Translations under genes and position numbers: made by a program
From: Lytechinus pictus
Taxonomy: Eukaryota
Length of the DNA stretch: 64,000 nucleotides
Direction: 5' to 3'
NCBI RefSeq assembly: GCF_037042905.1
Contig: NC_087254.1
Span: 32,240,001 to 32,304,000 of the forward strand
Notes under the pieces: model-generated
Told to the model about the DNA's origin: nothing
The model's input: only the letters and a program-made list of their open reading frames with translations
Databases searched by the model: none
Shown here: in pieces, positions 1 through 64,000 of the stretch
Numbering within the stretch: the stretch's first letter is position 1
Layout: each line of letters opens with the position of its first letter

Positions 1-801
1 CAAAGTTGTCCTTGTTTAGTGACGACAAGAATTCTACAGGGGGAGAGGTTTCCTTTGAAGTTTAGCAGAGTGAAATAAAATGCTTACAGAATGAGGTGGG
101 ATGCAATTCTGAAACTGCGGAGAGGCTGTGCAAATTGTGCTCGATATGGATGTTAAGGCTTCCAGGGCCGTAATAATTGAAAAAATAGTTGTATTTTATG
201 GGACTGTTGAATCAGGAGCTGTTCTACTTCAGCAGCTTCATTCCATTACTCAAAATACATTCAAGTCAGTAATGGGTTATAGTGCACAACTGCAAATGTT
301 GGTAGACAGTGCGAGCCTCTAAGGATGAGACCCTAAAAGTTGAGTTTTGCAAAGACCTGAGAAATAGCGATTTAAAGCATGTGATATTGTGTTTGTATAG
401 GCCTCCATGCATTGGCATATAATCATTCCATTCATTCCATGTCATCATTTCCCAGTAGCAGACTTTTCCCTGGGTCAGCACATTCCATCCCCTACCCTGT
501 CTCATCTGTTCCCATGGTTACCCCTCACCACCGTGTAGAGAGTTATATAATACCCTGGACCCTGCGTGGTACCACATGTTTCATATGTATGAATAAAGCA
601 CTTGTTCTTTGACCAGCAGAGAGAGCAGTCATGTGTGTATAGTGTTTGTGACTAGTGTTATAGTAATAGACTTGTTGAACGCAAAAGGCGATAAGGCACC
701 TTTGATTCAACACAAAGTTTTGATGAATTGGTCAAATTTGCCCGTGTTGCGGAACAAGAGAATCAAGATTTCCATGATTTTCACTTTGCAGTAGTTAGAC
801 T

Positions 802-1746
802 AAAACAAGTGGAATGCCTCTGGCCGTCTCACCTGCATCACGCGATTCAATATAGCAGCAGTGCTGATTTTGAAAACTACTATAACTCGCACAAGATGTT
901 CAGTGATACTTGGTTACTCTTATTTCCACGTTTTATGAACTAGACCAATACACTTATAGAGATATGATGGCAATTCAACAAATACCCCCAACGTGGCAAA
1001 AGTTCTTTGACCTTACATGACCTTTGACCTTGATCATGTGACCTGAAACTCGCACAGGATGTTCAGTGATACTTGATTACTATTATGTCCAAGTTTTATG
1101 AACTAGACCAACACACTTTCAAATTTATGGCTGTAATTCAACAAATACCCCAATTTGGCCAAAGTTCATTGACCCTAAATGACCTTTGACCTTGATCATG
1201 TCACCTGAAACTTGCACAGGATGTTCAGTAATACTTGATTACTATTATGTCCAAGTTTCATGAATCAGATCCATAAACTTTCAAAGTTATGATGGTAATT
1301 CAACAGATACCCCCAATTCGGCCAAAGTTCATTGACCCTAAATGACCTTTGACCTTGGTCATGTGACATGAAACTCAGGCAGGATGTTCAGTAATACTTG
1401 ATTAACCTTATGTATAAGTTTCATGAACTAGGTCCATATAATTTCTAAGTTATGATGACATTTCAAAAACTTAACCTTAGGTTAAGATTTTGATGTTGAT
1501 TCCCCCAACATGGTCTAAGTTCATTGACCCTAAATGACCTTTGACCTTGGTCATGTGACATGAAACTCAGGCAGGATGTTCAGTAATACTTGATTAACCT
1601 TATGGCCAAGTTTCATGAACTAGGTCCATATACTTTCTAAGTTATGCTGTCATTTCAAAAACTTAACCTAAGGTTAAGATTTGGTGTTGACGCCGCCTTC
1701 GGAAAAGCGGCGCCTATAGTCTCACTCTGCTATGCAGGTGAGACAA
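802..1746. mobile_element. Helentron-associated (HINE-like) non-autonomous element with internal ~160-bp tandem repeats
   Basis: Subterminal IR GTCTCACCTGCAT (826-838) / ATGCAGGTGAGAC (1732-1744); terminal hairpin at 1719-1744; about 5 internal units containing gaccttgatcatgtgacctgaaact. Confidence 0.7.
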
Positions 1747-2679
1747 TGATAGTAGTGAATTCATGAAGGGTAATGATATCTTGATTGATGACATTGGTAT
1801 CAAGAAATATGCAAATTTTCACTTGGAGCAATACCAAACCATTACCAAATCTGTATTTTCCATGTGATAAATGCCACCATAAATACCAACAACAAAAAAT
1901 ATATAAACTTTATTTCTTTGGAAAGGTTGAATTCATTCTATTTTTTAGAATATGACATGATGTCTGGAGATAATCAAGGATCCTGTAAAGATGTTGAACA
2001 AGGTTCTTAAAGAATGTTGTCTCAAGTAAGTGACACATTCAAACCAATTCCAATATTCATGTAACATTCCTGCTTATTCAGTCCTCCTTCGAGATATGTG
2101 TCTGATAGTTTAGACATGTCAGATGAGGAATCGCAGGGCGCCCCACTTCCAAAGAACTACCAGCAGTGCCCCGATTCCCTGAACTGAGTCCAGGACCCAG
2201 CTGGGCAACATCAGAAACAGATGTCTGTTCCATATCCTAACCAATTCGTTATAAAACCCTCATCTGCCAGTTTGTTCAAGCCTGCCATCTCAACAGCCAA
2301 TACATTCAACCCCGCTGGTCTGCACATGTACACTTCAAAATGACCATTATTCAATATCACCAGCTATATTGTATGTTGCGATAGTGAAAATATGGATCTA
2401 TGAATTTTCTAAACAGAAGCTTAGAACATGTAAGGGGGTCCAAACTCCAAAATTAATGAAATAAATAGCTTTATATCTAAAATTTTACTTCGCTTCATGA
2501 AGAAGAAACCCAATTAACACACATGTGCAAATATCATACTTTACCTTAAGTAGATTTTTGGATTCTTGCCTTCAGGGTGAGGAACTATCTGACCATCTTG
2601 ACACTGATGTCGTCCTGCTCCTAATCTTGTCCGATTCCTTGGGGCAGTATTTGATCGTATGGGCATTGTCACCATCAAT

Positions 2680-3295
2680 TGCAGATTCTTATTATCGATG
2701 AAGTATCAACGGTAAATCAAAAGTTGATGTATTACATTCACAGTCGTTTACGACAAAATAAAACAATCACGTGATCAGACTGCTTTTTGTGGTGTATCAG
2801 TAATCGCTGTTGGTGACATGTTTCAGTTACCTCCTGTTTGGGGAAATCCATTATATAAAGATACACTTGAAGGAGCACTATGGAATAATTTCAAAGAGTA
2901 GACCTTGAACAAGTAATGAGGCAAAAGGATGATACAGCGTTTGCTTTACTTTTAAACAGATTACGCAAGAAAGAGTGTAATGATATTATGTGTGATGAAG
3001 ACTTGACAAGATTGACATCTTGCGTAAAGGATGAATAATGTGAAGATGCTCTACATATCTTTTCCTGCAACAAAGAAGTAGATGAATGGAACAAGAAATT
3101 GTTGAATAAAAAATGTGCAAATGTGGTGTGCTTATAAGCAGAAGACACTGAAAGAAATGCTAAAAAGGGAAGTAAAATCCTTGAGAAACCTGTCACACGA
3201 TGTAAAAGTCAGTCACCTGGTTATCTGTGGATTGCAGTAAATGCAAGAGTCAATACTCAAAAACATAGATGTTAACAAAGGCCTTACTAATGAAG
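2680..3295 (+). pseudogene. Helitron-type PIF1 helicase remnant
   Basis: LIIDEVS, VIAVGDMFQLPPV, LEQVMRQKDD and FSCNKEVDEWN motifs, with stops and frameshifts. Confidence 0.75.
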
Positions 3296-3599
3296 GCAGT
3301 CCATGCAGATTTAGGCATCAGCCATTTCATTGGAGGGGCACCGCGAAAAGCGATTTGTTGCTATGGGTACGATTTGAGTGTGGTAAAATGTTTCATGTGA
3401 AATTCGAAACAAGCAGCTCCTGCCTGGCATGCGTAGCGAAATATTACATGCAAACTACATGCCCAGGTTCCGTGTTTCTTTTTCGTTCACGATTGGTGTA
3501 TGTCGTGGTGTGTGAATTGATCAAATCTTGTGCTCCTTTCGGCGATGAATTCTTTCCAAATTGTCATTTGTGGTAGATATATTCTTGAGAATCTTTCAA

Positions 3600-4243
3600 G
3601 ATGGATCGACTTTAGGATATCATTATAGGGGAGAGACATAAAAGACTGCGACATTTCAGAAGACAGATCGTGAATCGTAGACGTCGATATATGATTTGCA
3701 TGATGATGCTCCTCATCAGTACGAGTTGCGAGCGGGATGTGTGGATAAACCCAAAAGTCAGGGGTTTGGGGAAATAGTCCAACATAATGATTATTGGTAA
3801 AAGAACTTCAGAATTAACGAGGAAACTTGTGAATTTTTGTGCAAGGAACTAAGACACCTCATCCAGAAACCAGACACAAAATTAAGGGAGGCTGTCTCTG
3901 TAGAGAAAAGATTAGCCATCACTCTTTAGAGGCTAGCTTCAAACGTGGAGTTTCGAACATTGGCGCATCTCTTTGGAGTTGGAAGGTCTCCAGCATGTAA
4001 GATTGTAAATTCAACATGCAGGGCAATCATTGACAGATTAGTACCACTATTCATCAAATTCCCGAAGAATGTGCTTCTATTTGAAGTTCTCAAGGGATTC
4101 CAGGTGCACTGGGGCAATAGACCGAACGCATATTCCCATCGTTGCCCCCTCCGATTATGCCGCAGACTATTATCATAGGATTAGAAAGTGTTGGCAGTTG
4201 GCACAGTGTTATCCTTCAAGCAGTATGTGACCACCGATACAGG
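3600..4243 (+). pseudogene. PIF/Harbinger transposase remnant
   Basis: NFRI..ET.EFLCKEL, VSVEKRLAITL*RLAS, FRTLAHLFGVGRS, GAID.THIPI, HSVILQAVCDHRYR; disrupted. Confidence 0.8.
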
Positions 4244-4685
4244 TATTTACAACAATGAATGATTAAACAAGAATAGAGTTTAAATGGCGGTACCTAGAAT
4301 TTTTCCAGAGATGGGGGCAAGACACACACACAAAAAAAAAAATATCGAAGAAAAATTATGACCTGATGACTTTTGGCCTCTTTTTCTTTATTTTAGTGAT
4401 ATAGTTTATTTTCCAGGGACACTTTTTCAATCTACTTTAATTTTCCAGGGATACTTTATTGAGAAAAATTGAGAGAAATTCTGGAGGTTTTGGTATAGCT
4501 GTTTTGTGTTTGTGTTATTATCATGATTATCTGGTGCGCGCGAAATATCTGTAGTGTTGATTTCTTTTACAGGAATTCTCTACCTAATCAATGGCAAAAT
4601 TAGAAGGGAATTGAGAAACTTTTCTATGCAAACCATACGACCCGTCAATGTTATTGGTACATGAGTCCATCACTATTAGCAAGGA

Positions 4686-4830
4686 TGGAGTGGGTACAGA
4701 CGGAAAGGGGTGGGAGGAAGCTCCTCTTGGATGGATTTCTATATGTAAAACAAAAGGATCTTGCTGATGCCTTTGAAGGCTTCGAGAACGAACTGCGAAG
4801 AAATAAGCACCAGTGCCAGGCATGGGTTGA
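4686..4830 (+). pseudogene. FLYWCH/MULE-like transposase N-terminal fragment
   Basis: MEWVQTERGGRKLLLDGFLYVKQK resembles the start of a FLYWCH domain. Confidence 0.5.
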
Positions 4831-5589
4831 AATTATGTTTCTGGCCAGAATGCTTTCAGCATGCACTCAAGAATTACACTCAATGGGACCTTTAACACTT
4901 AAGTCAATTCTTGGAGGCTAGTCTTTCAGATTATATTGTTCATGCATCAATCTGCATTCTGCAAGCATTTTGGAAAGAATTTTAGTCATTTTTTGCTAGG
5001 GTCATGGTTTCATGTCCCAGCACGGTGCTATAATAGACAACTTACACTTATTTTGCACATTGCAGTTCACTTCTCTTTTCCACAACTGTAGTCTTTTTGG
5101 AATGGAAAACAATTCTACGTCTTGGGGAATCATGCACCCCAAAATCCTGCACGTCTTTTCTTCTGAGAGTTGTTATAGCTGCATGGTCAAATCCTCTTTT
5201 TCTGGGTATTTTCTGGTTTAGGATGAGTTCCTATATGGCAAGCCTTGTACATAGGGTGCCTATGTAATAATGCTGTATTCTTGAGCTTATTCTTTCTGCT
5301 ATATAATAGAACATTTCATTTTCACATATTAATCTTGGAATAAGGAAACAAACTTTAGAAAAAAAATATAATAATCAAAAGTATTTAACTTCCCTTGGGG
5401 AGCTCAAGTGTCCTATCAACCTTCTAGCAATAACTGTTTGTACATCTCACACCAAGGAGCTGCTCACACCTATGGAATGTCTAAGACCACTGTCTATATG
5501 GGCACTGAGTAGAAAACTAGAATCTGACATTTCCTGAGTGATAATTAACTTTTTTTCATTTGCTATTCCTTTAAAAAAAAAGATCACTT

Positions 5590-5975
5590 TAGAAGCCACG
5601 CTCACCTCAACATGCAAAGAGCTCGAGTCAGTGGTTTTACCTGAAGTACCAAGTGTTGTCATTTTAAGTGTTGGGACCAATGATGTGCGCAACAAACATT
5701 CTTTCGCCAAAATGACCAAAATCACAGAGGACATTTGAAAGTGTGGATGGAGGAGGCCAATTTTACCTGGAACCTGGCAAATATAATTCTCAGATGAGGC
5801 CTGTTGTACAACATGCAGTAAAATTGGAAACAATTGTTCGATATAGCTGACTCTGCGCCTCAAGAGGGACGATCACCTTAATTTGCAAAGAGCTCGAGTC
5901 AGTGGTTCTACCTGAAGTACCAAGTGTTGTCATGTTAAGTATTGGGACCAATGATGTGGGCAACAAACATTCTTC
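5590..5975 (+). pseudogene. Duplicated SGNH-esterase-like fragment (LINE ORF1 type)
   Basis: PSVVILSVGTNDV occurs twice, at about 5613-5702 and 5885-5972. Confidence 0.5.
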
Positions 5976-5994
5976 TGGTGTTTCAGGGTGATTT

Positions 5995-6215
5995 CCTAAA
6001 GCTGGTTGAATTAGAGAAGAGCGATCTCACCTGGAGATCGCTTATTTTTTGACTTCCCAAAGGTGTACTTAGTTTTATAACATGAGCAGCAATTAACATA
6101 TTGCCTTCTGGGGACAACCTTAAAAGATGGGGGAATAGAATGAACACTAATTGTAAGTTATGTGGGAACCATGAAGCACTTTGTTATTCTTCTGAATCAG
6201 GTATTGGAAGATATA
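5995..6215 (+). pseudogene. RLE-type LINE (R2/NeSL/Hero-like) zinc-knuckle fragment
   Basis: LPKGVLSF...AINILPSGDNLKRWG...CKLCG. Confidence 0.55.
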
Positions 6216-6522
6216 CATGTACAGGAGTTATTTATCAAATAGTCTCTACCAACCAACCAATTCACATAATGTGGCCTTATTCAGTAATGAATATCAAATA
6301 TGTCAAAGAGTTTTCAGTTGTTACAAAATTAAGAAAACATATTTCAATAATCTAAGACTACGTTGATTAGACTATACAAGCATGGATATAAAATGTTAGG
6401 AGACAAAATGTCTGTGAAATTTTAGCATGCAGTTTATAGTAAAAACTTAAGAGAACTGTAAGGCGTAATATACAAGCAAAAGCCTGGGTTCTAGAAGCAA
6501 CTGTGTATTTCTGTGACTTTCA

Positions 6523-7620
6523 ATGCAGAAATCGGATATTGACTTCACGTCAATAGATTCACATGTAGCAGCCAAGTATAACCTTGGCAAAATCAGAGGT
6601 GGACAAAGTGGTGTGAAATGGCATGAAGTGTGTGCAGTGCTTTACAACCAAAAGAAAAGGCGCTGTATACAATACATAACGAGTATGTCTATTGGATTGG
6701 ACTGGATTGTGTTTACTACATTATAACTCTTATCACAATTTCAGTCATTCCAAAAAGGGCCAATGCTGGAGTGAGATCATCCCAGGAATGAAGGATCACC
6801 TGCCAAACATTTGTGGTCTCCTGGATCTTCTTCTGGCTGTCCTCGCAAGCTCAGCAGATGCTGAACGAGGATTCAGCCAACTGAATCTAGTGAAAACCAA
6901 CTTAAGGACATGCCTTGATTTCCTCCCGCCTTGATTTCTGTAATGCCCTTTTGTTTAATTTACCGCAGGCTCAGTTACATAAGCTTCAGAAGCTTCAGAA
7001 TGCAGCTGCTCGCATTGTCACTTTGTCAAGTAAACGCTCTCATATCACTCCCATCTTGTATTCGCTGCACTGGCTCCCTATCAAAAATCAGATTATCTTT
7101 AAGATTTTGCTGCTTGCCTTTCATAGTATTCTTGGATCAGCACCACAATACAGTCTTTCATTTATCAATCACTACAGACCAAGCAGGTCTTTGCGCTCAT
7201 CCACCTCTGGCTTCCTTGTCATTCCAAAAGTTTCAAAAACTTGGGGGGAAAGATCATTTGCTTTTGCATGCCCCACTTTGTGGAATAGCCTTCCTGAAGA
7301 CATAAAAAAATGTACCTCTGTCGAAACTTTCAAAAATCTTGTAAAAACTTTTTTATTTAACTCTTAGCTCTTTATGCGCCTTGAGCACTCTACAGAGTGG
7401 ATTTGGCGCTTTATAAGTCACATTATTATTATTATCATTATCATTAAGGACTGCATGATGATAGGGTAACTGATCAATTGATAACATTTTGCATTCACAG
7501 GATATAAACTTCTTCAATCCAGAGCCCTGTATCAGCCTGTGGCAGTCTGGTGTGTCAGGTCGAGACGCCCAGACAGAACATGTAAGTATTCCTCATCACG
7601 AGCAACCTGATTCTTCTTCC
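6523..7620 (+). pseudogene. hAT transposase C-terminal dimerisation-domain remnant split by an L2 insertion
   Basis: LLDLLLAVLASSADAERGFSQLNLVKTNLR before 6915; frame resumes after 7446 (DDRVTD...FNPEPCISLW). Confidence 0.7.
6915..7445 (+). mobile_element. 5'-truncated L2/CR1-group LINE
   Basis: SRLDFCNALL...LQKLQNAAARIV...HITPIL.SLHWLPI...LWNSLP; short 3' UTR and (ATT/ATC)n tail; ttaaggac present on both flanks. Confidence 0.85.
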
Positions 7621-9499
7621 TCTTCAGACAGTGAGCCTGAGGTCATGATGGAAGTAGAGATTCTGAGTAAATAAACGGTTTAAAGGTCAAGTCCACCTCA
7701 GGAAAATATTGATTTGAATCAATAGAGAAAGTCAAGCAAGCATAGCACTGAAAATATCATCAACATTAGATGCAAAATAAGAAAGTTCTGACATCTGAGG
7801 CATAATAAAAAAATGACTGTTCAGATAATTCTACACTTTCCCCGACTGTCCCCCTTGTATGTATGCTGGTGATTGCTGATGCTGAATGTATATTTTTAAT
7901 TTGATTTCCAATTTTTTCCATATGTATTTTTTCTTGTTTTACTGGGAGCTACAACTCACAAGTTCTTATGAACTTTTCAGTAGTTTTCCCTTTTTTCTCT
8001 TTTACATGTAATTTTCATTCTTGTACATATTGTATACTGTTATTAGGTGGTCTGTCTATGACAGATCATCTCTTAATTTCGTCAGAATTTTCTTTCTCTA
8101 TTTATTTATTCGCACCTATGTTTGTCGCCAACTTTTCTCCGAATTGGCTGAATCAATTTGGCTGATTTTTCTGTCATATATAGTCTATCAGAGACGCCAT
8201 ACTAAGCTTTTCAAGGTCATCTGGTCATGATGACGTCATCTACGCGCCATTTTGTAAAATTCTTTATTTGATCATATCTACATAACAGATTATCAATAAT
8301 CAATCATAATCACATGAAATAAACTTTAGGTCAAAGTTCAACAAGCGATGTTATCAAAGGTCAGGCAGAGGTCATGATGTGCTTTATAATAGAACATTGG
8401 TAATGAATATCAAATATAACAAAGAGTTTTCGGTCATTACAAAATTAAGAAAACATATTTCAATAATCTAAGACTACGTTGGTTAGACTATACAAGCATG
8501 GATATAAAATATTAGGAAACATAATGTCTGTGTAATTTTTGCATGCAGTTTATAGTAATATAACACTCTGCATTTCATATTTTTGTAAAACTGATTACCG
8601 GTATACTTTTAAACATGCTTGGATGTTTGAGTAAACTCACAAACTCCAGATAGTAAATTGGTTGAAAGAAAGTTCAATGCTCTTTTGTCCATTGACACAA
8701 CTCCTTTTGTTTAGAGCAAATGACCACACACCCATCACCTGTTTGCGCAGATTGATGTGGTAGCCTTATCCTTGCATTATGTTTATAATTCCTCCTAAGA
8801 GACCATAATTATCCTTGCATTGTGTTTATAATTCATAATAATGAGGTATATTTTATCCTCCATCCAACCTTCTCCCCAGATAATAGCTCCCTGACTTCAG
8901 ATGCAAATAAACTTTCATTTTTTTTATGCTCCACCCTTCTTTCCTGATTAGTCGATACATTGTTTAACTCCTCCCCCCTAATGGTGCGAAACTAAGAGTT
9001 GTACCCCCAAAATAATTAAGAAAGGACTTCTCTTCTCCGTCTCTTGACGAGAGGACACTGCGTGCTTGGTCTCCCTCGCCATCCCTCTTTAGGGGTTACC
9101 ATATGGCCTTTGTTGGGGAGTACCTAATATTATAACAGCCTTCTTTTATAACCAGCTATATTTTATACTGTATACATATATATATTTTATATATATTCAT
9201 CTTTGATTGGTATTTATCATCTTTGGAATAAATACTAATGAACTGTAATCATTGTGTGGCAGACTATTGATTTGTCTCATCATTCTTGTGACACTGAACA
9301 ATCACCATGCTACTATAATATTTCGAGTGTTACAGTAAGACTTACGAGAACTGTAAGGCGTAATATACAGTACAAGCATAAGCCTGGGTTCTAAATCAAC
9401 CGTGTACTTCTGAGACTTTCCATGCAGAAATCGGGTATTGACTTCACATCAATAAAATCAGAGGTGGACAGGGTCATAAGATGGTTGGTCTCTGGAACA

Positions 9500-10792
9500 T
9501 GTATGGAGTGTATGGAGTTTCCAACAACAGAGCCAATGTCAAGAAAGCATTACTCGATGCTGTGGCTGAAAAGAACACATTTAGTTGGGTTTCTTGCTTT
9601 GCACACAATCTGAAACTAACAGTGCAACATGCAGTGAAGACGCATAAATTTCCTGAGGCGGCCTCAGCGGAAAACATACGACGTCAACATGAGGTTTTCT
9701 GCGAGTGGTGCAGAGAAGTTGGAAGGGTTGCATCATCGTATATGGAGTTTCCGACAACAGAGCAAATGTAAAGAAAGCATTACTCGATGTTGTGGCTGAA
9801 AAGAAAACATTTAGTTGGGTTTCTTGCTTTGCACACAATCTGAATCTAACAGTGCAACATGCAGTGAAGACGCATAAATTTCCTGAGGCGGCCTCAGCGG
9901 AAAACATACGACATCATCATGAGGTTTTCTGCGAGTGGTGCAGAGAAGTTGGAAGAGGGAAGGGTTGCATCATCGTATGTGGAGTTTCCGACAACAGAGC
10001 CAATGTAAAGAAAGCATTACTCGATGCTGTGGCTGAAAAGAAGAAATTTAGTTGGGTTTCTTGCTTTGCACACAATCTGAATCTAACAGTGCAACATGCA
10101 GTGAAGACGCATAAATTTCCTGAGGCGGCCTCAGCGGAAAACATACGACATCATCATGAGGTTTTCTGCGAGTGGTGCAGAGAAGTTGGAAGAGGGAAGG
10201 GTTGCATCATCGTATGTGGAGTTTCCGACAACAGAGCCAATGTAAAGAAAGCATTACTCGATGCTGTGGCTGAAAAGAAGAAATTTGGATGCACACTATC
10301 TGAATCTAACAGCGCAACATGCAGTGAAGACGCATACATTTCCTGAGGCGGCCTCAGCGGAAAACATACGAAGTCAACATGAGGTTTTCTGCGAGTGGTG
10401 CAGAGAAGTTGGAAGAGGGAAGGGTTGCATCATCGTATATGGAGTTTCTGACAACAGAGCCAATGTCAAGAAAGCATTACTCGATGCTGTGGCTGAAAAG
10501 AACACATTTAGTTGGGTTTCTTGCTTTGCACACAATCTGAATCTAACAGTGCAACATGCAGTGAAGACGCATAAATTTCCTGAGGCGGCCTCAGTGGAAA
10601 ACATACAATGTCAACATGAGGTTTTCTGTGAGTGGTGCAGAGAAGTTGGAAGAGGGAAGGGTTGCATCATCGTATATGGAGTTTCCGACAACAGAGCCAA
10701 TGTAAAGAAAGCATTACTCGATGCCATGGCTGAAAAGAAGACATTTGGATGCAAACTATCTGAATCTAACAGTGCAACATGCAGTGAAGACG
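9500..10792 (+). repeat. Tandem array (~5.5 units of 223-237 bp) of a hAT transposase catalytic-core fragment
   Basis: The unit encodes VSDNRANVKKA...SCFAHNLNL; unit markers at 9524, 9754, 9991, 10228, 10451, 10688. Confidence 0.9.
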
Positions 10793-11620
10793 CAACGGAA
10801 CGTATTGCTGAAAATATCTCAAAATATAATAAGAGAAGGAGTATACTGTATGTAGCTTATAACAGCAGCTTTTCAAAATCATCAGGAGACATAGGTCCAC
10901 TTGGATGTGGTCACCATGGTAACTAATAAAGTATTGTTGATACATAGGCTCTTATTCTTGTAAATGTTGTGTTGTCATGGCGCACATGCTTCTCCCAAGT
11001 GTCTACTTTGAAACCATCAAGAGTTGATTGTACACATATTAATGAATTGACATTGAAATTGTTCCATCGGTGCATTATCCATCATTGGTATGAAGGGGAT
11101 GAGTAAATTGGGAATTAATTCCCATCCTCTACAACAATGAATAATTACATTTTCAGTTTGAAAAGTCATACAAAATCCAAGGTTATCTTTACAGCTACAA
11201 TAAATAAAGCTTAAATAACTTGATAAAAAAACTTATTCTTACAAATATATTTAACTGCTTTGCCATCCCACTTGTGCCATCTGCTTGTAGCAACTGAAAT
11301 GGGTTGGGTGGAATGCACATGCAGCAAAAACACAGCAACCTGGATGGAAGGTTTGCTAACAATACTGTTCAAAGATTGGTTTCATACTTCGCGATGAACG
11401 AATGCCACCAACACTGAAAAGTGCAGTCTCATTTATGCACTTTCTTGATGGATACTGCTAAAAATAATAAACAGGGAATATCCGTCAATAGCCAGCTATC
11501 CACGGACTGCTAGTACTCAATATCTTCCAACTTAGGGGGAAAAAAAACACGTAAAAAAAAAATCTCATATAACATAGTCTATGGACCTTACTGACAATCT
11601 TCGTTGTAGTCCCATCTATG

Positions 11621-11817
11621 CTATCTCCTGGGGGTGACTGCCGGTGAGCGGGGTGCATTGAGATAGCTTGAGATGGCAGACTGGAGTGCGCTAGCCCGGT
11701 GGTTCTCCTCCTCTTGGTAGCGTGCGATGTCCATGTCTCGGACTCTCAGCTGCTCCTGTAAGGAATCCACCTCCTCCTGTTTGCTCCCTAACTCACATCT
11801 GTGCCTCCTGCTTTGAT
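11621..11817 (-). CDS. LRRC45: LRRC45 last coding exon
   Basis: ctttatag/ DQSRRHR...[49 protein letters not shown] at 11623-11621. Confidence 0.9.
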
Positions 11818-14800
11818 CTATAAAGAAATGAAAACAAAAAATCTCATATCGCTATTGCATATTGACATAAGACATATTGCATTTATGCTGTGGCTTATAA
11901 TCAAACAGCATGGTGTGCTTGTGTAGATATTGAAAAATATGAAAATTATATGCAGGACAGTCCATCAACTGGGGACAATTGACTATATTTTGTGATTTGG
12001 ACAAATAACCTTTGGTGATAAGCTAAAAAATTTCTACACATACTAAGCCAGGTTTAAGTCCATCTGTATCATTAATTGAACAGAGCGAACAAAATGATTA
12101 GTATTATAATTATTAGTCACTGCATCCCTAAATTGGCAACACACAGTAAAATCTCAAAATCACTGTTTTCACATACAGATTTAACATGTTTGTAAATTGT
12201 AACAACATATTTTATCAAATTTCTCATACATAGACTTCAAAAAGGAAAAAAAGCGATATGAGAGAAAAAGTAGGATACAGGCTGTCTATTGATAATGATT
12301 TAGTGTCTGTGCAAAGGCTTAACTTAACAATATAAGAACAAACAGACAAATCTCCAAAACATGTTTATCATCATTTTCAACTAAAAATTAATCTGCTCTT
12401 CACCAACGAAGCTAATAATACAGAGTTAAATTTGACTTTCAATAGAAATCAAAATATATATTTTACCTATGAGTTTTGCCTCTAGATCAGCTGCTTTCTC
12501 TTTGAATTCTTGTAAATGAGCGAGTTTAGACTCCATCCTCTGGACATCTTTCTGATGTTGAAGCTCTGCCTGGTGCACAGCAGATAGCTTCTCATTGTTT
12601 TTCCCTGCGAGCTCCTGATTAAGTGAAAAGAAAAAATATCTTGTACTTCAGGAAATAGCTATGACTTAATGAAGAAATTCCAATATATGTTGATGAAAAC
12701 AGTAGACTTTAGTCTGTCATGCAGGTTCAAATCAAAGTGAACTTTGAAACCACGTCACAAATTCGATATAAAAATTGAGCGAGACTTACAAAAGACACAC
12801 AAAAAAGATAAAAAAGCATTGAAACATCACAGCGAGAAAAAAAAATATGATGCTCTGTTTCTATTATGCCTACCATTCCATTGATGAAGGCTGTCATTAT
12901 CATCAACCAAATTTGTCAACAATTAGAGAGTCCACTGTTTATGTAAATCAATTCACATTAACAGAGGACTCTATTCATGGCAACAAGCATGAAATTAGCA
13001 CACTGTGATAGAGTCAACATTCAATAATGGACCCTTCCTCGGTATGTAGTACATGCTAAATTAGGCATGCGTGATTAATGCATGAAAATCTTCATGATTA
13101 AAGGGATGGTCCACGCTGGAGATATTTACATCTCAATAAATAGAGTAAAATTCAAAGAGCAAAATAATGAAAATTTGATCAAAATCGGATAGGGTTAGGG
13201 TTATATATAACAAATTCATTGAATTTTAAACATTTGCATTATTCCGTTGAAACAGTGCTAGGCATGTCTTTATGAATATTCATTAGGTGGGCTGATGATG
13301 TCATATCCCCATTTGTTCTTTTGTATTTTATTGTATGAAATTAGGTTAATAAAAAAACATTCTACCAAGAACTGAAACAATTGGATTGGCATGCTGATTA
13401 AGTGCATCAACTGCTGCAACTTATTTCATCATAATGGAGACACATCATTTACACATGTATAAAAAATGAAACATTTATGATATCACGTAATAACATAAGA
13501 AAAAGGAAAGTGGGGATGTGACATCATCAGCCCACCTAATGAATATTCATGACGATGTGCATATAACTATTTTCACAAAATATTGATAATCTTTAAAATT
13601 CAATAACTTCGTTCTTTGTTATCCGATTTCGATGAAATTTCCAGCATTTTGCTTTGTGAATTTTACTCTACTTATTTAGTTATAAATACTCTCAGCCTGG
13701 ACCATCCCTTTAAGGACCAAAACATTTGATATTGTGTCCCCCCTACTATTTTGGGTAGGGGGACGTGTCCCCCCCCCCCCCCTGGGATTTCCACCCATGC
13801 CCATTCTACAAAATGTTAGGCAATATTATGGAGAACAAAATTGAAGAAGATTACAAAGTATTGTAGGCCAATTCATATATTTTAAGTACCGGTAATCCAA
13901 AGACAAAAAAGAAGGCTTCAAAATTTTAACGTGTCCGGAAACTTACCTCCCCCCTCCTCCTATAAAATGTTAGGGGCCTAGGCAATATTAAATAGAACAA
14001 ACTTGAAAGTATTTTCAGCCCGGACCATCCCTTTAACAGTTTCAAAATCGACTTCATGAATTTGTGTCTTTGAGTCTGAAAATGCTGACATTAGTATGTT
14101 TATCTATACTGCACTTGTCCCATAAGGTTCCAAGGACAAACAATGCATTAATTTGAGATAGGTATTTAAAGGGTTTTTAATATTAACCTGAGTCATTAAA
14201 TAATGTTTGAACTTCAACCAACCTTAACAATTATTTGGGGCAAGCTTTCATCCACTCCTGTGGACTTTCTCAAGCAAATCGATTAGTCACACACACTGCT
14301 GCCTAATGTCTGTACTTCCATGTCTCTTGATCACTGGACCAAAGATGGGTGACAATGGATATCCAGACTCTCTCTTCAGCATTGCGTGTGACTAATCCAT
14401 TGGCTTGAAAAAGTCCACAGGAGTGGATGAAAGTTCACCCCAAATAATTGTTAAGGTTGAATTTTGAAACATTATTGAATTTATCATCCCCAATTGATGA
14501 AATATTTCTGTATTCACCTGAGTCATTTCCTGAAGATGTCTCTTGAGGGACTCGACCTCCAGTGTCAGGTTATTGTTACGAGCCTGTACTTCAGCTACCA
14601 TCTGACTCTGGTTGCTTGCATGCTGATGGATGTCATCTTTGGCGTTCTGCAGGACTCGGATCTTGTCTTCCAAAAGCTTGCTTCTTTGATGCTGTTAACA
14701 GATGAAATAGACAAATGATAAAACCTGAAACAAGAGCTGTACAGTATTTGGATTGCCTAAAGTTGAAGATGAAATGGCTCTCTCAAATTGATAGCTTATT

Positions 14801-17800
14801 GTTCTTAATCGGTTCACAGACTAGTCATAAAAACTACATTGGGCTTTAAAATACTGTAAAAGATAGACAAAGTCTCTATAAACCATCTGTTCCATTTGTA
14901 TTGGTGCACACAAGCCAATATAATCACATTGTAACATCAGTTGGGGAGTGACAAACGTGGGTAAGTGCCTTGTATAAGGACCTAAGGACCAGGTGAGATT
15001 CGAACCATCGACCCTTGGTTTAAGAGTCAAGCGACTTAACCATAACACCACCAAAACCATATAAATCTTACCTCTTCATCCCTAACTTGTTTCTTGGTAG
15101 CAAGGATCTGTTCCTCCAGCGAGAGTCTCTCTGTCAGCTGCTGTGCTTTGACCCTGCTCAACTCCTCCTCTATGCCTCTCCGATGGTCCTCCAGACGATC
15201 GATGCGATCCTTATACGCCCTTTCACTCTCCTCGAATCCTTGACGAAGGTGCTGGATCTCAGAGCGATGTCGTCGATCGATGTCCCCCACGTCATCCCGG
15301 TGTTTGATGCGCTCAACCTGCAGCAGTTCTGAGAGCAACAATATAATCAATTAAATAATGAACTGATAAAAAGACTGTCTTAATAATATTTTACAAAACA
15401 CGTCACCAAACCATGTATTATTTTAATTTCAACAAACAGAAAAAGTAAGCTCTTAATTTCACTCAATACCATTATAAAGTCTAGAAATCAAAGAAAAATC
15501 CTCTACCAGAAAAAAATTGCAACATCAGGTGAAAACCCGCTGCTACTTCTTGAAGAAAATACCTGTGCACTATGTCCTGCTTCTGATATTTACAATTTTT
15601 TGCATCGCAATTGCAATGCATACAATAGGTACACATTTTGATAATTTTGTGAGCAAGATCATAAACTAGTACATCAAGTAGTCATGCAGGGCCTGACCTT
15701 TACTTTTTTTTAGGGAGCCAGCCGGGTTCCTCAACCACTTCTTTAGGGAGCCCGCAAGGTGTTCAGGGAGCCCAAGTTAATGGTCAGTATTAAAACACAC
15801 CAACACAATTCCTTGTTTTTATAATCATCAATACCAGGTGTATTATCATTATTAAAGTAAATGTGAGGATTAACTGAACTGAAGAATTAATCTTACAGCA
15901 ATTGACTTTTGTGAAGCCCTTTTGCTACAGTAACAGTCTAACATTGGACTTCAGGTTTCATCAGAATAAGATATAGCACTGGATAAGTCACTCTTCCTCG
16001 CTTCGTCTGTTCAAATTTATATTCATTCAATCTTCAATATTGCTCAACAGCTTGAGCAAGCAATAATTAATATCATTTGCAGAGAGGAAAATAAATGACA
16101 AAAACTATTGAAAATGCGTTTACCACTAGGAATACACTTTTCTTTCAGAACCTTCCCAAAATATAATATTTTCGTTTGCTCAATCTGTTTCATTCCATAT
16201 TCAATTTCTACTCAAATGGACATTCATCTCATCCATTATTTCAGAATTGACATCTTTGTTTACATTAAGCTCAGCCACAGGCACTAGGAATGCCCAAGGG
16301 GCTCATACAATGACCCCCCCCCCCATGGGGACATACCATTGTAACCAAGCAACACAGGCTCAATGTTGACAGTTACGAGGTCACTCACTGTTTTTACAAT
16401 GAACTTTCTTGGCTGATACTAGAAAAACTAATACCCCTTTCACAAACCCATCCTCAAATTATCCCACTAAGAGTAATGCGGATAATTCAATAAAAATTGC
16501 ATTCACAAACTCTGAAAATAATCCGCACTATTTTTTTACGAGCGCCCGACCTGAAAAAGGCGGATAATTGTCATGGCAACTGCACACGCCCCCTCCGATG
16601 GGGTTGTGTTGGAAAAGGGTGACCTTTTGTGACCGCACCATGGCAATTATCCGCATTACTTTGGAAATGCGTTCACAAAGCCAAAATCTGGTCCCGATGC
16701 TGCTATTATGCGGATAATTGCAGCATCAAAATAATGCGGATAACTCTGGTCCCGCTCCGATTTTACAACCAAATTATGCGGATAATTGGGTTTGAGAAAG
16801 GGGTATTAAGGAGCAAGCCAGGCTTTTTTATTTACTTTCTAAGGAGCCCGCCAAGGTTTTAGGGAGCCAATTGCCATCGGGCTCCTGCTATAAAGTCGAG
16901 CCCTCAATAGAGACCTTTCGTTTTCTGTGACGAGCCATGTGGACGTACGAGATTAAGGAATTTTGGAACGCTGCGCATGCGCGAAGTAATCTGTGACGAG
17001 CCTTCTCGTTCACTGCCCAAATCTGTGACTCGTATTTGAGGGTTTTGACGTTCGGTGTCATAGTGCTCGAACGAGCGCTAGTTCGTACATGATGACGTCA
17101 TCCAAGCTTAGCAAAAATGAATGAAGCCGCATCAACATTCGAGTTTCGTTGATTCAGCAGAGCTGGTAAACTGCAAATTACTGCTTGTTACCAGCTTATC
17201 CATTACATTTAGTGTGTCCTGTTTTCAGACACTACATATCCGATAGGTAATTGATGTTCTATTTCCAAACAACTGTATTTTTTCGGCTTTTTGCGCAAGA
17301 GTGCAAATGTTGCACCCACAGTCGCCCCACTGGTTCGTAGCGTGATGCTACGCCCGATTCTCCGGCCGAGCATTGGCCCACGGCCCGCTCACTATCACGC
17401 TGGTATATGCTGTGGCCTGGTACAGGTACGTCGACTTAAATCGAAATGTTTTCATCAATGTACTAAAGTGATACTGAACGAGCAGTGTCACCACTTCCGG
17501 TGAACTAGGACTACGTTGCAGTCGCAGACAATCGAAAGCTTACTAATGACGTGGAGCTCATCTGGCACCTCGCAAAAATTTTTACACAATTTTCAATTTC
17601 AGCCCAGTTGACACTGTAGTGAATTATATTCGTGACAGAAATTAAAGGCCAAGTCCACCCCAGAAAATTGTTGATTTGAATCGATAGAGAAAAATCAAAC
17701 AAACATAACGCTGCAAATTTCATCAAAATCGGATGTAAAATAAGAAAGTTATGACGTTTTTAAGTTTCGCTTATTTTTCACAAAACAGTTAAACGCACAA

Positions 17801-20800
17801 CTCAGCGATATGCAAATGAGAGAGTCGATGATGTCCATCACTCACTATTTCTTTTGTTTTTTATTGTTTGAATTATACAATATTTCAATTTTTACAGATT
17901 TGACAATAAGGACCAACTTGACTTAACCATAAACTGTTAAAATAATGGTAATTCCACATGTTCAGGGAGTAATAAAACTTTGTTTCACATGACAATGGGG
18001 AGAAAATTAGAATTTTTCATATTTCATATAATAAAATACAAAAGAAATAGTGAGTGGGTGACGTCATCAGTCTGCCAATTTGCATACCGTCCAGGATGTG
18101 TATATAACTGTTTTTGTGAAATTAAGCAAAAGTTTAAAATGTCATAACTTTCTTATTTTACATCCGATTTTGATGAAATTTTCAGTGTTTTGCTTGTTGG
18201 ATTTTTCTCCTTTTATTCAAATCAACTTTTTGGTGGGGTGGACTTGTCCTTTAAGAACAGAAATGAAATTGATGAAGAAATGATAGAGAAGAAGCATTAT
18301 TATGATTTATGAATAAATTTCATATAAATAAGCATAAATAATTTTCTAGTTAAAATTTCTAAATTCTGTGAAGAACTTTGCTGAACCTCATGTAGCTCTC
18401 AGATGGAACAAAAAAAATCAAAATCTGTCAACCAATAAATAAGAAGCATTTTTTGGTGTTTTGAAAAATATGCATAAATTAGCATATTTAATGAGTTTTA
18501 AAATTTTGTGTAGAAATTTTGTATCCCCACCTAGAGCTATCATATAAAGCAAAAAAATTGAAATTGATCAACAAGTGAAGGAGAAAAAGCATTTTCTGTG
18601 ATTTATTAATAAATTTTGCATAAATTAACATACCAAATTTTCAAAATCAAAATTTCAAAATTCTGTGTAAACGTTTGGTGAACCTCATGAAGCTCTACCA
18701 GATGGATGAAAAAAAAATCAAAATCGGTCAACAAATAAAGAAGCATTTTATGTGAATTTAGAAAAAAAAACATAAATTAATTTCGCATATACTATTTTTT
18801 ACTAACATAAAAAATTTTCTAGCCAAAATTTCAGAATTCTATGTAGAAGAATGGTGTACCTCACGAAGCTCTACCAGATGGAAGAAAAAATATCAAAATC
18901 GGTCAACAAAGCATTTTTTGTGAATTTTGAAAAATAAGCATAATTACTAAATTAGCATAATAATTTTTCTAGTCAAAATTTCAAAATTCTGTGTAGAAGT
19001 TTGGTGAACCTCATGAAGCTATACCAGATGGAAGCAAAAGAATCAAAATCGGTCAACAAATAAAGAAGAAGCATTTTTTTTAAATGCACATAAATCAGCA
19101 TATCTTTTTGTGAGTTTCAAAATTCTGTGTAGAAGTTTTGAATCCCCCACATACCTAGTGCTATCATATAAAGCAAACAGAATTGAAATCGGACTTGAAA
19201 TGACGAAGAAGAAGCATTTATTAAACAATTATTGTATAAGTACAGAAATCTTTAAAAATACACAATTTATAATAAATCATGGTAAATTTCAGAGCGAATA
19301 GTCGAATATCATAAAAATGATTGAAAAAAAAGAGTGACAATTGGTAAAAACGATCAACCCTAGTTGTCTGTTTCTCAGCATGATTATCACACTTCACCAG
19401 TTCAGTATTCCAAACGTTGCAGCTACTACCAGCCAGTGCCACACTAGAATTAATTCCCACGATACATTGCGATGACACAACAAACATAATTAAAAAAGAA
19501 CCTTTTCAAAAAAGGAAAAAAATAACAATGATACAAACCACTCAAACAATTTCGTACAACACCAATATCACATATTACGCATGTTATTTAAGCAAGACAA
19601 TTACTAAATCCACTAAAGACAAGTAAAGCGCAATATTACACAAACAATCATATCAAGATATCATTTAAGAGAGATACTTTCCAATTTCCATCCAATCCTT
19701 CTCTTTCTCCCCTTTTCAGACTTAGTTTCGCTTGTCAATCCAGCACTCCACTAGCCTCTGGTCGAGGCCCTGGCTGCTTCCCGAGCGAAGCGAGGGATAT
19801 CCTAATTCGCGAAGCGAATTAGCCTGGCGCGAGCCAGGGCCTCTGGACATCTGTACCGAATTTCACCGACTTCCTTTTGTTTCTTATTGTTTTACCAATA
19901 TTCCGACGGTCGGTGAAAATCATCCAATGAGATCGTGGACTGCTTTGACGTCATATTGAATTATTCATGAGCTCATCATGAATTCTGCATGGAGGAAAAT
20001 GGCGACCCGTGGATTCTGGGCAAAGAGTGACAACGAAATATCAAAGAGCATTGAATATGCCTCTAAAATACTGAAAATTAACCAGTTTAAGGATTTGCAA
20101 GTTGATGCAATTAAATATGCACTGAAAGGACGAGATGTGTTTGTAAATCTACCAACTGGATATGGAAAAAGTGTAATCTTTCAAGCGATTCCACTTTGCG
20201 TCGACTATCTCCGACTCCGCGGTGTCGGTGAAAGTGAAACTGAAGGAATTGGTGCTGGCCGATCTCCCGGGAAGTTCCGGGGCGGTGATGGGTCGGTTAT
20301 GGCTACTAGGCCTAGTATTAGTAATACCACTCGTTGTGGCATTTTGCTAGTTATCTCCCCTTTAGTGTCCCTGATGAGAGACCAAGTGAAGTCGTTGAAG
20401 GATCGCGGGCTTCATGCCATTTATGTTGGGGACGCTTCGTCACAAGATAAATTTTTAGAAGGTATGATTTTGATTTTACTTAGCTTAACTGGGCCCAGGC
20501 CATGCCAAGGCCCAAGCAAGGCATTGATTCTGCTCTTCCAATTCCAGTTCTGACTTGTTCAATTGTCCGCACAAACAATCAATTTTAAACAGCCATTTTG
20601 AAAAGATAACAAGAAAAGTTCCATCAATGTTCTGTTGACCATTACTATAAAAAGAATTTCATGTTTCAAGTTGTTACATGTAGGTGCGTAAACTTACCCT
20701 AACAATTTGAAACGTGAGTCTCTTTTTAATTTTTATTTCACAAAATATAGTTTCAGTTAATAATGACAATGTTCCTTAATTATTATGAGTTAGTGTACCA

Positions 20801-23800
20801 AATATCTCATAAAAATTTGAAAGAAATATGGGCTTTCCTGGAAAAAAACCCTTGGGCAGTTCTTTTCAAATTTTAAAAAGAAAAAATCAAATCAATGGTA
20901 TCCCATGTCTGCGCACCCATTCACTTTGCACACGATTCAGTGATTTTGATGAGAAAGGCTGCATTTTCTGGCCGTCACATGGAATGCAAAAAATCACTAT
21001 TTTTCCAGCATTTTGAGTCAGATTTTTAAATGAATATATTATCTGTCATAATATATTGCATGTGTAAAATTTGTGTTCGTTGCGTATCTTCTTTTACTAG
21101 AATCGCGCAGATACGCGTGTGCGCAGACCAGGGGGACCACGCAGACTTGGATGAACTTGCCATACAGTTTTGTGAAGTAGCCATAAGGCTTTAAAATCAA
21201 AATTTTAAATTCATCCGACTGACCGGACAAACTACCCCCCCCCCCACCATCTACATACGCATGATAAAGTCTACATGATGATGTAGTTTTTTAATATCGG
21301 TTGAATTGGTCTAAAGACTCTAAAATGCCAATTTGTCCAATTACCAGCTCGTCTCCTATCATTTGCTATCCGCATGGTCTAATTGCCATTTCTTCCACCA
21401 CCATTTCGTCTTACATGTATAACCAGCTTAATAGTCCAATAGCCATTTAGTCCCTCATGGCATTTTACCCTTTGGTCTATAAATTGGACAACATGTAAGT
21501 TATAATTGGGTGAAATGAATGAAAATAAAATGAACATAGACCAACTGGTTATGAGACCAAATGTTCATAGACAAATTGGAGATTGGATGCAGATGAGTTG
21601 GTATCTGTGACTGTAAGGTTAATTTTGCAGGATAGACCGGAAGTGGTGCATGATTATTTCTCTTCCCTACAATAATTATCATGATGATTTTCCCCCTTTT
21701 TAGCACAGTAAAATAAAACAGATTTATCAGAACTACTGTACAATACATGTGGAAATGATATTGGTCTTGTACATGTATGTCAAACAATAATTTGATGAAA
21801 TATCAAATTACTCAAACTATTATATTTCACACAGGTGGAATTTCATATGTGTTCATGAGTCCGGAGACAGTATTTGGACGAGGTTTCAAGCTTCTTGATA
21901 GCAGCTTCGTGAAGGAGAACTTATGTGCAATTGTTGTAGATGAAAGCCACTGTATAGTGAAATGGTATGTTTTTTTTCCTGTTCCTTTATTAAAATGAGA
22001 ATTGATTTTTCTTGATTGTTGCATCATGCAGTCAAAAGATTAAATGGGCAATCCAAGGCTGAAAATTATCAGACAGATTAACATCTGTCAAACAATGAAA
22101 ATTTCATCAAAATTAGACAAAGAACAAAGGAATGAACAATATGTACACTGTACAGTATTTACTCAATATTGATATTGAATTTGTAAAAGAATCTTATTTT
22201 CGTTTGATCAACTCTGGTGCACAAGTTATGAAATGGGCATAGTTCTACTTTTTTTTTTCTGCACATTCAATTTCAGGGGACAGAACTCAGATAGACTGAA
22301 AGCCTTCCGTAGTGAATATGGACGTCTGGCAGAACTGCGTTCCATGGTGCCATCACAGATACCCGTGGTCGCCCTTACAGCCACCTCTACTATCGCAACA
22401 CGGAAAAACATCTTGACATCGTTGACAATGACGCAGCCAGCCTTAATTACCCTGTCCCCTGATAGGAAAAACATTAAGTACAGTGTAATGGATGTTCCTG
22501 AGAGTGACACTTCATGCATATTTGCAGAACTGTGCAATGAATTGAAGAGAGATGGCAGACAGACTGCCAGGACCATCATCTTCGCCCGCTCTCACAATCA
22601 GTGCAGCGATCTGTATAAGAGTTTTAAGAAGAAGATTAATGATGTGAATTTATTTGCAATGTTCCATCTTACCACAGAGGATTGTCGCAAAGAAGAAGTG
22701 CTTAAGTCATTTGGAGATGAAAACGGTTCCATCCGGGTGTTGTTTGCCACGATGGCATTTGGAATGGGAGTTAATTGTAGAGGAGTTAGGAGAGTGTATC
22801 ATCTTGGCCCTCCCGAGGACATCGAAGATTATGTTCAAGAAAGTGGACGTGTTGGACGAGATGGAGAGGATAGCCATGCAGTACTGATTCTGTTCAAGGG
22901 ATGGAACCGGTGTAAAGTTTCACCAAAAATGAAGGAATATGTGAAGAACGAGGAGATATGCAGGAGGAAGTTTTTGATGGAAACATTTGAGGAAGATGAT
23001 AGAACATCATGTAAAATTATTCCCCATTCATGTTGCGACATCTGTGCTCAAAAGTGTGAATGTAGGGTTGATGATGCCCATACCATCCCCTTTAAATACT
23101 GTGATACAGTTCAGTCCCAGTCCCAACACATGACAACTTGCAGGGATGTGTCGGATGAGGAAAGAGAAGTTCTACTAGACCAGCTTCTGTTATTAAGAGG
23201 TGAAGTTCTTGCGCGAGTGTCTGGGGCAGGTTACACCTTGGCAGGCGCAGATGTGACTTCTGGTATACCGATCAGTGAAGTCGAGGCTCTGGTTAAGAAT
23301 TGTGACAAAATTGACTCGCTTAGCACTTTATGTAATCGTTTTAGTTTTTTTGGTCATGAGGAAGAAATTTGGATTGTTCTAGAGGATACTTTACCCCCAT
23401 CTCAAACTTCTCAATCCATTGCATTACAAGAATTACACCCCACAGTAATTGATGATATAATTGATACAGATGAGTCTGATACAAATGATGAATATGCAGA
23501 AGCAGTTCTCATGTCAGATGCAGAATCTGATAATTAATTTGGATTGTGGTTCATTCATGGACTTTTCCCTTAAGGATATTTGAATCTTAAGACAGTGAAA
23601 CTGTATTTCTAAGACATTATTTACACTGATGTCATGTATGTCTTGTAATGTTATAGCCCTTCAAAATTTCAGTTCAAACATTCAGATTTAATTGGGAGGG
23701 TTACTTTACCGCATTTAGCATTCAACATACATCATTGCTGGTACGTTTTCAATTTGATACATATGTTGCATCATTTGGGTATAAAGGCTGTATGACGTCG

Positions 23801-26800
23801 CAATATTTATAAATACAATGGTAATATAATGGTAAAGTATATTGCATAAATTTTGTGCTAATTTGGCTTGATAAAATACTCATTGATGTGAAAAAATTTG
23901 CATGTACATGTAGTCAGGTGAAATGCTAATGTTGTATGTATATGTTTGCGAAAATAATCCACAGCAAACTGTATGCATGTATTGTGTTAACACTTTGATT
24001 GCTCATACATTTTTGCATTACTCTAGAAAGGTTCATAAAGCTGTAAATCTGTTTTTGATAAATACATTATGATTACACTTTATATGAATTGAATTGTACC
24101 TGAAGAATGAGTATAACAAGCATGAAACTGAAATCCTTTAAAACTTTTTAGCAACACTAAACATGTATATAATGAGCAAGCTGGTGATGTCATTGATCCA
24201 TTTTTCTTTTGTTTTTTTTTAAACATAAAACATTATTCATATTTATACAAATATATAGCTGTGTATTTATTGTAATTATGTAAGATTTACATGTATGCTG
24301 CATCTTTCAAGCTATGTATTCATCCCCTTCAGGAGGAAAGGTAAAATATTGTTCATTACACACATTCATTCAAAAATACAATTTTAAAAAGGATCGCAAT
24401 AAGTTTTATCATGCAGATACATGTGTGTGATATAAATGTTTCACCTGTAATCATTGTTCAAGTTAAAGGAACAAACCTGTACATGTACATGAAATGAAAA
24501 TTCTATTTCTTTTGGTTATGTACATTGCAAACCGGTACATGTATTTGGCCTTTTTTTTTAATGATGAAAAAATATGGCACGCATTATGAATTTGCCCCTT
24601 TTATAAAGAAGTGTGTATTTTTTGGTACACTTTAAATTAACAGGTGGTTAACAGTGGAAAGAAGCTACATGTATGGAGGGATATGTTTGGTGAGATTTAC
24701 CTGAATTTTCAAGTGTTTATGCATTAGACGATTACAAGCAAAAGTGGACATTTTCAAAAAAATTATATTGGCTCTTTCTCAAATCTCGATCATTTTTCTA
24801 TCAAAACTCAAATGGAATTTCATAATACAAAGGGGAACATTATTACATGTAGCCAGAATTTGTTTTTCTTGTAAATGTATCTCCTTTCTGTTGGATAATC
24901 TAAAGGTCATCATTTTAAATCATATTGTAAGAATATTTTCAAATATGAGTTCATTTTACATTGCTTGTATATGGATATTCCAGATGTCACTCTGTAACCG
25001 TCACTCCATACATGTAACTGGGTATAGGTTTACGTTTTAAGTCGTAATTGACAAATACACCAATTTTTAATGTAATGCAGCATATTATGCTAGAACAACA
25101 GAGAATCCAACCAATAACTCAAACTTGTGATAGCCATTTAAAGTTCAGAGTTTGAGGGATATGTTTTATCCTCAAAAATGCATATCCATTATATATGTAA
25201 CCATGTTTAATAATATTCATACAGTATCTCATTAATTGAGTGGATCGCTGAAACAAATGTTATTACTTGTATTTTTAAAGTGAGTTTCAGGAAGTACTGT
25301 AGGGCACCATTTCTTTGCAAATGACGATTTAAATATGGGTGATAAATTTGTTTGAATGCTAAGATTTGTTTCTGAATATCACTCTGTTTGTTTGGAACTG
25401 CCCCATTTATACATGCACATTATTAAATGTTAAGTTCTACCAACTTTTCAGGCAATGAAATAAATGGAATATTTAATTATGTGAACTTCCGTGTTACAAT
25501 CCTAACATGTTATTGGCAAATGCATATTTTTCATGTTTCTGATATTTTGAGTTTTGGGATTCCGACTTGCAGTTGCATCATCTGGACTGGATGGTGAAGG
25601 AGAGTGGGGTTGGTATGGGCACATGTTGAGGAGGGATGGCAGGCATGTTACAAGAAGGGCTTTTGAGTTTGAGGTGGGTGGTTCGAAGGGGAGATGATGT
25701 GGAAGAGGCAAGTGGAGAAGAGTAGGAGGGTTGGGTTGAGGATGAAAGATGCACTGTATCAGGCAAAGTGGAGGGAGGGGGGTAAGGGCCATTGCTGCGA
25801 GTGTGAGGTGAATCAGGCCATACCTGTTCACAGGGACAATCCCGGATTTAAAACTTACTACTAACATTATCTGTATAACCCATATGTTTAAACTTCAAAT
25901 CCACCCTACCAGAAATGGAAAGAGAGAAATCAAGGAACACAATTAAAGGGGTACTTGAGGCTGAATCACCCGTTGTGATTCATGAAGATTTTGCAAAATT
26001 TGAATATTTCTTATTTTATAATACAAAAGAAAGAGTAAGTATATAAAAAAACCATCTCATTTGCCTATCACTATATTGTACATACATGTACATGTAAAGC
26101 TTTTTATGAAAAATAAGCTGAACTTTCAAATGTAAAAACTTTTTTTATTGAAATCAGATCTTGACAAAATTTTCAGGATTAAGCTTGTTTGATCTTTCTC
26201 TTTGTATTCATTCCCATTTTTATGCCATTGACATGCTCTTTAACCCAAAATAGACTGGGCAATTTCGACGCCAAGAAGACGGGGGGGGGGGGGGGTTGAT
26301 TAATCCCCCCTTATGATTTCGGCTGTCAGTTGCACGATCGCAACAAAAATTGGCACGCTCTTTACCTGTGGCATAATCTACACAAGTATAAGATCCAATT
26401 CAGCAAAAAATCTCATTGCTAATAAATTTTGCTAATCTATGCATAAAATCAAGTTTGCTCTAATTAAATAATAATGCTCATAAAATTCTAACTTTTGGTA
26501 CACAGACTCTTTATAGGCATCTGATCAAATGTGCTTTAAAAGAATTTCAACATCACTTTTATTTTCTTATTCAATTTATTATTTTCTAAATTTATTAAGT
26601 ATTTCTTTGTCTTAAGACTTGTTTTTTTATTGTTTTTTCATTGAAAATTGTCTGGGACTTTATTTTGATGGAATTAATTGATTTTAATCGGTAAAATGAA
26701 AAATAATGACACATTAATTAATTTTTGTTAAAAACACTTTGCATTGGATTTTTTCCATTTAAAAATATTCTGTATCCTGGCATATTTTCTCCCATCCTAA

Positions 26801-29800
26801 TATGTTTTCCATATTATTCCATCATTTTTTCATCTACCTAACCACAAAATGAATCTGAAGCAAGACATGTACTGTAATCCTGTCTTCAAAATGACATGCA
26901 CATTAAAAACTCAAACTATGTCACAGAACAAATTGAACAGAGGCAGTGTGATAAAGTTGATAAAGGTTCATCTTTCTGTACCATTTAATAAAAATATGAC
27001 AAATGCTTCATCAATATACAGGTACACCTTGGTACAAACTATGTTATGAATTGTCCTCATCTTTTTTTCACTGTTTAAAATGGAAAAACAAATGTTATTC
27101 CATGTAAAGGAAGACAAATATGAATACGGATAAAATTACTGACAAGATAAAGAGCAATAAGAGAATACTGTCATTCCCTTTGAAAGTTGTCTACATATAT
27201 TGCAATCATATCATGAATACTGATGGAGATACTGTTAAGAATCAGTGCACTAACAAGAACAATTGTACATCCCAGAGAATATAATATTGCAGTTCTTTGT
27301 AAAGTTTGGTAAAACATATTGCAAAAAAGATGATGATAAATACGTATAAAGAGACTGACAAGATAGAGCAAATTGCAAAGGCAATAATATATGTACATCT
27401 TCAGTAGCATCACCTTTACTTTCTTCATGCATGTATAATAGAAGATAATAACCCTTCATATCTACAATACCAATCAACAGATGTATGTGAAATATGATAT
27501 CAGTGAAAAAACACAAAATTATGGAAGGAAGTGCTTTGTTACAACTTTTTGGCATCAAATGAAATGTTTATATTGCATAAATATCAGCTGTATATACTGT
27601 ATGCACATAATCACAAATCTATACATGTATAACAAATTTGTTAGCTTTACAAAATTTACTGAAATTGAAAGAACACAAATTCATATTAACTTTGTACTGC
27701 ACGAAGGGGGGGGGGGGGCTTGCAAGCCCTCCTCTCAACATTTTCTACGCGTTTCACTTTGAAATTTTGCTGAATTTCTTAACTTTGAATCTTTTGAAGT
27801 AATTTTTTTTAAATATTGGACTGTGGTCATGGTGCTGGGCAGTCTTTTGAATGTAAGTGCCCATCATTCTGAAAATGGCGTAAAACCATGATTCTAAATG
27901 TATATCAAAGTGTATACAGAGTTTTCTCACCTAACATGATTGTTTTCAATTTAGCTAAAAATAAATAGGATACAGAGAATTTCAGTAAAATAAATCTTCC
28001 AAAATTAACAAGAAATGTATGTATAAGAAATTTATGAAACAATAATAGTATGAGATAAATTATTACATCCTTTTTTTGCCAATCTGTGTTGACTCATGAA
28101 ATCCTAATATATATAAAGAAAAATCATCAGTGTTAACATGTACCGAAAAAGAAAGAGACAACTGAAAGAGCATTTTAGTGAGTAAAGACTAATCAACTAG
28201 TAATAGCCTCATCTTATTTGCTTTAATGAAATTCCAGTGATGCATGGCAAGGAAGTAGACCTACGTTTTGATTGACCTTTAGAGTGTTGTCCATTCCATT
28301 TGAAATCAGTATACTTGAATCATGACGACAACTGTTGTACAACTAAAACATTTAAAGCTAAATGATAATAGTTGCTGTAAAACACTAATTTCGTGAGAAA
28401 GTCTGTAAAACCAAGGTTAAGTAACTATATCATCGTGGATGTAGATCTGGTACAGTTACATAAACTGAACTTCGTGAAATCATAAACTCTAAGCTGAAAT
28501 ACGATCACACTGAAGATCGCCAACACAGATAGGCACACGTGGGACAGTGTATTTTTATTGCTGGAATAAAGACCCGATGAAAGTGACGGAATCCGCGCTT
28601 ATTTTGCTTATTACTCAGCAATTACACAATTTCTTCCAGAATCCTTTGGCACATATTTTTTATTCATACAAACAGACACTTAGGTGGTCATTATATTAGA
28701 TTCTGTAAAGTCATTTTGAGATTGTTACCAGAACTGGAATTTATCTTTAATGTCAATTTGAGAAGTAAAACTATTTTCAAATCTTGTACATTTACAGATA
28801 AATCAAGCTTTTTTAGGACAAACAATTTAAATACATTTTCCACGAGGAATGCTTCAGCGCAACCAAGAATGTGAAATGATGAAAAATGTTCATGTTGGCA
28901 AAATGGCAAAAAAGCTAAGTGTCACATATACATCACACATTGCCAAATAATGATAAAGCTTTATATCACTAAATAGAAGTTCAAAAAATAAAATACAATA
29001 CATACATATGCACAGTTAATGTATATCCAAAGATAAATTTCTTTTATGAAATCAACTTCCAATGAGGTGCTCGGGTTGCAGCAAATAATTCCTATCACCT
29101 ACTCAAATGAAACATTGCTTTAAGAAATAAACCAAAAGCTGATGTGAATGTTTAAATACTAAATTTGAAAAATTCCTTTAAAAAAAAAATAAGTGAAGCT
29201 GTGTGCATTGTTCACTTGGCTGGTTCATATCATATACACACCTTTAGTGGAACAGTCAGTTATTCTTGCTGATACAATTAAAAACACAGTTATAAATAAT
29301 CTTATATATATATATCTATATATATGTATATAAAATGTCATACAGAAAATATAGGAACTATTCTCATACTTGTAATGTTACATGAGTTAAAAAATTTCTC
29401 AGATATATCATGCAGAATTATGTTCTTGAAACAAGCCGTGAATGCATGTACCATCATCAGCCATATGTCACCAACTGTTCCCCTGCAATGTAAGGCGGCT
29501 TTTCATGTTAAAGAGCATGCACTTTACAGAATATAAAATGAAATGTACTTTCATATAAATCATGGACACCAGTATATACCATGATAATATAAAATTTTCA
29601 AAATAGAAAAGATAGTTGTATCATGACAATTTTCAAATGTCTTTGTTATGTATAAGATAGTAGGATACCTGTAAGCATTTCACTAACATGTCATTAACAC
29701 TGTAAATAAACATCTACCAGCCAAGTAATAAAGGTAGGTCAGATATGAAGAAAAATTCATTAGAAAGCAAAGTCTTTCAACTTTTTTGACATCCATGATC

Positions 29801-32800
29801 TCAGACTAGCTAGATTGAGCCTGGAAAGAGGGTTCAGAGGAAAGGAGGGGAAAGCATGATGATGCCTCGAATCCTTTTCAGAGAAGATTTGTTCTCTGTG
29901 CATGTGATGGGCCAATCTCTGCACGTCTTCACTCAGATCTTTTTTCTTGTGTGCACCCTTATACGCCCGGGTCTGAGTACCTTCATCCACCTTGGTAAGA
30001 ATTTTTTCGGAGGTTTGTGCTGAATGACTGACTCTCGCGACACTCGCCTTTGAGACTTTACCATGAAATTGGCGGTATTCTTCTTTGAAGATGCGGTTGT
30101 GGTGTTCATTTTCTCTGTCTAGTTCAACATTTGTGTCTTCTTTCCCCACATTGTTAACCACTCTATTCCAAATGAGTTGGTGTGCCAATCGTGGGGAAAG
30201 AAGACACTTTACCTGCGCAAGTAGCCTCAGACTGTGTAGGGCATACTTAGTCTTCCCTTCTAGCTTAAAGTAAAGCACAAAGTACTTGTACAGCCTGATG
30301 ATACGAGCACCATCTCCATATTTTCTCGCATCTTCGAAGTCCATCCACAACAAACACATACCAAGGGCTGCCGAGCTGTAATTAAACATCGAATCCTCTG
30401 TGTTGGTGCTTGTAGTTTGTTTGCTGGGCTCGTTTGAATGTTGTTGCTCTGTATGTTTCTGTAGACTTCTCTGATGAACGTATTCTTTGTTACAGAGTGG
30501 GCAGACGAATTTCGAAGCTCTGTCAAAATGTGGGCCCTCATGAATTGCATACCTGTCCACCAGACGGCCCAGTTGCTCTTTGACCTCATCCGCAACATTT
30601 GTAGAATCCTTGTCAATTATATTTCGAGTTGGTTGTGAATTAACATCTTCCATGCCAAAATGATGCAATGCTGCTGCAACAATGAGGGACTCTGAATATC
30701 GTGTCAGGAACTCGACTGACGCATTGACATCTTTCAACGGACTTGCAGGAACATTCGTTGCCCTGAGAAAATTCCTGGAAGCGTAAAGTGTCCCAGGGTC
30801 TCTAGCTGACTTTGTAGAGTACAACACTTTCCATATAACCTGAAAGAACAAATATTCATGATTGAATTAACTTCATATTTGATGCAAGTGGACATGCGTA
30901 AAAAAACAAGAGCATTGGTTGACTGTAATGTGAAGATGTGGGTATCTATCTACCTATCTGTCTACCTATCTATCTATCTACTGTATCAATCAATCTATCC
31001 ATCCATTTTTTATTCNNNNNNNNNNNNNNNNNNNNNNNNNNNNNNNNNNNNNNNNNNNNNNNNNNNNNNNNNNNNNNNNNNNNNNNNNNNNNNNNNNNNN
31101 NNNNNNNNNNNNNNNNNNNNNNNNNNNNNNNNNNNNNNNNNNNNNNNNNNNNNNNNNNNNNNNNNNNNACCTAGCTAACAATTACTGCATGATTGTGAGA
31201 GAGCTACGGCCTTTCATGTCTATAATCGGACAGCCCTTAACTATTCACTTACAAGTTTTGTCCATTGATTACAAACTAAAATTAGAAAAATGTACGGGAG
31301 GGTCATCAGTGTGTTTTAGTATAATTATTTGCAAATTCTGTGTGAATTTGAAGTAAAAAAAAACACAATCACTTTACATTCCAATAAGATAACAAACGCA
31401 CAACAATAGAAATGATATGAAGGGATGAGATATTAACAGTCTTCATTATTGCAGTTGTATAAAATCATACATATTTTAAAGTGAAAGATTGGAGAAGAAA
31501 TATGAAATCCTGGTGAGATGATTTTGTGAATGAAAATTGTCTAAAAACTGACTAATTACTACAGAATTTCTCAGTCTTTTTATGTTGTGTAATATCTTAA
31601 TGTCAAATATCAGTGTGGTAATCATCACATGTTTAGTAGCTAAAAAATATATTACACCTGTAATTTCCTTACCGCCCCCCCCCCCCCTATTTGCCGATTG
31701 AAAAAGTCATTTGAATATTTAAAAAATAAGAGTAAAATAGAAAAAGAGTATGGCACTAAACTAAACAATTACTACTCCTTTAAAATTAGTAGAAATTGTA
31801 AAATAGTATAACTATTTTATACCTCTAGAAAATTGGCCATGGCATGGAAATCATCAATGACTGGAATGACGCCTTCCCATTTGCTTGCAGAGGATGTGCT
31901 GTCCTGCCTGTCCTTTTTTGCATTGACCTGTCTTTCACAAGTTAGTAAGTCTCCTCCGCTGAGAGTTGGGATCTGCACATTGCTGTCCTTCATCATAGGG
32001 ATGTAAGCATTCATCTTGTCGAGGATGGCAACAATCCCTTCATGAGTATTTTCATTTTCTGTGATGACGCCCAAGTTAACCTGATGGAAATAATATCAAA
32101 CAAATAACACATCAAGCATGCATAACAGAATACATGTATGATTTTCCTACATTATTATTAGATTCAATACAACATACATGCATTAAAAATGACTGACAGT
32201 GTGACTTCTACAAAATCAAGCCTATTTTAAGTAGGCTATGATTCTTTAATATTATATTTGATATTACTTCAAACCTTCCATGTGATATCCATTGGCAAAT
32301 TACCTTACACTGAAACACACTACTCAGAATTAAATTTCATTTTCATACCTGAATTTATAAATTTGTAGGAGACATCTTTCGCATCTGGCAAATATATTTA
32401 TTGGCTAAGTTTTCTTATGTGTGCATTGTATCAAATGCTACTTAAAGAATGATTAAACACTTACAACAGTGCTCTTCTGTTTGGTCTTGTCCATGTACTC
32501 ATGTTTGATTTTCGTCTCAGTAAACTCCGCCATCCATGAGAGTGCTGGTATGTTTTGTGTCACTACTCGAGCCACAAGCGTTGCCCATTCATCTCTCAAA
32601 TGGTTGTTATCCTCTGGGGAGGGCAGGAACATGTTCAAGGAAGCATCCTCAACATTCATAGCAGGTGCGACGTCTGACAGGCTGAAATCAGCTATTCGGT
32701 TTTTTACCGCGAGGAATTGGTAGAAGTGCAGGTCCTGCCCTTTGTCCTCCATGGATGCTTGCCTTGGCTTGACCTTCACATCTACGTTGTCCCCGTTCAG

Positions 32801-35800
32801 GATATATCCTGGATGACGGCTGGCATTCAGAGATTCCAGTTCACTTGCTGCAAGAACATCCCCCTTGGCCAGCCTCTCTCTCAGCTCTTTTTCAGATCTA
32901 GCTTCCTCCTCCACTTCCTCCTTCCACTGCTTTACTTCGGCATCAAAGCCCTCACCTAGGTGTGTCTGCCGCCTTAATGTACTTTTGTACGATACTGACA
33001 GTCCTCTCCCCTGAAGACGAGCAAATGTCTTTGACGACGCTCCCCCTCGTTTGAGGGCCAAAGATGTAAGGGTTTGGGAAGCATTCATCTCCCTGTTTCG
33101 AAGATATAACACTGTCCCTGCAGCTGCCAATACTCCAGGGATTATTGTGCCAGAAGACTTTGATTTTCGTTTGTCCAACCTGGGATTGGTGGCAGCAGCC
33201 TGAAGGCATGTCAGAAGAACTGGGGCTTTTTCCTTCAATTCTGCTTCTTGTTTATCGAAAGAAAACTCCTGAAAACCAAAAAATTATCAAGATATTTAGA
33301 ATCAGTACTTCATGAAAATCTGGCTGAAATTTACAACTGCATACAGTAAATACCAGCCTATGTGACATTACAATGAAAAGCATATTGGGTACAGCTCATA
33401 AAATTGAGTTCTTGTTCCCCCCACACATGCTCCCCCTCCCCTAGAATTTTTGAAAACTGAAAAAAAAAACGTATAGAAAATGTTGTCATGAGCATCATAC
33501 TCTAGATGTAAAGTGCTTCAAAACAGCGTTATCACTCTTCAAATTATGAAAATTTTCTTGTACAGTGACTGTTAGCTCCCAACACTGTTAATCTCTAACA
33601 CAATCTTCCATGACATTATATGAAATTCAAAAGTTTGGCTGTAGGTTGAGATAAATAAATGATGTGTTCAATGACATAACATGGGTCTTAAAAATCCAGT
33701 GTTCAAGTCAATATGCACAAATTATTCTTCTTGTGATTCAAGTTGTAATTTTTTGTTTTAGCAAGGTACCGGTATGCATCCTGCATGTCCATAATTTTAA
33801 AAAGTGCTATTCAGCTTGCACTTTGCGCTCACATCAATTGTTAAGTCAGATACCCATCCTGTTCATGGCTACAAAATGTGTTTACAAACAGCGGCCAACT
33901 ATCATCTCAGAATATCTTTTACAATTACAACTCACGAATCACCATCAAATTATTTATTTGATGAGGTATTATGATTCCTTGCAAACATTCCTTAAAGGTA
34001 GAGTCCACCCCAGAATAATGTTGATTTGAATAAATAGAGAATATCAAACTAGCAAAATGCTTAAAAATTCATCAAAAATCAGATCAATAATAAAGTTATG
34101 AGATGTTAACATTTTGCTTATTTTTCATAAAACAGTGATATTCATATTCATAATTCAATGACATGAAAATGAGACAGTTGATGATGTCCTCTCTGTATCT
34201 TTTATATTTGATTTTTTTACAGATTCGACAATAAAGACCAAATAGTATTAAACAATGCTAATTCCACATGTTCATGGAGGAATTAATTGTTTTACTTGAC
34301 AATAAGGAAAAAAAATATGATTATATCATATTTCATATAATAAAATGAAAAGAAGAAACGAGTGGATGATAGTCTCCTCATTTGCAAACCGACCAGGATG
34401 TGCTTGAAACTATTTTGTAAATTAAGCAAAATTTTAACATGTCATAACTTTCTTGTTTTACATCCGATTTTGATGAAATTTTCAGTGATATGGTTGTTGG
34501 ATTTTTCTCTTTTTACTCAGATCAACTTTTTGTTGGGGTGGACTTGTCTTTTAACAAGTCCCTTTTTCAAGTCAGTAGGGCCTATATTAAAAATTTTAGC
34601 TTGTGCTTGTTATATGAAATAAGCATAAATGATCTGTTGCCCTCCATTTGCAACCCCCCCCCCCCCCCGTTTAAAAATCATGGTGCGACTGTCTTTATGT
34701 TGCATCTGAGTGTATATGTATAAGACGCTCATACAAATGATATTACTAATAATCAATAAATATTATATTCTCATTTCGTAAAACACTTTACGACGTAAAT
34801 ATTCTTTTGGAGTGAACGCCTCAAATATGCTTTAAAAAACAACAATATACTTACTTGTAAAGCTTCCTTGCTTTTGTTTCGGAAAGTTGATTGGTTGTTC
34901 TGTATGCCACACAGGTAGGAACATTCTGCACTGATCTCCTTTGACAGACACTCGTTGAATTCACTACGTAGAAGTGGTGATGATGTCACATGGTGAACGA
35001 CAGTGTGGAGATCACCTCGATCCAAAGCCGTATGAAGTTCATCTATCATTACAGAAGTTGGCGGAGTGGGTTTTGCCAAGTCCTGTAATGTGAGCAATGC
35101 ATGGATATGTAATTAAAAGTTTCAGAATTACTTTAACCATGCATTAGGGTAGCACTATTTCATTCATGACTATGATTTTAAAAAAAAAAAACATGGAAAT
35201 ATTTTATGACAATCTCAGTTTTATTTGTGTCCATCAAAGACGTAAATCCTTGCGTCACACCTAGGCTATTCATGGAACGGGGGTGATCTATTGTTGCACC
35301 CCCCCCCCCCCCACACTTATAGCATGATGTCATAGGTTTAAGCACATGGTGTTAAAGTATGAGATATTACGCAATTCTATGAGGTAAATTTAATTTAGCA
35401 AGGGGTTATGGTGACAGTTATTTAAGATGATTAATTTGTCTGTAAGGAAATGGATTCTCAATTAGCAGAAAAGAAAATTAATGAACAAAAATTCTTAAAG
35501 TGACACGTACCTCTTCTCTTGTTTTTTCTTTGAATTGGAGCTGCTTTCTCTTGACTGTTGGGGCACATATGATCGGATTAACTGACAAAGTCAAACTCAA
35601 AGGGCTTGTTGCTGCTGTGGACTTTCCAGTTCCAGACCGTTTCTGCTGCCTCATCAATTTGGATGGGCTTTCAGTGATCATCCGCTTAACTCGTCCTTCC
35701 GGTAGATCTTCATCTTGATTCTTTGGCTTTGCAATCATAGTTTTCAGCTCAAGTGCTGATGGATCATCATTTGATGTTATTTTGTTTACTTTATTTTTGC

Positions 35801-38800
35801 ATACACCACAAATCTTCTTGCACAAAAAATCTGTGTTTCTTTCAGATAACTCATTTAACTTTGAGGAGATTTCATCGTCAACAATGCAATATTTCTTAAA
35901 CAAAATTACGTTTCTATTGCACACACAACACACACGGTCAGTTGCTCTGGGACGTCCTCTTCCCGGCCGTATCACGACGGGTTTTGTAGGGGTAACGTTA
36001 GGTACGTTGACCTTACCAGCAAGCAGCATCGTGACATGGACTCGAAATAACTTGTTGATAAATCATACTGTCTCAGCTAACTAATGTCCAATAATTTATC
36101 AGATCGTCTTGAAAAAAGCGTGGTCCATCCAACACAAATATACATCCAAAACTTTCTATAATTCAGTGGAAAATCTATATTGAAAGTGAAACATCAACAA
36201 TAGACAACATGAAAACTCCAACTCAATCGAAAGTGTTCACACACGTGTTCGCAAAATCAGCTGTGTTTTGGAAATACATTTGTCTTAGTCTTTATCTCTG
36301 TACGTATTTCCGTCTAATATTTGACACCCGAACAACATACAGTACTTTTTAGCATCTAGTCCATGATTTCACTCTGTTTTCTTCTAGAGAGTGACTTTAT
36401 CAAAGACTAAACAAAACTTCCAAGACGGAGGGAAAGACTCGTCCACAATTGAGCAAAGAGACGGGGGTGAAAATAGGGATACGTTTCATATTATTCTTCA
36501 AAATAGATATTCAATACAATTCAACTTTAATTTCTTTAATGCTAGATTTTGTAAAAGTAATGAAAATACTGTTTTTGTCAGAAAATGATTTTTCAATGCA
36601 TTAAAAAAAAAAAAAATCTTCCACAATTAAATCGATCCCCTGCAAAATAGTGGACTATTCCAAACCACGGACGAAACAGCTTTGACATTTCATTGGTCAA
36701 TTTACGAGGTGAACGTTAAATATTCATGAGCTCATCTATATTCATTAGGAAGACGTGCCTCATGAATATATAATTCGGTACAGATGTCCAGAGGCCCTGG
36801 CTCGCGCCAGGCTAATTCGCTTCGCGAATTAGGATATCCCTCGCTTCGCTCGGGAAGCAGCCAGGGCCTCGACCAGAGGCTAGCACTCCACCAACATAAC
36901 CAGGCAGTCCCTGCCTTTCTTTTCAGGACCACAAAGTAAACAGTATCTTGTTGCATTCTACACCAGTCATCAAATCCCATTCCCAGTCCTGAAGCTAAGT
37001 ACACATTCATGATATTTCGGTTGAATTCAACCAATCTACACAATCATAACGTAATGTACTTGCCTATCGGTAAGGTTCTTTTCCACAATTAGAAGTTAGA
37101 ACACATACAGGGATCATCATGATCACGGAAAAACAGTAGTCAAGACTGAGAAAACTGTGTGCATTCCTCCCTATGTCAGCCAGCAATCAAACTGAAAGCA
37201 TGGACTTACTACAACTAAAACCAAGGGCCATGCTGGATTTTTTGAGCCAGTATGCTTGCTCAGTTCATGTGATCTTTTCTTCTAACCCTGCTATCCCATA
37301 ATAACTTATTTTATCCATCCCATCATGACAGGTCCACCTTCCCAAATGATGTTGACCAGACCACAATTCTCAGGGGGCACGATGGAAGAATGTTAATGTC
37401 TTTTTGGGAGGGCTCCCTTAGCTATTCTCCCAACCACTCCCTGACTAAGACCCCGTTCTCATTACACTTTCTAAAACTAGCTTACTAGAAACCAGTTTGG
37501 AATATCGCTTTGCTAGCTTTCCCATTTGATCACCTGAATGTGGTTTTCAAAATTACTTCACGTAAAGCGGTCTTGTTGCTATAAGAACGCTCTCAGTGGG
37601 GTGACACCGCATCATCATAGGCATTCTACACACATTGTGTAGAGTAGCACGCACTAAATGTGCGAAGATCGCTTTCCGAAGAATGATTGTCTCCTCACGT
37701 ACGCTAAAACCAGTTTCACGAGGCAAAGTGATCTTGAACTACATCGCGAGGTGGTTTTATGAACCGGTTTGGAAGATCACTTCCAAGATCGCTTCGACCG
37801 TTAAAGGACAAGTCCACCCCAACAAAAAGTTGATTTGAATAAAAAGAGAAAAATCCAACAAACTTAACACTGAAAATTTCATCAAAATCGGGTTTAAAAT
37901 AAGAAAGTTATGACATTTTAAAGTTTTGCTTAATTTTACAAAACAGTTATATGCACATCTTGGTGGGTATGCAAATGAGGAGACTGATGACGTCATCCAC
38001 TCACTATTTATTTTGTATTTTATTACGTGAAATAGGGAATATTCTATTTTTCTCCTCATTGTCAAATGAACAGCGATTAATTCCTCCCTGAACATGTGGA
38101 ATGAGCATTGTTTAATACTATATGATTCAGTCAAGTTTGTCCTCATTGTCAAATCTATAAAAAATGAAATATTGTATAATTCAAACAATAAAAAAAAAAT
38201 AGTGAGGGACATCATCAACTTTCTCATTTGAGTTGTTCATATCACTGTTTTGTGGAAAATAAGCAAAACTTTAAAGTGTCATAACTTTCTTATTTTACAT
38301 CCGATATTGATGACATTTTCAGCGTTTTGCTAGTTTGATTTTTCTCTATTTATTCAAATCAACATTTTTATGGGGTGGACTTGACCTTTAAGCTAGTTTC
38401 CAATAAACTAGTTTTAGGAAGGTAGTGAGAACGGTGTCTTAGTCTTCAGGCACAGACCCTAATTAAAACTTTACTCAACAAGATGGTCATAAAACCAACT
38501 TACCTCCATGATCTAGCACAATACAACTTGTTATAATGGTGATAATTGCATTTTTGTATTAAAAAATGCAACATACATGTAACACATAGTTCAATTCAGC
38601 CCCGGGCCATGAAGGCTTGAAATTCAGACCACTTCAGTGTGTTTTGACAAACCGAGGGCTTGTGCCTGTAGATATTTGCTAGACTAAAGTCGCCCCCCCC
38701 CCCCCCCGGGAGGGGGGGGGGGCAGTCAAATATATTGCTGTACACACTCGTGAACAAAGAAACGCGTTTAAAGGGGTGTTTTTTTTTTTCAGTTTTGGAC

Positions 38801-41800
38801 GTGGTCCGCGCATGGACTTGTTAAGGGTATCAAAAACACTGATTTTCAAGAAAAAGGGTGGTTTTTAAAGACTGGTCAATGGTCAATCGCGGGGTCAAAC
38901 GTATTTAGGGTATTTTTTTTTCCCCAAAGCTTTTTTTCTAAGATTAGCCAAACGTGTTTAGGGTATGTTTTTTTTTCCCCAAGCTTTTTCCCAGAGGTCA
39001 TATTTTGGCGACATCTTGTTTAGGGGCCAAAATGTGTAAATAAAGCCCACGAAGAACTTGTTTAGGGGGTTACTTTGCACACAGAGAAAAACTCGTTTAG
39101 GGGGTGTTTGGAAATTTCTTTGTCACGCGTGTGTACAGCAATAAATTTGACTGCCCCCCCCCCCCACCCTGCACAGACCCCCTTGTTTTAAAAAATAAAA
39201 GTAAAAAAAAGTGGGAGTTAATAATGACATCAAGTTGATTTTCATTACACTAAAAACATATTTTTTAATTTATGATTTTGTGAAAATTCACCTGAGGATA
39301 TATTAAGAGAAAAACAAATTTTTCGGGGGTGGGGGGACTTTGCAACATCACATGCAATACAAGTGCCATTTTCTAAGAAAATTAATAATGACTTTACTTT
39401 AGGGCTACATTCTAAGGCTTTTGAACTGAAGATTATTGCTTCGCAAAATCACAGTCCTTCGTTGCTCTCTTTAACACTCAGCAAATCGAAGACACAGACG
39501 ACAACATTTCAAAAGTTTCGTTCTGTAACAGGACAAACTTTGATTTAACTTTAAAAACATGTTCTTCAGGAGTCGATTTGGTAACAAAGACAATGAAAGA
39601 AAAGAAAGAAGAAGAGGGGGTGGCAAATGCTCTGGGACGTGGATAAAATTTATGCATGTGCACGTGCAAAGAGGAAAGGGAAAACCAGAAGATTCTTAAT
39701 ATTTGCTATTATTTTTCCATCCCATAATAATCTTTTGGTCACCTGATCTAACTCCACTGTCATTTTGATGGACAGGGCAAAAACTTTTTCCATTGGTCAA
39801 AATATTTTAATTCAAATCTCAAATATCTCATTTTAAACTCTATTCAACGTGGGTACACTGGACTCTCTCTATCCCCTATACTATCGAGAACCTACTGACA
39901 GCTTAAGCTCTACGGAGTCAATTAACTAGTGACAGACCGACACCTGCCCTTATTCAAAATATCAACAAATATAAAACTAAAATTGACAAAAATAAATTCT
40001 CTGTCCAGGATAGTTCAATATTCTCGACCAATCTCTCCATTTGCTTTGCTATTCATTCTACAAAACCATTTAAAACTGTGAAAACATATTTGTTTGTCGG
40101 TCCTATATCCCTTAGGAATCCTTTACCCTCAAACTGCCCTTTTTCTGGAATTCAAGTGCATTTTCGTATGTTCACACTCTACATTATTTTTCACTATGCT
40201 ACATACATCTCTATCCATCTATCCATCCATTCACCTATCCATTTGAGACCCCCCCCCCCCTTAGCCCAACCAATTTCCCGGGGTTAAGGAAAATAAGTGC
40301 AGTGTGAAAAGCATATATGAGACCAATTTTTTCTGTCTCCGTTTGGTAGTCTCTATACACAGGTTTCACTTTATTAAAATAACCTGTCTATCTAGACCAT
40401 TCACTCTTAAAGACTACCATTTTGTCTCCCTTGGGTGGTTTTTATACACAGGTTCCACTGTATTCCAAGAACCTGTCTATCAAAACTATCTGCTCAATAT
40501 AGACTGCTTTTCTTCTCTCCTTTGGTTGGTCTTTATACAGGTTTCTCTGTAATAATAATCTGTTTTTATATAACGCTTAATACATCGGTACAACGTCTCT
40601 AAGCGCTTTATAGATCTATATATTATTATCCCGGTCATTGGATCCTGGCATGCCTGCATACAATGTATGCATCTTCTCCACTCCCTGGGGAGCATTCCAA
40701 CAAGAGTTCCAAGACTCTTGCCAAATGATGCTAGGCCATGGTGGGATTCAAGCACACGACCCTCTGATTACAAGGCGAGAGTCAGAACCGCTACACCATG
40801 ACGCTTCCACGCTGTACTACATGAAACTGTCCATAAAGACCACCTTCTCTTAAAGGTCAAGTCCACCTCAGAAAAATGTTGATTTGAATCAATAGAGAAA
40901 AATCAGACAAGCATAATGCTGAAAATTTCATCAAAATCGGATTTGAAATAAGAAAGTTATGACATTTTAAAGTTTTGCTTATTTTTCACAAAATAGTTTT
41001 ATGCACAATTTAGTCACATGCAAATGAGAGAATCAATGATGTCCTTCACTCACTATTTCTTTTGTTTTTTATTGTTTGAATTATACAATATTTCAATTAT
41101 TACAATGAGGACCAACTTGACTGAACCATGTAATGTTAAACAATGGTGATTCCACATGTTCAGGGCGGAATAAAACTTGGTTTCACAGGACAATGAGGAG
41201 AAAATTAGAATATTTCATATTTCATTTAATAAAATACAAAAGAAATAGGGAGTGATGTCATCAGTTCCCTCATTTGCATAATGACCAGGATGTGCATATA
41301 ACTATTTTGTGAAATTAAGCAAAACTTAAGAATGTCATAACTTTCTTATTTTACATCCGATTTTGATGAAATTTTCAGTGTTGTGCTTGTTTGATTTTTC
41401 TCTTTTTATTAAAATCAACTTTTTTGGGGGGGTGGACTTGTCCTTTATACCATAGATGGCATTTATATACAGGTTTTGCTGCATTACAAGAACCTGTTCA
41501 TAAAGACCATCTGTTCATAGAAGCACTTTTCTTAAATACCTCTCTTGTGTAGTATACAGGTTTCACTGTATTAAAATAACCTATCCATACATAAATAAAA
41601 CCACTTTTGTCTCCATTGGGTGGTCTACAGGCTTGACTGTTTTACAGGAAACATGTAGGTGTTTTATAAAGTTGTTCGTAAGTTACGAATGACTGCTGAT
41701 CCTTTCTTAGGAACTACATCAACATCAATGAAAATTTGGTAAATCGTTTACCACAAGAAAGGATCACCAGACGTTTGCAAAGTCACTTGTAACTTACAAA

Positions 41801-44800
41801 CAGCATTATAAAAGTATAAAGAACTGACCTTTCCATAAAGACCACCTGCTCTTAAAGACAGAGGCATAGCTATGGGGGGGGGGGGCTAAGTTACATTGAA
41901 TTTTCAAACAGAACCATGCATGTTCTTAGAAGTAAAAAAAAAAATGAAATAAGTGAAAACAAATATATATATATGAGACTACCTGCAATTGTCAGAGCGA
42001 TTTAGCTACATTACACTGCAAGGGACTGCAAGGCCTGAATCATTGTTTAAAAAAAAGACTACTCTAGGCCTACTAGTATATTACTGGCAGGCACATTGCA
42101 CGCATACAATCAACGTAGACTTTACCACACATACCATACATGCTGTAATAATTGCTATCTACCATAGATTGCAAATTCACGGTTGATCCATATCTTTGTA
42201 CACACGTAGGTTCGTGACGTGTGCTAAGTTCACTACCACACTTCAGGCGCATGCACTGTACTGTACCAGAATTCTAGTACATGCATGTGCATTGTCTGGC
42301 TGGAATTAGAGTCTGTATGCTGTTGGCCTATGATCCATCTTGACTAGATCTTAGTATCACTTCCAGTCCTTCAAAAGCAAGACACGTGTAAGTAAAACAC
42401 TAGCCTCATTAATTTAACCCCATCCAAAATACTTGTCTTGTATTAAAGTCAGGTCTTGAAAACGTCGGAGATGGAGAACCAGAACATGATCATCTTCCAG
42501 CTGATGTATTGTTAGATAATCATGAACATGCTGGTAACGAAAGTTATATTAATATGTAAAGTGACAGAAGCATGAGCGATGATGACATTCAAACCATTGC
42601 TGTTTCACTAGATTTGGTTGATAAAGGCGCACCACAGTTTGCTGAGGGAAGAAAAGTGCCTGGACCAAGGGACATATCAAAGACTCCCACTGATGGACCT
42701 TCCCAGCCAAAACTAAACACTTATCCTCAGTCCCAGTGTGGTAAAAAACAGAGGTCTTTTCGCTCTGAATGGTTTGATGAATATCCTTGGTTGGAAAATT
42801 CACAAAGCACTGATAGCGTGTATTGCTTCGTATGCCAAATTTTTCATCGTCAGGGAAAGTTGAAAAATTATTTACTGCCAATGGATACGCCTATTGGAAA
42901 AAAGCAGACGGAAAATCAGGACAATTCACAAAGCACATTCATGCAGACTATCAACATTTTGGCTTGGACTGAATTCAATCAGATGCAAACTAAGGGGACC
43001 TCCGTTGCACAAATGATGAATAGCGCATCAGACCACAGTTTAAAAAAAAACTTCATTAAAACACTTGGCCAAGTCATTTTGGTGACTTGCACTAAAAAAA
43101 TTGCACAACAAGGACATAAAGAACATATCTGAGCTGTTAATCCAGGCAGTAAAACTCCTGGAGCTAGTTGCATCCCATGATGAAATCATCAAAGATACAC
43201 CAGTCCGGAGATTCAAAACAAAATGATACAAACTTTCGCTGATATCATTAGGAAAGAAAACATCCCAAGAGGTTAAGGAAGCAGGAAATTTGCAATACTG
43301 GTTGATGAGACGAAGGATATATCCAAACAAGAGCAAATTTCCCTGGTTATAAGATACCTTTATGAGGGAAAAATCCATGAGAGTTTTTTGGAGTTCAGAG
43401 CTACGTTTTGAGTTGGATGCTGAATCACTGACGAATTATATATTGGACATTCTTAAGACCCATGGATTGGACTGTAAGCAATTCCTAGTTGGTCAAGGTT
43501 ATGATGGAGCATCAGTCATGAGTGGGAAGATAAGTGGTGTCTCGGCTCGAGTCCAAAAAGAAGCCAAAAACGCATACTATGTTCATTGCCATGCACATTG
43601 CCTGAGCCTTGCACTTATAGATGTCCCAAAGGAATACCAGATGCTGCTCAGTTCTTCTCTTGGCTAAAAAAAAGTCTATGAGTTTGTGAGCGAATCGTAT
43701 GTTCATTCCAAGTGGATAGATATTCATCAGGACGTGTATCCTGGTGAATGTACTCATGAACTGAAAAGACTATCAGATACACGCTGGGCCTGCAGAGTGG
43801 AAGCATGCCGGTTAATAAGAGACAGGTTCCCAGCATTGAAACGTCTTCTAGAAGAGATTAGTAACGAAACTCATGCTGACCAGGCGATTGATGCCAGATG
43901 ACTGCTGGCACAACTCAATGCCGAATTTCTCATGAAACTTGTCATTATGACGAATATACTGATCATGACAAATCGACTCTCTACAATGCTTCAGTCTGGC
44001 GATGTTGATCTGGCAAAGGCAGCAGACCTGACAAGAGCACTTGTAGCAGAGCTCTAGGACATGCTATCCAATCCTCAGTCATTCAACTGCCTGTGGGATG
44101 AGGTCCAAACATCAGTGAGAGATCAAGGGTTTGACGTAGATGAAATAGATCCATCTCACAGGAAACGAAAATGTCAATTCCCAAAGAGATTAGAGGAAGC
44201 TGTCCTCCTTGATCCTCTCCCTAGACACTCAAGAGTCCAAGATTAATTTGAAGGTCAGTTGAAAGACAAATCAAAACAAAATTTTTCTATGAAATTATTG
44301 ATAGAATGCTTTCAGAACTCAACAGATGATTCGACTCGGAAACGTGTCAATTGATGAAGTCCATTTAAGCGCTGAGCCCAAGAAGTGAGCTTTTTCTGGA
44401 TTTCGTACATATGGATGAATTTGCCCAAATGTACCATGTGAACTTAGAGGATCTCAAGCACGAAGTCCATCCAATTCAGCGACTTCTGGAACATCGCTCA
44501 CAAGATGGCAGAGAACTTCTTCAAACGCTTCCGGATTTTGTTGACCTGATCCAGCCCTTCGGCGAAGCATTTCGAGAGATCAACTGATTAACGAAGCTAA
44601 AACTAGACTTTTTCATGGACAGATTTGCCAAGAAAACTGAAATAGGAAAAGGCATGTTCATTTTTTTTCATGTACTTTTTTAATTAGATCTTTTTCTTGT
44701 TTTCCCCCTCTTTTTTTACTATTACTTGTATCATCATTTACATTTCTTGCTTAAGTGTTATACATATTTCTCTGACAATGAGAGTACAGATTTGAAACAG

Positions 44801-47800
44801 GAAAATCATAACAATCACTATGCCTATATGTTTTTCACATACTACACAGAAAAAAATTGTTGGCTCCCATTAAAAGCAAGGACCCCCAGTGCCCCCCCCC
44901 CCCCAGGAAAAAAAATCATTGCTACGCCAGTGCTTAAAGACCACTTTTCTTGCCTCCCTTGAGTGGTCTCTATATACAGGTTTCCCTATATCTTGCCTAC
45001 CTTCTGTCCTTGTAGCTTGCATCTTCACCTCTGCCTGTGCTGCCATGAGTTCCTCCTTCAGCTCATAGATCTGTTCTTGCTGATGCTGACATTTCCTCTC
45101 CATCTCTTCATTCTTGGCCTCATACTCTCTGTATCTCTCCTTCACCGATGACAGTTCTGTGATCAGCTTCGTCTCGCAGGCCACTTTCTCCTGTTGGATA
45201 AGATACATATTACAGACTGAGTTACATCACATATTAAACATCATTTCAGGGAAAACACAAACATATGTGGTATGAACTTTACATACATGTATAGACTTCA
45301 CTTAAAATCAATTAATCATATGGTAGCCAAATGTTAAAAAGTATTCTAAGAGCAGAGAATCTTGCTTTAACATGGAAAATTGACGGAAAGAAGATTATGC
45401 TAACAGGATAATTTGGATATAGACAATTAGCAAATTGTTGCATAATAAAAGAGAAGAGTGAAAAAATGGGAGTGGTAGAAAAAGCTAGGAACCGAGGGTT
45501 ATGGAATAGCAGGGTGGGAGTTTCATCAAGCTATTTGCAAGTTACGAGTGACTTTATGTGACTGGTGACCCTTTTCATGTAGATAAGATGTGTCTAATTT
45601 ACTCACTTCTGCTCTGGAATGTATTTTAAAGTTAGGGAAATGGAGTAAAAGTGAAAGTATATGATCTCTGGTGTGGTGTAATAATACAAGATATCTCTTT
45701 TCTCAAGTCTTCAAGGAAAAGGTCAAGGCCAATTACATGCATTTGATCTAATCTGAGTACCTACCTCTCTCAATGCCTGCATTTCTCTCTGGTGTGATGT
45801 CATAATAGAAGTCATCTCTTGTCTTGTATCTTCAAGGACAGTGTCAAGGTCATGTGACCTCTGATTCACCAAGGACAATTCAGCCTCTGTCTTTGATAAT
45901 CTAAACAAATAAAATAAATGAAATAATATTATGCTTTTGTACAGTATATTACTCAAAACAAGATCAGTACATATCAATGCCATCCATTATGGCACAATAA
46001 TATAAACCTATTTAAAACACTATTTCCTTTTTATTCAACCATTCTATTAAAATAAAGTGTTAAGTGTTTATCATTCACAACATTTTGTCTGTTCTTTGAA
46101 CATATACTTTTGAAGATATATTTTGCTAGCCATACCCACACCTCTTTACAATGTGGATTGACTTTGGTACATGCTTTTTTAATAAGGTTGAATAGTGAAT
46201 GGTTTACTATTAATTCCAATGTAACCATCTATTAATAATAAGTATGAAACAATAGGCCACTGATGATTCTGTCAAAGTACGCAATGTTCTGCAAAAGTAC
46301 AACTGAACACATGAAAAGACAATCAGCAACCATTAGATCTTTGTTGAACTTACTTAGCTGCTACTGCATTGAAGGCTGACTTCCTCTCCGCCAATGCCTC
46401 TTCCAGGAGACGTATCTTCTTGCTTGTCTCGCGCTTGTTTCTCCCGTTATGATCATTCTGCTGATCGATCCTCCTTAGAAGATCCCTGGCCTGTTGATGT
46501 TTCTCATTCTTGAGTTGTTTGATTTCTCTTGTCATGATATCCTGTCTGGTCTGGTGAGTGGCTGATAGACTTGCTCTTTCTTTGTTTCTCTCCAGCAAAA
46601 GTCCTGTAAATTTCAATTTCAAAAATACAAATAACAGGAACATGATAAATGCAGTCTTATATTTTTCTGTTAAAGCGAAGTTTGAGTTCTGGTATTTGAA
46701 ATCTAATTTCAACGGGTTGGATGCATTTGGTTGAATCACTCCAAACCCAATGGAAGTTCCTTTCTGTCTGAACCCTGATACAAACTCCAATACTTCCTCT
46801 GAACCAAGAACATTCTCTTTACATTCATAGATGTTTGTGATGAAATTTACTTACCAATGGCTTTTATGATATCCTGTGGTATATCATTGCCAGCGAGATC
46901 CAACTGAGTTATAGTCTGGTTGTGCTGTAGGCCCGCCAGAAGGGATCTACCACCAACAATACCAACATTATTCCATCTCAGATCTGTTTAGAAACAACAA
47001 AGAAATACTGGTAAATGAATAAAAATTCTGACTTCATATGTGCTTCTCCTCTTTCACTTCCTCAGGCTCTCTCTCAAAAGCCACATCGTTTTGTTTTTTC
47101 TACGAGCATCCCTCAGGCATATTAGTTTCCATGTGCAATCAATAATGAGAGATGTTCTATTCTCATTCATTACAAAGTGCCTTGAGCATTTAATCTCCAT
47201 GGATATAGGAATACAAAATTAGTATAACCATTGCTCTTTTTAAAGTGGAAAGGTGTTTCATTAAACATTAGCTTAAGGACATGGTTAAGTGCTAATATCT
47301 AACATATTTTCTTACTAGCAGACTATCTGACAATGCACGACTCTGTGCATGATCAGATCAATGTGTTGAGTCATACAATGTACAAAATTTTATTCTATAA
47401 ACTCTATGCCCAGATGCATATTTATTTACTCATATTCTGTGCATAGGACTTTTTTAGAAGTCTTCACACAGTCTCTCGAAGAGAAAAATTGATCAAAATT
47501 AATGAAGAATAGTAAGAAAATTTACCAACAGATGTTGTCCATCTAGTCAATAAATTATGCCCTTCAAATTCCACTTAATAATGCTTTTGTCACAAAATAA
47601 TCTAGGAGATAGCCATCAACTAAAATGCATTTATTAGTTGACCATTATTTACACATCTCTTGCATGTCATTAATTTTTAACAATTGATGGGGAAAAAAGC
47701 ATATTAAAAAAAAAACTACCAACCATTTCATTCAAATATCAATATTGTGTACCATCAACATTTACAAGGCAGGAACAATACTTCTTCTTTCCTATGAATT

Positions 47801-50800
47801 AAATCAGCATATTCTTATCAAAACACAATCGTCAGACACTGTGACCTCAAGACTAACCTATATTCTGCAGAGAGCTGTTTCTGGTGATAGCTGTAGCAAG
47901 CTGGCTGGCTCCATCATGGCCAATCTGATTGTTCCTCAGATCAAGGACTTCTAGACTACCATTTGCCGAGACCCCTTCAGCTAGGTTGGCAAACCTTGAA
48001 CCATCTACACCTACAGCATTCCACTCCAGACAGACCCTGAAAAGAAAAGGATGAGACAAGAGGATATCAGACTCGCAGACAGAGCTGCTCCCTGAGGAAC
48101 ACCCAATTTGAGTGATGGCAAGTGATCACTAAATAAACTTAAATGGATGCTCCGGGCTGAAAATACTTATATCTAAATAAATAAAGTAAAATTCTAATAC
48201 AAAATGCTGAAAATTTCATAAAAATCGGATGACAAATATTAAAGTTATTGAATTTTAAAGTTAAGCAATATTTTGTGAAAACAGTGGTATGCACATCGTC
48301 ATGAATATTCTTTAGGTGGGCTGATGACGTCACATCCCCACCCTCCCTTTTCTAATGTTATCACATTATTTCATACATTCGTGAATGATATGTCTCCCTT
48401 GTAATGAAATAAGTTGCAGCAATGAATATCTAATTCGCTTGATCAGTTTTCAATCCAATGTTTTTAAGTTTATGATGGAAAACATTTTAATAAACCTTAG
48501 AATACAAAAGAACAAGTGGGGATATGACATCATCAATTTGCTCATTGAATAGTCATGAAGACAAGTCTAGAACTATTTGAATAATGCAAAACTTTTAAAT
48601 GTCATAACTTTGTTATTCCTTGTCCGATTTTGATCAAATTTTCAGTGTTTTGTTTGTCTGATTTTTCTTTATGTTCAAAAAATATTATCCTCAGCCTGGA
48701 GTATCCCTTTAAATCAACATTTGAGGCACCAAATAAAGAATATCTGAAAAGAGATAAAAAGGTTACTTGAGTAGTTGGTGCAAGGTACTGGAGTCATCAA
48801 AAAAATGATTAAAACTTCACTGGCGAACCCTATTGCAACCCTAACCCTACATCTCAGACCAACGTTCTCGCCAGGTTCAACTCTGACGCTTGGCGGCGCG
48901 AAGCGACGCAAGCCGCGCAGCAGCCTCGGTGTGTGCGAAGCACGCACGGGGGGTAGCTATCGAAAATATCAATATCGACGAGCTTAGATTGCTGCTAAAT
49001 GCACCACATTTTATGTCTATTTAATGCTTCTCCGGCCACACAGCCGTAACGGTTGCGCGAATTGCGATTGAAGCAGAAAGGCAATTACTGATAACTTAAA
49101 AATTGAAGTCAATCTCATTTTATACTTACAGTTTATAGACTATTTACATCGATAAATTAACTCCATACTTTCCAATGTTCAGATCGATATCGCTACATCC
49201 TTAGAAAGTGCGATTAATTTTGTGAATGCGTGTTGTTTCTTATGTCAATGACCGACTGCATCTACGGACCGCATGCGTAGCCCTTTGAGCTTGCGCTGCG
49301 TCACGCCCTTACTAAATCCAAAGATTGTTCCGACTTTATACCTCGGTCACATTTGTTCTACGGCGGCCGTACGGCGAGTCGAAAACAGCCGTTTTAACAT
49401 TTTTTGTACCAGCTGAATATAGGTGGTTACCGTGGTTTGAATAAAAATGAATAAAACGGCTGTTTTCGACTCGCCGTAGAGCAAATGTGACCGAGGTATT
49501 ATTTGGAAGCCTCGGAAGTTTTCTTCCGAGGCTTCCAAATAATGGGCATTGGTATTCATGAGACGGGGTCCCCAACTTATATAATTTGCATGGTTTTTGC
49601 TTGGTTTATTCGATACTCACTGAAACTATAACTCTCATAAGACTTCTGTTGATGATGTTTATACTAATAATTTCCAATCGAGATTCTTTTATCACTGTCA
49701 ATTATTGCTGTGTTCCTTTGTATTGTTCGTTACTCACCTATAAAATAATGAATGTGCTGTGCTCATCACGAGCGTGAGAAATATTTTTAGTCATTCATTA
49801 TACTCTAATATTACGAATTTGTTTTTCTTAACTGCGATTTAAAATGTTTTGAAAGTATAGGTTAATTGACAGGAAATAAGATTTCTATTTTTACATAATA
49901 CATTATGTAGGCCTACAAATACAGCGTGTGAAAGAGAGGAAGAGGGGTGGGGTTGTAGGATGGTCGAAGGGAGAGAGCGATAGGGGAGGGGTCGTGGCGT
50001 GGACAATGACAAGGGGATGTTGAGATCGTACGTGTGTGTGGGATTGGTGAAGAAGTCAATATTCGAAGCGAATACATTTTTATAGACGTGTCTATACTTC
50101 TACCGATGATGACGGCCGAATAATCTTTCTTACATGTATATTTTGGTGAATTAAAAAAATATTTTCTTGCACCATGATAAAATAAATTGCATCACAATAT
50201 CACTATAGGTGTAGTTTGAAAATCACGAACAGTTTATTAAAAATGAATAAAAGAGAAAGATCTTCTTAATTTTATAGCCCCCATCCAGTGTAAACACCAT
50301 GAAGAGTTTTTGAGGTCACGAAATCAGCTGATTCGCACTCAAACAACAGGTTAACAGGTCACACACGTGGGACACATTCCAAGGGCGAGAATTCGGGGAA
50401 GCCCGTTTTCAAGCACAATGATTGGCTCAACCCAGAAAGTGAATACTAATTAGATCACGTGCCATCGGCTTTGGGGCGTCTCGTTCACATTCCAACTCAT
50501 TTCATAAATATCATCCACTCGCAGTATAATTAGGCTAACGACGTTGCCAATATATAACTCATACATGTATATTAAAAGCACAATTCCGATATAAAACATA
50601 AAGACATAAGTGAACTTGAAAAATTCATCCAACGATATTCAAATTATACTAGCAACTCATTGTGGGCGTGAAAAAACGATATACATATCCGATATCCTCT
50701 AAAACGTTCACACATATCAACTTCAATAATTCGTACTTGAAACGAATATCTGTGAATGAATTGCCAATTCCACTTTGTTGAATGTGTACTTCTATCGAAA

Positions 50801-53659
50801 TCTATTGAATCACGTACCTCTCTCGACCTAAGGTGGATTTTCCAATCGCCATAAAGATTATGCAGCCACAATCACAGTAGACACATCCATAAATGAATAT
50901 TAATTTCATTCGCTACGAATTTAATCCCCTACCCACAACAAAGTCACAAACATCCCATCATTTTCATCTGCATTGCCCACGGCCACCCCCCATTCTCTTT
51001 TTTTCCTTTACACAAATTAATTTCAAATGATATTTTGTTTTAAATCGTAGTTAAGCAATTGTACAACAAATTCATAAAGCATTCACTGTGATAACTAAAA
51101 ACATTTCTCAGGCCCGCGACAGGTGCGCTCATTATTTAATTGGCAGGCAAAGAGTAATAAAGAACAATACAAATGAAAATACACTGTACGTATAACTCAC
51201 ATTAAAAAAATGAGTCGTAATGATAAAAAATGTGAATAATATTAATAAAGATTATTACTTATGAAAATTATAACAGATTCAATGAATATATGAAAAAAAT
51301 CAAATTAAATTAGTTTTGGATCCCATCTAATTTTGGAAGACTATCGGATCCCCGGATCAAGGATTTTGATGCCATGTGCGATTTGTATTATGAATGTGAC
51401 CGTTGCGAGCGCGAGTGCAGCTGTGGCACAGAATTTGGTAGACACGCCGTCGCTAAATTAATCAACAGTTTCAAAAGATCGACGTAGAGATCAAGACTTT
51501 GGAAATAATGGAGTAAAATCGGAATTTAAATGTGAATAAATCATTTTGATGTAAGTAAATGAGTTGGACATTATATCAATCCATTCCATTGGCTTTGTCA
51601 TTATTAACGTGATCTTTGAATAGTTTTTCTCAATTCGCTCTACGGCAGTGTCATCAGAAATGCATTCAATGAATTCATGTAGATGTAGCTATAAAGGCTG
51701 GGGCCTGGGACGAGATGAAACTATATTTCGATCGAATTTTGATAGTAATTTTGACACACTTTATTTTTGACATAATAAGTTACAATATCAACTGAAATTC
51801 GTAATTTAATCTAAAATTACATTGCCCAAGCCAGTAACCCACGATACCTCTCTCCCCTCACTTGTTTTTGAGCGTATTTACTACCATTTTAAAGACTTAA
51901 ATAATGTGAGCAATGCGATACGCAAATGCGAGGTAAACATCTTCGCGCTTCCCACAAAAGAGATTGGGCCTCGAGTCGAGGTCGTATCGTATATAGCGCA
52001 CTAGTAGTAGTGAGTCAAAGAAATCCCGGGAAGAAATCGTGGACGAAATAATCGACAAGTTTATTTTAGGATCTGAAAAGCAGATTATTTCTTTATATAT
52101 TATTCAGTTTTTGTGTAGATCTAGGCCTGCTTTACAGTTGTCGGCCACGGTTGTCGGGGAAGTTCAGGGTTGGCGGATTTGCCCTGAAAATTTTCAGGCT
52201 TGGCGGCGCCCGCCAACCGTGACGCGTGGTAGCGAGAACGTTGTCTCAGACGAAATAAAGCCTGGAGCCATTGTTGCAGGAGCAAATGTTGTCACCAATT
52301 TTTTTTTATACACATCACGCCATGAACAAATGCTGTATGCATGAAATATTACAACTATAAATCATAGACAACTGGTCCTATGTGGAATTTCGTTTGCATT
52401 GAATTCCATTGTGTGAGTTTCACTGCCTGATAAATGGGAAATGCTATCATCTGAAGACTTATACATGATATGAATGATATGTAATACAAGGCAAAAGCGA
52501 TTTTGTGTCTCGCCCACTTATTAAAATAACCAGAAACATCGTGATTTGCGAGAGCACGCAACAGAATTGTATCAAAACTTCATTGTGAAATGACTTGGAT
52601 GGAATAACACTTAACATAAGAGTCTTGCACATAAACTTTAATGTTGACCTCAAAATGAACTTTGACCATACCATGTGGAGTTATATGTCATAAGGTTTGT
52701 GACGGACGGACGACATTTGGATCCCTAAGTCTCGCCTTCACCTCTGGTGGGCGAGACAAAAACTACAACTATCATTCATCTTTATCAATAATCATCTCGT
52801 AAATGATTCCTGTTTATTCCTCCATACATTCTTCAAAACCCAACCTGTCCAAATGATCTCTAAAGTGACCATTCTGTTCTTTCACTAGAACCAGATGACT
52901 AACTTACCTCTTAATAGAATGGTTCTGCCTGAACAGTTTCCCCAAGGCCTCAGCACCAGCCCCTCTCATGTTGTTTCCTTTCAGGTCCAAGACTCTGATA
53001 GACGTATTGGAACACAGCCCATGGAGGAGGTGTTTGCTACCTACAAAAACACAAAATACATCATTCATATCAGATTCTATCTTTCTGAAGCCTTGCTGTT
53101 TTAATAGACCAGTTCGGAGTTACCTCATGGGCAAGTTTGTACAATTGACCTTTCCTTTCTTCCATGAGGATAGGCAGATTTCAAAGCGAGGTATTACAAG
53201 AGTTAGCCTGACATAGCAGGATGCACAAACATCATAGACCAGATGACTAGAATAGCACATCAGTGAACGCTTTATGAAGGTTTTTGTTGCATTTCTACTT
53301 TGATTGCATTCGCATGTTGCTACAGTATTACAAATTTACAATGTACTTGGCGAACTGGTAAATACCATACTTGTTCGATCCTACATCTCACCTTCATCTC
53401 CAATCATGCAATCTGACAGCCTAAGCTCCTGAAAGATGTGATTCGTTGACAGGGCCCTTCCTAGCACTGAGCACGTCTGAGCAGTCAGTGATGTCGTAGA
53501 TAGGTCTAGAGTGGTCAGGGAAGACCTGGACCTGGACCTAGACCCGCTTCTGTGAAGTGAGGACTTGCCTTCTGGATCTAGCTGGTCGAGGACACTCTGC
53601 TGTGGAGCAATCCCATTCTCCCTACAGACCTGAAGATAGACCATCTTAAAGGAATCCAT
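11621..53659 (-). CDS. LRRC45: Leucine-rich repeat-containing protein 45; 11 coding exons, 2061 nt, about 686 aa (gene span)
   Basis: Exons joined by GT-AG introns with consistent phases: 53659-53392, 53040-52908, 48036-47858, 46983-46855, 46603-46354, 45900-45765, 45190-45001, 15328-15072, 14691-14518, 12614-12467, 11817-11621. N-terminal RI-type LRRs followed by a long coiled coil; colinear with vertebrate LRRC45 as recalled ([40 protein letters not shown]). Confidence 0.93.
12467..12614 (-). CDS. LRRC45: LRRC45 coding exon 10
   Basis: taatcag/ [10 protein letters not shown]...[13 protein letters not shown] /gtaaaa; not in the ORF track. Confidence 0.88.
13098..13713. mobile_element. Kolobok-type MITE (TTAA TSD)
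   Basis: ttaa-agggatggtcca ... tggaccatccct-ttaa; internally palindromic. Confidence 0.85.
14518..14691 (-). CDS. LRRC45: LRRC45 coding exon 9
   Basis: ttaacag/ [14 protein letters not shown]...[10 protein letters not shown] /gtgaat. Confidence 0.9.
14935..15055 (-). mobile_element. tRNA-derived SINE head fragment
   Basis: A-box-like TGGTGTTATGG, B box GGTTCGAATCT, followed by the SINE body ccttatacaaggcact. Confidence 0.55.
15072..15328 (-). CDS. LRRC45: LRRC45 coding exon 8
   Basis: ctctcag/ [11 protein letters not shown]...[11 protein letters not shown]...QVRDEE /gtaaga. Confidence 0.9.
16430..16808. mobile_element. Harbinger-like MITE nested in a degenerate CAGGG...CCCT element (about 15687-16905)
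   Basis: TIR tacccctttcacaaaccca / tgggtttgagaaaggggta with TWA-like flanks; internal gcggataatt repeats. Confidence 0.65.
17642..18254. mobile_element. Kolobok-type MITE (TTAA TSD)
   Basis: ttaa-aggccaagtccacccc ... ggggtggacttgtcct-ttaa. Confidence 0.88.
18285..19220 (+). repeat. Diverged tandem array of ~140-155-bp units
   Basis: Recurring aaattctgtgtagaagtttggtgaacctcatgaagct...aaatcggtcaacaaataaagaagcatttt. Confidence 0.8.
19752..19862 (+). repeat. Left TIR of the AcademH element (111 bp)
   Basis: TAGCCTCTGGTCGAGGCCC...TGTACCGAATT, exact reverse complement of 36772-36882. Confidence 0.97.
19999..23537 (+). CDS. Transposon-encoded RecQ-family SF2 DNA helicase; exons 19999-20461, 21835-21964, 22277-23537; 617 aa
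   Basis: Spliced frame is open (1854 nt, GT-AG introns of phase 1 and 2). Motifs: LPTGYGKS (I), [12 protein letters not shown] (Ia), VVDESH (II), ALTAT (III), IIFARS (IV), [11 protein letters not shown] (V), [10 protein letters not shown] (VI), RQC-type Zn site CRR...CCDIC, acidic tail. Alternative start at 19978. Confidence 0.92.
25590..25865 (+). mobile_element. Decayed RTE-clade LINE 3' fragment nested in the AcademH element
   Basis: Translates with frameshifts as [24 protein letters not shown]...WKRQVE...[18 protein letters not shown], typical of an RTE C-terminus; short ACT tail. Confidence 0.7.
28223..28750. mobile_element. TTAA-flanked non-autonomous element nested in AcademH
   Basis: Degenerate TIR: ttaatgaaattccagt ... 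actggaatttatctttaa. Confidence 0.5.
29760..36029 (-). CDS. Academ-type DDE transposase; exons 36029-35511, 35082-34855, 33268-32465, 32080-31823, 30839-29760; about 962 aa
   Basis: Five exons with four phase-0 GT-AG introns give an open 2889-nt frame. N-terminal AT-hook (RPGRGRPR) and CxxC...CxxC; candidate catalytic residues in NGDNVD, GGDLLT and LDRENEHHN; DDFH motif; GTLYASRN; inserted C2H2 finger CPLC...HTEQQH. The start codon is less certain. Confidence 0.85.
31016..31168. other. Assembly gap (153 N) next to a (CTAT)n microsatellite, in transposase intron 4
   Basis: Run of N. Confidence 1.
33992..34554. mobile_element. Kolobok-type MITE (TTAA TSD) inside a transposase intron
   Basis: ttaa-aggtagagtccacccc ... 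ggggtggacttgtct-ttaa; diverged copy of the family at 17642, 37801 and 40850. Confidence 0.8.
36772..36882 (-). repeat. Right TIR of the AcademH element (111 bp)
   Basis: AATTCGGTACAG...GACCAGAGGCTA, followed by the TSD GCACTCCAC. Confidence 0.97.
37443..38444. mobile_element. Harbinger-like MITE carrying a nested Kolobok-type MITE (37801-38391)
   Basis: Outer IR gactaagaccccgttctca / tgagaacggtgtcttagtc; inner ttaa-aggacaagtccacccc ... ggggtggacttgacct-ttaa. Confidence 0.75.
38705..39165. mobile_element. MITE with poly-G/poly-C TIRs
   Basis: gggggcagtcaaatatattgctgtacacac ... gtgtgtacagcaataaatttgactgccccc. Confidence 0.75.
40548..40812 (-). mobile_element. tRNA-derived SINE
   Basis: A box TGGTGTAGCGG, B box GCTTGAATCC, LINE-like tail aagcgcttagagac...(att)n. 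Confidence 0.75.
40850..41447. mobile_element. Kolobok-type MITE
   Basis: ttaa-aggtcaagtccacc ... ggtggacttgtcct-tta(t). Confidence 0.85.
41859..44932 (+). mobile_element. Decayed full-length hAT transposon (Tip100/ZMYM-like transposase pseudogene, about 42570-44590)
   Basis: 8-bp TSD CTTAAAGA (41851-41858, 44933-44940); imperfect TIR cagaggcatagc / gctacgccagtg; motifs [14 protein letters not shown]...[48 protein letters not shown]; many stops and frameshifts. Confidence 0.88.
45001..45190 (-). CDS. LRRC45: LRRC45 coding exon 7
   Basis: ccaacag/ EKVACETKL...[11 protein letters not shown] /gtaggc, phase 1. Confidence 0.88.
45765..45900 (-). CDS. LRRC45: LRRC45 coding exon 6
   Basis: tgtttag/ [10 protein letters not shown]...EMQALRE /gtaggt. 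Confidence 0.88.
46354..46603 (-). CDS. LRRC45: LRRC45 coding exon 5
   Basis: tttacag/ [10 protein letters not shown]...[17 protein letters not shown] /gtaagt; start of the coiled coil. Confidence 0.9.
46855..46983 (-). CDS. LRRC45: LRRC45 coding exon 4
   Basis: aaacag/ [43 protein letters not shown] /gtaagt. Confidence 0.92.
47858..48036 (-). CDS. LRRC45: LRRC45 coding exon 3
   Basis: ttttcag/ VCLEWNAVG...[20 protein letters not shown]...LQNI /gttagt. Confidence 0.92.
48139..48712. mobile_element. Kolobok-type MITE (TTAA TSD)
   Basis: ttaa-atggatgctccgggctga ... tcagcctggagtatccct-ttaa. Confidence 0.78.
48860..52243. mobile_element. 3.4-kb non-autonomous DNA transposon with 12-bp TIR and 8-bp TSD; superfamily unassigned
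   Basis: TIR CAACGTTCTCGC / GCGAGAACGTTG; TSD TCTCAGAC at 48852-48859 and 52244-52251; no long ORF. Confidence 0.85.
49339..49499. mobile_element. Short palindromic MITE
   Basis: tacctcggtcacatttg...cgagtcgaaaacagccgtttt / aaaacggctgttttcgactcg...caaatgtgaccgaggta. Confidence 0.75.
52908..53040 (-). CDS. LRRC45: LRRC45 coding exon 2
   Basis: ttttgtag/ [44 protein letters not shown] /gtaagt; not in the ORF track. Confidence 0.92.
53392..53659 (-). CDS. LRRC45: LRRC45 coding exon 1
   Basis: ATG at 53659, [16 protein letters not shown]...LSDCMIGDE; donor G/gtgaga, phase 1. Confidence 0.9.
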
Positions 53660-54386
53660 GTTGTCTATAGATATGGAGTCAATCTCAAACCTGCATCTGA
53701 CCAAAAGGTGACAAAAAGGACATCTATTACTTTAATATTGCATATTAGCAACTGTTGAAGGAGTAGAATCTATGTACTCTCATAAGATAACCTGAAATCT
53801 GCATTCCTGACCAACACTAAACTTGCCCTAAGCATTAGTGCTTCTATCTTCTAACTAAATAAACAATGAAATGTAAATCTGAGACACTAGTTTAATTTTG
53901 AGAAATATTTGATTGAAAGGTCCAATTTTTATAAATGGAAAAAAAATCTAAAGCTATGCCGGTCCTAAAGCTACACACCACTCATCGCACATGCAATTTC
54001 AATGGCTAAATGCATGCTCTTTCTGTGGAAATGCAACTGCAGTGTAGCAAAAGATTCCTATTCATTTTTCTATGTACAGAGGCAGTGAAATCAAGAGTGT
54101 TCGAAAAACACAGCAGGATTCTCATTTTAGTCAGTTTTGTGATATTTTCTTCTTGGTCAATGATCTTTAGAATATTCATCACAAATTAGAGTAAGACAAG
54201 ACAATATGTTCAAATATTAACATTGTCATAGTTTTTATTGTTTGTAAACAAATTTCAGCATCGAAATAATGCGGATAACTCTGGTCCCGCTCAGATTTTA
54301 CAACCAAATTATGTGGATATTATCCGCATAATTGGGATTGTGAAAGGGGCACTATTATTTAATGAAGGGCGGTTCAAGACTCCAAC

Positions 54387-55234
54387 TAGACAGGAATAAC
54401 CGTCGTTTCTGGGGATTTATTCAACAATTTCTGACATTTTACTGTAATCCCCATTTACCGACGGTAGGGTGTACGTGTGGGCTCGCATGTGTTCTCATTC
54501 CCTCCCTTTTGTCAATTCACAGTCCAAAGTTTGATGTAATTTTACACATCGAATTTACAATCTAAGGTCTTAAGGATGTATAAACAACAAACTTTTAATT
54601 GATGATATTCCAACGTTTAAATACTTTAAACGATATAGATGAAAAAGGCATGAAAAATATACTTTACCGATGTTTAATTGGGTTGAACACGATAAAAATG
54701 GTCAAAATGGCAGCCAAACTATAAAATATTTACAAACGAACGTCAACAATCACGAATGTGATATCGATATTGCTTTCGATATTATACGATCTGCTCCATA
54801 TGCGAACGAAACCGAAGATAAACGATACTAGTTATACTAGTACGAGTACTAGTTATAATCGCGATATATCGATTCGAGACATTAAGTTAATAACGACAAT
54901 GACGTCATTCAAGATGGCAACTTGCAAGAAAAACCGTCAGGTCAGGTGAAAATGTCTTAGATGACAGATTTCTCAATCATCCAGAGGATTTTTTTCAATA
55001 ACTCCGGCCCAAGGTATGCAATTACTTAAGTTATATATATTTCCCTGATAATGGAAACCATGAAACTTTCAATTTTGCTTAAAAAACAGTTTTAAATCGC
55101 GATCTATAAAACGCTAGTTCACTATACGTTGGCTGTAGGTACGGGGCCCCATCCCCTTCAGTCTATGTATGGTGAGTGGAGCCAACGTAGTTCAGCGGAA
55201 CAACCAAAATACAGAGACTGAAGCTTTTGGTCTA
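54387..55234 (-). mobile_element. 848-bp non-autonomous TAG...CTA element with 9-bp TSD (AcademH-like)
   Basis: TSD GACTCCAAC at 54378-54386 and 55235-55243; termini TAGAC.../...GTCTA; its last ~65 bp match the adjacent 450-bp family. Confidence 0.82.
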
Positions 55235-55317
55235 GACTCCAACATGTCCAATGATGAAGAAGTATACGTACTTTAATATGTCAAAGTATTTTTTAAAAAC
55301 ATCATCATGGAGTCCTC

Positions 55318-55766
55318 TAGACCAAAAGCTTCAATCTCTGTTATGTTGGTTGTTCAGCTGAACTCCGTTGGCTTCACTCACCAAATACAGAGACCGAAGT
55401 TCTAGCGCGATCTGTACAGGGGACTCAATGGCCATATGTTTATGTACTTAAGATCGGATAAAACGGGGAAGTGAATTTGCGCGACAGCCGAGGTAAGTCA
55501 CTGTTTTTGTTCCTTTTAACTTGATTTTTCTCCGTTTTTTGGCAATTAATGCCAAGAGGGAATATTAATTTGCATTTTGGTCACGTTCATTTTCAAAATT
55601 TTTATTCATTAAAGACAAAAATTGAAGAGCCCCGACGGGGGGATTTTGCATTGCAAGTCTTCTAATGGTGGCTGCACGATAGCGAGCCGTCTGTGTATGA
55701 GGAGAAATTAAAAAAAAAAAAAAAATGTTAAAAAACTCCTCAAAACAGACGGCTGCCAGCTGTCTA
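55318..55766 (+). mobile_element. ~450-bp non-autonomous TAG...CTA element, copy A1
   Basis: TAGACCAAAAGC...CCAGCTGTCTA, flanked by GGAGTCCTC on both sides. Confidence 0.88.
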
Positions 55767-55775
55767 GGAGTCCTC

Positions 55776-56236
55776 TAGACAGCTGGCAGCCGTCTGTTTC
55801 GAGGAGTTTTTTAAACATTTTTTATTTTTTTTTTATTTCTCCTCATACACAGACGGCTCGCTATCGTGCAGCCACCATTAGGGGACTTACAATGCAAAAT
55901 CCCCCCGTCGGGGCTCTTCAATTTTTGTCTTTAATGAATCAAACTTTTGAAAATTAACGCGACAGAAATGCAAATGAATATTCCCTCTTGGCTCTTGGCA
56001 TTAATTGCCAAAAAACGGGGAAAATCAAGTTAAAAGGAACAAAAACAGTGACTTACCTCGGCTGTCGCGCAACTTCACTGCCCTGTTTTATCCGAACTTA
56101 ATACACATAAACATATGGCCATTGAGTCCCCTGAACAGATCGCGCTAGAACTTCGGTCTCTATCTATATTTGGTAAGTGAAGCCAACGGAGTTCAGCTGA
56201 ACAACCAACATAACAGAGACCGAAGCTTTTGGTCTA
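55776..56236 (-). mobile_element. Copy A2, inverted, at the same target site as A1
   Basis: Flanked by GGAGTCCTC (55767-55775 and 56237-56245). Confidence 0.88.
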
Positions 56237-56343
56237 GGAGTCCTCAAGACTACACCCGCCAGCAGGAGACAGATCCCACCGTGAGAGCGGAGCCGGAGAG
56301 CTCCGAGTCGAGTCGAGTCCACTCACTCAAGCATGCGAGGACT

Positions 56344-56791
56344 TAGACCAAAAGCTTCGGTCTCTGTTATGTTGGTTGTTCAGCTGAACTCCGTTGGCTT
56401 CACTCACCAAATACAGAGACCGAAGTTCTAGCGCGATCTGTACAGGGGACTCAATGGCCATATGTTTATGTACTTAAGATCGGATAAAACGGGGAAGTGA
56501 ATTTGCGCGACAGCCGAGGTAAGTCACTGTTTTTGTTCCTTTTAACTTGATTTTTCTCCGTTTTTTGGCAATTAATGCCAAGAGGGAATATTAATTTGCA
56601 TTTTGGTCGCGTTAATTTTCAAAATTTTAATTCATTAAAGACAAAAATTGAAGAGCCCCGACGGGGGGATTTTGCATTGCAAGTCCCCTAATGGTGGCTG
56701 CACGCTAGCGAGCCGTCTGTGTACGAGGAGAAATTAAAAAAAAAAAAAAAAGTTAAAAAACTCCTCGAAACAGACGGCTGCCAGCTGTCTA
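56344..56791 (+). mobile_element. Copy A3
   Basis: Flanked by GCGAGGACT (56335-56343 and 56792-56800). Confidence 0.88.
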
Positions 56792-56800
56792 GCGAGGACT

Positions 56801-57014
56801 TAGACCAAAAGCTTCGGTCTCCGTTATGTTGGTTGTTCAGCTGAACTCTGTTGGCTTCACTCACCAAATACAAAGACCGAAGTTCTAGCGCGATCTGTAC
56901 AGCCTACAGGGGACTCAGTCAATGGCCATATGTTTATGTGTATTAAGTTCGGATAAAACAGGGCAGTGAAGTTGCGCGACAGCCGAGGTAAGTCACTGTT
57001 TTTGTTCCTTTTAA
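56801..57014 (+). mobile_element. Copy A4, truncated, in tandem with A3
   Basis: Starts TAGACCAAAAGC directly after the TSD; similarity ends near 57014. Confidence 0.8.
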
Positions 57015-60000
57015 GCTCTGCCCGAGTTGCTACACTGGCACTGGCAAACGATGTCGGCGGCCGGTGCGGTGGTGACGCCGCGTCGCTTGCCTTCAGCGAC
57101 GTGCGACAAATACAAACGAGATCGAGAGACGAGACAAGAAGAATTTTGAGATAACAATATATGAAGAAATAATATCTAGCACTGGCCTCTAAGGTTGATC
57201 TAAATTACTTGTTATTCCCTTACCCGTACTAAGTGAATCACTCACACACGCATGCGAGCTTAGCGAATGTGATATAAAAATGAAGAAAATCCGGAGGGAG
57301 CTCGGAACTTTGCCATTTGCGTGCAGTCTTGAAAATCAATTCTTGTTTATTTACGAAACTATGGTGTCTGTAGCGTAGCAAAAAGAAAAATGAATGTATA
57401 CCCTCATATATCTGCAGCGCAGGCGTTGAAAAAGGTGAAAATTACTGGAAAATTTTTGACAGACATATTTGCTAGGTTCTCGACAAACAGAGTTCTCACA
57501 TGAGTCACATTCGAATAAGTTTCTATTTCTTATAAATCTGTTTTTTGGGTCTCACAAAATACATATCATTTTACGAGTAATTATTTTGTTTCATATTTCT
57601 TGTAAAAAAAAAGAAACTCGCAAGCTAGTAATATTATAATTTAATTCTGATCCCCGGTTCTGATCACAAGAAAAACCTATTGCAAAATAATCTTTTTTAA
57701 ATAAGAGCAAAATTTCGTGACGAGATTGCTTACGTACCTGAGTGGGCAGCTCTGCGGCCTCGTACTTCCCCTAACATAGCTTAGATGCCCCCAACAACAA
57801 CATCAACATAAATGACCAAAAATTGGCAAGTAGAAAACAGGGGGGAGATAGGTGGAAAACAGAGTGAGAAGGGCGGAGGCATACTTGGATTATGATTGGA
57901 CGGGGGTGTGAGGCTCGGGGCTTGAAACCCTTACCAATTTCTAAGGATAATTTGATCGTGGGGAACAGGCACCCATGCATGTCTAAGGATTTTCTCAAAG
58001 TACACACCTATGCATGCCTAGGATTTTCATTAAGACCCATTTTCCAAATTAGGAAGTCCAGAATCTCGTGCAGAATCTTTGTTCTCCGAACATCATCAGG
58101 CCGAAATTACCGGGTAAATCCCGGGGCAAATCCTCGCGCCACGGCTGCATGGGAATGTGATATCCATGCAACCCAATTATGCCGGGGCTGGCAGCCTTCG
58201 CCAAGAGGGGGGGGGGCATATTTTTTTTTTACTGGCCACATTTTCCCGGATCGCGGCCGCTCGAAGTTGATATTTGTTTGTTTCTATGAAGGAGTAGTCC
58301 TAATAGTTCTTAGCTTTATTGTTATAAATCAACATGAATATATAATAATCACATAAACCTTACTTAAATCACGAAGCTAGCTCTATGCTTAAATTGTGAG
58401 CGCAAAGCGCGAGCTATTTTTTTATTTCATGTATTTTGTCCTAAAATTTAAACGATATCTGTATCGAACTATATAATAACCGCGAGCGCGAAGCACGAGC
58501 AGACATTTTTAATTTACGTCTTTATCTGATCAAAAAAAGGATATGTTAACGGCTGCTTGCAGTTAGCCATGAAGACGTTACATATTTCAACAATCAAATA
58601 ATGCGATCGCGAGCTGAAAATTTTGAAATTTCTACCTGAAGAATGGAAATTCTAAGCAATCTTTGAAATCGTGAAAATGGTTAACTATATAACTAAACAA
58701 TAATGCGAGCGCGAGAGGAAAATTTCGAGATTTACACCTAAAAATATGATACTTTATTCATGTTTTGTAATTTATTAAAAGGATGAGTAATTGGAAATCT
58801 TCCTACATTATATAATGCGAAAGATTTACACCTAAAAATATGATACTTTATTCACGTTTTGTAATTTATTAAAAGGATGAGTAATTGGAAATCTTCCTAC
58901 ATTATATAATGCGACCGAGCGCAAAGCGCGAACATAAATTTTGGATAATGTGATCTGAAACTGTACATATATAGGCTCATAGGCCCGAATTCACAAAGGT
59001 GGTTTTGAAAACCCACGGTAGAGTCCATGGTTTATGCAGATTTCCTGTATAAATTACGCTTAATTTAGCGCGTATCGGGCGCGTGTATAAAACATGTCCT
59101 ATGCTGATGCGCGCATTTGTCACAGTGCGCCAAATTGACGCCTGTTACCATGGTTAGATACGCTATTTTATTCATGAGTCCACTGTTTTTAATCATGAGT
59201 CCACTCTTCAAACAGTGGACTCATGAATAAAATAGCGTAAATTTTACAGAGCACTTTCTAAGATTTGTAAATCAAACAAAATTAAGTTCGATTTCCGACC
59301 TGAAATATGTTTTGTATATTGACTTCAAAATTTGATATTTAAGCTCCATATTGAGCAAGATGTGTTAGCACCTAAAAGGCAATGTGAGCGCGAAGCGCAA
59401 GCGAAAATTTTATATAGTGACATGATATGTTTTTCTAAAAATGATTTTAAGTCTTCCCCTCATTTTATTTTATTCACTCGTCTTCCTCCTCTTATGTTGA
59501 TCCGGCCTTTTTTTATCCTCTTTTTCCCATTCTTTTTTTCTTTCCCTCTTTTTTTTTTGCTCAACCAATAGGGGGAAGGCCGGGCCCCTCCCCCCTGGAT
59601 CCGCCTATGCAATGTGCCACATTGTAAAAAACATGCATAAAAATTATGTACGATACAGTATACGGTCGGCCGAGTGTGCCAAATAGGCATAGAAAAAGTA
59701 CCCCGGTGCCCATTGCTATCGTACTAAGATGTGGAAAGACTACAGGTAGAATCTACACGTCCCGGGTTTCCGGCTACTCGTACTCTCTAAGGGTCTTTTC
59801 CTGGGGATTCTTATAGATACAAGTATTTGGGGCATTTTTTTCAGAAACGGACCCATGTCTATAAGGTTTATTCAGTTGAAAAATAGGACCCATTGCTAAG
59901 GATATCTTACAATAGCAAGACCCATGTCAGAGGGTTTTTTTTTTTGCGAAACGACCCACTGGAGCGGCACATCCCCGTATGCGATATACACGAGTACCCC

Positions 60001-60439
60001 CCCCCCCCCCCCCCCACACCCGATGGAAGTACACAGCGGGGAGAGGATAGAGGGCAGCCCCATGAAAATTTGAATTCATATATTTTTTACATAAAATTTT
60101 TACAAAATATATCAAGAGCGGTGTGCAGGAGTCCTTTAATTTCATTTTAGAAAATGCAACAACGCTCCATGACAAACTCGGTTGATTCGTTCCCTTAATT
60201 GCATTCGAGTTTCTTAAAAAAATCGTATGCCTTAAAAAAAAATCATGATTAAAACTGTTCGCGTCCTTGAACAGTCACATTCAATTATTCATTGATTCTT
60301 CTGCTATCAAACATTTTTAAATAGCATACATTTGTTCACGCAATTTGTTCTTAATTCTCTCTCTCTCTCTCTGCAGTTGAATTAAGTTACCCCCTCCCCT
60401 AGGCTAATATCCGAGACATTTTAATACTTGTCATCATTG

Positions 60440-60652
60440 CATTGGCGGCAGAAGCCAAACAATTTAGAGGGGACCACCAAAAAATTTTGACATGCAAAAA
60501 AAAAGGTCATATATCAACCAATATTTTAGGGGGGACCGACAAAAAATTTTGACAAGCAAAAAAAAAAAAAAAAAAGGTCAACGAAAAATTTAGGGGGATC
60601 GTCCCCCCCCCCCACCTCAAATTTAGGGGTCCCCCCGCTTCCGCCGCCTATG
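60440..60652. mobile_element. hAT-like MITE
   Basis: cattggcggcagaagc ... gcttccgccgcctatg; CTTGTCAT on both flanks (left copy offset by 5 bp). Confidence 0.6.
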
Positions 60653-61993
60653 CTTGTCATGACCAAAAGCATTCAAAATCTGTGTTGAAAGACTTCTTGG
60701 AGTTACATTTCGATCCATCTTTTTTTTATATAACTATAATTTGTCATGAAACATTAATTTCGTTTTGTATCAGCACCTTAATTCATTTTGCCATAGCGAG
60801 GAAATGACATTATACATCTGTGTTATAGACAAATAAGCTAATATACTGTTTATATATTTATACTGTTTGTATATTTTCCTCCATTTATCTGGATATATTG
60901 GATTCAAATCAGATGACGCAATGCCTAATATGGGGGATAATTGTGATTATACGGCGGTAGATCAAAACCAGTGAATTTCCTGTTCTGTAAAACGAATTGA
61001 TGTAGGCCCAGATATGGGTTAATGTAAATTATCCTGTTCTCCTTTTTAACCAAACATTCTTGCTTAAAAAAAATATATTATTTCTGCGGCGAGCAAAGCG
61101 TCTATAGTATAATCTCATTAGAAATTTATTGTTAACTGTGGTAAGCATATACGTATCCAAAATCCCAAATTATGAGAAATAATGGTACATAAATTAATGC
61201 TATATAACGACCGAGAGAGGATATCGTTCTTCAAGAAAAGACAATTCATCTTCAGTGAAGCGAACGTCCTACGTATTTGTCCCATCGATCAATGTCAATT
61301 AATTTCCCTCATGTTCCAATCCAGAACAGCTGCCCAAATACAATACAATGAGGATCGAGTAATTCGTTATTGTTCTGTCTCCCTCTTTTGACAGGGTTTC
61401 TTTCTTTCTTTTTTTTCGAAAGAATAAAAAATTAATAATATCAAGAGAAATTATTTCACTACGGAAGTCCATTGATATTTTATACTTGACCTTTCTATTT
61501 TCCCAATACGATCTTCCTTTTTTAAATTTTTATCAAAAAAAAGAGCTATATTAAGTACTGCTCATGCATTGCAGTCCCATTTTCTTTTGCTTTGGCCTAA
61601 TATTACTTTGTCCTTTAAAATTGTTTTTTTTTATCTTTGGGCCATACATACCGGATTATAATGATCTACCCAGCAATACAACAGGAAGGGAAAAATACCA
61701 ACCTCTATAATTTCTGTAAAATAGGCCAGTGTGATTAGAAAACCCATGCTCAATTTATTTCTCATTAAAACCATATGCTCCGCCGGAGGTGATGATAATG
61801 AGAGTCCGTTTTCAGCCTTTGGCATGAGTTTATTCATGTCGAAATTGCAATTGCGGTGTTTAAATAGGGTTTGCTGTTCACCATGAACTCTATACCCCCC
61901 CCCCCCCCGATTATGTCTAATTATCTTTTATCCAGAGGTAGTCAGAACCCCGGGCACTCCTCTTTAGAAAGAAAGGAATAAATGTAACGTATG

Positions 61994-62314
61994 CAGGGGC
62001 GGAAATCTCTCCCAAAAGGTAGGGGGGGGGGGGGACAAGGGGCTGAGAAAAATTTGACAAGCCAAAAAAAAAAAGGTTATCACCACAAATTTAAGGTCAT
62101 TTCGACGAAAATAAATTTGACAAGCCAAAAAAAAGGGTTATCATCCCAAAAGTAAGGTCATCTCGTCCTAAAATACATGTTTTATTTCGATTTTGAATGA
62201 TGTATTTATTACCATCATAAAAGACCAAAAATATTAGGGAGGACATTTGATATTGTGTCCCCCCCTACTATTTTGAGTAGGGGGGACACGTCCCCCCTGG
62301 GATTTCCGCCCATG
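61994..62314. mobile_element. hAT-like MITE with 8-bp TSD
   Basis: caggggcggaaatc ... gatttccgcccatg; TSD aacgtatg / aacatatg. Confidence 0.75.
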
Positions 62315-62609
62315 AACATATGACGGCCATAATGTCCTACCATTACCCCCCCCCCCTTTGCCAAATTCTCGATCCATAACCTGGAGGGAAGGGGGGGGGG
62401 GGTGCGTCATACTGAAGTTATTGTAAAGATTGGGTTTTCAGTAAACCATTTTTCTTGGATGTCCTTTGAGCAAGGAGTTACCAGCATTTGATTTGAGAGA
62501 AATATCTCTCTTTATCTTTTGTTTGGAAAACTAAATCTGTTTCTTATTCTTACTATAAATTACAAATAAATTATAAAATCTTCGTTTTTATAGGGCCTAT
62601 ACTTTCTGG

Positions 62610-63100
62610 GGCAAATTTGCCATCTTCATAACCATTGCTACATCACCACTACCACCATCTTCATTAGAGTGATTGTTACCATCGCCATTATTATCACCAT
62701 ATTCATCATTACCGTAATATTCACCATCTTCATCAGTCACTTTTGTCATTCTCAGAATTATTATTGCCATCATCTTTATCATAGTCATCATCTTCATCAT
62801 ACACAGTCTCTATTGCCATATCTCCATCATAGTCACCATTGTCATCATCTTCACTAGTTATCATTGATATCATCTTTATCAAAGTCACCATTGTCATGAT
62901 CTCCACCAGTAATCATTGATATAATCTTTATCATTGTCACCATTGTCATCATCTCCACCAGTAATCATTGATATCATCTTTATCATTGTCACCATTGTCA
63001 TGATCTCCACCAGTAATCATTGATATCATCTTTATCATTGTCACCATTGTCATGATCTCCACCAGTAATCATTGATATCATCTTTATCATTGTCACCATT
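62610..63100 (+). repeat. (CAT)n-derived low-complexity tract with a ~51-bp minisatellite
   Basis: Repeated tcattgatatcatctttatcattgtcaccattgtcatgatctccaccagtaa. Confidence 0.85.
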
Positions 63101-63103
63101 CTT

Positions 63104-64000
63104 GATATTCTTGCTCCCTTAGTCGGGTCCAATGGACATGCTGTCCATAACTCTGCATCGTTTGTTGATTTCCTGCGCAGCGAAACCATACAGGAACACG
63201 AGGTCATGGTTTCATTTGATGTGGTGTCATTGTTTACCAATGTACCCATCGACGCCGCATGCAAGGTCGCACTTAGCAGACTCGAACGCGATGAGAGTCT
63301 ACCCGAGCGCACACAGTTATCTCCGGCCCAGGTAACTGAGCTTTTGAGTTTTGTTTTACAATCTACGTATTTTATGTTTGCCGGCAATTTCTACGAACAG
63401 CAAGAAGGAGCAGCCATGGGCAGCCCTGTTTCCGCAGTAATCGCTAACTTGTTCATGGAAGCTTTTGAGGAACGCGCACTGAGTATTTGCCCGCCCGACT
63501 GCGCCCCTAGAGTTTGGAAGCGATACGTAGATGACACGTTTATTATCACGCATAGATCCGCCGCCGATGACCTTTTGAGCCACATGAATTCGCAGCAGCC
63601 ATCCATCCGTTTCACCATGGAGATGGAGTGCAACGAGCGCATTGCCTTTCTAGACACTATGGTGCACCGTGACACCAGCGGCCGATTGTACACCACCGTA
63701 TACAGGAAGCCCACGCACACCGATCAGTACATTGCTTATGATTCGCATCACCCGAAGTCCGTTAAGCGCGGTGTAGTGAAGTGTCTTTATGACAGAGCTT
63801 CACGCATCGTTACTAAGCCCCATTGCACAGCTACAGAGAAGCAACACATCATCTCGGCTCTTATTTCTAACGGTTACCCGCGCTCCTTTGTTAACCGCGT
63901 TGCTAAGAAGAAGAGCGCTCCGTCCGAACAGCCTGCGCAATTTAAATCCGCTATAGTAATCCCATTTGTTGATGGTATCGCGCATCTTCTCCGCCGGCGC
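63104..64000 (+). mobile_element. Penelope-like retroelement reverse transcriptase, 5'-truncated, open to the window end
   Basis: Uninterrupted frame missed by the ORF track: VSFDVVSLFTNVP, QQEGAAMGSPVS, WKRYVDDTF, FTME...IAFLD, VYRKPTHTDQY..YDSHHP, LISNGYP. Confidence 0.9.

What the first reader, a model, noticed from the sequence alone, without database searches (positions are those of the whole stretch)
19752..36882. Intact autonomous transposon pairing a DDE transposase with its own RecQ helicase
Seen: identical 111-bp TIRs, a perfect 9-bp TSD, and two spliced genes with no disruption (617-aa RecQ-like helicase, 962-aa transposase) pointing inward from the two ends. Established: this layout and the 9-bp TSD match the AcademH lineage of Academ transposons, so the lineage itself is known. 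As far as I know its mechanism and the role of the helicase have not been shown experimentally. Inference: this is a recent, probably mobile copy, a ready two-component system for biochemical reconstitution.
Basis: partly seen in the sequence, partly recalled or inferred. Interest (0 to 1): 0.9.

Follow-up and report, generated by a model that had tools for sequence, protein, structure and literature searches.

The report
Intact helicase-carrying AcademH transposon, sea urchin
This is a complete 17-kb jumping gene of a known but never experimentally studied kind (AcademH) in the sea urchin Lytechinus pictus; both its genes are open and its transposase RNA is correctly spliced, which makes it a usable study object but not a new kind of element.

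Summary
Window 19752-36882 is a 17,131-bp element with 112-nt perfectly complementary ends and an exact 9-bp duplication (GCACTCCAC). It carries two convergent genes with six GT..AG introns: a 624-aa (617 from Met8) RecQ-like helicase and a 962-aa transposase of Pfam family DUF6589.

The assembly gap lies inside transposase intron 4. Contigs from two RNA-like runs skip that intron exactly, with no mismatch. Homologues align without a gap across the junction. The exons on both sides of the gap are single-copy. The frame is therefore continuous.

The genome is Lytechinus pictus. This is its only full-length copy. There are also three truncated right-end copies (about 1%, 2.4% and 8% diverged) and hundreds of ~930-bp derivatives, of which 19 of 20 checked have exact 9-bp duplications.

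The same helicase/DUF6589 gene pair occurs in a brittle star and a mussel. A confident model of a paralogue shows a DDE transposase fold closest to P element and hAT.

The layout fits AcademH, a published lineage, so this is a new member of a known kind. "Recent and probably mobile" is only partly supported. Identical ends are not a clock, no empty site could be tested, and the helicase's first exon was not found in RNA.

The scan noted two other Academ-like elements in this genome; I did not check them.

The parts
19743..19751 (.). Left copy of the 9-bp target site duplication, GCACTCCAC
   Evidence: Read directly; identical to 36883-36891.
19752..19862 (+). Left terminal inverted repeat. It starts TAGCCTCTGG, contains two GCCTCTGG motifs and nested internal palindromes.
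   Evidence: 100% complementary to the right arm over 112 nt. As a single strand it folds better than shuffles, z = -3.3. Motif comparison.
19978..20461 (+). Helicase exon 1 (aa 1-161/162). Carries Walker A PTGYGKS (aa 59-65) and motif Ia.
   Evidence: Open frame with a GT donor. Pfam DEAD, E = 2.3e-9. Collinear with full-length homologues. Not found in the RNA runs.
20730..21171 (.). Nested ~440-bp high-copy repeat inside helicase intron 1
   Evidence: About 82% identical to many genomic copies; 2754 first-look candidates.
21835..21964 (+). Helicase exon 2, with motif II DESH (aa 197-200)
   Evidence: AG acceptor and GT donor. The RefSeq model P0001 starts at the Met in this exon and uses the same exon 2-3 junction.
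22277..23537 (+). Helicase exon 3: motifs III-VI, the RecQ zinc-binding module, a unique C-terminal ~200 aa with an acidic tail, and the stop codon
   Evidence: Pfam Helicase_C, E = 3.2e-16, and RecQ_Zn_bind, E = 8.5e-8. Best solved relatives are BLM, WRN and RecQ.
23538..29759 (.). 6.2-kb AT-rich spacer between the two 3' ends. No third gene was detected. It contains a nested ~400-bp repeat at 28352-28750.
   Evidence: No frame longer than 130 aa. The ten longest open frames (76-130 aa) have no Pfam hit. No XPG_I match in the element. The nested repeat is 95% identical to many copies.
29760..30839 (-). Transposase exon 5 (aa 604-962): helical insertion domain with a C2H2 finger (C716-H737), then the D844/E848 helix; stop codon
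   Evidence: Pfam DUF6589, E = 6.7e-26, profile positions 154-410 of 410. Single-copy in the genome. Held in full by RNA-like runs X1-X4.
30840..31822 (-). Transposase intron 4. It contains the assembly gap 31016-31168 and a (TATC)n microsatellite.
   Evidence: GT..AG. Skipped exactly by contigs of X1 and X2. TRF result.
31823..32080 (-). Transposase exon 4 (aa 518-603), with the second catalytic Asp candidate D561 (GGDLL)
32465..33268 (-). Transposase exon 3 (aa 250-517), with the first catalytic Asp candidate D409 (GDNVD)
   Evidence: Single-copy in the genome.
33884..34679 (.). Nested high-copy, highly transcribed repeat inside transposase intron 2
   Evidence: Very high depth with many variant letters in all four runs. 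Matches other loci at 67-82%.
34855..35082 (-). Transposase exon 2 (aa 174-249)
35511..36029 (-). Transposase exon 1 (aa 1-173), with CxxC...CxxC cysteine pairs; likely the DNA-binding part. No Pfam match.
   Evidence: The intron 1 junction is seen in X2.
36030..36771 (-). Transposase 5' UTR, promoter and subterminal region. RNA-derived contigs reach about 36420-36470.
   Evidence: Depth table and record 11. The inner ~150 bp (36621-36771) is shared with the MITE family.
36772..36882 (-). Right terminal inverted repeat
36883..36891 (.). Right copy of the 9-bp target site duplication, GCACTCCAC

Best explanation
It is a structurally complete autonomous DNA transposon of the AcademH type in Lytechinus pictus. 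It sits in an intron of a coiled-coil host gene.

Shown here:
- Perfect 112-nt TIRs and an exact 9-bp TSD.
- Two open convergent genes.
- A transposase mRNA spliced at all four predicted junctions.
- A predicted DDE (RNase H-like) fold with a helical insertion domain.
- A helicase with all RecQ core motifs.
- Relatives of the family that inserted with exact 9-bp TSDs.

Inferred mechanism:
- The transposase binds the repeated GCCTCT(G/T)G motifs at the tip and inner edge of each TIR through its N-terminal cysteine-rich region.
- It cuts the ends with the D409/D561/E848 site.
- It joins them to target strands cut 9 bp apart. Repair of the stagger gives the 9-bp duplication.
- The RecQ-like helicase acts as an accessory. 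Most likely it unwinds the palindrome-rich, cruciform-prone TIRs or the flanking/target DNA, so that the ends can be synapsed, cleaved or repaired.

The family was active recently: a truncated copy is about 1% diverged and the MITEs are about 1.8% from their consensus. Whether this particular copy still moves is not shown.
For: Structure: TIR, TSD; gene models; six GT..AG introns.

Domains:
- Pfam gives DEAD, Helicase_C and RecQ_Zn_bind for the helicase and DUF6589 for the transposase.
- The best solved relatives of the helicase are BLM, WRN and RecQ.
- Motifs PTGYGKS, DESH, TATS and [10 protein letters not shown] are all present.

Transposase fold:
- The AF2 model of paralogue P0122:300-946 has pLDDT 91.8 and pTM 0.90.
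- D409 and E848 are near-invariant columns in the 18-sequence alignment. D561 is read from the conserved G-D motif in the same alignment. All three fall on beta1, after beta4 and on the post-insertion helix of the model.

Expression and the gap:
- Contigs of X1 and X2 skip introns 4, 3 and 2. X2 also skips intron 1. There are 0 mismatches.

Two-gene unit elsewhere:
- Amphiura has a helicase followed 6 kb away by a convergent DUF6589 gene.
- Mytilus has the same arrangement, 4.4 kb apart.

Family activity:
- 697 first-look TIR candidates; all 40 scored are at least 91% identical.
- 19 of 20 ~930-bp derivatives have perfect 9-bp TSDs.
- The derivative is a fusion of right-end and left-end sequence that includes part of helicase exon 1.
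- Truncated copies differ by 1.07% and 2.4% in substitutions.

Literature: AcademH means 9-10-bp TSD plus a helicase (PMC10045372). Academ is a DDD/E superfamily (PMC9587614).
Against: - It is the only full-length copy in the assembly, so there is no copy-to-copy proof of recent transposition of the autonomous form.
- The flanks are unique, so no empty site is available.
- Helicase exon 1 is not held by the RNA runs that hold the transposase. The RefSeq model lacks it. A full-length helicase mRNA is therefore unproven.
- Two deep RNA-seq runs show almost no exon coverage, so expression is low or restricted.
- The abundant MITEs derive from a different master (75-84% identity). They carry T where this copy has G in both TIR motifs.
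- The transposase runs in the same direction as the host gene, so its transcription could be host-driven.
- Academ membership rests on layout and Pfam DUF6589, not on a comparison with Repbase sequences.
- The catalytic triad is inferred from an alignment and a model of a 42%-identical paralogue.
Confidence: 0.85

Rival explanations
1. The element is intact in sequence but no longer mobile. It would be a silenced or helicase-deficient last copy. The transposase RNA would be a by-product of host-gene transcription, and the MITEs and truncated copies would be the work of a now-lost sister element.
For: - Single full-length copy.
- Helicase exon 1 absent from the RNA runs, and the RefSeq model is truncated.
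- Near-zero exon depth in two 20-Gb RNA-seq runs.
- The MITE ends are only 75-84% like this copy and differ at the TIR motifs.
- The transposase has the same orientation as the host gene.
Against: - 1,586 codons are free of stops or frameshifts, and every catalytic motif is present.
- All six splice sites are canonical.
- The TIRs are perfect and the TSD is perfect.
- A truncated sister copy differs by only ~1%.
- The transposase mRNA is spliced to the complete ORF, and coverage starts inside the element.
Confidence: 0.4
2. The pair is a domesticated host gene pair (a RecQ paralogue plus a transposase-derived gene) that merely keeps old transposon ends.
For: - Single copy, intact and transcribed.
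- A different DUF6589 gene of L. pictus (P0122) has a more than 90% identical counterpart in L. variegatus. So conserved DUF6589 genes may exist in this genus.
Against: - Perfect 112-nt TIRs and an exact TSD would not persist in an old immobile locus.
- No protein at least 50% identical to this transposase is in the representative library.
- No helicase above 45% identity exists in any other species, including the annotated congener.
- Sister copies at 1-8% divergence lie at other loci.
Confidence: 0.05
3. It belongs to another helicase-bearing group (KolobokH, a Helitron-like element), or it is a chance composite of two nested elements rather than AcademH.
For: - Kolobok lineages also carry RecQ helicases (PMC9587614).
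- No direct comparison with Repbase Academ sequences could be made.
- The fold resembles P element and hAT.
Against: - From my own knowledge of Kolobok, not from a paper read here: it makes 4-bp TTAA TSDs. KolobokH fuses the helicase downstream of the transposase and is known only from fungi (PMC9587614).
- Here the TSD is 9 bp in this copy and in 19 of 20 relatives, and the genes are separate and convergent.
- Helitrons have no TIRs or TSDs, and their Rep protein carries a Pif1-type helicase domain (PF05970; PMC10799480).
- Pfam matches only DUF6589, with no hAT, P-element or KDZ model.
- The same gene pair and orientation recur in two other phyla.
- The MITE's left end keeps helicase exon 1 sequence next to the TIR, so the helicase is an original part of the element.
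Confidence: 0.05
4. The element is an assembly chimera: the gap at 31016-31168 joins halves of two different copies.
For: A gap of estimated length lies inside the element.
Against: - Exons on both sides of the gap are single-copy in the genome.
- They are joined in one 2,652-nt RNA-derived contig with 0 mismatches, in two runs.
- The junction is collinear with homologues.
- The two TIRs and the TSDs match perfectly.
Confidence: 0.02

Closest known systems
AcademH lineage of the Academ superfamily of eukaryotic DNA transposons (Kojima 2020, Mob DNA 11:15; not held in the library, cited through PMC10045372 and PMC10799480)
   Same: - TIR-bounded element with a separate SF2/RecQ-like helicase gene beside the transposase gene.
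- 9-bp TSD; AcademH makes 9 or 10 bp.
- No XPG nuclease.
- Occurs in an animal.
- Low copy number of the autonomous form.
   Different: - This is a new family in Lytechinus pictus. No protein at least 50% identical is in the public sets searched.
- It is unusually long (17.1 kb), because of a 6.2-kb spacer and nested repeats in the introns.
- It has very long (112-nt), internally palindromic TIRs.
- Sequence-level membership of the transposase in Academ could not be tested here.
AcademX lineage (Academ elements with an XPG nuclease)
   Same: Presumably the same transposase superfamily.
   Different: AcademX makes 3-4-bp TSDs and encodes XPG rather than a helicase (PMC10045372). Here the TSD is 9 bp and no XPG_I match lies in the element.
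KolobokH and Kolobok-1_CCri (Kolobok elements with a RecQ helicase)
   Same: A DDE transposon that has recruited a RecQ-family helicase (PMC9587614).
   Different: - Different transposase family.
- In KolobokH the helicase is fused downstream of the transposase, and the lineage is known only from fungi (PMC9587614).
- The Kolobok TSD is 4 bp (my own knowledge), against 9 bp here.
P element and hAT (Hermes) transposases; Transib/RAG1
   Different: - About 10% sequence identity and no shared Pfam model.
- No THAP, BED or hAT dimerisation domain.
- The TSD is 9 bp, against 8 (P, hAT) or 5 (Transib).
- None of these carries a helicase.
Cellular RecQ helicases (BLM, WRN, RECQ1/5, bacterial RecQ)
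   Same: The helicase core motifs I-VI and the zinc-binding module are present. The best PDB E-values run from 5e-28 (BLM) to 1e-20 (RecQ).
   Different: - No RQC or HRDC domain.
- A unique C-terminal region with an acidic tail, shared with the transposon-linked homologues.
- It scores higher against transposon-linked helicases of other phyla (251 and 141 bits) than against any solved cellular RecQ (101 bits or less).

Membership tests
AcademH | Target site duplication of 9 or 10 bp | tested here: met
   Exact 9-bp TSD at this copy. 19 of 20 related ~930-bp copies have exact 9-bp TSDs at the same TAGCCTC...GAGGCTA boundaries. Criterion taken from PMC10045372.
AcademH | A superfamily II (RecQ-like) helicase encoded inside the same element, separate from the transposase | tested here: met
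   - A 624-aa ORF inside the TIRs with DEAD, Helicase_C and RecQ_Zn_bind.
- The same pairing with a DUF6589 gene occurs in Amphiura and Mytilus.
- The MITE's left end keeps helicase exon 1 sequence.
AcademH | Transposase belongs to the Academ DDE clade | not testable with these tools
   No Repbase or Dfam sequences are available, and Kojima 2020 is not held. Indirect support:
- Only Pfam DUF6589 matches.
- DUF6589 clusters are common in molluscs and cnidarians.
- Academ is reported as abundant in bivalves (PMC10294476).
- DUF6589 is reported as enriched in pathogenic fungi in a Puccinia striiformis study (10.1101/2025.10.24.684071).
AcademH | DDE/RNase H-like catalytic core with the acidic triad intact | tested here: met
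   - The model of a 42%-identical paralogue has pLDDT 91.8.
- The top 16 structural matches, and all but two (UvrC) of the top 36, are DDE transposases.
- D409 and E848 are near-invariant in the alignment, and D561 lies in the conserved G-D motif. All three are present in the window protein.
- The triad assignment is inferred from topology, not from coordinates.
AcademH | Terminal inverted repeats | tested here: met
   112 nt, 100% complementary.
AcademX | XPG nuclease domain and a 3-4-bp TSD | tested here: not met
   No XPG_I match inside the element in a whole-genome scan. The ten longest open frames of the spacer have no Pfam domain. The TSD is 9 bp.
KolobokH | Kolobok transposase with the helicase fused downstream | tested here: not met
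   The two genes are separate and convergent, and no Kolobok-type Pfam match was found. Criterion from PMC9587614. In addition, the TSD is 9 bp here, against the 4-bp Kolobok TSD that I recall from my own knowledge.
Helitron | No TIRs and no TSD; a Rep protein with a Pif1-type helicase domain | tested here: not met
   TIRs and a TSD are present. The helicase is RecQ-type. No Rep domain was found.
Host RecQ orthologue (BLM/WRN/RECQ1/4/5) | Conserved orthologue across related species, with RQC/HRDC or other accessory domains, and not inside a mobile element | tested here: not met
   - The best non-self protein is 42-45% identical, and no high-identity L. variegatus protein was found.
- No RQC or HRDC domain.
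- It lies between the TIRs.
- A formal tree with cellular eukaryotic RecQs was not built.

The most novel reading that the evidence does not exclude
The helicase is mechanistically required, not just an accessory. The long TIRs are nested palindromes that must be melted or extruded by the RecQ-like enzyme before the P/hAT-like DDE core can act, possibly through a partly single-stranded or panhandle intermediate. Such an intermediate would explain three things:
- why both TIRs of this copy stay identical;
- why both carry the same derived base at both GCCTCT(G/T)G motifs;
- why helicase-bearing Academ elements make 9-10-bp rather than 3-4-bp duplications.
This would be a helicase-dependent variant of DDE transposition not described for any eukaryotic element.
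Probability: 0.12. Interest if true: 0.7.

Novelty: new member of a known kind. Interest (0 to 1): 0.35.

Why it matters
- No Academ element has been studied at the bench. None of the papers I found that mention AcademH reports an experiment, and the transposase has no solved relative by sequence.
- This copy gives exact, uninterrupted coding sequences for both proteins, verified splice junctions for the transposase, defined ends, and a natural set of short derivatives that can serve as substrates.
- The host, Lytechinus pictus, is now bred and made transgenic in the laboratory (PMC11361634).
- It therefore makes two questions practical: what the helicase does, and why the TSD is 9 bp. These are specialist questions, and the lineage itself is already published.
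- A possibly active endogenous DNA transposon also matters for transgenic L. pictus lines.

Tried and rejected
- Kojima 2020 could not be read by DOI or PMC id, nor Yuan and Wessler 2011. The defining features of AcademH are therefore taken from secondary citations.
- A literature search for DUF6589 gave one passing mention. A search for Academ with 'sea urchin' returned only noise from 'academy/academic'.
- Empty-site test: both 400-bp flanks are unique in the assembly, so there is no paralogous or haplotig empty site.
- A third gene was looked for in the 6.2-kb spacer and not found.
- The helicase homologue of Apostichopus has no called DUF6589 neighbour within 10 kb. P0024 could not be located.
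- dN/dS between this copy and the truncated copies was dropped: too few changes (2 in 747 nt for C6).
- A C/DxxH signature like that of hAT, P, MuDR and Kolobok was considered at DDFH (aa 593-596). The first position is not conserved among homologues, so I do not claim it.
- Pfam scans of flanking ORFs gave only sub-threshold hits.

Full report
**Observation**

The ends are as described. The repeat finder gives arms 19751-19862 and 36772-36883, 112 nt and 100% complementary. Reading the sequence shows the element running TAGCCTC...GAGGCTA from 19752 to 36882. GCACTCCAC lies directly outside both ends, at 19743-19751 and 36883-36891. A 9/9 match at fixed positions has a chance of about 4e-6.

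**Gene models**

On the + strand, three exons (19978-20461, 21835-21964, 22277-23537) give an open 624-aa protein. Both introns are GT..AG.

On the - strand, five exons (36029-35511, 35082-34855, 33268-32465, 32080-31823, 30839-29760) give an open 962-aa protein with four GT..AG introns.

The two genes converge on a 6.2-kb AT-rich spacer. In the spacer I found no frame longer than 130 aa, no Pfam domain and no XPG match.

**The assembly gap**

The gap, 31016-31168, lies inside transposase intron 4 (30840-31822), beside a (TATC)n microsatellite. Three independent lines show that the two sides are continuous and in frame.

- First, contigs of two public runs of the same species (X1, X2; library type not on record) lie on exon 5, then skip exactly 983 bases to exon 4. 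They then skip introns 3 and 2. X2 also skips intron 1. All of this is with 0 mismatches. Because the contigs are spliced at canonical sites, they come from RNA.
- Second, an alignment with 17 homologues runs through the exon 4/5 junction without any gap.
- Third, exon 3 and exon 5 each occur once in the 812-Mb assembly, so the halves cannot come from different copies.

I did not look for the gap's letters anywhere.

**Organism and annotation**

The helicase's last two exons are 100% identical to RefSeq LOC135155823 of Lytechinus pictus. That model starts at a Met in exon 2 and uses my exon 2-3 junction.

The exon 1-2 junction is supported only by collinearity with full-length homologues. The RNA-like runs that hold transposase exon 5 completely do not hold helicase exon 1.

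The transposase is not in the public protein sets: the best representative is 44-45% identical.

**What the proteins are**

The helicase has DEAD, Helicase_C and RecQ_Zn_bind domains. It carries motifs PTGYGKS, DESH, TATS and [10 protein letters not shown]. Its best solved relatives are BLM, WRN and RecQ. It has no RQC or HRDC domain, and it has a unique acidic-tailed C-terminus shared with its nearest relatives.

The transposase matches only Pfam DUF6589 and has no solved relative by sequence. I modelled the core of a 42%-identical L. pictus paralogue (P0122:300-946) with a 61-row alignment that included the window's exons. The result was pLDDT 91.8 and pTM 0.90.

The residues that fall on beta1, just after beta4, and on the helix after the insertion are D409, D561 and E848 of the window protein. 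D409 and E848 are near-invariant among homologues. D561 lies in a conserved G-D motif. All three are present here. The triad is an inference from topology.

**Is the pairing real?**

- In Amphiura filiformis, the 617-aa helicase homologue is followed 6 kb away by a convergent 973-aa DUF6589 gene, inside a host intron.
- In Mytilus californianus, the same arrangement occurs with a 4.4-kb spacer.
- An Apostichopus homologue has no called partner within 10 kb.

**Copies in the genome**

The L. pictus genome has hundreds of TIR matches: 697 first-look candidates, and all 40 scored are at least 91% identical. Most belong to a ~930-bp derivative family. Of 20 copies checked, 19 have exact 9-bp TSDs at the same boundaries.

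The derivative's consensus is 262 bp of right end (84% identical to this copy) fused to 620 bp of left end (75% identical). The left-end part includes part of helicase exon 1. So the helicase gene sat next to the left TIR in the derivative's ancestor too. The 20 copies checked, which are the best TIR matches, lie about 1.8% from their consensus.

Three truncated right-end copies exist on other chromosomes. Counting substitutions only, C6 differs by 1.07% and C13 by 2.4%. C7 is about 8% diverged by BLAST identity, which counts gaps.

This window holds the only full-length copy.

**How recent, how mobile**

Identical TIRs are not a clock for a cut-and-paste element, because both ends travel with it. 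What bears on age is:

- the perfect TSD;
- the absence of any lesion in 1,586 codons;
- a sister copy only ~1% away.

Against present mobility stand:

- the single full-length copy;
- the missing evidence for helicase exon 1 in RNA;
- near-zero exon coverage in two deep RNA-seq runs;
- the fact that the abundant derivatives come from a different master.

This copy has G where the four other right-end sequences compared (C6, C13, C7 and the derivatives' right-type end) have T, at both GCCTCT(G/T)G motifs, and it has G in both TIRs. This looks like concerted change of binding sites.

The flanks are unique, so no empty site could be examined.

**Comparison with what is known**

A TIR element with a separate RecQ-like helicase, a 9-bp TSD and no XPG fits AcademH as described by Kojima 2020, which I could read only through citations (PMC10045372, PMC10799480). 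Academ is listed among the DDD/E superfamilies (PMC9587614) and is abundant in bivalves (PMC10294476).

KolobokH, Helitrons and host RecQ genes each fail defining features. Sequence-level membership of the transposase in Academ could not be tested without Repbase.

**Verdict**

It is a new family of a known lineage.

It is valuable as a clean, partly RNA-verified template for the first biochemical work on Academ transposition in a tractable sea urchin. It is not a surprise to a transposon specialist.

Noticed in passing
G000 loci L005-L030 (e.g. L006:1501-2445): A ~930-bp non-autonomous family, with hundreds of candidates, made of right-end plus left-end sequence of a relative of this element. 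Nineteen of the 20 copies checked have exact 9-bp TSDs. Its two TIRs have diverged from each other (92% and 76% identical to this copy's TIR). The 20 copies checked lie about 1.8% from their consensus.
   Followed up: partly
G000:C6:25404565-25407783, C13:23485480-23488740, C7:29696134-29697781: Three copies that keep only the right end (TIR, transposase exons 1-2 and part of intron 2). No left end lies within 18 kb for C6 and C13. Those two break 66 bp apart, at window 33688 and 33622. How one-ended copies arose is unexplained.
   Followed up: partly
window 19752-19862 and 36772-36882: At both GCCTCT(G/T)G motifs of each TIR, this copy has G where the four other right-end sequences compared (three truncated copies and the derivative consensus) have T. 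That is four concerted sites. The TIR is also a nested palindrome with two GCGAAGC hairpin cores and folds better than shuffles (z = -3.3).
   Followed up: partly
G000:C5:55934865-55955932: A second, different helicase plus DUF6589 element or gene pair: transposase 41% and helicase 31% identical to this one, convergent, about 17 kb apart. Its transposase is probably the annotated XP_054758519 (42% to this one), though I did not map that protein to the locus. That protein has a more than 90% identical counterpart in L. variegatus, so it may be a shared young family or a conserved gene.
   Followed up: no
window 20730-21171, 28352-28750, 33884-34679: Three nested small repeats lie in helicase intron 1 (about 82% to its family, 2754 candidates), in the spacer (95%, 6257 candidates) and in transposase intron 2 (very highly represented in RNA runs). 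None touches an exon.
   Followed up: partly
window 15036-15350, 44870-45208, 46350-46790 (- strand): Coiled-coil-like open frames on the minus strand on both sides suggest that the element sits in an intron of a host coiled-coil gene, in the same orientation as the transposase gene. There are no Pfam hits above threshold.
   Followed up: partly
window 9481-10926 and 42572-43667 (+ strand): A tandemly repeated ORF segment with weak DUF659 similarity, and ORFs with weak DUF4371 similarity. Both are sub-threshold hints of hAT-like transposase relics.
   Followed up: partly
window 20209-20320 (helicase aa 78-115): A 25-40-aa insert between helicase motifs I and Ia that most homologues lack. It is open in frame. 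Whether it is coding or an unrecognised small intron is not known.
   Followed up: no

Follow-up and report, generated by a model that had tools for sequence, protein, structure and literature searches.

A shared hairpin layout at the ends of AcademH-type transposons, including an intact helicase-encoding element of Lytechinus pictus

Results

An intact element with a helicase gene and a transposase gene

The window, by which we mean the whole 64-kb stretch of Lytechinus pictus DNA that was analysed, contains an intact transposon of 17,131 bp with TAG...CTA ends (Table 1). On direct reading, the 9-bp target duplication GCACTCCAC exactly flanks 19752-36882, and an unbiased scan for TAG...CTA pairs bordered by a perfect 9-bp repeat independently recovered the GCACTCCAC-flanked element. 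Two genes lie between its terminal inverted repeats (TIRs). The left TIR is found ~115 bp upstream of the helicase ATG, and the right TIR ~740 bp from the transposase ATG.

The helicase product is 100% identical to an NCBI L. pictus protein and matches the Pfam domains DEAD (E 2.3e-09), Helicase_C (3.2e-16) and RecQ_Zn_bind (8.5e-08). Its nearest relatives among solved structures, in sequence and in fold, are BLM, WRN and RecQ, and Foldseek alignments to the RecQ and BLM cores run over 380-395 columns. Residues 300-390 form a confident helical domain in the predicted fold, and no Pfam match was obtained for this protein to an RQC winged-helix or HRDC domain, the modules through which RecQ helicases engage branched DNA. 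It is a RecQ-type helicase with a RecA-like core and a RecQ zinc-binding module. The putative Academ-type transposase matches DUF6589 at the family level (E 6.7e-26 and 6.9e-08); its N-terminus carries CxxC...CxxC motifs, and a C2H2 finger is encoded in the DUF6589 exon. No HUH domain was found in any open reading frame scanned. The same convergent arrangement of helicase and DUF6589 genes occurs in six other loci (L004, L005, L007, L008, L091 and L093).

With a RecQ-like helicase, a DUF6589 transposase, a 9-bp duplication and TIRs, the element is AcademH-type, as a sequence-only reading had proposed. Within the Academ superfamily of DNA transposons, the AcademH lineage (Kojima 2020, as cited in PMC10045372 and PMC10799480) is reported to make target duplications of 9 or 10 bp and AcademX of 3 or 4 bp; our element resembles AcademH, as described there, in having a DEAD + Helicase_C helicase beside the transposase, a 9-bp duplication and an animal host. 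Searches further afield returned little: metagenome contigs gave only relatives of 24-37% identity, taken as bacterial RecQ, against a 20-sequence AcademH helicase alignment; a DUF6589 alignment found no match in genome contigs and viral contigs; querying with the helicase from a contaminated MAG gave no match, nor was there any in phage DNA.

Table 1. Positions of the element, its genes and the structural features of its end within the window
Feature	Position	Strand	Size and remarks
Target-site duplication, left copy, GCACTCCAC	19743-19751	no strand	9 bp
Left TIR	19752-19862	+	~111 bp (111-112), begins TAGCC, 100% complementary to 36772-36883 at the right end; fold -27.3 kcal/mol
Possible terminal fold-back, GCCTC / GAGGC	19754-19768	+	-4.5 kcal/mol; competes for the outer-stem 5' arm
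Outer stem	5' arm 19764-19775, 3' arm 19832-19843	+	12 bp; 5' arm from element base 13
Hairpin 1	19779-19797	+	4 bp, tandem G.A, GCGAAGC tip; weak
GCGAAGC heptamers	19785-19791 and 19809-19815		two per TIR; mirrored at 36819 and 36843
Hairpin 2	19802-19822	+	perfect 9-bp stem, GAA triloop, C-G closing; -7.7 kcal/mol alone
Alternative hairpin 3, CCTGGC-GCGA-GCCAGG	19823-19838	+	-7.2 kcal/mol; competes with the outer-stem 3' arm
Additional inverted repeat	19861-19918	+	10 bp; just inside the TIR, before the helicase start
RecQ-like helicase gene	19978-23537	+	exon ORFs 19978-20553, within 21777-21998, and 22233-23537
DUF6589 (putatively Academ-type) transposase gene	29760-36029	-	several exons; N gap near 31030-31170
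Right TIR	36772-36882	-	exact mirror of left TIR, identical folds
Target-site duplication, right copy	36883-36891	no strand	9 bp
Non-autonomous TAGAC...GTCTA element	54387-55234	no strand	9-bp duplication
Non-autonomous TAGAC...GTCTA element	55318-55766	no strand	9-bp duplication
Non-autonomous TAGAC...GTCTA element	55776-56236	no strand	9-bp duplication
Non-autonomous TAGAC...GTCTA element	56344-56791	no strand	9-bp duplication

The fold of the terminal inverted repeat

Positions 19761-19848 are the core of the perfect TIR. They had been read as a branched structure in which an outer stem encloses two hairpins, mirrored at the right end. On direct reading the coordinates of all three parts are correct, every base pair named for the fold is Watson-Crick by a script check, and the right TIR, 100% complementary to the left, mirrors it exactly.

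Folded with DNA parameters, the core reaches a minimum free energy (MFE) of -26.6 kcal/mol, compared with -15.6 +/- 2.6 kcal/mol for dinucleotide shuffles (z -4.27; 1 of 200 shuffles equals it), and it also exceeds the background of the window (5,789 windows of 88 nt across the 64 kb; mean -6.3, sd 3.4 kcal/mol). Ten of the 88-nt windows reach -26 kcal/mol or lower, and both TIRs belong to them; the remaining eight fall in three other palindromic regions (~49.46-49.49 kb, 55.72-55.74 kb and 59.16 kb). GCGAAGCGA occurs five times, where 0.02 occurrences would be expected. The outer stem and the 9-bp hairpin with its GAA loop are robust, but hairpin 1 is marginal, and the complete T shape is the MFE structure of the bottom strand only (-26.1 kcal/mol). 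On the top strand it stands at -23.0 against -26.6 kcal/mol for the MFE structure, which retains the outer stem and hairpin 2 and replaces hairpin 1. By nearest-neighbour parameters, which are known to miss the stability of GCGAAGC (PMC13037366), hairpin 1 alone amounts to -2.8 kcal/mol. A row of four hairpins, namely the terminal fold-back, hairpins 1 and 2 and alternative hairpin 3, is nearly isoenergetic at -22.2 kcal/mol. Equivalent terminal fold-backs are present in L008 and L091, and L008 has an 11-bp hairpin where L. pictus has the additional inverted repeat just inside the TIR.

A common layout of the ends across relatives

Among the ends defined by TAG...CTA and a 9-bp duplication, those with a verified terminus comprise nine end types from three sources, autonomous and non-autonomous (Table 2). 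Although their sequences are unrelated, all of them have the same layout: TAG, about 8-10 free bases and then a stem of 7-17 bp. Its 5' arm has its first base at 9-15 of the element, and the two arms are separated by an insert of 2-90 bases in which further hairpins often form. In the background, a perfect stem of at least 9 bp is found in that register with a probability of 0.015, and six of the nine end types reach this length (binomial ~1e-9). The 17 ends listed fold with z of -2.3 to -6.2, except one at -0.4. As controls, two further TIR families of the window have ends with z from +0.5 to -1.7 and with stem lengths of 2-5 bp, and chance TAG...CTA pairs have stems of 3-6 bp, with one pair at 8 and 9.

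Table 2. Perfect stems at the nine verified end types
End type	Perfect stem (bp)	First base of 5' arm	Remarks
L. pictus AcademH	12	13	
L. pictus MITE end 1	13	12	
L. pictus MITE end 2	10	13	
L. pictus MITE end 3 (54387)	7	13	fold adds an inner 8-bp stem
L008 AcademH	14	11	
L008 MITE, left	9	9	
L008 MITE, right	10	12	
L091 AcademH	8	13	hairpin extends to 16 pairs, one bulge
L093 MITE	7	15	

A lack of such stems in related helicase-encoding families, which would have spoken against the structural reading, is not what we find: L008 and L091, both autonomous and with verified termini, and several non-autonomous TAG...CTA elements have a long stem at the same distance from the tip and in unrelated sequence. 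Two autonomous left ends whose termini are inferred only also fit, L005 with a 13-bp stem from base 13 and a spacer of 56, and L093 with an 8-bp stem from base 12. The T shape and GCGAAGC, both present in the L. pictus element, are not universal: L008 repeats the 9-bp inner hairpin with its GAA loop within an outer stem, but the L091 end consists of a single plain hairpin, and no GAA hairpin is present in the L. pictus MITEs. The two ends of these MITEs (54387-56791) share only TAGAC, and both retain the stem layout. MITEs keep little besides their ends, yet the layout persists at both of them.

For L004, L006 and L007 no terminus was located and no comparable stem was found within ~1.2 kb upstream of the helicase; these loci may be uninformative or may be counterexamples. 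The helicase homologues L001-L003, L009 and L010, whose contigs are too short to reach an end, were left out of the comparison. Two candidates in L005 were rejected. A 220-bp inverted repeat (7130-7350 / 20391-20612) is unstructured and is part of an element that lies outside the AcademH one, whose likely tip is at 8787 and whose partner end is missing; and GGGGCGTTTA repeats are confined to the helicase side and therefore do not qualify as an end signal.

GAA loops, compensatory changes and copies of the terminal motif

C-GAA-G mini-hairpins occur in 4 of the 12 ends scored, and such caps are present in L008 and the L093 MITE. With stems of at least 2 bp, all six lie on the 5'-TAG strand and none on the opposite strand (polarity p 0.03), and six were observed where 0.23 would be expected in 1,500 nt (Poisson 1.6e-7). 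A comparison of GNA loops among relatives, which had been put forward as a check on the fold, finds GAA loops that recur on one strand, in part of the families. GCGAAGC melts at 76.5 C, and hairpins with a TTC loop are as nuclease-sensitive as single-stranded fragments (PMC13037366). The exact heptamer of the d(GCGAAGC) mini-hairpin is found in the L. pictus TIR, and its copy in hairpin 2 caps the 9-bp stem. The natural examples described, however, are origins and promoters of single-stranded phages (PMC13037366), whereas here it lies at a transposon end; a role of GCGAAGC in a eukaryotic transposon end is unreported in the literature searched.

Covariation between related ends, proposed as another check, yielded one clean compensatory pair and a thin signal within families. 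The 14-bp stem of L008 differs between the left and right ends by a compensatory change at a non-CpG site, from G:C to A:T. Two further compensatory changes, found in the MITEs, affect CpG sites, where both partners could simply have decayed by coincidence, and in old MITE copies the stems are broken.

The stems are also related to the tip itself. At most ends the terminal 10 bases are found twice more, inverted as the 5' arm and directly repeated where the 3' arm has its base (combined p 0.004), so that the terminal motif is present three times, as direct, inverted and direct copies. In the L. pictus element the direct repeat in the 3' arm, at position 87, matches at 8 of 10 positions (GGCCTCTGGA vs AGCCTCTGGT). 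Complementarity from arm to arm is perfect over 12-14 bp, and the terminal repeat matches the 3' arm at just 6-9 of 10 positions.

Discussion

Our results show that the ends of helicase-encoding AcademH elements and of their non-autonomous relatives have a hairpin layout in common, that it is conserved across unrelated sequences, that the GAA loops keep to one strand and that the layout occurs together with the helicase gene. Because relatives with unrelated sequences keep this layout, the folding of the ends probably plays a part in the movement of AcademH elements. Our preferred reading, to which we would give roughly even chances, is that selection acts on within-strand pairing at the ends, which forms a signal that is read, or that acts, when the end is unwound. 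The spacer between the arms varies from 2 to 90 bases, and this suits a hairpin rather than a dimer site of fixed geometry on B-DNA.

In a DDE reaction, the strand with its 5' end at the transposon tip is the non-transferred strand. We propose that this strand, when displaced, would snap into hairpins, some of them capped by the very stable C-GAA-G mini-hairpins, and that the folded strand would keep the end open and present a structure that the transposase, or the processing of the second strand, could make specific use of. The likeliest agent to unwind the end or to remodel the fold would be the RecQ-like helicase of the element itself. In this proposal we infer that the fold forms in vivo, that it does so on this strand and that the helicase is involved. 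It would be tempting to go further and suppose that AcademH reads the shape of DNA and not its sequence, with the helicase peeling off the non-transferred strand and a register-fixed hairpin being recognised by the transposase or a flap-type nuclease; this stronger version is tentative, and we think it rather less likely to be right than wrong.

An alternative that we consider possible, though doubtful, is that the palindromes are copies of a transposase motif read on double-stranded DNA, the complementarity of the arms being a by-product. Subterminal repeats of En/Spm, P, piggyBac and IR/DR Tc1 elements are read as duplex, and, as in those elements, the terminal motif recurs within the AcademH end in both orientations. 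The recurrence of the terminal 10 bases at both arms of most ends speaks for such an array, as do the short palindrome, a potential dimer site, that bases 3-8 make with the 5' arm right at the tip, the direct repeat of GCGAAGCGA 24 bp apart, and the CxxC...CxxC motifs and C2H2 finger of the transposase. However, the known repeats are short and imperfect, whereas inverted copies at AcademH ends are nested, keep a fixed register from the tip and pair without a mismatch over 10-17 bp, and the copy of the terminus is a far poorer match than the arms are to each other. Binding-site copies would also leave aside the nested inner hairpins, which are unrelated to the terminal motif, the 6:0 strand polarity of the GAA loops, the compensatory change in L008, and the two L. 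pictus MITE ends, which both have the stem although TAGAC is all the sequence in common.

It is improbable that the palindromes are non-functional or secondary, either quasi-palindromes that template switching creates and homogenises when transposon ends are replicated or their gaps repaired, or promoter and regulatory palindromes of the helicase gene, outside the chemistry of transposition. Template switching can give quasi-palindromes compensatory changes without selection, and those in the MITEs do fall at CpG sites; but a register fixed from the TAG tip across sequence-unrelated families is not expected of a mutational by-product. As for a promoter, the TIR is close upstream of the helicase ATG, and CRE-like TGACGTCA sites occur close to it in L. 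pictus (19946-19953) and, in L091, within the TIR. Yet the identical layout is found at the transposase-side end, ~740 bp from the ATG of that gene, and in MITEs that have no genes, and the promoter-like motifs of L. pictus and L008 are interior to the stem region and not in the stem. Very unlikely indeed is a transcribed hairpin, in which read-through RNA of the TIR folds and feeds small-RNA silencing or regulates the mRNAs of the element: the stems would form in RNA too and the TIR adjoins the 5' region of the helicase, but Rfam gave one match, below threshold, no RNA run contained over 5% of the words sampled from the left-end stretch, the loop motif is characterised as a DNA mini-hairpin (PMC13037366), and promoter-less MITE ends retain the layout.

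A pairing signal at the end, as we prefer to read it, has counterparts in elements of other kinds. The sequence-only reading had likened the T shape to parvovirus ITRs. The nested palindromes stand, together with the T or Y shape, short arms of ~9 bp, 3-base loops and a helicase encoded by the genome, all shared with AAV-type ITRs. The likeness fails in other respects. In a parvovirus, the linear single-stranded genome physically ends in the ITR, which primes replication, has a terminal resolution site and is nicked by the HUH protein Rep; the AcademH stem starts 9-15 bases (base 13 in L. pictus) inside an integrated element with a 9-bp duplication and a DDE-type transposase, there is no HUH gene here, and the branched form is absent from some AcademH relatives. 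Comparable in arrangement are IS200/IS605 elements (IS608) and Helitrons, which have subterminal hairpins conserved in structure and variable in sequence close to the cleavage site and at a constant distance from it, the 3' hairpin of Helitrons being paired with an element-encoded Pif1-like helicase. These, however, use HUH transposases and have asymmetric ends with no TIRs and no target duplication, whereas the TIRs of AcademH are symmetric, its target duplication is 9 bp long and its transposase is of the DUF6589 type. Neither a hairpin-forming end layout nor the register of TAG, spacer and stem is described for AcademH in the full-text literature searched, a body of text that Kojima 2020 itself lies outside.

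On why AcademH or KolobokH carry a helicase, the literature searched offers a single comment, that helicase or nuclease may relate to the length of the duplication (PMC10045372). Of the Academ lineages, one encodes a helicase and the other a nuclease (PMC10045372). If AcademH does read shape, this would explain the presence of a helicase in one lineage and a nuclease in the other, and a eukaryotic cut-and-paste element would be working on the same principle as IS608, Helitrons and parvovirus ends. The strand-polar layout of hairpins at a fixed distance from the tip offers a concrete and cheap experimental handle on the helicase question. It also provides a signature for annotation, consisting of TAG, ~10 bases, a stem and a 9-bp duplication, with which we found non-autonomous AcademH-type elements that are easily missed, since hardly any TIR is present in them. 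If the structure is indeed recognised, AcademH would to our knowledge be the first case of a DDE-type transposon of eukaryotes for which the use of folded single-stranded ends has been shown.

Results

Folding of the L. pictus ends

The sequence-only reading had proposed that the terminal inverted repeat (TIR) of the L. pictus AcademH-type element folds, at 19761-19848, into a T with two GCGAAGC mini-hairpins. All the claimed stems (outer stem 19764-19775/19832-19843, hairpin 1 at 19779-19797, hairpin 2 at 19802-19822) are present, and every pair is Watson-Crick. With DNA parameters, this segment folds as single-stranded DNA at -26.6 kcal/mol, compared with -15.6 +/- 2.6 kcal/mol for its dinucleotide shuffles (z -4.27) and a mean of -6.3 +/- 3.4 kcal/mol for 88-nt segments across the window (n=5,789), and both L. 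pictus TIRs lie within the 10 of those 5,789 segments at or below -26 kcal/mol. The 12-bp outer stem is kept in every low-energy fold, as is hairpin 2 with its 9 bp and GAA loop. Hairpin 1 is marginal, being worth -2.8 kcal/mol by itself and missing from the top-strand minimum-energy fold. The T itself equals the bottom-strand minimum but lies 3.6 kcal/mol above the top-strand one. An alternative conformer, in which a terminal fold-back, hairpin 1, hairpin 2 and CCTGGC-GCGA-GCCAGG stand in a row, is nearly isoenergetic (-22.2 versus -23.0 kcal/mol). The measured stability of GCGAAGC, which is nuclease-resistant with a Tm of 76.5 C, is missed by nearest-neighbour parameters (PMC13037366). A sliding fold scan also found two other very strong local palindromes, at 49340-49540 (-28 kcal/mol, 88-nt windows at 49457-49490) and about 59150-59250 (-31.5 kcal/mol, window at 59159).

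The L. pictus TIR is 111 bp long and perfect. Over the large helicase exon, identity to an L. pictus protein at NCBI is 100%; among solved structures, BLM, WRN and bacterial RecQ come nearest to the helicase, in sequence as in predicted fold. The published signature of AcademH is a helicase with a target duplication of 9 or 10 bp, the duplications of AcademX being 3 or 4 bp long (PMC10045372). A run of N at about 31030-31170, inside the transposase gene region, is an assembly gap or mask. At 19946-19953, past the left TIR and ahead of the helicase ATG, lies a CRE-like TGACGTCA; the TIR at L091 (one of the loci fetched around helicase homologues) contains another, and a palindromic ATTCATGAGCTCAT stands just inside both L. 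pictus TIRs (19963-19976, 36722-36735); these are possible promoter or regulatory sites.

Elements and ends compared (bare coordinates refer to the window; L numbers are fetched loci around helicase homologues)
Feature	Position	Ends	Target duplication	Details
L. pictus AcademH-type element	19752-36882	TAGCC...GGCTA	9 bp, exact, GCACTCCAC	17,131 bp
RecQ-like helicase	left half of element			plus strand; DEAD, Helicase_C, RecQ_Zn_bind
DUF6589 transposase	right half of element			minus strand
L008 AcademH	L008:8827-17049	TAGAC	GTGTGAACC
L091 AcademH	L091:8942-18208	TAGCC	AGTGAAATC	perfect 104-bp TIR
L005 helicase-side end	L005:8787	TAG + 9 bases		13-bp stem, spacer 56; tip inferred
L093 helicase-side end	L093:8864	TAG + 8 bases		8-bp stem; tip inferred
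L. pictus MITEs	54387-57014	TAGAC...GTCTA	9 bp	at least five copies, roughly 450-850 bp; four (54387-56791) from scan
L008 MITE	L008:17521-19034	starts TAGCCTGC	GTATAATGG	1.5 kb; adjoins intact AcademH
L001 mini-element	L001:205-256	TAG...CTA	exact 9 bp, CCACCGCAC	52 bp; two 20-bp arms, 12 bases between
L093 MITE	L093:13366-14246	starts TAGCCTGCG	8/9	880 bp; inside another AcademH copy
TTAA-flanked MITE copies	7680, 17642-18256, 33992, 37801-38391, 40850-41431	start AGGNCAAGTCCACCCC		TIRs about 160-180 bp; unstructured ends

Related and non-autonomous elements

A HMMER full-library search with the helicase exon retrieved 325 proteins at E <= 1e-30, with 30-47% identity to the query among the 150 matches listed. 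The fetched loci are the ground for treating these homologues as AcademH-type. The convergent helicase/DUF6589 arrangement also surrounds homologues in echinoderm and mollusc genomes and in further ENA assemblies. Intact relatives with verifiable termini were found at two loci, L008 and L091; no element ends were located at L004, L006 or L007. At L008, TAG and 7 bases precede a 14-bp outer stem, which holds an inner stem of 9 perfect pairs whose GAA loop is closed by C-G, the same design as hairpin 2 (-28.9 kcal/mol, z -4.3). A 15-base deletion has removed the inner hairpin from the right end of this element, where the 14-bp outer stem nevertheless stays perfect through a compensatory change, outside CpG, from G:C to A:T. 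At L091, whose tip is confirmed by a second copy (L092), TAG and 9 bases lead to one simple hairpin, 16 pairs long and interrupted by one bulge (-22.6 kcal/mol, z -4.1). The helicase-side ends at L005 and L093 also fit this arrangement, with putative tips because their partner ends are missing; the L005 free bases and spacer equal those of L. pictus. The L008 element sits between 330-bp inverted repeats of another element (7181-7512, 19024-19352; 97-98% complementary). A Helitron (Helitron_like_N and PIF1) adjoins the L005 copy, with a reverse-transcriptase insertion inside it (L005:2059-5826, 14402-16378).

A scan for TAG...CTA pairs bordered by a perfect 9-bp repeat, run over the window and every eukaryotic locus, yielded as true elements three autonomous ones (L. 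pictus, L008, L091), four window MITEs, the L008 MITE and the L001 mini-element. The last lies upstream of a helicase exon that belongs to the closest relative among the matches listed (47% identity). Twice, two L. pictus MITE copies occupy one target site, giving three copies each of GGAGTCCTC and GCGAGGACT. The two ends of these MITEs have only 5 bp (TAGAC) in common, so that standard TIR finders would miss the family; each nevertheless carries a 10-13-bp stem from base 12-13, with an insert of 45-53 bases.

A layout common to the ends

The fold proposed for L. pictus is confirmed, and it extends to a family-level end layout of TAG, some 8-10 free bases, and a stem. Perfect stems with the 5' arm starting at bases 8-16 were compared with random positions in the same sequences, where the probability is 0.015 for stems of at least 9 bp and 0.0035 for at least 12 bp. 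Stems of at least 9 bp occur in six of the nine independent verified end types (binomial about 1e-9); the other three have perfect 7-8-bp stems in the same register, the L091 fold running past its bulge to 16 pairs. Folding z ranges from -2.3 to -6.2 in 16 of the 17 listed ends. The chance pairs picked up by the TAG...CTA scan reach 3-6 in stem length, apart from one pair at 8 and 9. Two TIR families of the window that are unrelated to these elements, the TTAA-flanked MITE and a CAACC MITE of small size, were scored at nine ends, where z runs from +0.5 to -1.7 and stems measure 2-5 bp. The layout is therefore particular to the AcademH-type group and not a general TIR property in the L. pictus genome.

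C-GAA-G hairpins with at least one further closing pair number six in 1,500 nt of distinct ends, against 0.23 expected (Poisson 1.6e-7): two in the L. pictus element, one at L008 and three in the L093 MITE, whose ends hold GCGAAGCC three times, one being a GCGGC-GAA-GCCGC hairpin. All six lie on the strand reading 5'-TAG inward and none on the opposite one (polarity p 0.03). In DDE transposase chemistry, the strand with its 5' end at the transposon tip is the non-transferred strand, which would thus be the GAA-bearing one. For a fold of one strand this polarity is meaningful, since hairpins with a TTC loop do not share the particular nuclease resistance of those with GAA (PMC13037366). The L091, L005 and L. 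pictus MITE ends have no such motif, which is therefore an option, not a rule. GCGAAGC occurs 10 times in the window (2.3 expected), and a GC-rich patch outside definable elements (48874-48945) has GAA-capped hairpin motifs GCGAAGCGA and GTGC-GAA-GCAC.

Discussion

There is about an even chance that within-strand pairing is a selected property of these ends. It is favored because the register stays fixed while the sequence changes freely, the arms are perfectly complementary while the terminal repeat is looser, spacers vary from 2 to 90 bases, inner hairpins are nested, L008 shows compensatory change, GAA loops lie on one strand, and MITEs with otherwise unlike ends retain the stem. Covariation within families is sparse. 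The MITEs offer two more compensatory pairs, both at CpG sites, which may reflect coincident decay, and stems are broken in old MITE copies. Covariation can also be mimicked by template switching.

Most ends carry, at the foot of the 3' arm, a direct copy of their ten terminal bases that matches at 7-9 of the 10 positions (combined p 0.004). The 5' arm thus has two possible partners: the tip, giving a short fold-back, and the 3' arm, giving the long hairpin. Such an arrangement would suit a conformational switch, or else a protein-binding motif present in three copies. The triple motif is compatible with a binding-site array, a less likely explanation of the ends than selected within-strand pairing.

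No prior description of the layout was found in the searchable literature, a scope without Kojima 2020, and an earlier one is possible. The sequence-only reading had further suggested that the ends are recognized as extruded or single-stranded structure and may be a substrate of the helicase. Related helicase-encoding families do carry such stems, as the L008 and L091 ends demonstrate; what the ends have in common is the register-fixed stem, but not the T with two GCGAAGC hairpins. Involvement of the helicase with end structure would be a reasonable inference from co-occurrence and known RecQ activities; searches of further sequence collections gave no AcademX end. The mechanistic idea thus survives only in a weaker, more general form, as a register-fixed stem at AcademH-type ends.

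What the first reader, a model, noticed from the sequence alone, without database searches (positions are those of the whole stretch)
55309..57014. Same target site used twice, at two sites: stacked TAG...CTA elements separated by exact 9-bp TSDs
Seen: GGAGTCCTC-[A1 forward]-GGAGTCCTC-[A2 inverted]-GGAGTCCTC, then about 90 bp later GCGAGGACT-[A3]-GCGAGGACT-[A4 truncated]. A1 and A3 share one variant (tacttaagatcggataaaacggggaag) and A2 and A4 share another (tattaagttcggataaaacagggcag). These are therefore separate insertions of two subfamilies rather than simple duplication. TAG termini with a 9-bp TSD match AcademH, but the ends differ from the autonomous copy here. Inference: the transposase re-targets the TSD next to an existing end, building arrays.
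Basis: partly seen in the sequence, partly recalled or inferred. Interest (0 to 1): 0.75.

Follow-up and report, generated by a model that had tools for sequence, protein, structure and literature searches.

The report
Transposons stacked on one reused insertion site
Small non-coding jumping genes in this reportedly sea-urchin genome repeatedly land in exactly the same 9-base target, forming stacks; this matches double insertion as described for the fruit-fly P element, so it is a clear but ordinary example.

Summary
Window 55309-57014 holds GGAGTCCTC-A1(+)-GGAGTCCTC-A2(-)-GGAGTCCTC, then 89 bp later GCGAGGACT-A3(+)-GCGAGGACT-A4(+, truncated). An 848-bp related element with its own TSD lies 83 bp upstream.

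The family is about 449 bp with TAGAC...GTCTA ends and a 9-bp TSD. The genome holds 2991 exact 15-base heads. A GTCTA end lies exactly 9 bp upstream of 100 of them, against 2 at 10 bp and 3 at 8 bp.

In gap scans of 0-30 bp, 53 of 89 end-to-end junctions have a spacer of exactly 9. Outer and inner 9-mers are identical, and arrays of three elements occur.

Array neighbours are no more alike than random copies, and orientations fit 1:2:1. These are therefore independent insertions, not duplications.

No special end-guided mechanism is needed. The family prefers a weak palindromic target, RGCWN|N9|NWGCY, and its own GTCTA end scores like a typical native half-site. Each TSD copy therefore stays a top-ranked target. 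Insertions also cluster about 40-fold within 1.5 kb.

This is the double-insertion process published for the P element (PMC5932611). This scan already reached the same reading at another locus of this genome (s1-311601). AcademH membership is plausible but untested, because no autonomous partner was found.

The parts
54378..54386 (.). TSD GACTCCAAC, left copy, of the family-B element
   Evidence: The same 9-mer lies on both sides of the element (L001 570-1417, which is window 54387-55234).
54387..55234 (-). Family-B non-autonomous element, 848 bp. It shares the first 82 bp (the head) with family A at 88% identity but has a different tail ending ...TTATTCCTGTCTA.
55235..55243 (.). TSD GACTCCAAC, right copy
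55309..55317 (.). TSD GGAGTCCTC, copy 1
55318..55766 (+). A1, a complete family-A element of 449 bp, subfamily variant 1, with TAGACC...GTCTA ends
55767..55775 (.). TSD GGAGTCCTC, copy 2, shared by A1 and A2
55776..56236 (-). A2, a complete family-A element of 461 bp, subfamily variant 2, inverted, joined tail to tail with A1
   Evidence: Identity to A1 is 91.6% by BLAST and 94.9% over aligned columns.
56237..56245 (.). TSD GGAGTCCTC, copy 3
56335..56343 (.). TSD GCGAGGACT, copy 1
56344..56791 (+). A3, a complete family-A element, variant 1, 97.6% identical to A1
56792..56800 (.). TSD GCGAGGACT, copy 2, shared by A3 and A4
56801..57014 (+). A4, the 5' part of a variant-2 family-A element, cut off at about consensus position 202. 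Its right TSD copy is lost.
   Evidence: It is 100% complementary to A2 over 96 nt (I3).

Best explanation
These are arrays built by repeated, independent cut-and-paste insertions of non-autonomous DNA transposons into one and the same 9-bp staggered-cut site. This is double insertion. The elements have TAGAC...GTCTA ends and a 9-bp TSD, so they are probably mobilised by an AcademH-type transposase.

The family has a weak palindromic target preference, 5'-RGCWN | 9 bp, with S at the first and last base | NWGCY-3'. After an insertion, each of the two TSD copies keeps its native flank on one side. On the other side it gains the element's terminal GTCTA, which has C at -3, W at -2 and R at -5. 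That end scores as well as a typical native half-site, so both TSD copies remain among the best targets in the neighbourhood.

Insertions of these families are also strongly clustered within about 200 bp to 1.5 kb. The next element entering such a hotspot therefore very often hits exactly the same 9 bp, in either orientation, giving t-E-t-E-t.

Shown here: reuse of the identical 9-mer, independence of the neighbours, random orientation, the target consensus, the score of the element end, and the clustering. Inferred: that the consensus reflects transposase preference, that clustering comes from a host or chromatin hotspot, and that the enzyme is AcademH-type.
For: The 9-bp TSD was verified in about 30 of 30 full copies sampled and in 91 elements over 70 loci.

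Spacer scans with a 0-30 bp gap gave these counts at exactly 9: head-head 20/29, A-tail to head 17/34, tail-tail 6/9, B-tail to head 10/17.

GTCTA lies upstream of a head 100 times at 9 bp, 2 times at 10 bp and 3 times at 8 bp, among 2991 heads.

The same 9-mer sits at inner and outer positions in 17 double arrays, and in triple arrays L031, L049 and L057.

Neighbour identity averages 0.946 against 0.960 for random pairs, and no neighbours are identical.

A-A junctions are HH:HT:TT = 7:13:6, which fits 1:2:1 with P = 0.96. Arrays mixing families A and B are common, with 15 junctions.

The target model comes from 53 independent sites. C at -3 is 74%, G at -4 is 60%, W at -2 is 90%, and total information is about 6.6 bits.

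The end GGTCTA scores 2.84 bits, against a native median of 2.69.

The leave-one-out landscape gives likelihood ratio 452 (median 63) at spacer 9 and 2.6 at spacers 10-30, while about 43 to 1 is observed.

Without clustering only 1-10 reuse events are expected, but at least 53 exact ones are seen. The missing factor matches the roughly 40-fold local clustering: at least 14 extra copies lie in 29 x 3 kb where 0.3-0.4 are expected.

Array sites tend to match the motif better than single sites, 6.46 against 4.90 bits, one-sided P = 0.08. The same trend is reported for P-element dimers (PMC5932611).
Against: The target model rests on only 53 sites and is partly fitted to noise. It over-predicts the 9-bp peak by about 4-fold.

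In the first 100 head flanks of the genome, the consensus looks somewhat weaker by eye than in my sample.

The cause of the short-range clustering is unknown.

No haplotype with 0 or 1 copy at this locus was seen, so the order of events is inferred.

The autonomous partner, and hence the enzyme, is unidentified.
Confidence: 0.72

Rival explanations
1. End-guided retargeting. Transposase bound to the end of a resident element captures an incoming transpososome. It places strand transfer at the very bond it would cut during excision, so the flanking TSD is reused regardless of its sequence.
For: One strand-transfer position of a reuse event coincides with the junction between the resident element's end and its flank (inference from DDE chemistry). 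The short-range clustering of copies within 200 bp has no demonstrated host cause and could reflect tethering. Cognate-end sites are used about 1000 times more per site than other GTCTA pentamers.
Against: That roughly 1000-fold factor is reproduced by multiplying the retained half-site plus TSD score (mean likelihood ratio about 90) by the general clustering factor of 10-40. No excess remains for a specific end effect. Clustering is equally strong at non-abutting distances of 64-194 bp, where an end-positioned active site cannot act. Array sites tend to be better motif matches, which a sequence-blind mechanism would not predict.
Confidence: 0.18
2. Arrays arise by duplication rather than insertion. 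Possible routes are mis-annealing at the 9-bp TSD during gap repair after excision, unequal exchange, or replication slippage.
For: Direct head-to-tail arrays sharing one TSD are what annealing at the TSD during synthesis-dependent repair would give (inference). One locus, L054, does contain a 2033-bp tandem duplication that includes an array.
Against: Half of the A-A junctions are inverted (7 HH and 6 TT against 13 HT). Many arrays join different families. Direct neighbours are 88-98% identical, the same as random pairs. In the window, each array pairs two different subfamilies.
Confidence: 0.04
3. The arrays are an assembly artefact, produced by collapsing or mis-joining repeat copies.
For: No spanning read could be examined.
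Against: More than 50 loci follow the same exact rule, with a locus-specific 9-mer repeated at the inner and outer positions and divergent partners. Mis-assembly does not produce that pattern.
Confidence: 0.02

Closest known systems
P-element double insertions (tandem and head-to-head dimers) in Drosophila melanogaster: McGurk and Barbash 2018, Genome Res 28:714 (PMC5932611), which cites Tower et al. 1993 for head-to-head dimers
   Same: Dimers keep one TSD-length spacer in the junction. They are explained by insertion-site preference plus hotspots. Junction sites match the target consensus better than single sites. The target consensus is palindromic and extends beyond the TSD.
   Different: Here the TSD is 9 bp, not 8. 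The superfamily is different (probably AcademH, not P) and the host is a reported sea urchin. The elements are MITE-like. Both orientations are seen at the 1:2:1 ratio in an assembled genome. Arrays mix two families and reach three elements. The element's own terminal pentamer is shown to score as a typical half-site.
AcademH DNA transposons (Kojima 2020, Mob DNA 11:15, as quoted in PMC10045372)
   Same: The TSD is 9 bp (AcademH is described as making 9 or 10 bp). The ends are TAG...CTA, as in the intact AcademH copy at window 19752-36882.
   Different: Beyond TAG there is no sequence similarity of the ends to that copy (TAGACCAAAAG against TAGCCTCTGGTC). No coding capacity is present. The partner is not identified.
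Tandem dimers of bacterial insertion sequences with a TSD between the copies (Dalrymple 1987 and Prudhomme 2002, as cited in PMC5932611)
   Same: Two copies are separated by a TSD-length spacer.
   Different: Those dimers are active transposition intermediates with a reconstituted junction promoter. Nothing suggests that here, and inverted arrays are equally common.

Membership tests
TE dimers or arrays formed by double insertion at one target site (sensu McGurk and Barbash 2018) | The junction between the two elements holds exactly one TSD-length spacer. | tested here: met
   53 of 89 junctions in the 0-30 bp scans have spacer 9. GTCTA upstream of a head: 100 at 9 bp, against 2 at 10 bp and 3 at 8 bp.
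TE dimers or arrays formed by double insertion at one target site (sensu McGurk and Barbash 2018) | The same sequence flanks the array on the outside (t-E-t-E-t). | tested here: met
   Seen in 17 double and 3 triple arrays, and in the window's first array.
TE dimers or arrays formed by double insertion at one target site (sensu McGurk and Barbash 2018) | The partners are independent copies, not duplicates. | tested here: met
   Neighbour identity 0.946 against 0.960 for random pairs. Arrays mix families and subfamilies.
TE dimers or arrays formed by double insertion at one target site (sensu McGurk and Barbash 2018) | Junction sites follow the family's target consensus and match it better than single sites do. 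| tested here: inconclusive
   6.46 against 4.90 bits, one-sided P = 0.08, with 16 array sites and 37 single sites.
AcademH (Academ superfamily) | TSD of 9 or 10 bp | tested here: met
   9 bp in 91 elements. The definition is quoted from PMC10045372.
AcademH (Academ superfamily) | Mobilised by an element that encodes an Academ DDE transposase plus a helicase and shares the same termini | not tested
   The partner was not found. The window copy has different ends. A candidate open exon lies at G000:C5:55936779-55937861, 41% identical.
AcademH (Academ superfamily) | Terminal sequence similarity to a known autonomous AcademH | tested here: not met
   Only TAG...CTA is shared with the one autonomous copy in hand.

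The most novel reading that the evidence does not exclude
The short-range clustering and TSD reuse are driven by transposase, or a transpososome, tethered to resident copies. That would be a homing-like, end-guided target capture in a never-studied superfamily. It would seed tandem arrays and could be an entry route to satellite DNA in echinoderm genomes.
Probability: 0.15. Interest if true: 0.6.

Novelty: new member of a known kind. Interest (0 to 1): 0.3.

Why it matters
This is a clean, assembly-level and quantitative example of TE arrays arising by repeated use of one target site, outside Drosophila and in a different, experimentally unstudied superfamily. It provides a target-site consensus, RGCWN|N9|NWGCY, for these TAGAC-ended families. 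It also shows that an element's own terminus can regenerate its preferred target. That is useful for TE annotation, because such arrays should not be read as one long element or as a duplication. It also bears on ideas about how transposons seed tandem repeats. It does not reveal a new mechanism.

Tried and rejected
Tandem duplication or repair slippage is rejected on neighbour identity, orientation and mixed families.

A strict sequence-specific 9-bp target is rejected because TSDs are diverse. The three similar TSDs in the window (GACTCCAAC, GGAGTCCTC, GCGAGGACT) reflect local host sequence and are not a family rule.

Read support could not be obtained. The four runs laid are short contigs dominated by the repeat, and none bridges the array or covers the unique flank 57027-57300.

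The autonomous partner was not found. No long ORF with a transposase lies in the 70 loci. A protein search of the genome gave one intact but different AcademH-like exon, which I could not inspect.

I did not try another route.

The ends of the in-window AcademH family form no 0-30 bp junctions. That is uninformative because its copy number is unknown.

Terminal hairpins were checked. The 28-nt ends fold no better than shuffles, and the 83-nt head folds modestly with z = -2.0, so this is not used as evidence.

No Rfam family and no tandem repeat lies in 54000-57600.

Kojima 2020 (PMC7165386) is not held in the library.

Full report
WHAT IS THERE

- GGAGTCCTC lies at 55309-55317.
- A1 is 55318-55766 on the + strand.
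- GGAGTCCTC lies again at 55767-55775.
- A2 is 55776-56236 on the - strand.
- GGAGTCCTC lies a third time at 56237-56245.
- 89 bp of host DNA follow.
- GCGAGGACT lies at 56335-56343.
- A3 is 56344-56791 on the + strand.
- GCGAGGACT lies again at 56792-56800.
- A4 is 56801-57014 on the + strand and is cut off at about position 202 of the element.

A1 and A3 are 97.6% identical and share one internal variant. A2 and A4 share the other variant and are 100% complementary over 96 nt. An 848-bp element of a sister family (B) lies at 54387-55234 on the - strand, with its own TSD GACTCCAAC, 83 bp upstream of A1. The locus therefore holds five insertions in 2.7 kb. The rest of the 64-kb window holds none.

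THE FAMILY

The window belongs to an 812-Mb eukaryotic assembly.

Family A is about 449 bp and non-coding. It starts TAGACCAAAAGCTTC and ends CCAGCTGTCTA. Only TAGAC is inverted between the two ends. Both ends have the layout TAGAC-N11-GTCT.

About 30 of 30 full copies sampled have a perfect 9-bp TSD of varied sequence. 91 TSD-verified A or B elements were found in the 70 loci fetched. The genome has 2991 exact 15-base heads of families A and B together.

Family B shares the 82-bp head but ends TTATTCCTGTCTA.

The intact AcademH element in the same window (19752-36882) has a RecQ-type helicase exon and a DUF6589 transposase exon. It also has TAG...CTA ends and a 9-bp TSD, GCACTCCAC, but an unrelated terminal sequence. 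AcademH is described as making 9- or 10-bp TSDs (PMC10045372). The assignment is therefore plausible, but it rests only on TSD length and three terminal bases.

IS TSD SHARING MORE THAN CHANCE?

Pattern scans of the whole genome allowed 0-30 bp between two element ends. The share of junctions with a spacer of exactly 9 was:
- head-head: 20 of 29
- A-tail to head: 17 of 34; six of the others are one recurrent 26-bp junction
- tail-tail: 6 of 9
- B-tail to head: 10 of 17

No other spacer length occurs more than twice, apart from that recurrent junction. For the first three scans, P is about 1e-47 against a uniform spread.

With a looser definition, GTCTA lies exactly 9 bp upstream of a head 100 times. 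It lies 10 bp upstream twice and 8 bp upstream three times. About 3.3 are expected from base composition.

In the first 100 heads listed along the genome, 6 have a cognate end 9 bp upstream. Overall, roughly 2-6% of ends, hence perhaps 4-12% of elements, sit in such arrays.

In the array loci fetched, the outer flanks carry the same 9-mer as the junction in 17 doubles. The same holds in triple arrays. L031 has AGCCTGGCC four times and L049 has GGCAGGGCG four times with the order A-B-A. L057 is another triple. This locus-specific logic excludes an assembly artefact.

INDEPENDENT INSERTIONS OR DUPLICATION?

Neighbours in 11 A-A arrays are 86-98% identical, mean 0.946. Their percentile among random between-locus pairs (mean 0.960) ranges from 0.02 to 0.82. 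None are identical, and that includes the five direct arrays.

A-A junctions split as HH 7, HT 13 and TT 6. That fits the 1:2:1 ratio expected for random orientation. Fifteen junctions join family A to family B. Duplication, slippage and copying from the neighbour are therefore rejected.

WHY THE SAME 9 BP?

TSD sequences are diverse, so there is no strict target sequence. However, 53 independent target sites, reconstructed by removing the element or the whole array, show a palindromic flank consensus. G at -4 is 60%, C at -3 is 74%, W at -2 is 90%, R at -5 is 74%, and S at the first and last TSD base is 74%. In short the consensus is RGCWN|S-N7-S|NWGCY, about 6.6 bits in total including small-sample bias.

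The element's own end, GGTCTA, placed at -6..-1 scores +2.84 bits, which is a likelihood ratio of 7. The median native half-site scores 2.69 bits, and 51% of native half-sites score lower than the element end. After an insertion, each TSD copy is therefore flanked by a site about as good as the one originally chosen.

A leave-one-out scan of the sequence next to each resident end predicts a mean likelihood ratio of 452 (median 63) for the site that reuses the TSD. It predicts 2.6 for sites giving spacers of 10-30 and 1.3 for spacers of 0-8. The observed ratio is about 43 to 1 per spacer. The motif alone is enough, and even over-predicts the peak.

The absolute frequency is not explained by the motif. 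Without clustering, 1-10 reuse events are expected genome-wide, while at least 53 exact ones are seen. The missing 10-40-fold equals the general local clustering of these families. In 29 loci chosen only for similarity to A1, at least 14 further copies lie within 1.5 kb where 0.3-0.4 are expected, and most are 64-194 bp away. Multiplying the motif factor by the hotspot factor reproduces the data, so no separate end-directed step is needed.

What makes the hotspots is open. Flank GC is only slightly raised, 0.406 against 0.374.

COMPARISON WITH WHAT IS KNOWN

McGurk and Barbash (2018, PMC5932611) showed that P-element dimers in Drosophila populations carry the 8-bp TSD in the junction. [quoted passage not shown] They cite head-to-head P dimers from screens and bacterial IS dimers with TSD spacers.

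The present case has the same anatomy and the same explanation. My test of whether arrays sit at better sites goes the same way, 6.46 against 4.90 bits, but it is not significant (P = 0.08).

The differences are the superfamily, the host, the 9-bp TSD, the high frequency in a reference assembly, the exact 1:2:1 orientation ratio, the mixed-family and triple arrays, and the measured mimicry of the half-site by the element end.

Another agent of this scan reached the same reading at a different locus of this genome (s1-311601). I saw that note only after my own analysis.

WHAT COULD NOT BE DONE

The public runs that hold words of this stretch are short contigs and cover only the repeats. None bridges the arrays or the unique flank, so long-read and haplotype tests remain open.

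The target model therefore rests on 53 sites. For the same reason the candidate partner at G000:C5:55936779-55937861, an open 420-aa frame 41% identical to the window's transposase exon, was not inspected.

VERDICT

This is a well-documented new example of a known process and is not a new kind of mechanism. Interest is 0.3.

Noticed in passing
window 54387-55234 (-): A complete 848-bp element of a sister family (B) with TSD GACTCCAAC. It has the same 82-bp head as family A but a different tail (...TTATTCCTGTCTA). B is the commonest partner of A in head-to-head arrays (11 junctions).
   Followed up: partly
window 55318-55340 and 55744-55766; same in all copies: The two ends are not a classical inverted repeat, because only TAGAC is shared. 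Both have the layout TAGAC-N11-GTCT. Folding of the 28-nt ends is no better than shuffles.
   Followed up: partly
L031:1121-2010, L049:186-1963, L057:1542-2467: Arrays of three elements, each separated by the same 9-mer (AGCCTGGCC, GGCAGGGCG, GTCTACGCC). L049 is A(+)-B(-)-A(-).
   Followed up: yes
L054:1052-4018 (G000:C11:6013851-6016817): A 2033-bp tandem duplication whose unit contains an A-t-A junction. The outer 9-mers differ by one base (AGTCTTGCC against AGTTTTGCC). Here an array has been duplicated secondarily.
   Followed up: partly
G000:C1:17778696, C8:34241806, C11:7071893, C13:5384588, C28:982001, C28:1132670; L068:1302-1735 and L069:1312-1745: One tail-to-head junction with the same 26-bp spacer recurs at six loci and lies inside a larger shared repeat (98% identical over 434 bp). 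It is a fossil junction that has been amplified as part of a composite repeat.
   Followed up: partly
L049 (G000:C2:19.70 Mb) and L033:1555-1563 (G000:C6:5.936 Mb): The same 9-mer GGCAGGGCG serves as TSD at two unlinked loci. In L033, two elements sit 19 bp apart (9 + 1 + 9), and a near-identical 9-mer (GGCCGTGGC against GGCTGTGGC) recurs 5 kb away. The cause is unexplained: chance, a repeated host sequence, or movement of an element together with its flank.
   Followed up: no
G000:C5:55936779-55937861 (+); also C2:52968986-52969633 and C2:53048951-53049538: Other Academ-like transposase exons with open frames of 420, 519 and 444 aa, at 41%, 27% and 28% identity to the window copy. They are candidates for the autonomous partner of the TAGAC-ended families, or domesticated genes.
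   Followed up: no
runs X1-X18 on window 54300-57300: Words of families A and B occur, at very high depth, in runs filed under five different coded organism labels, while the unique flank 57027-57300 is almost uncovered. The families may therefore be shared by related species.
   Followed up: no
L009:2582-2602, L018:1947-1960, L033, L052, L057: Short motifs TAGCCAGGNGGC and CAGTAGAGGCGCACG recur in the flanks of several A copies, sometimes directly after the TSD. They may be ends of further TAG-ended families in the same hotspots, or simply good matches to the NWGC flank consensus.
   Followed up: no
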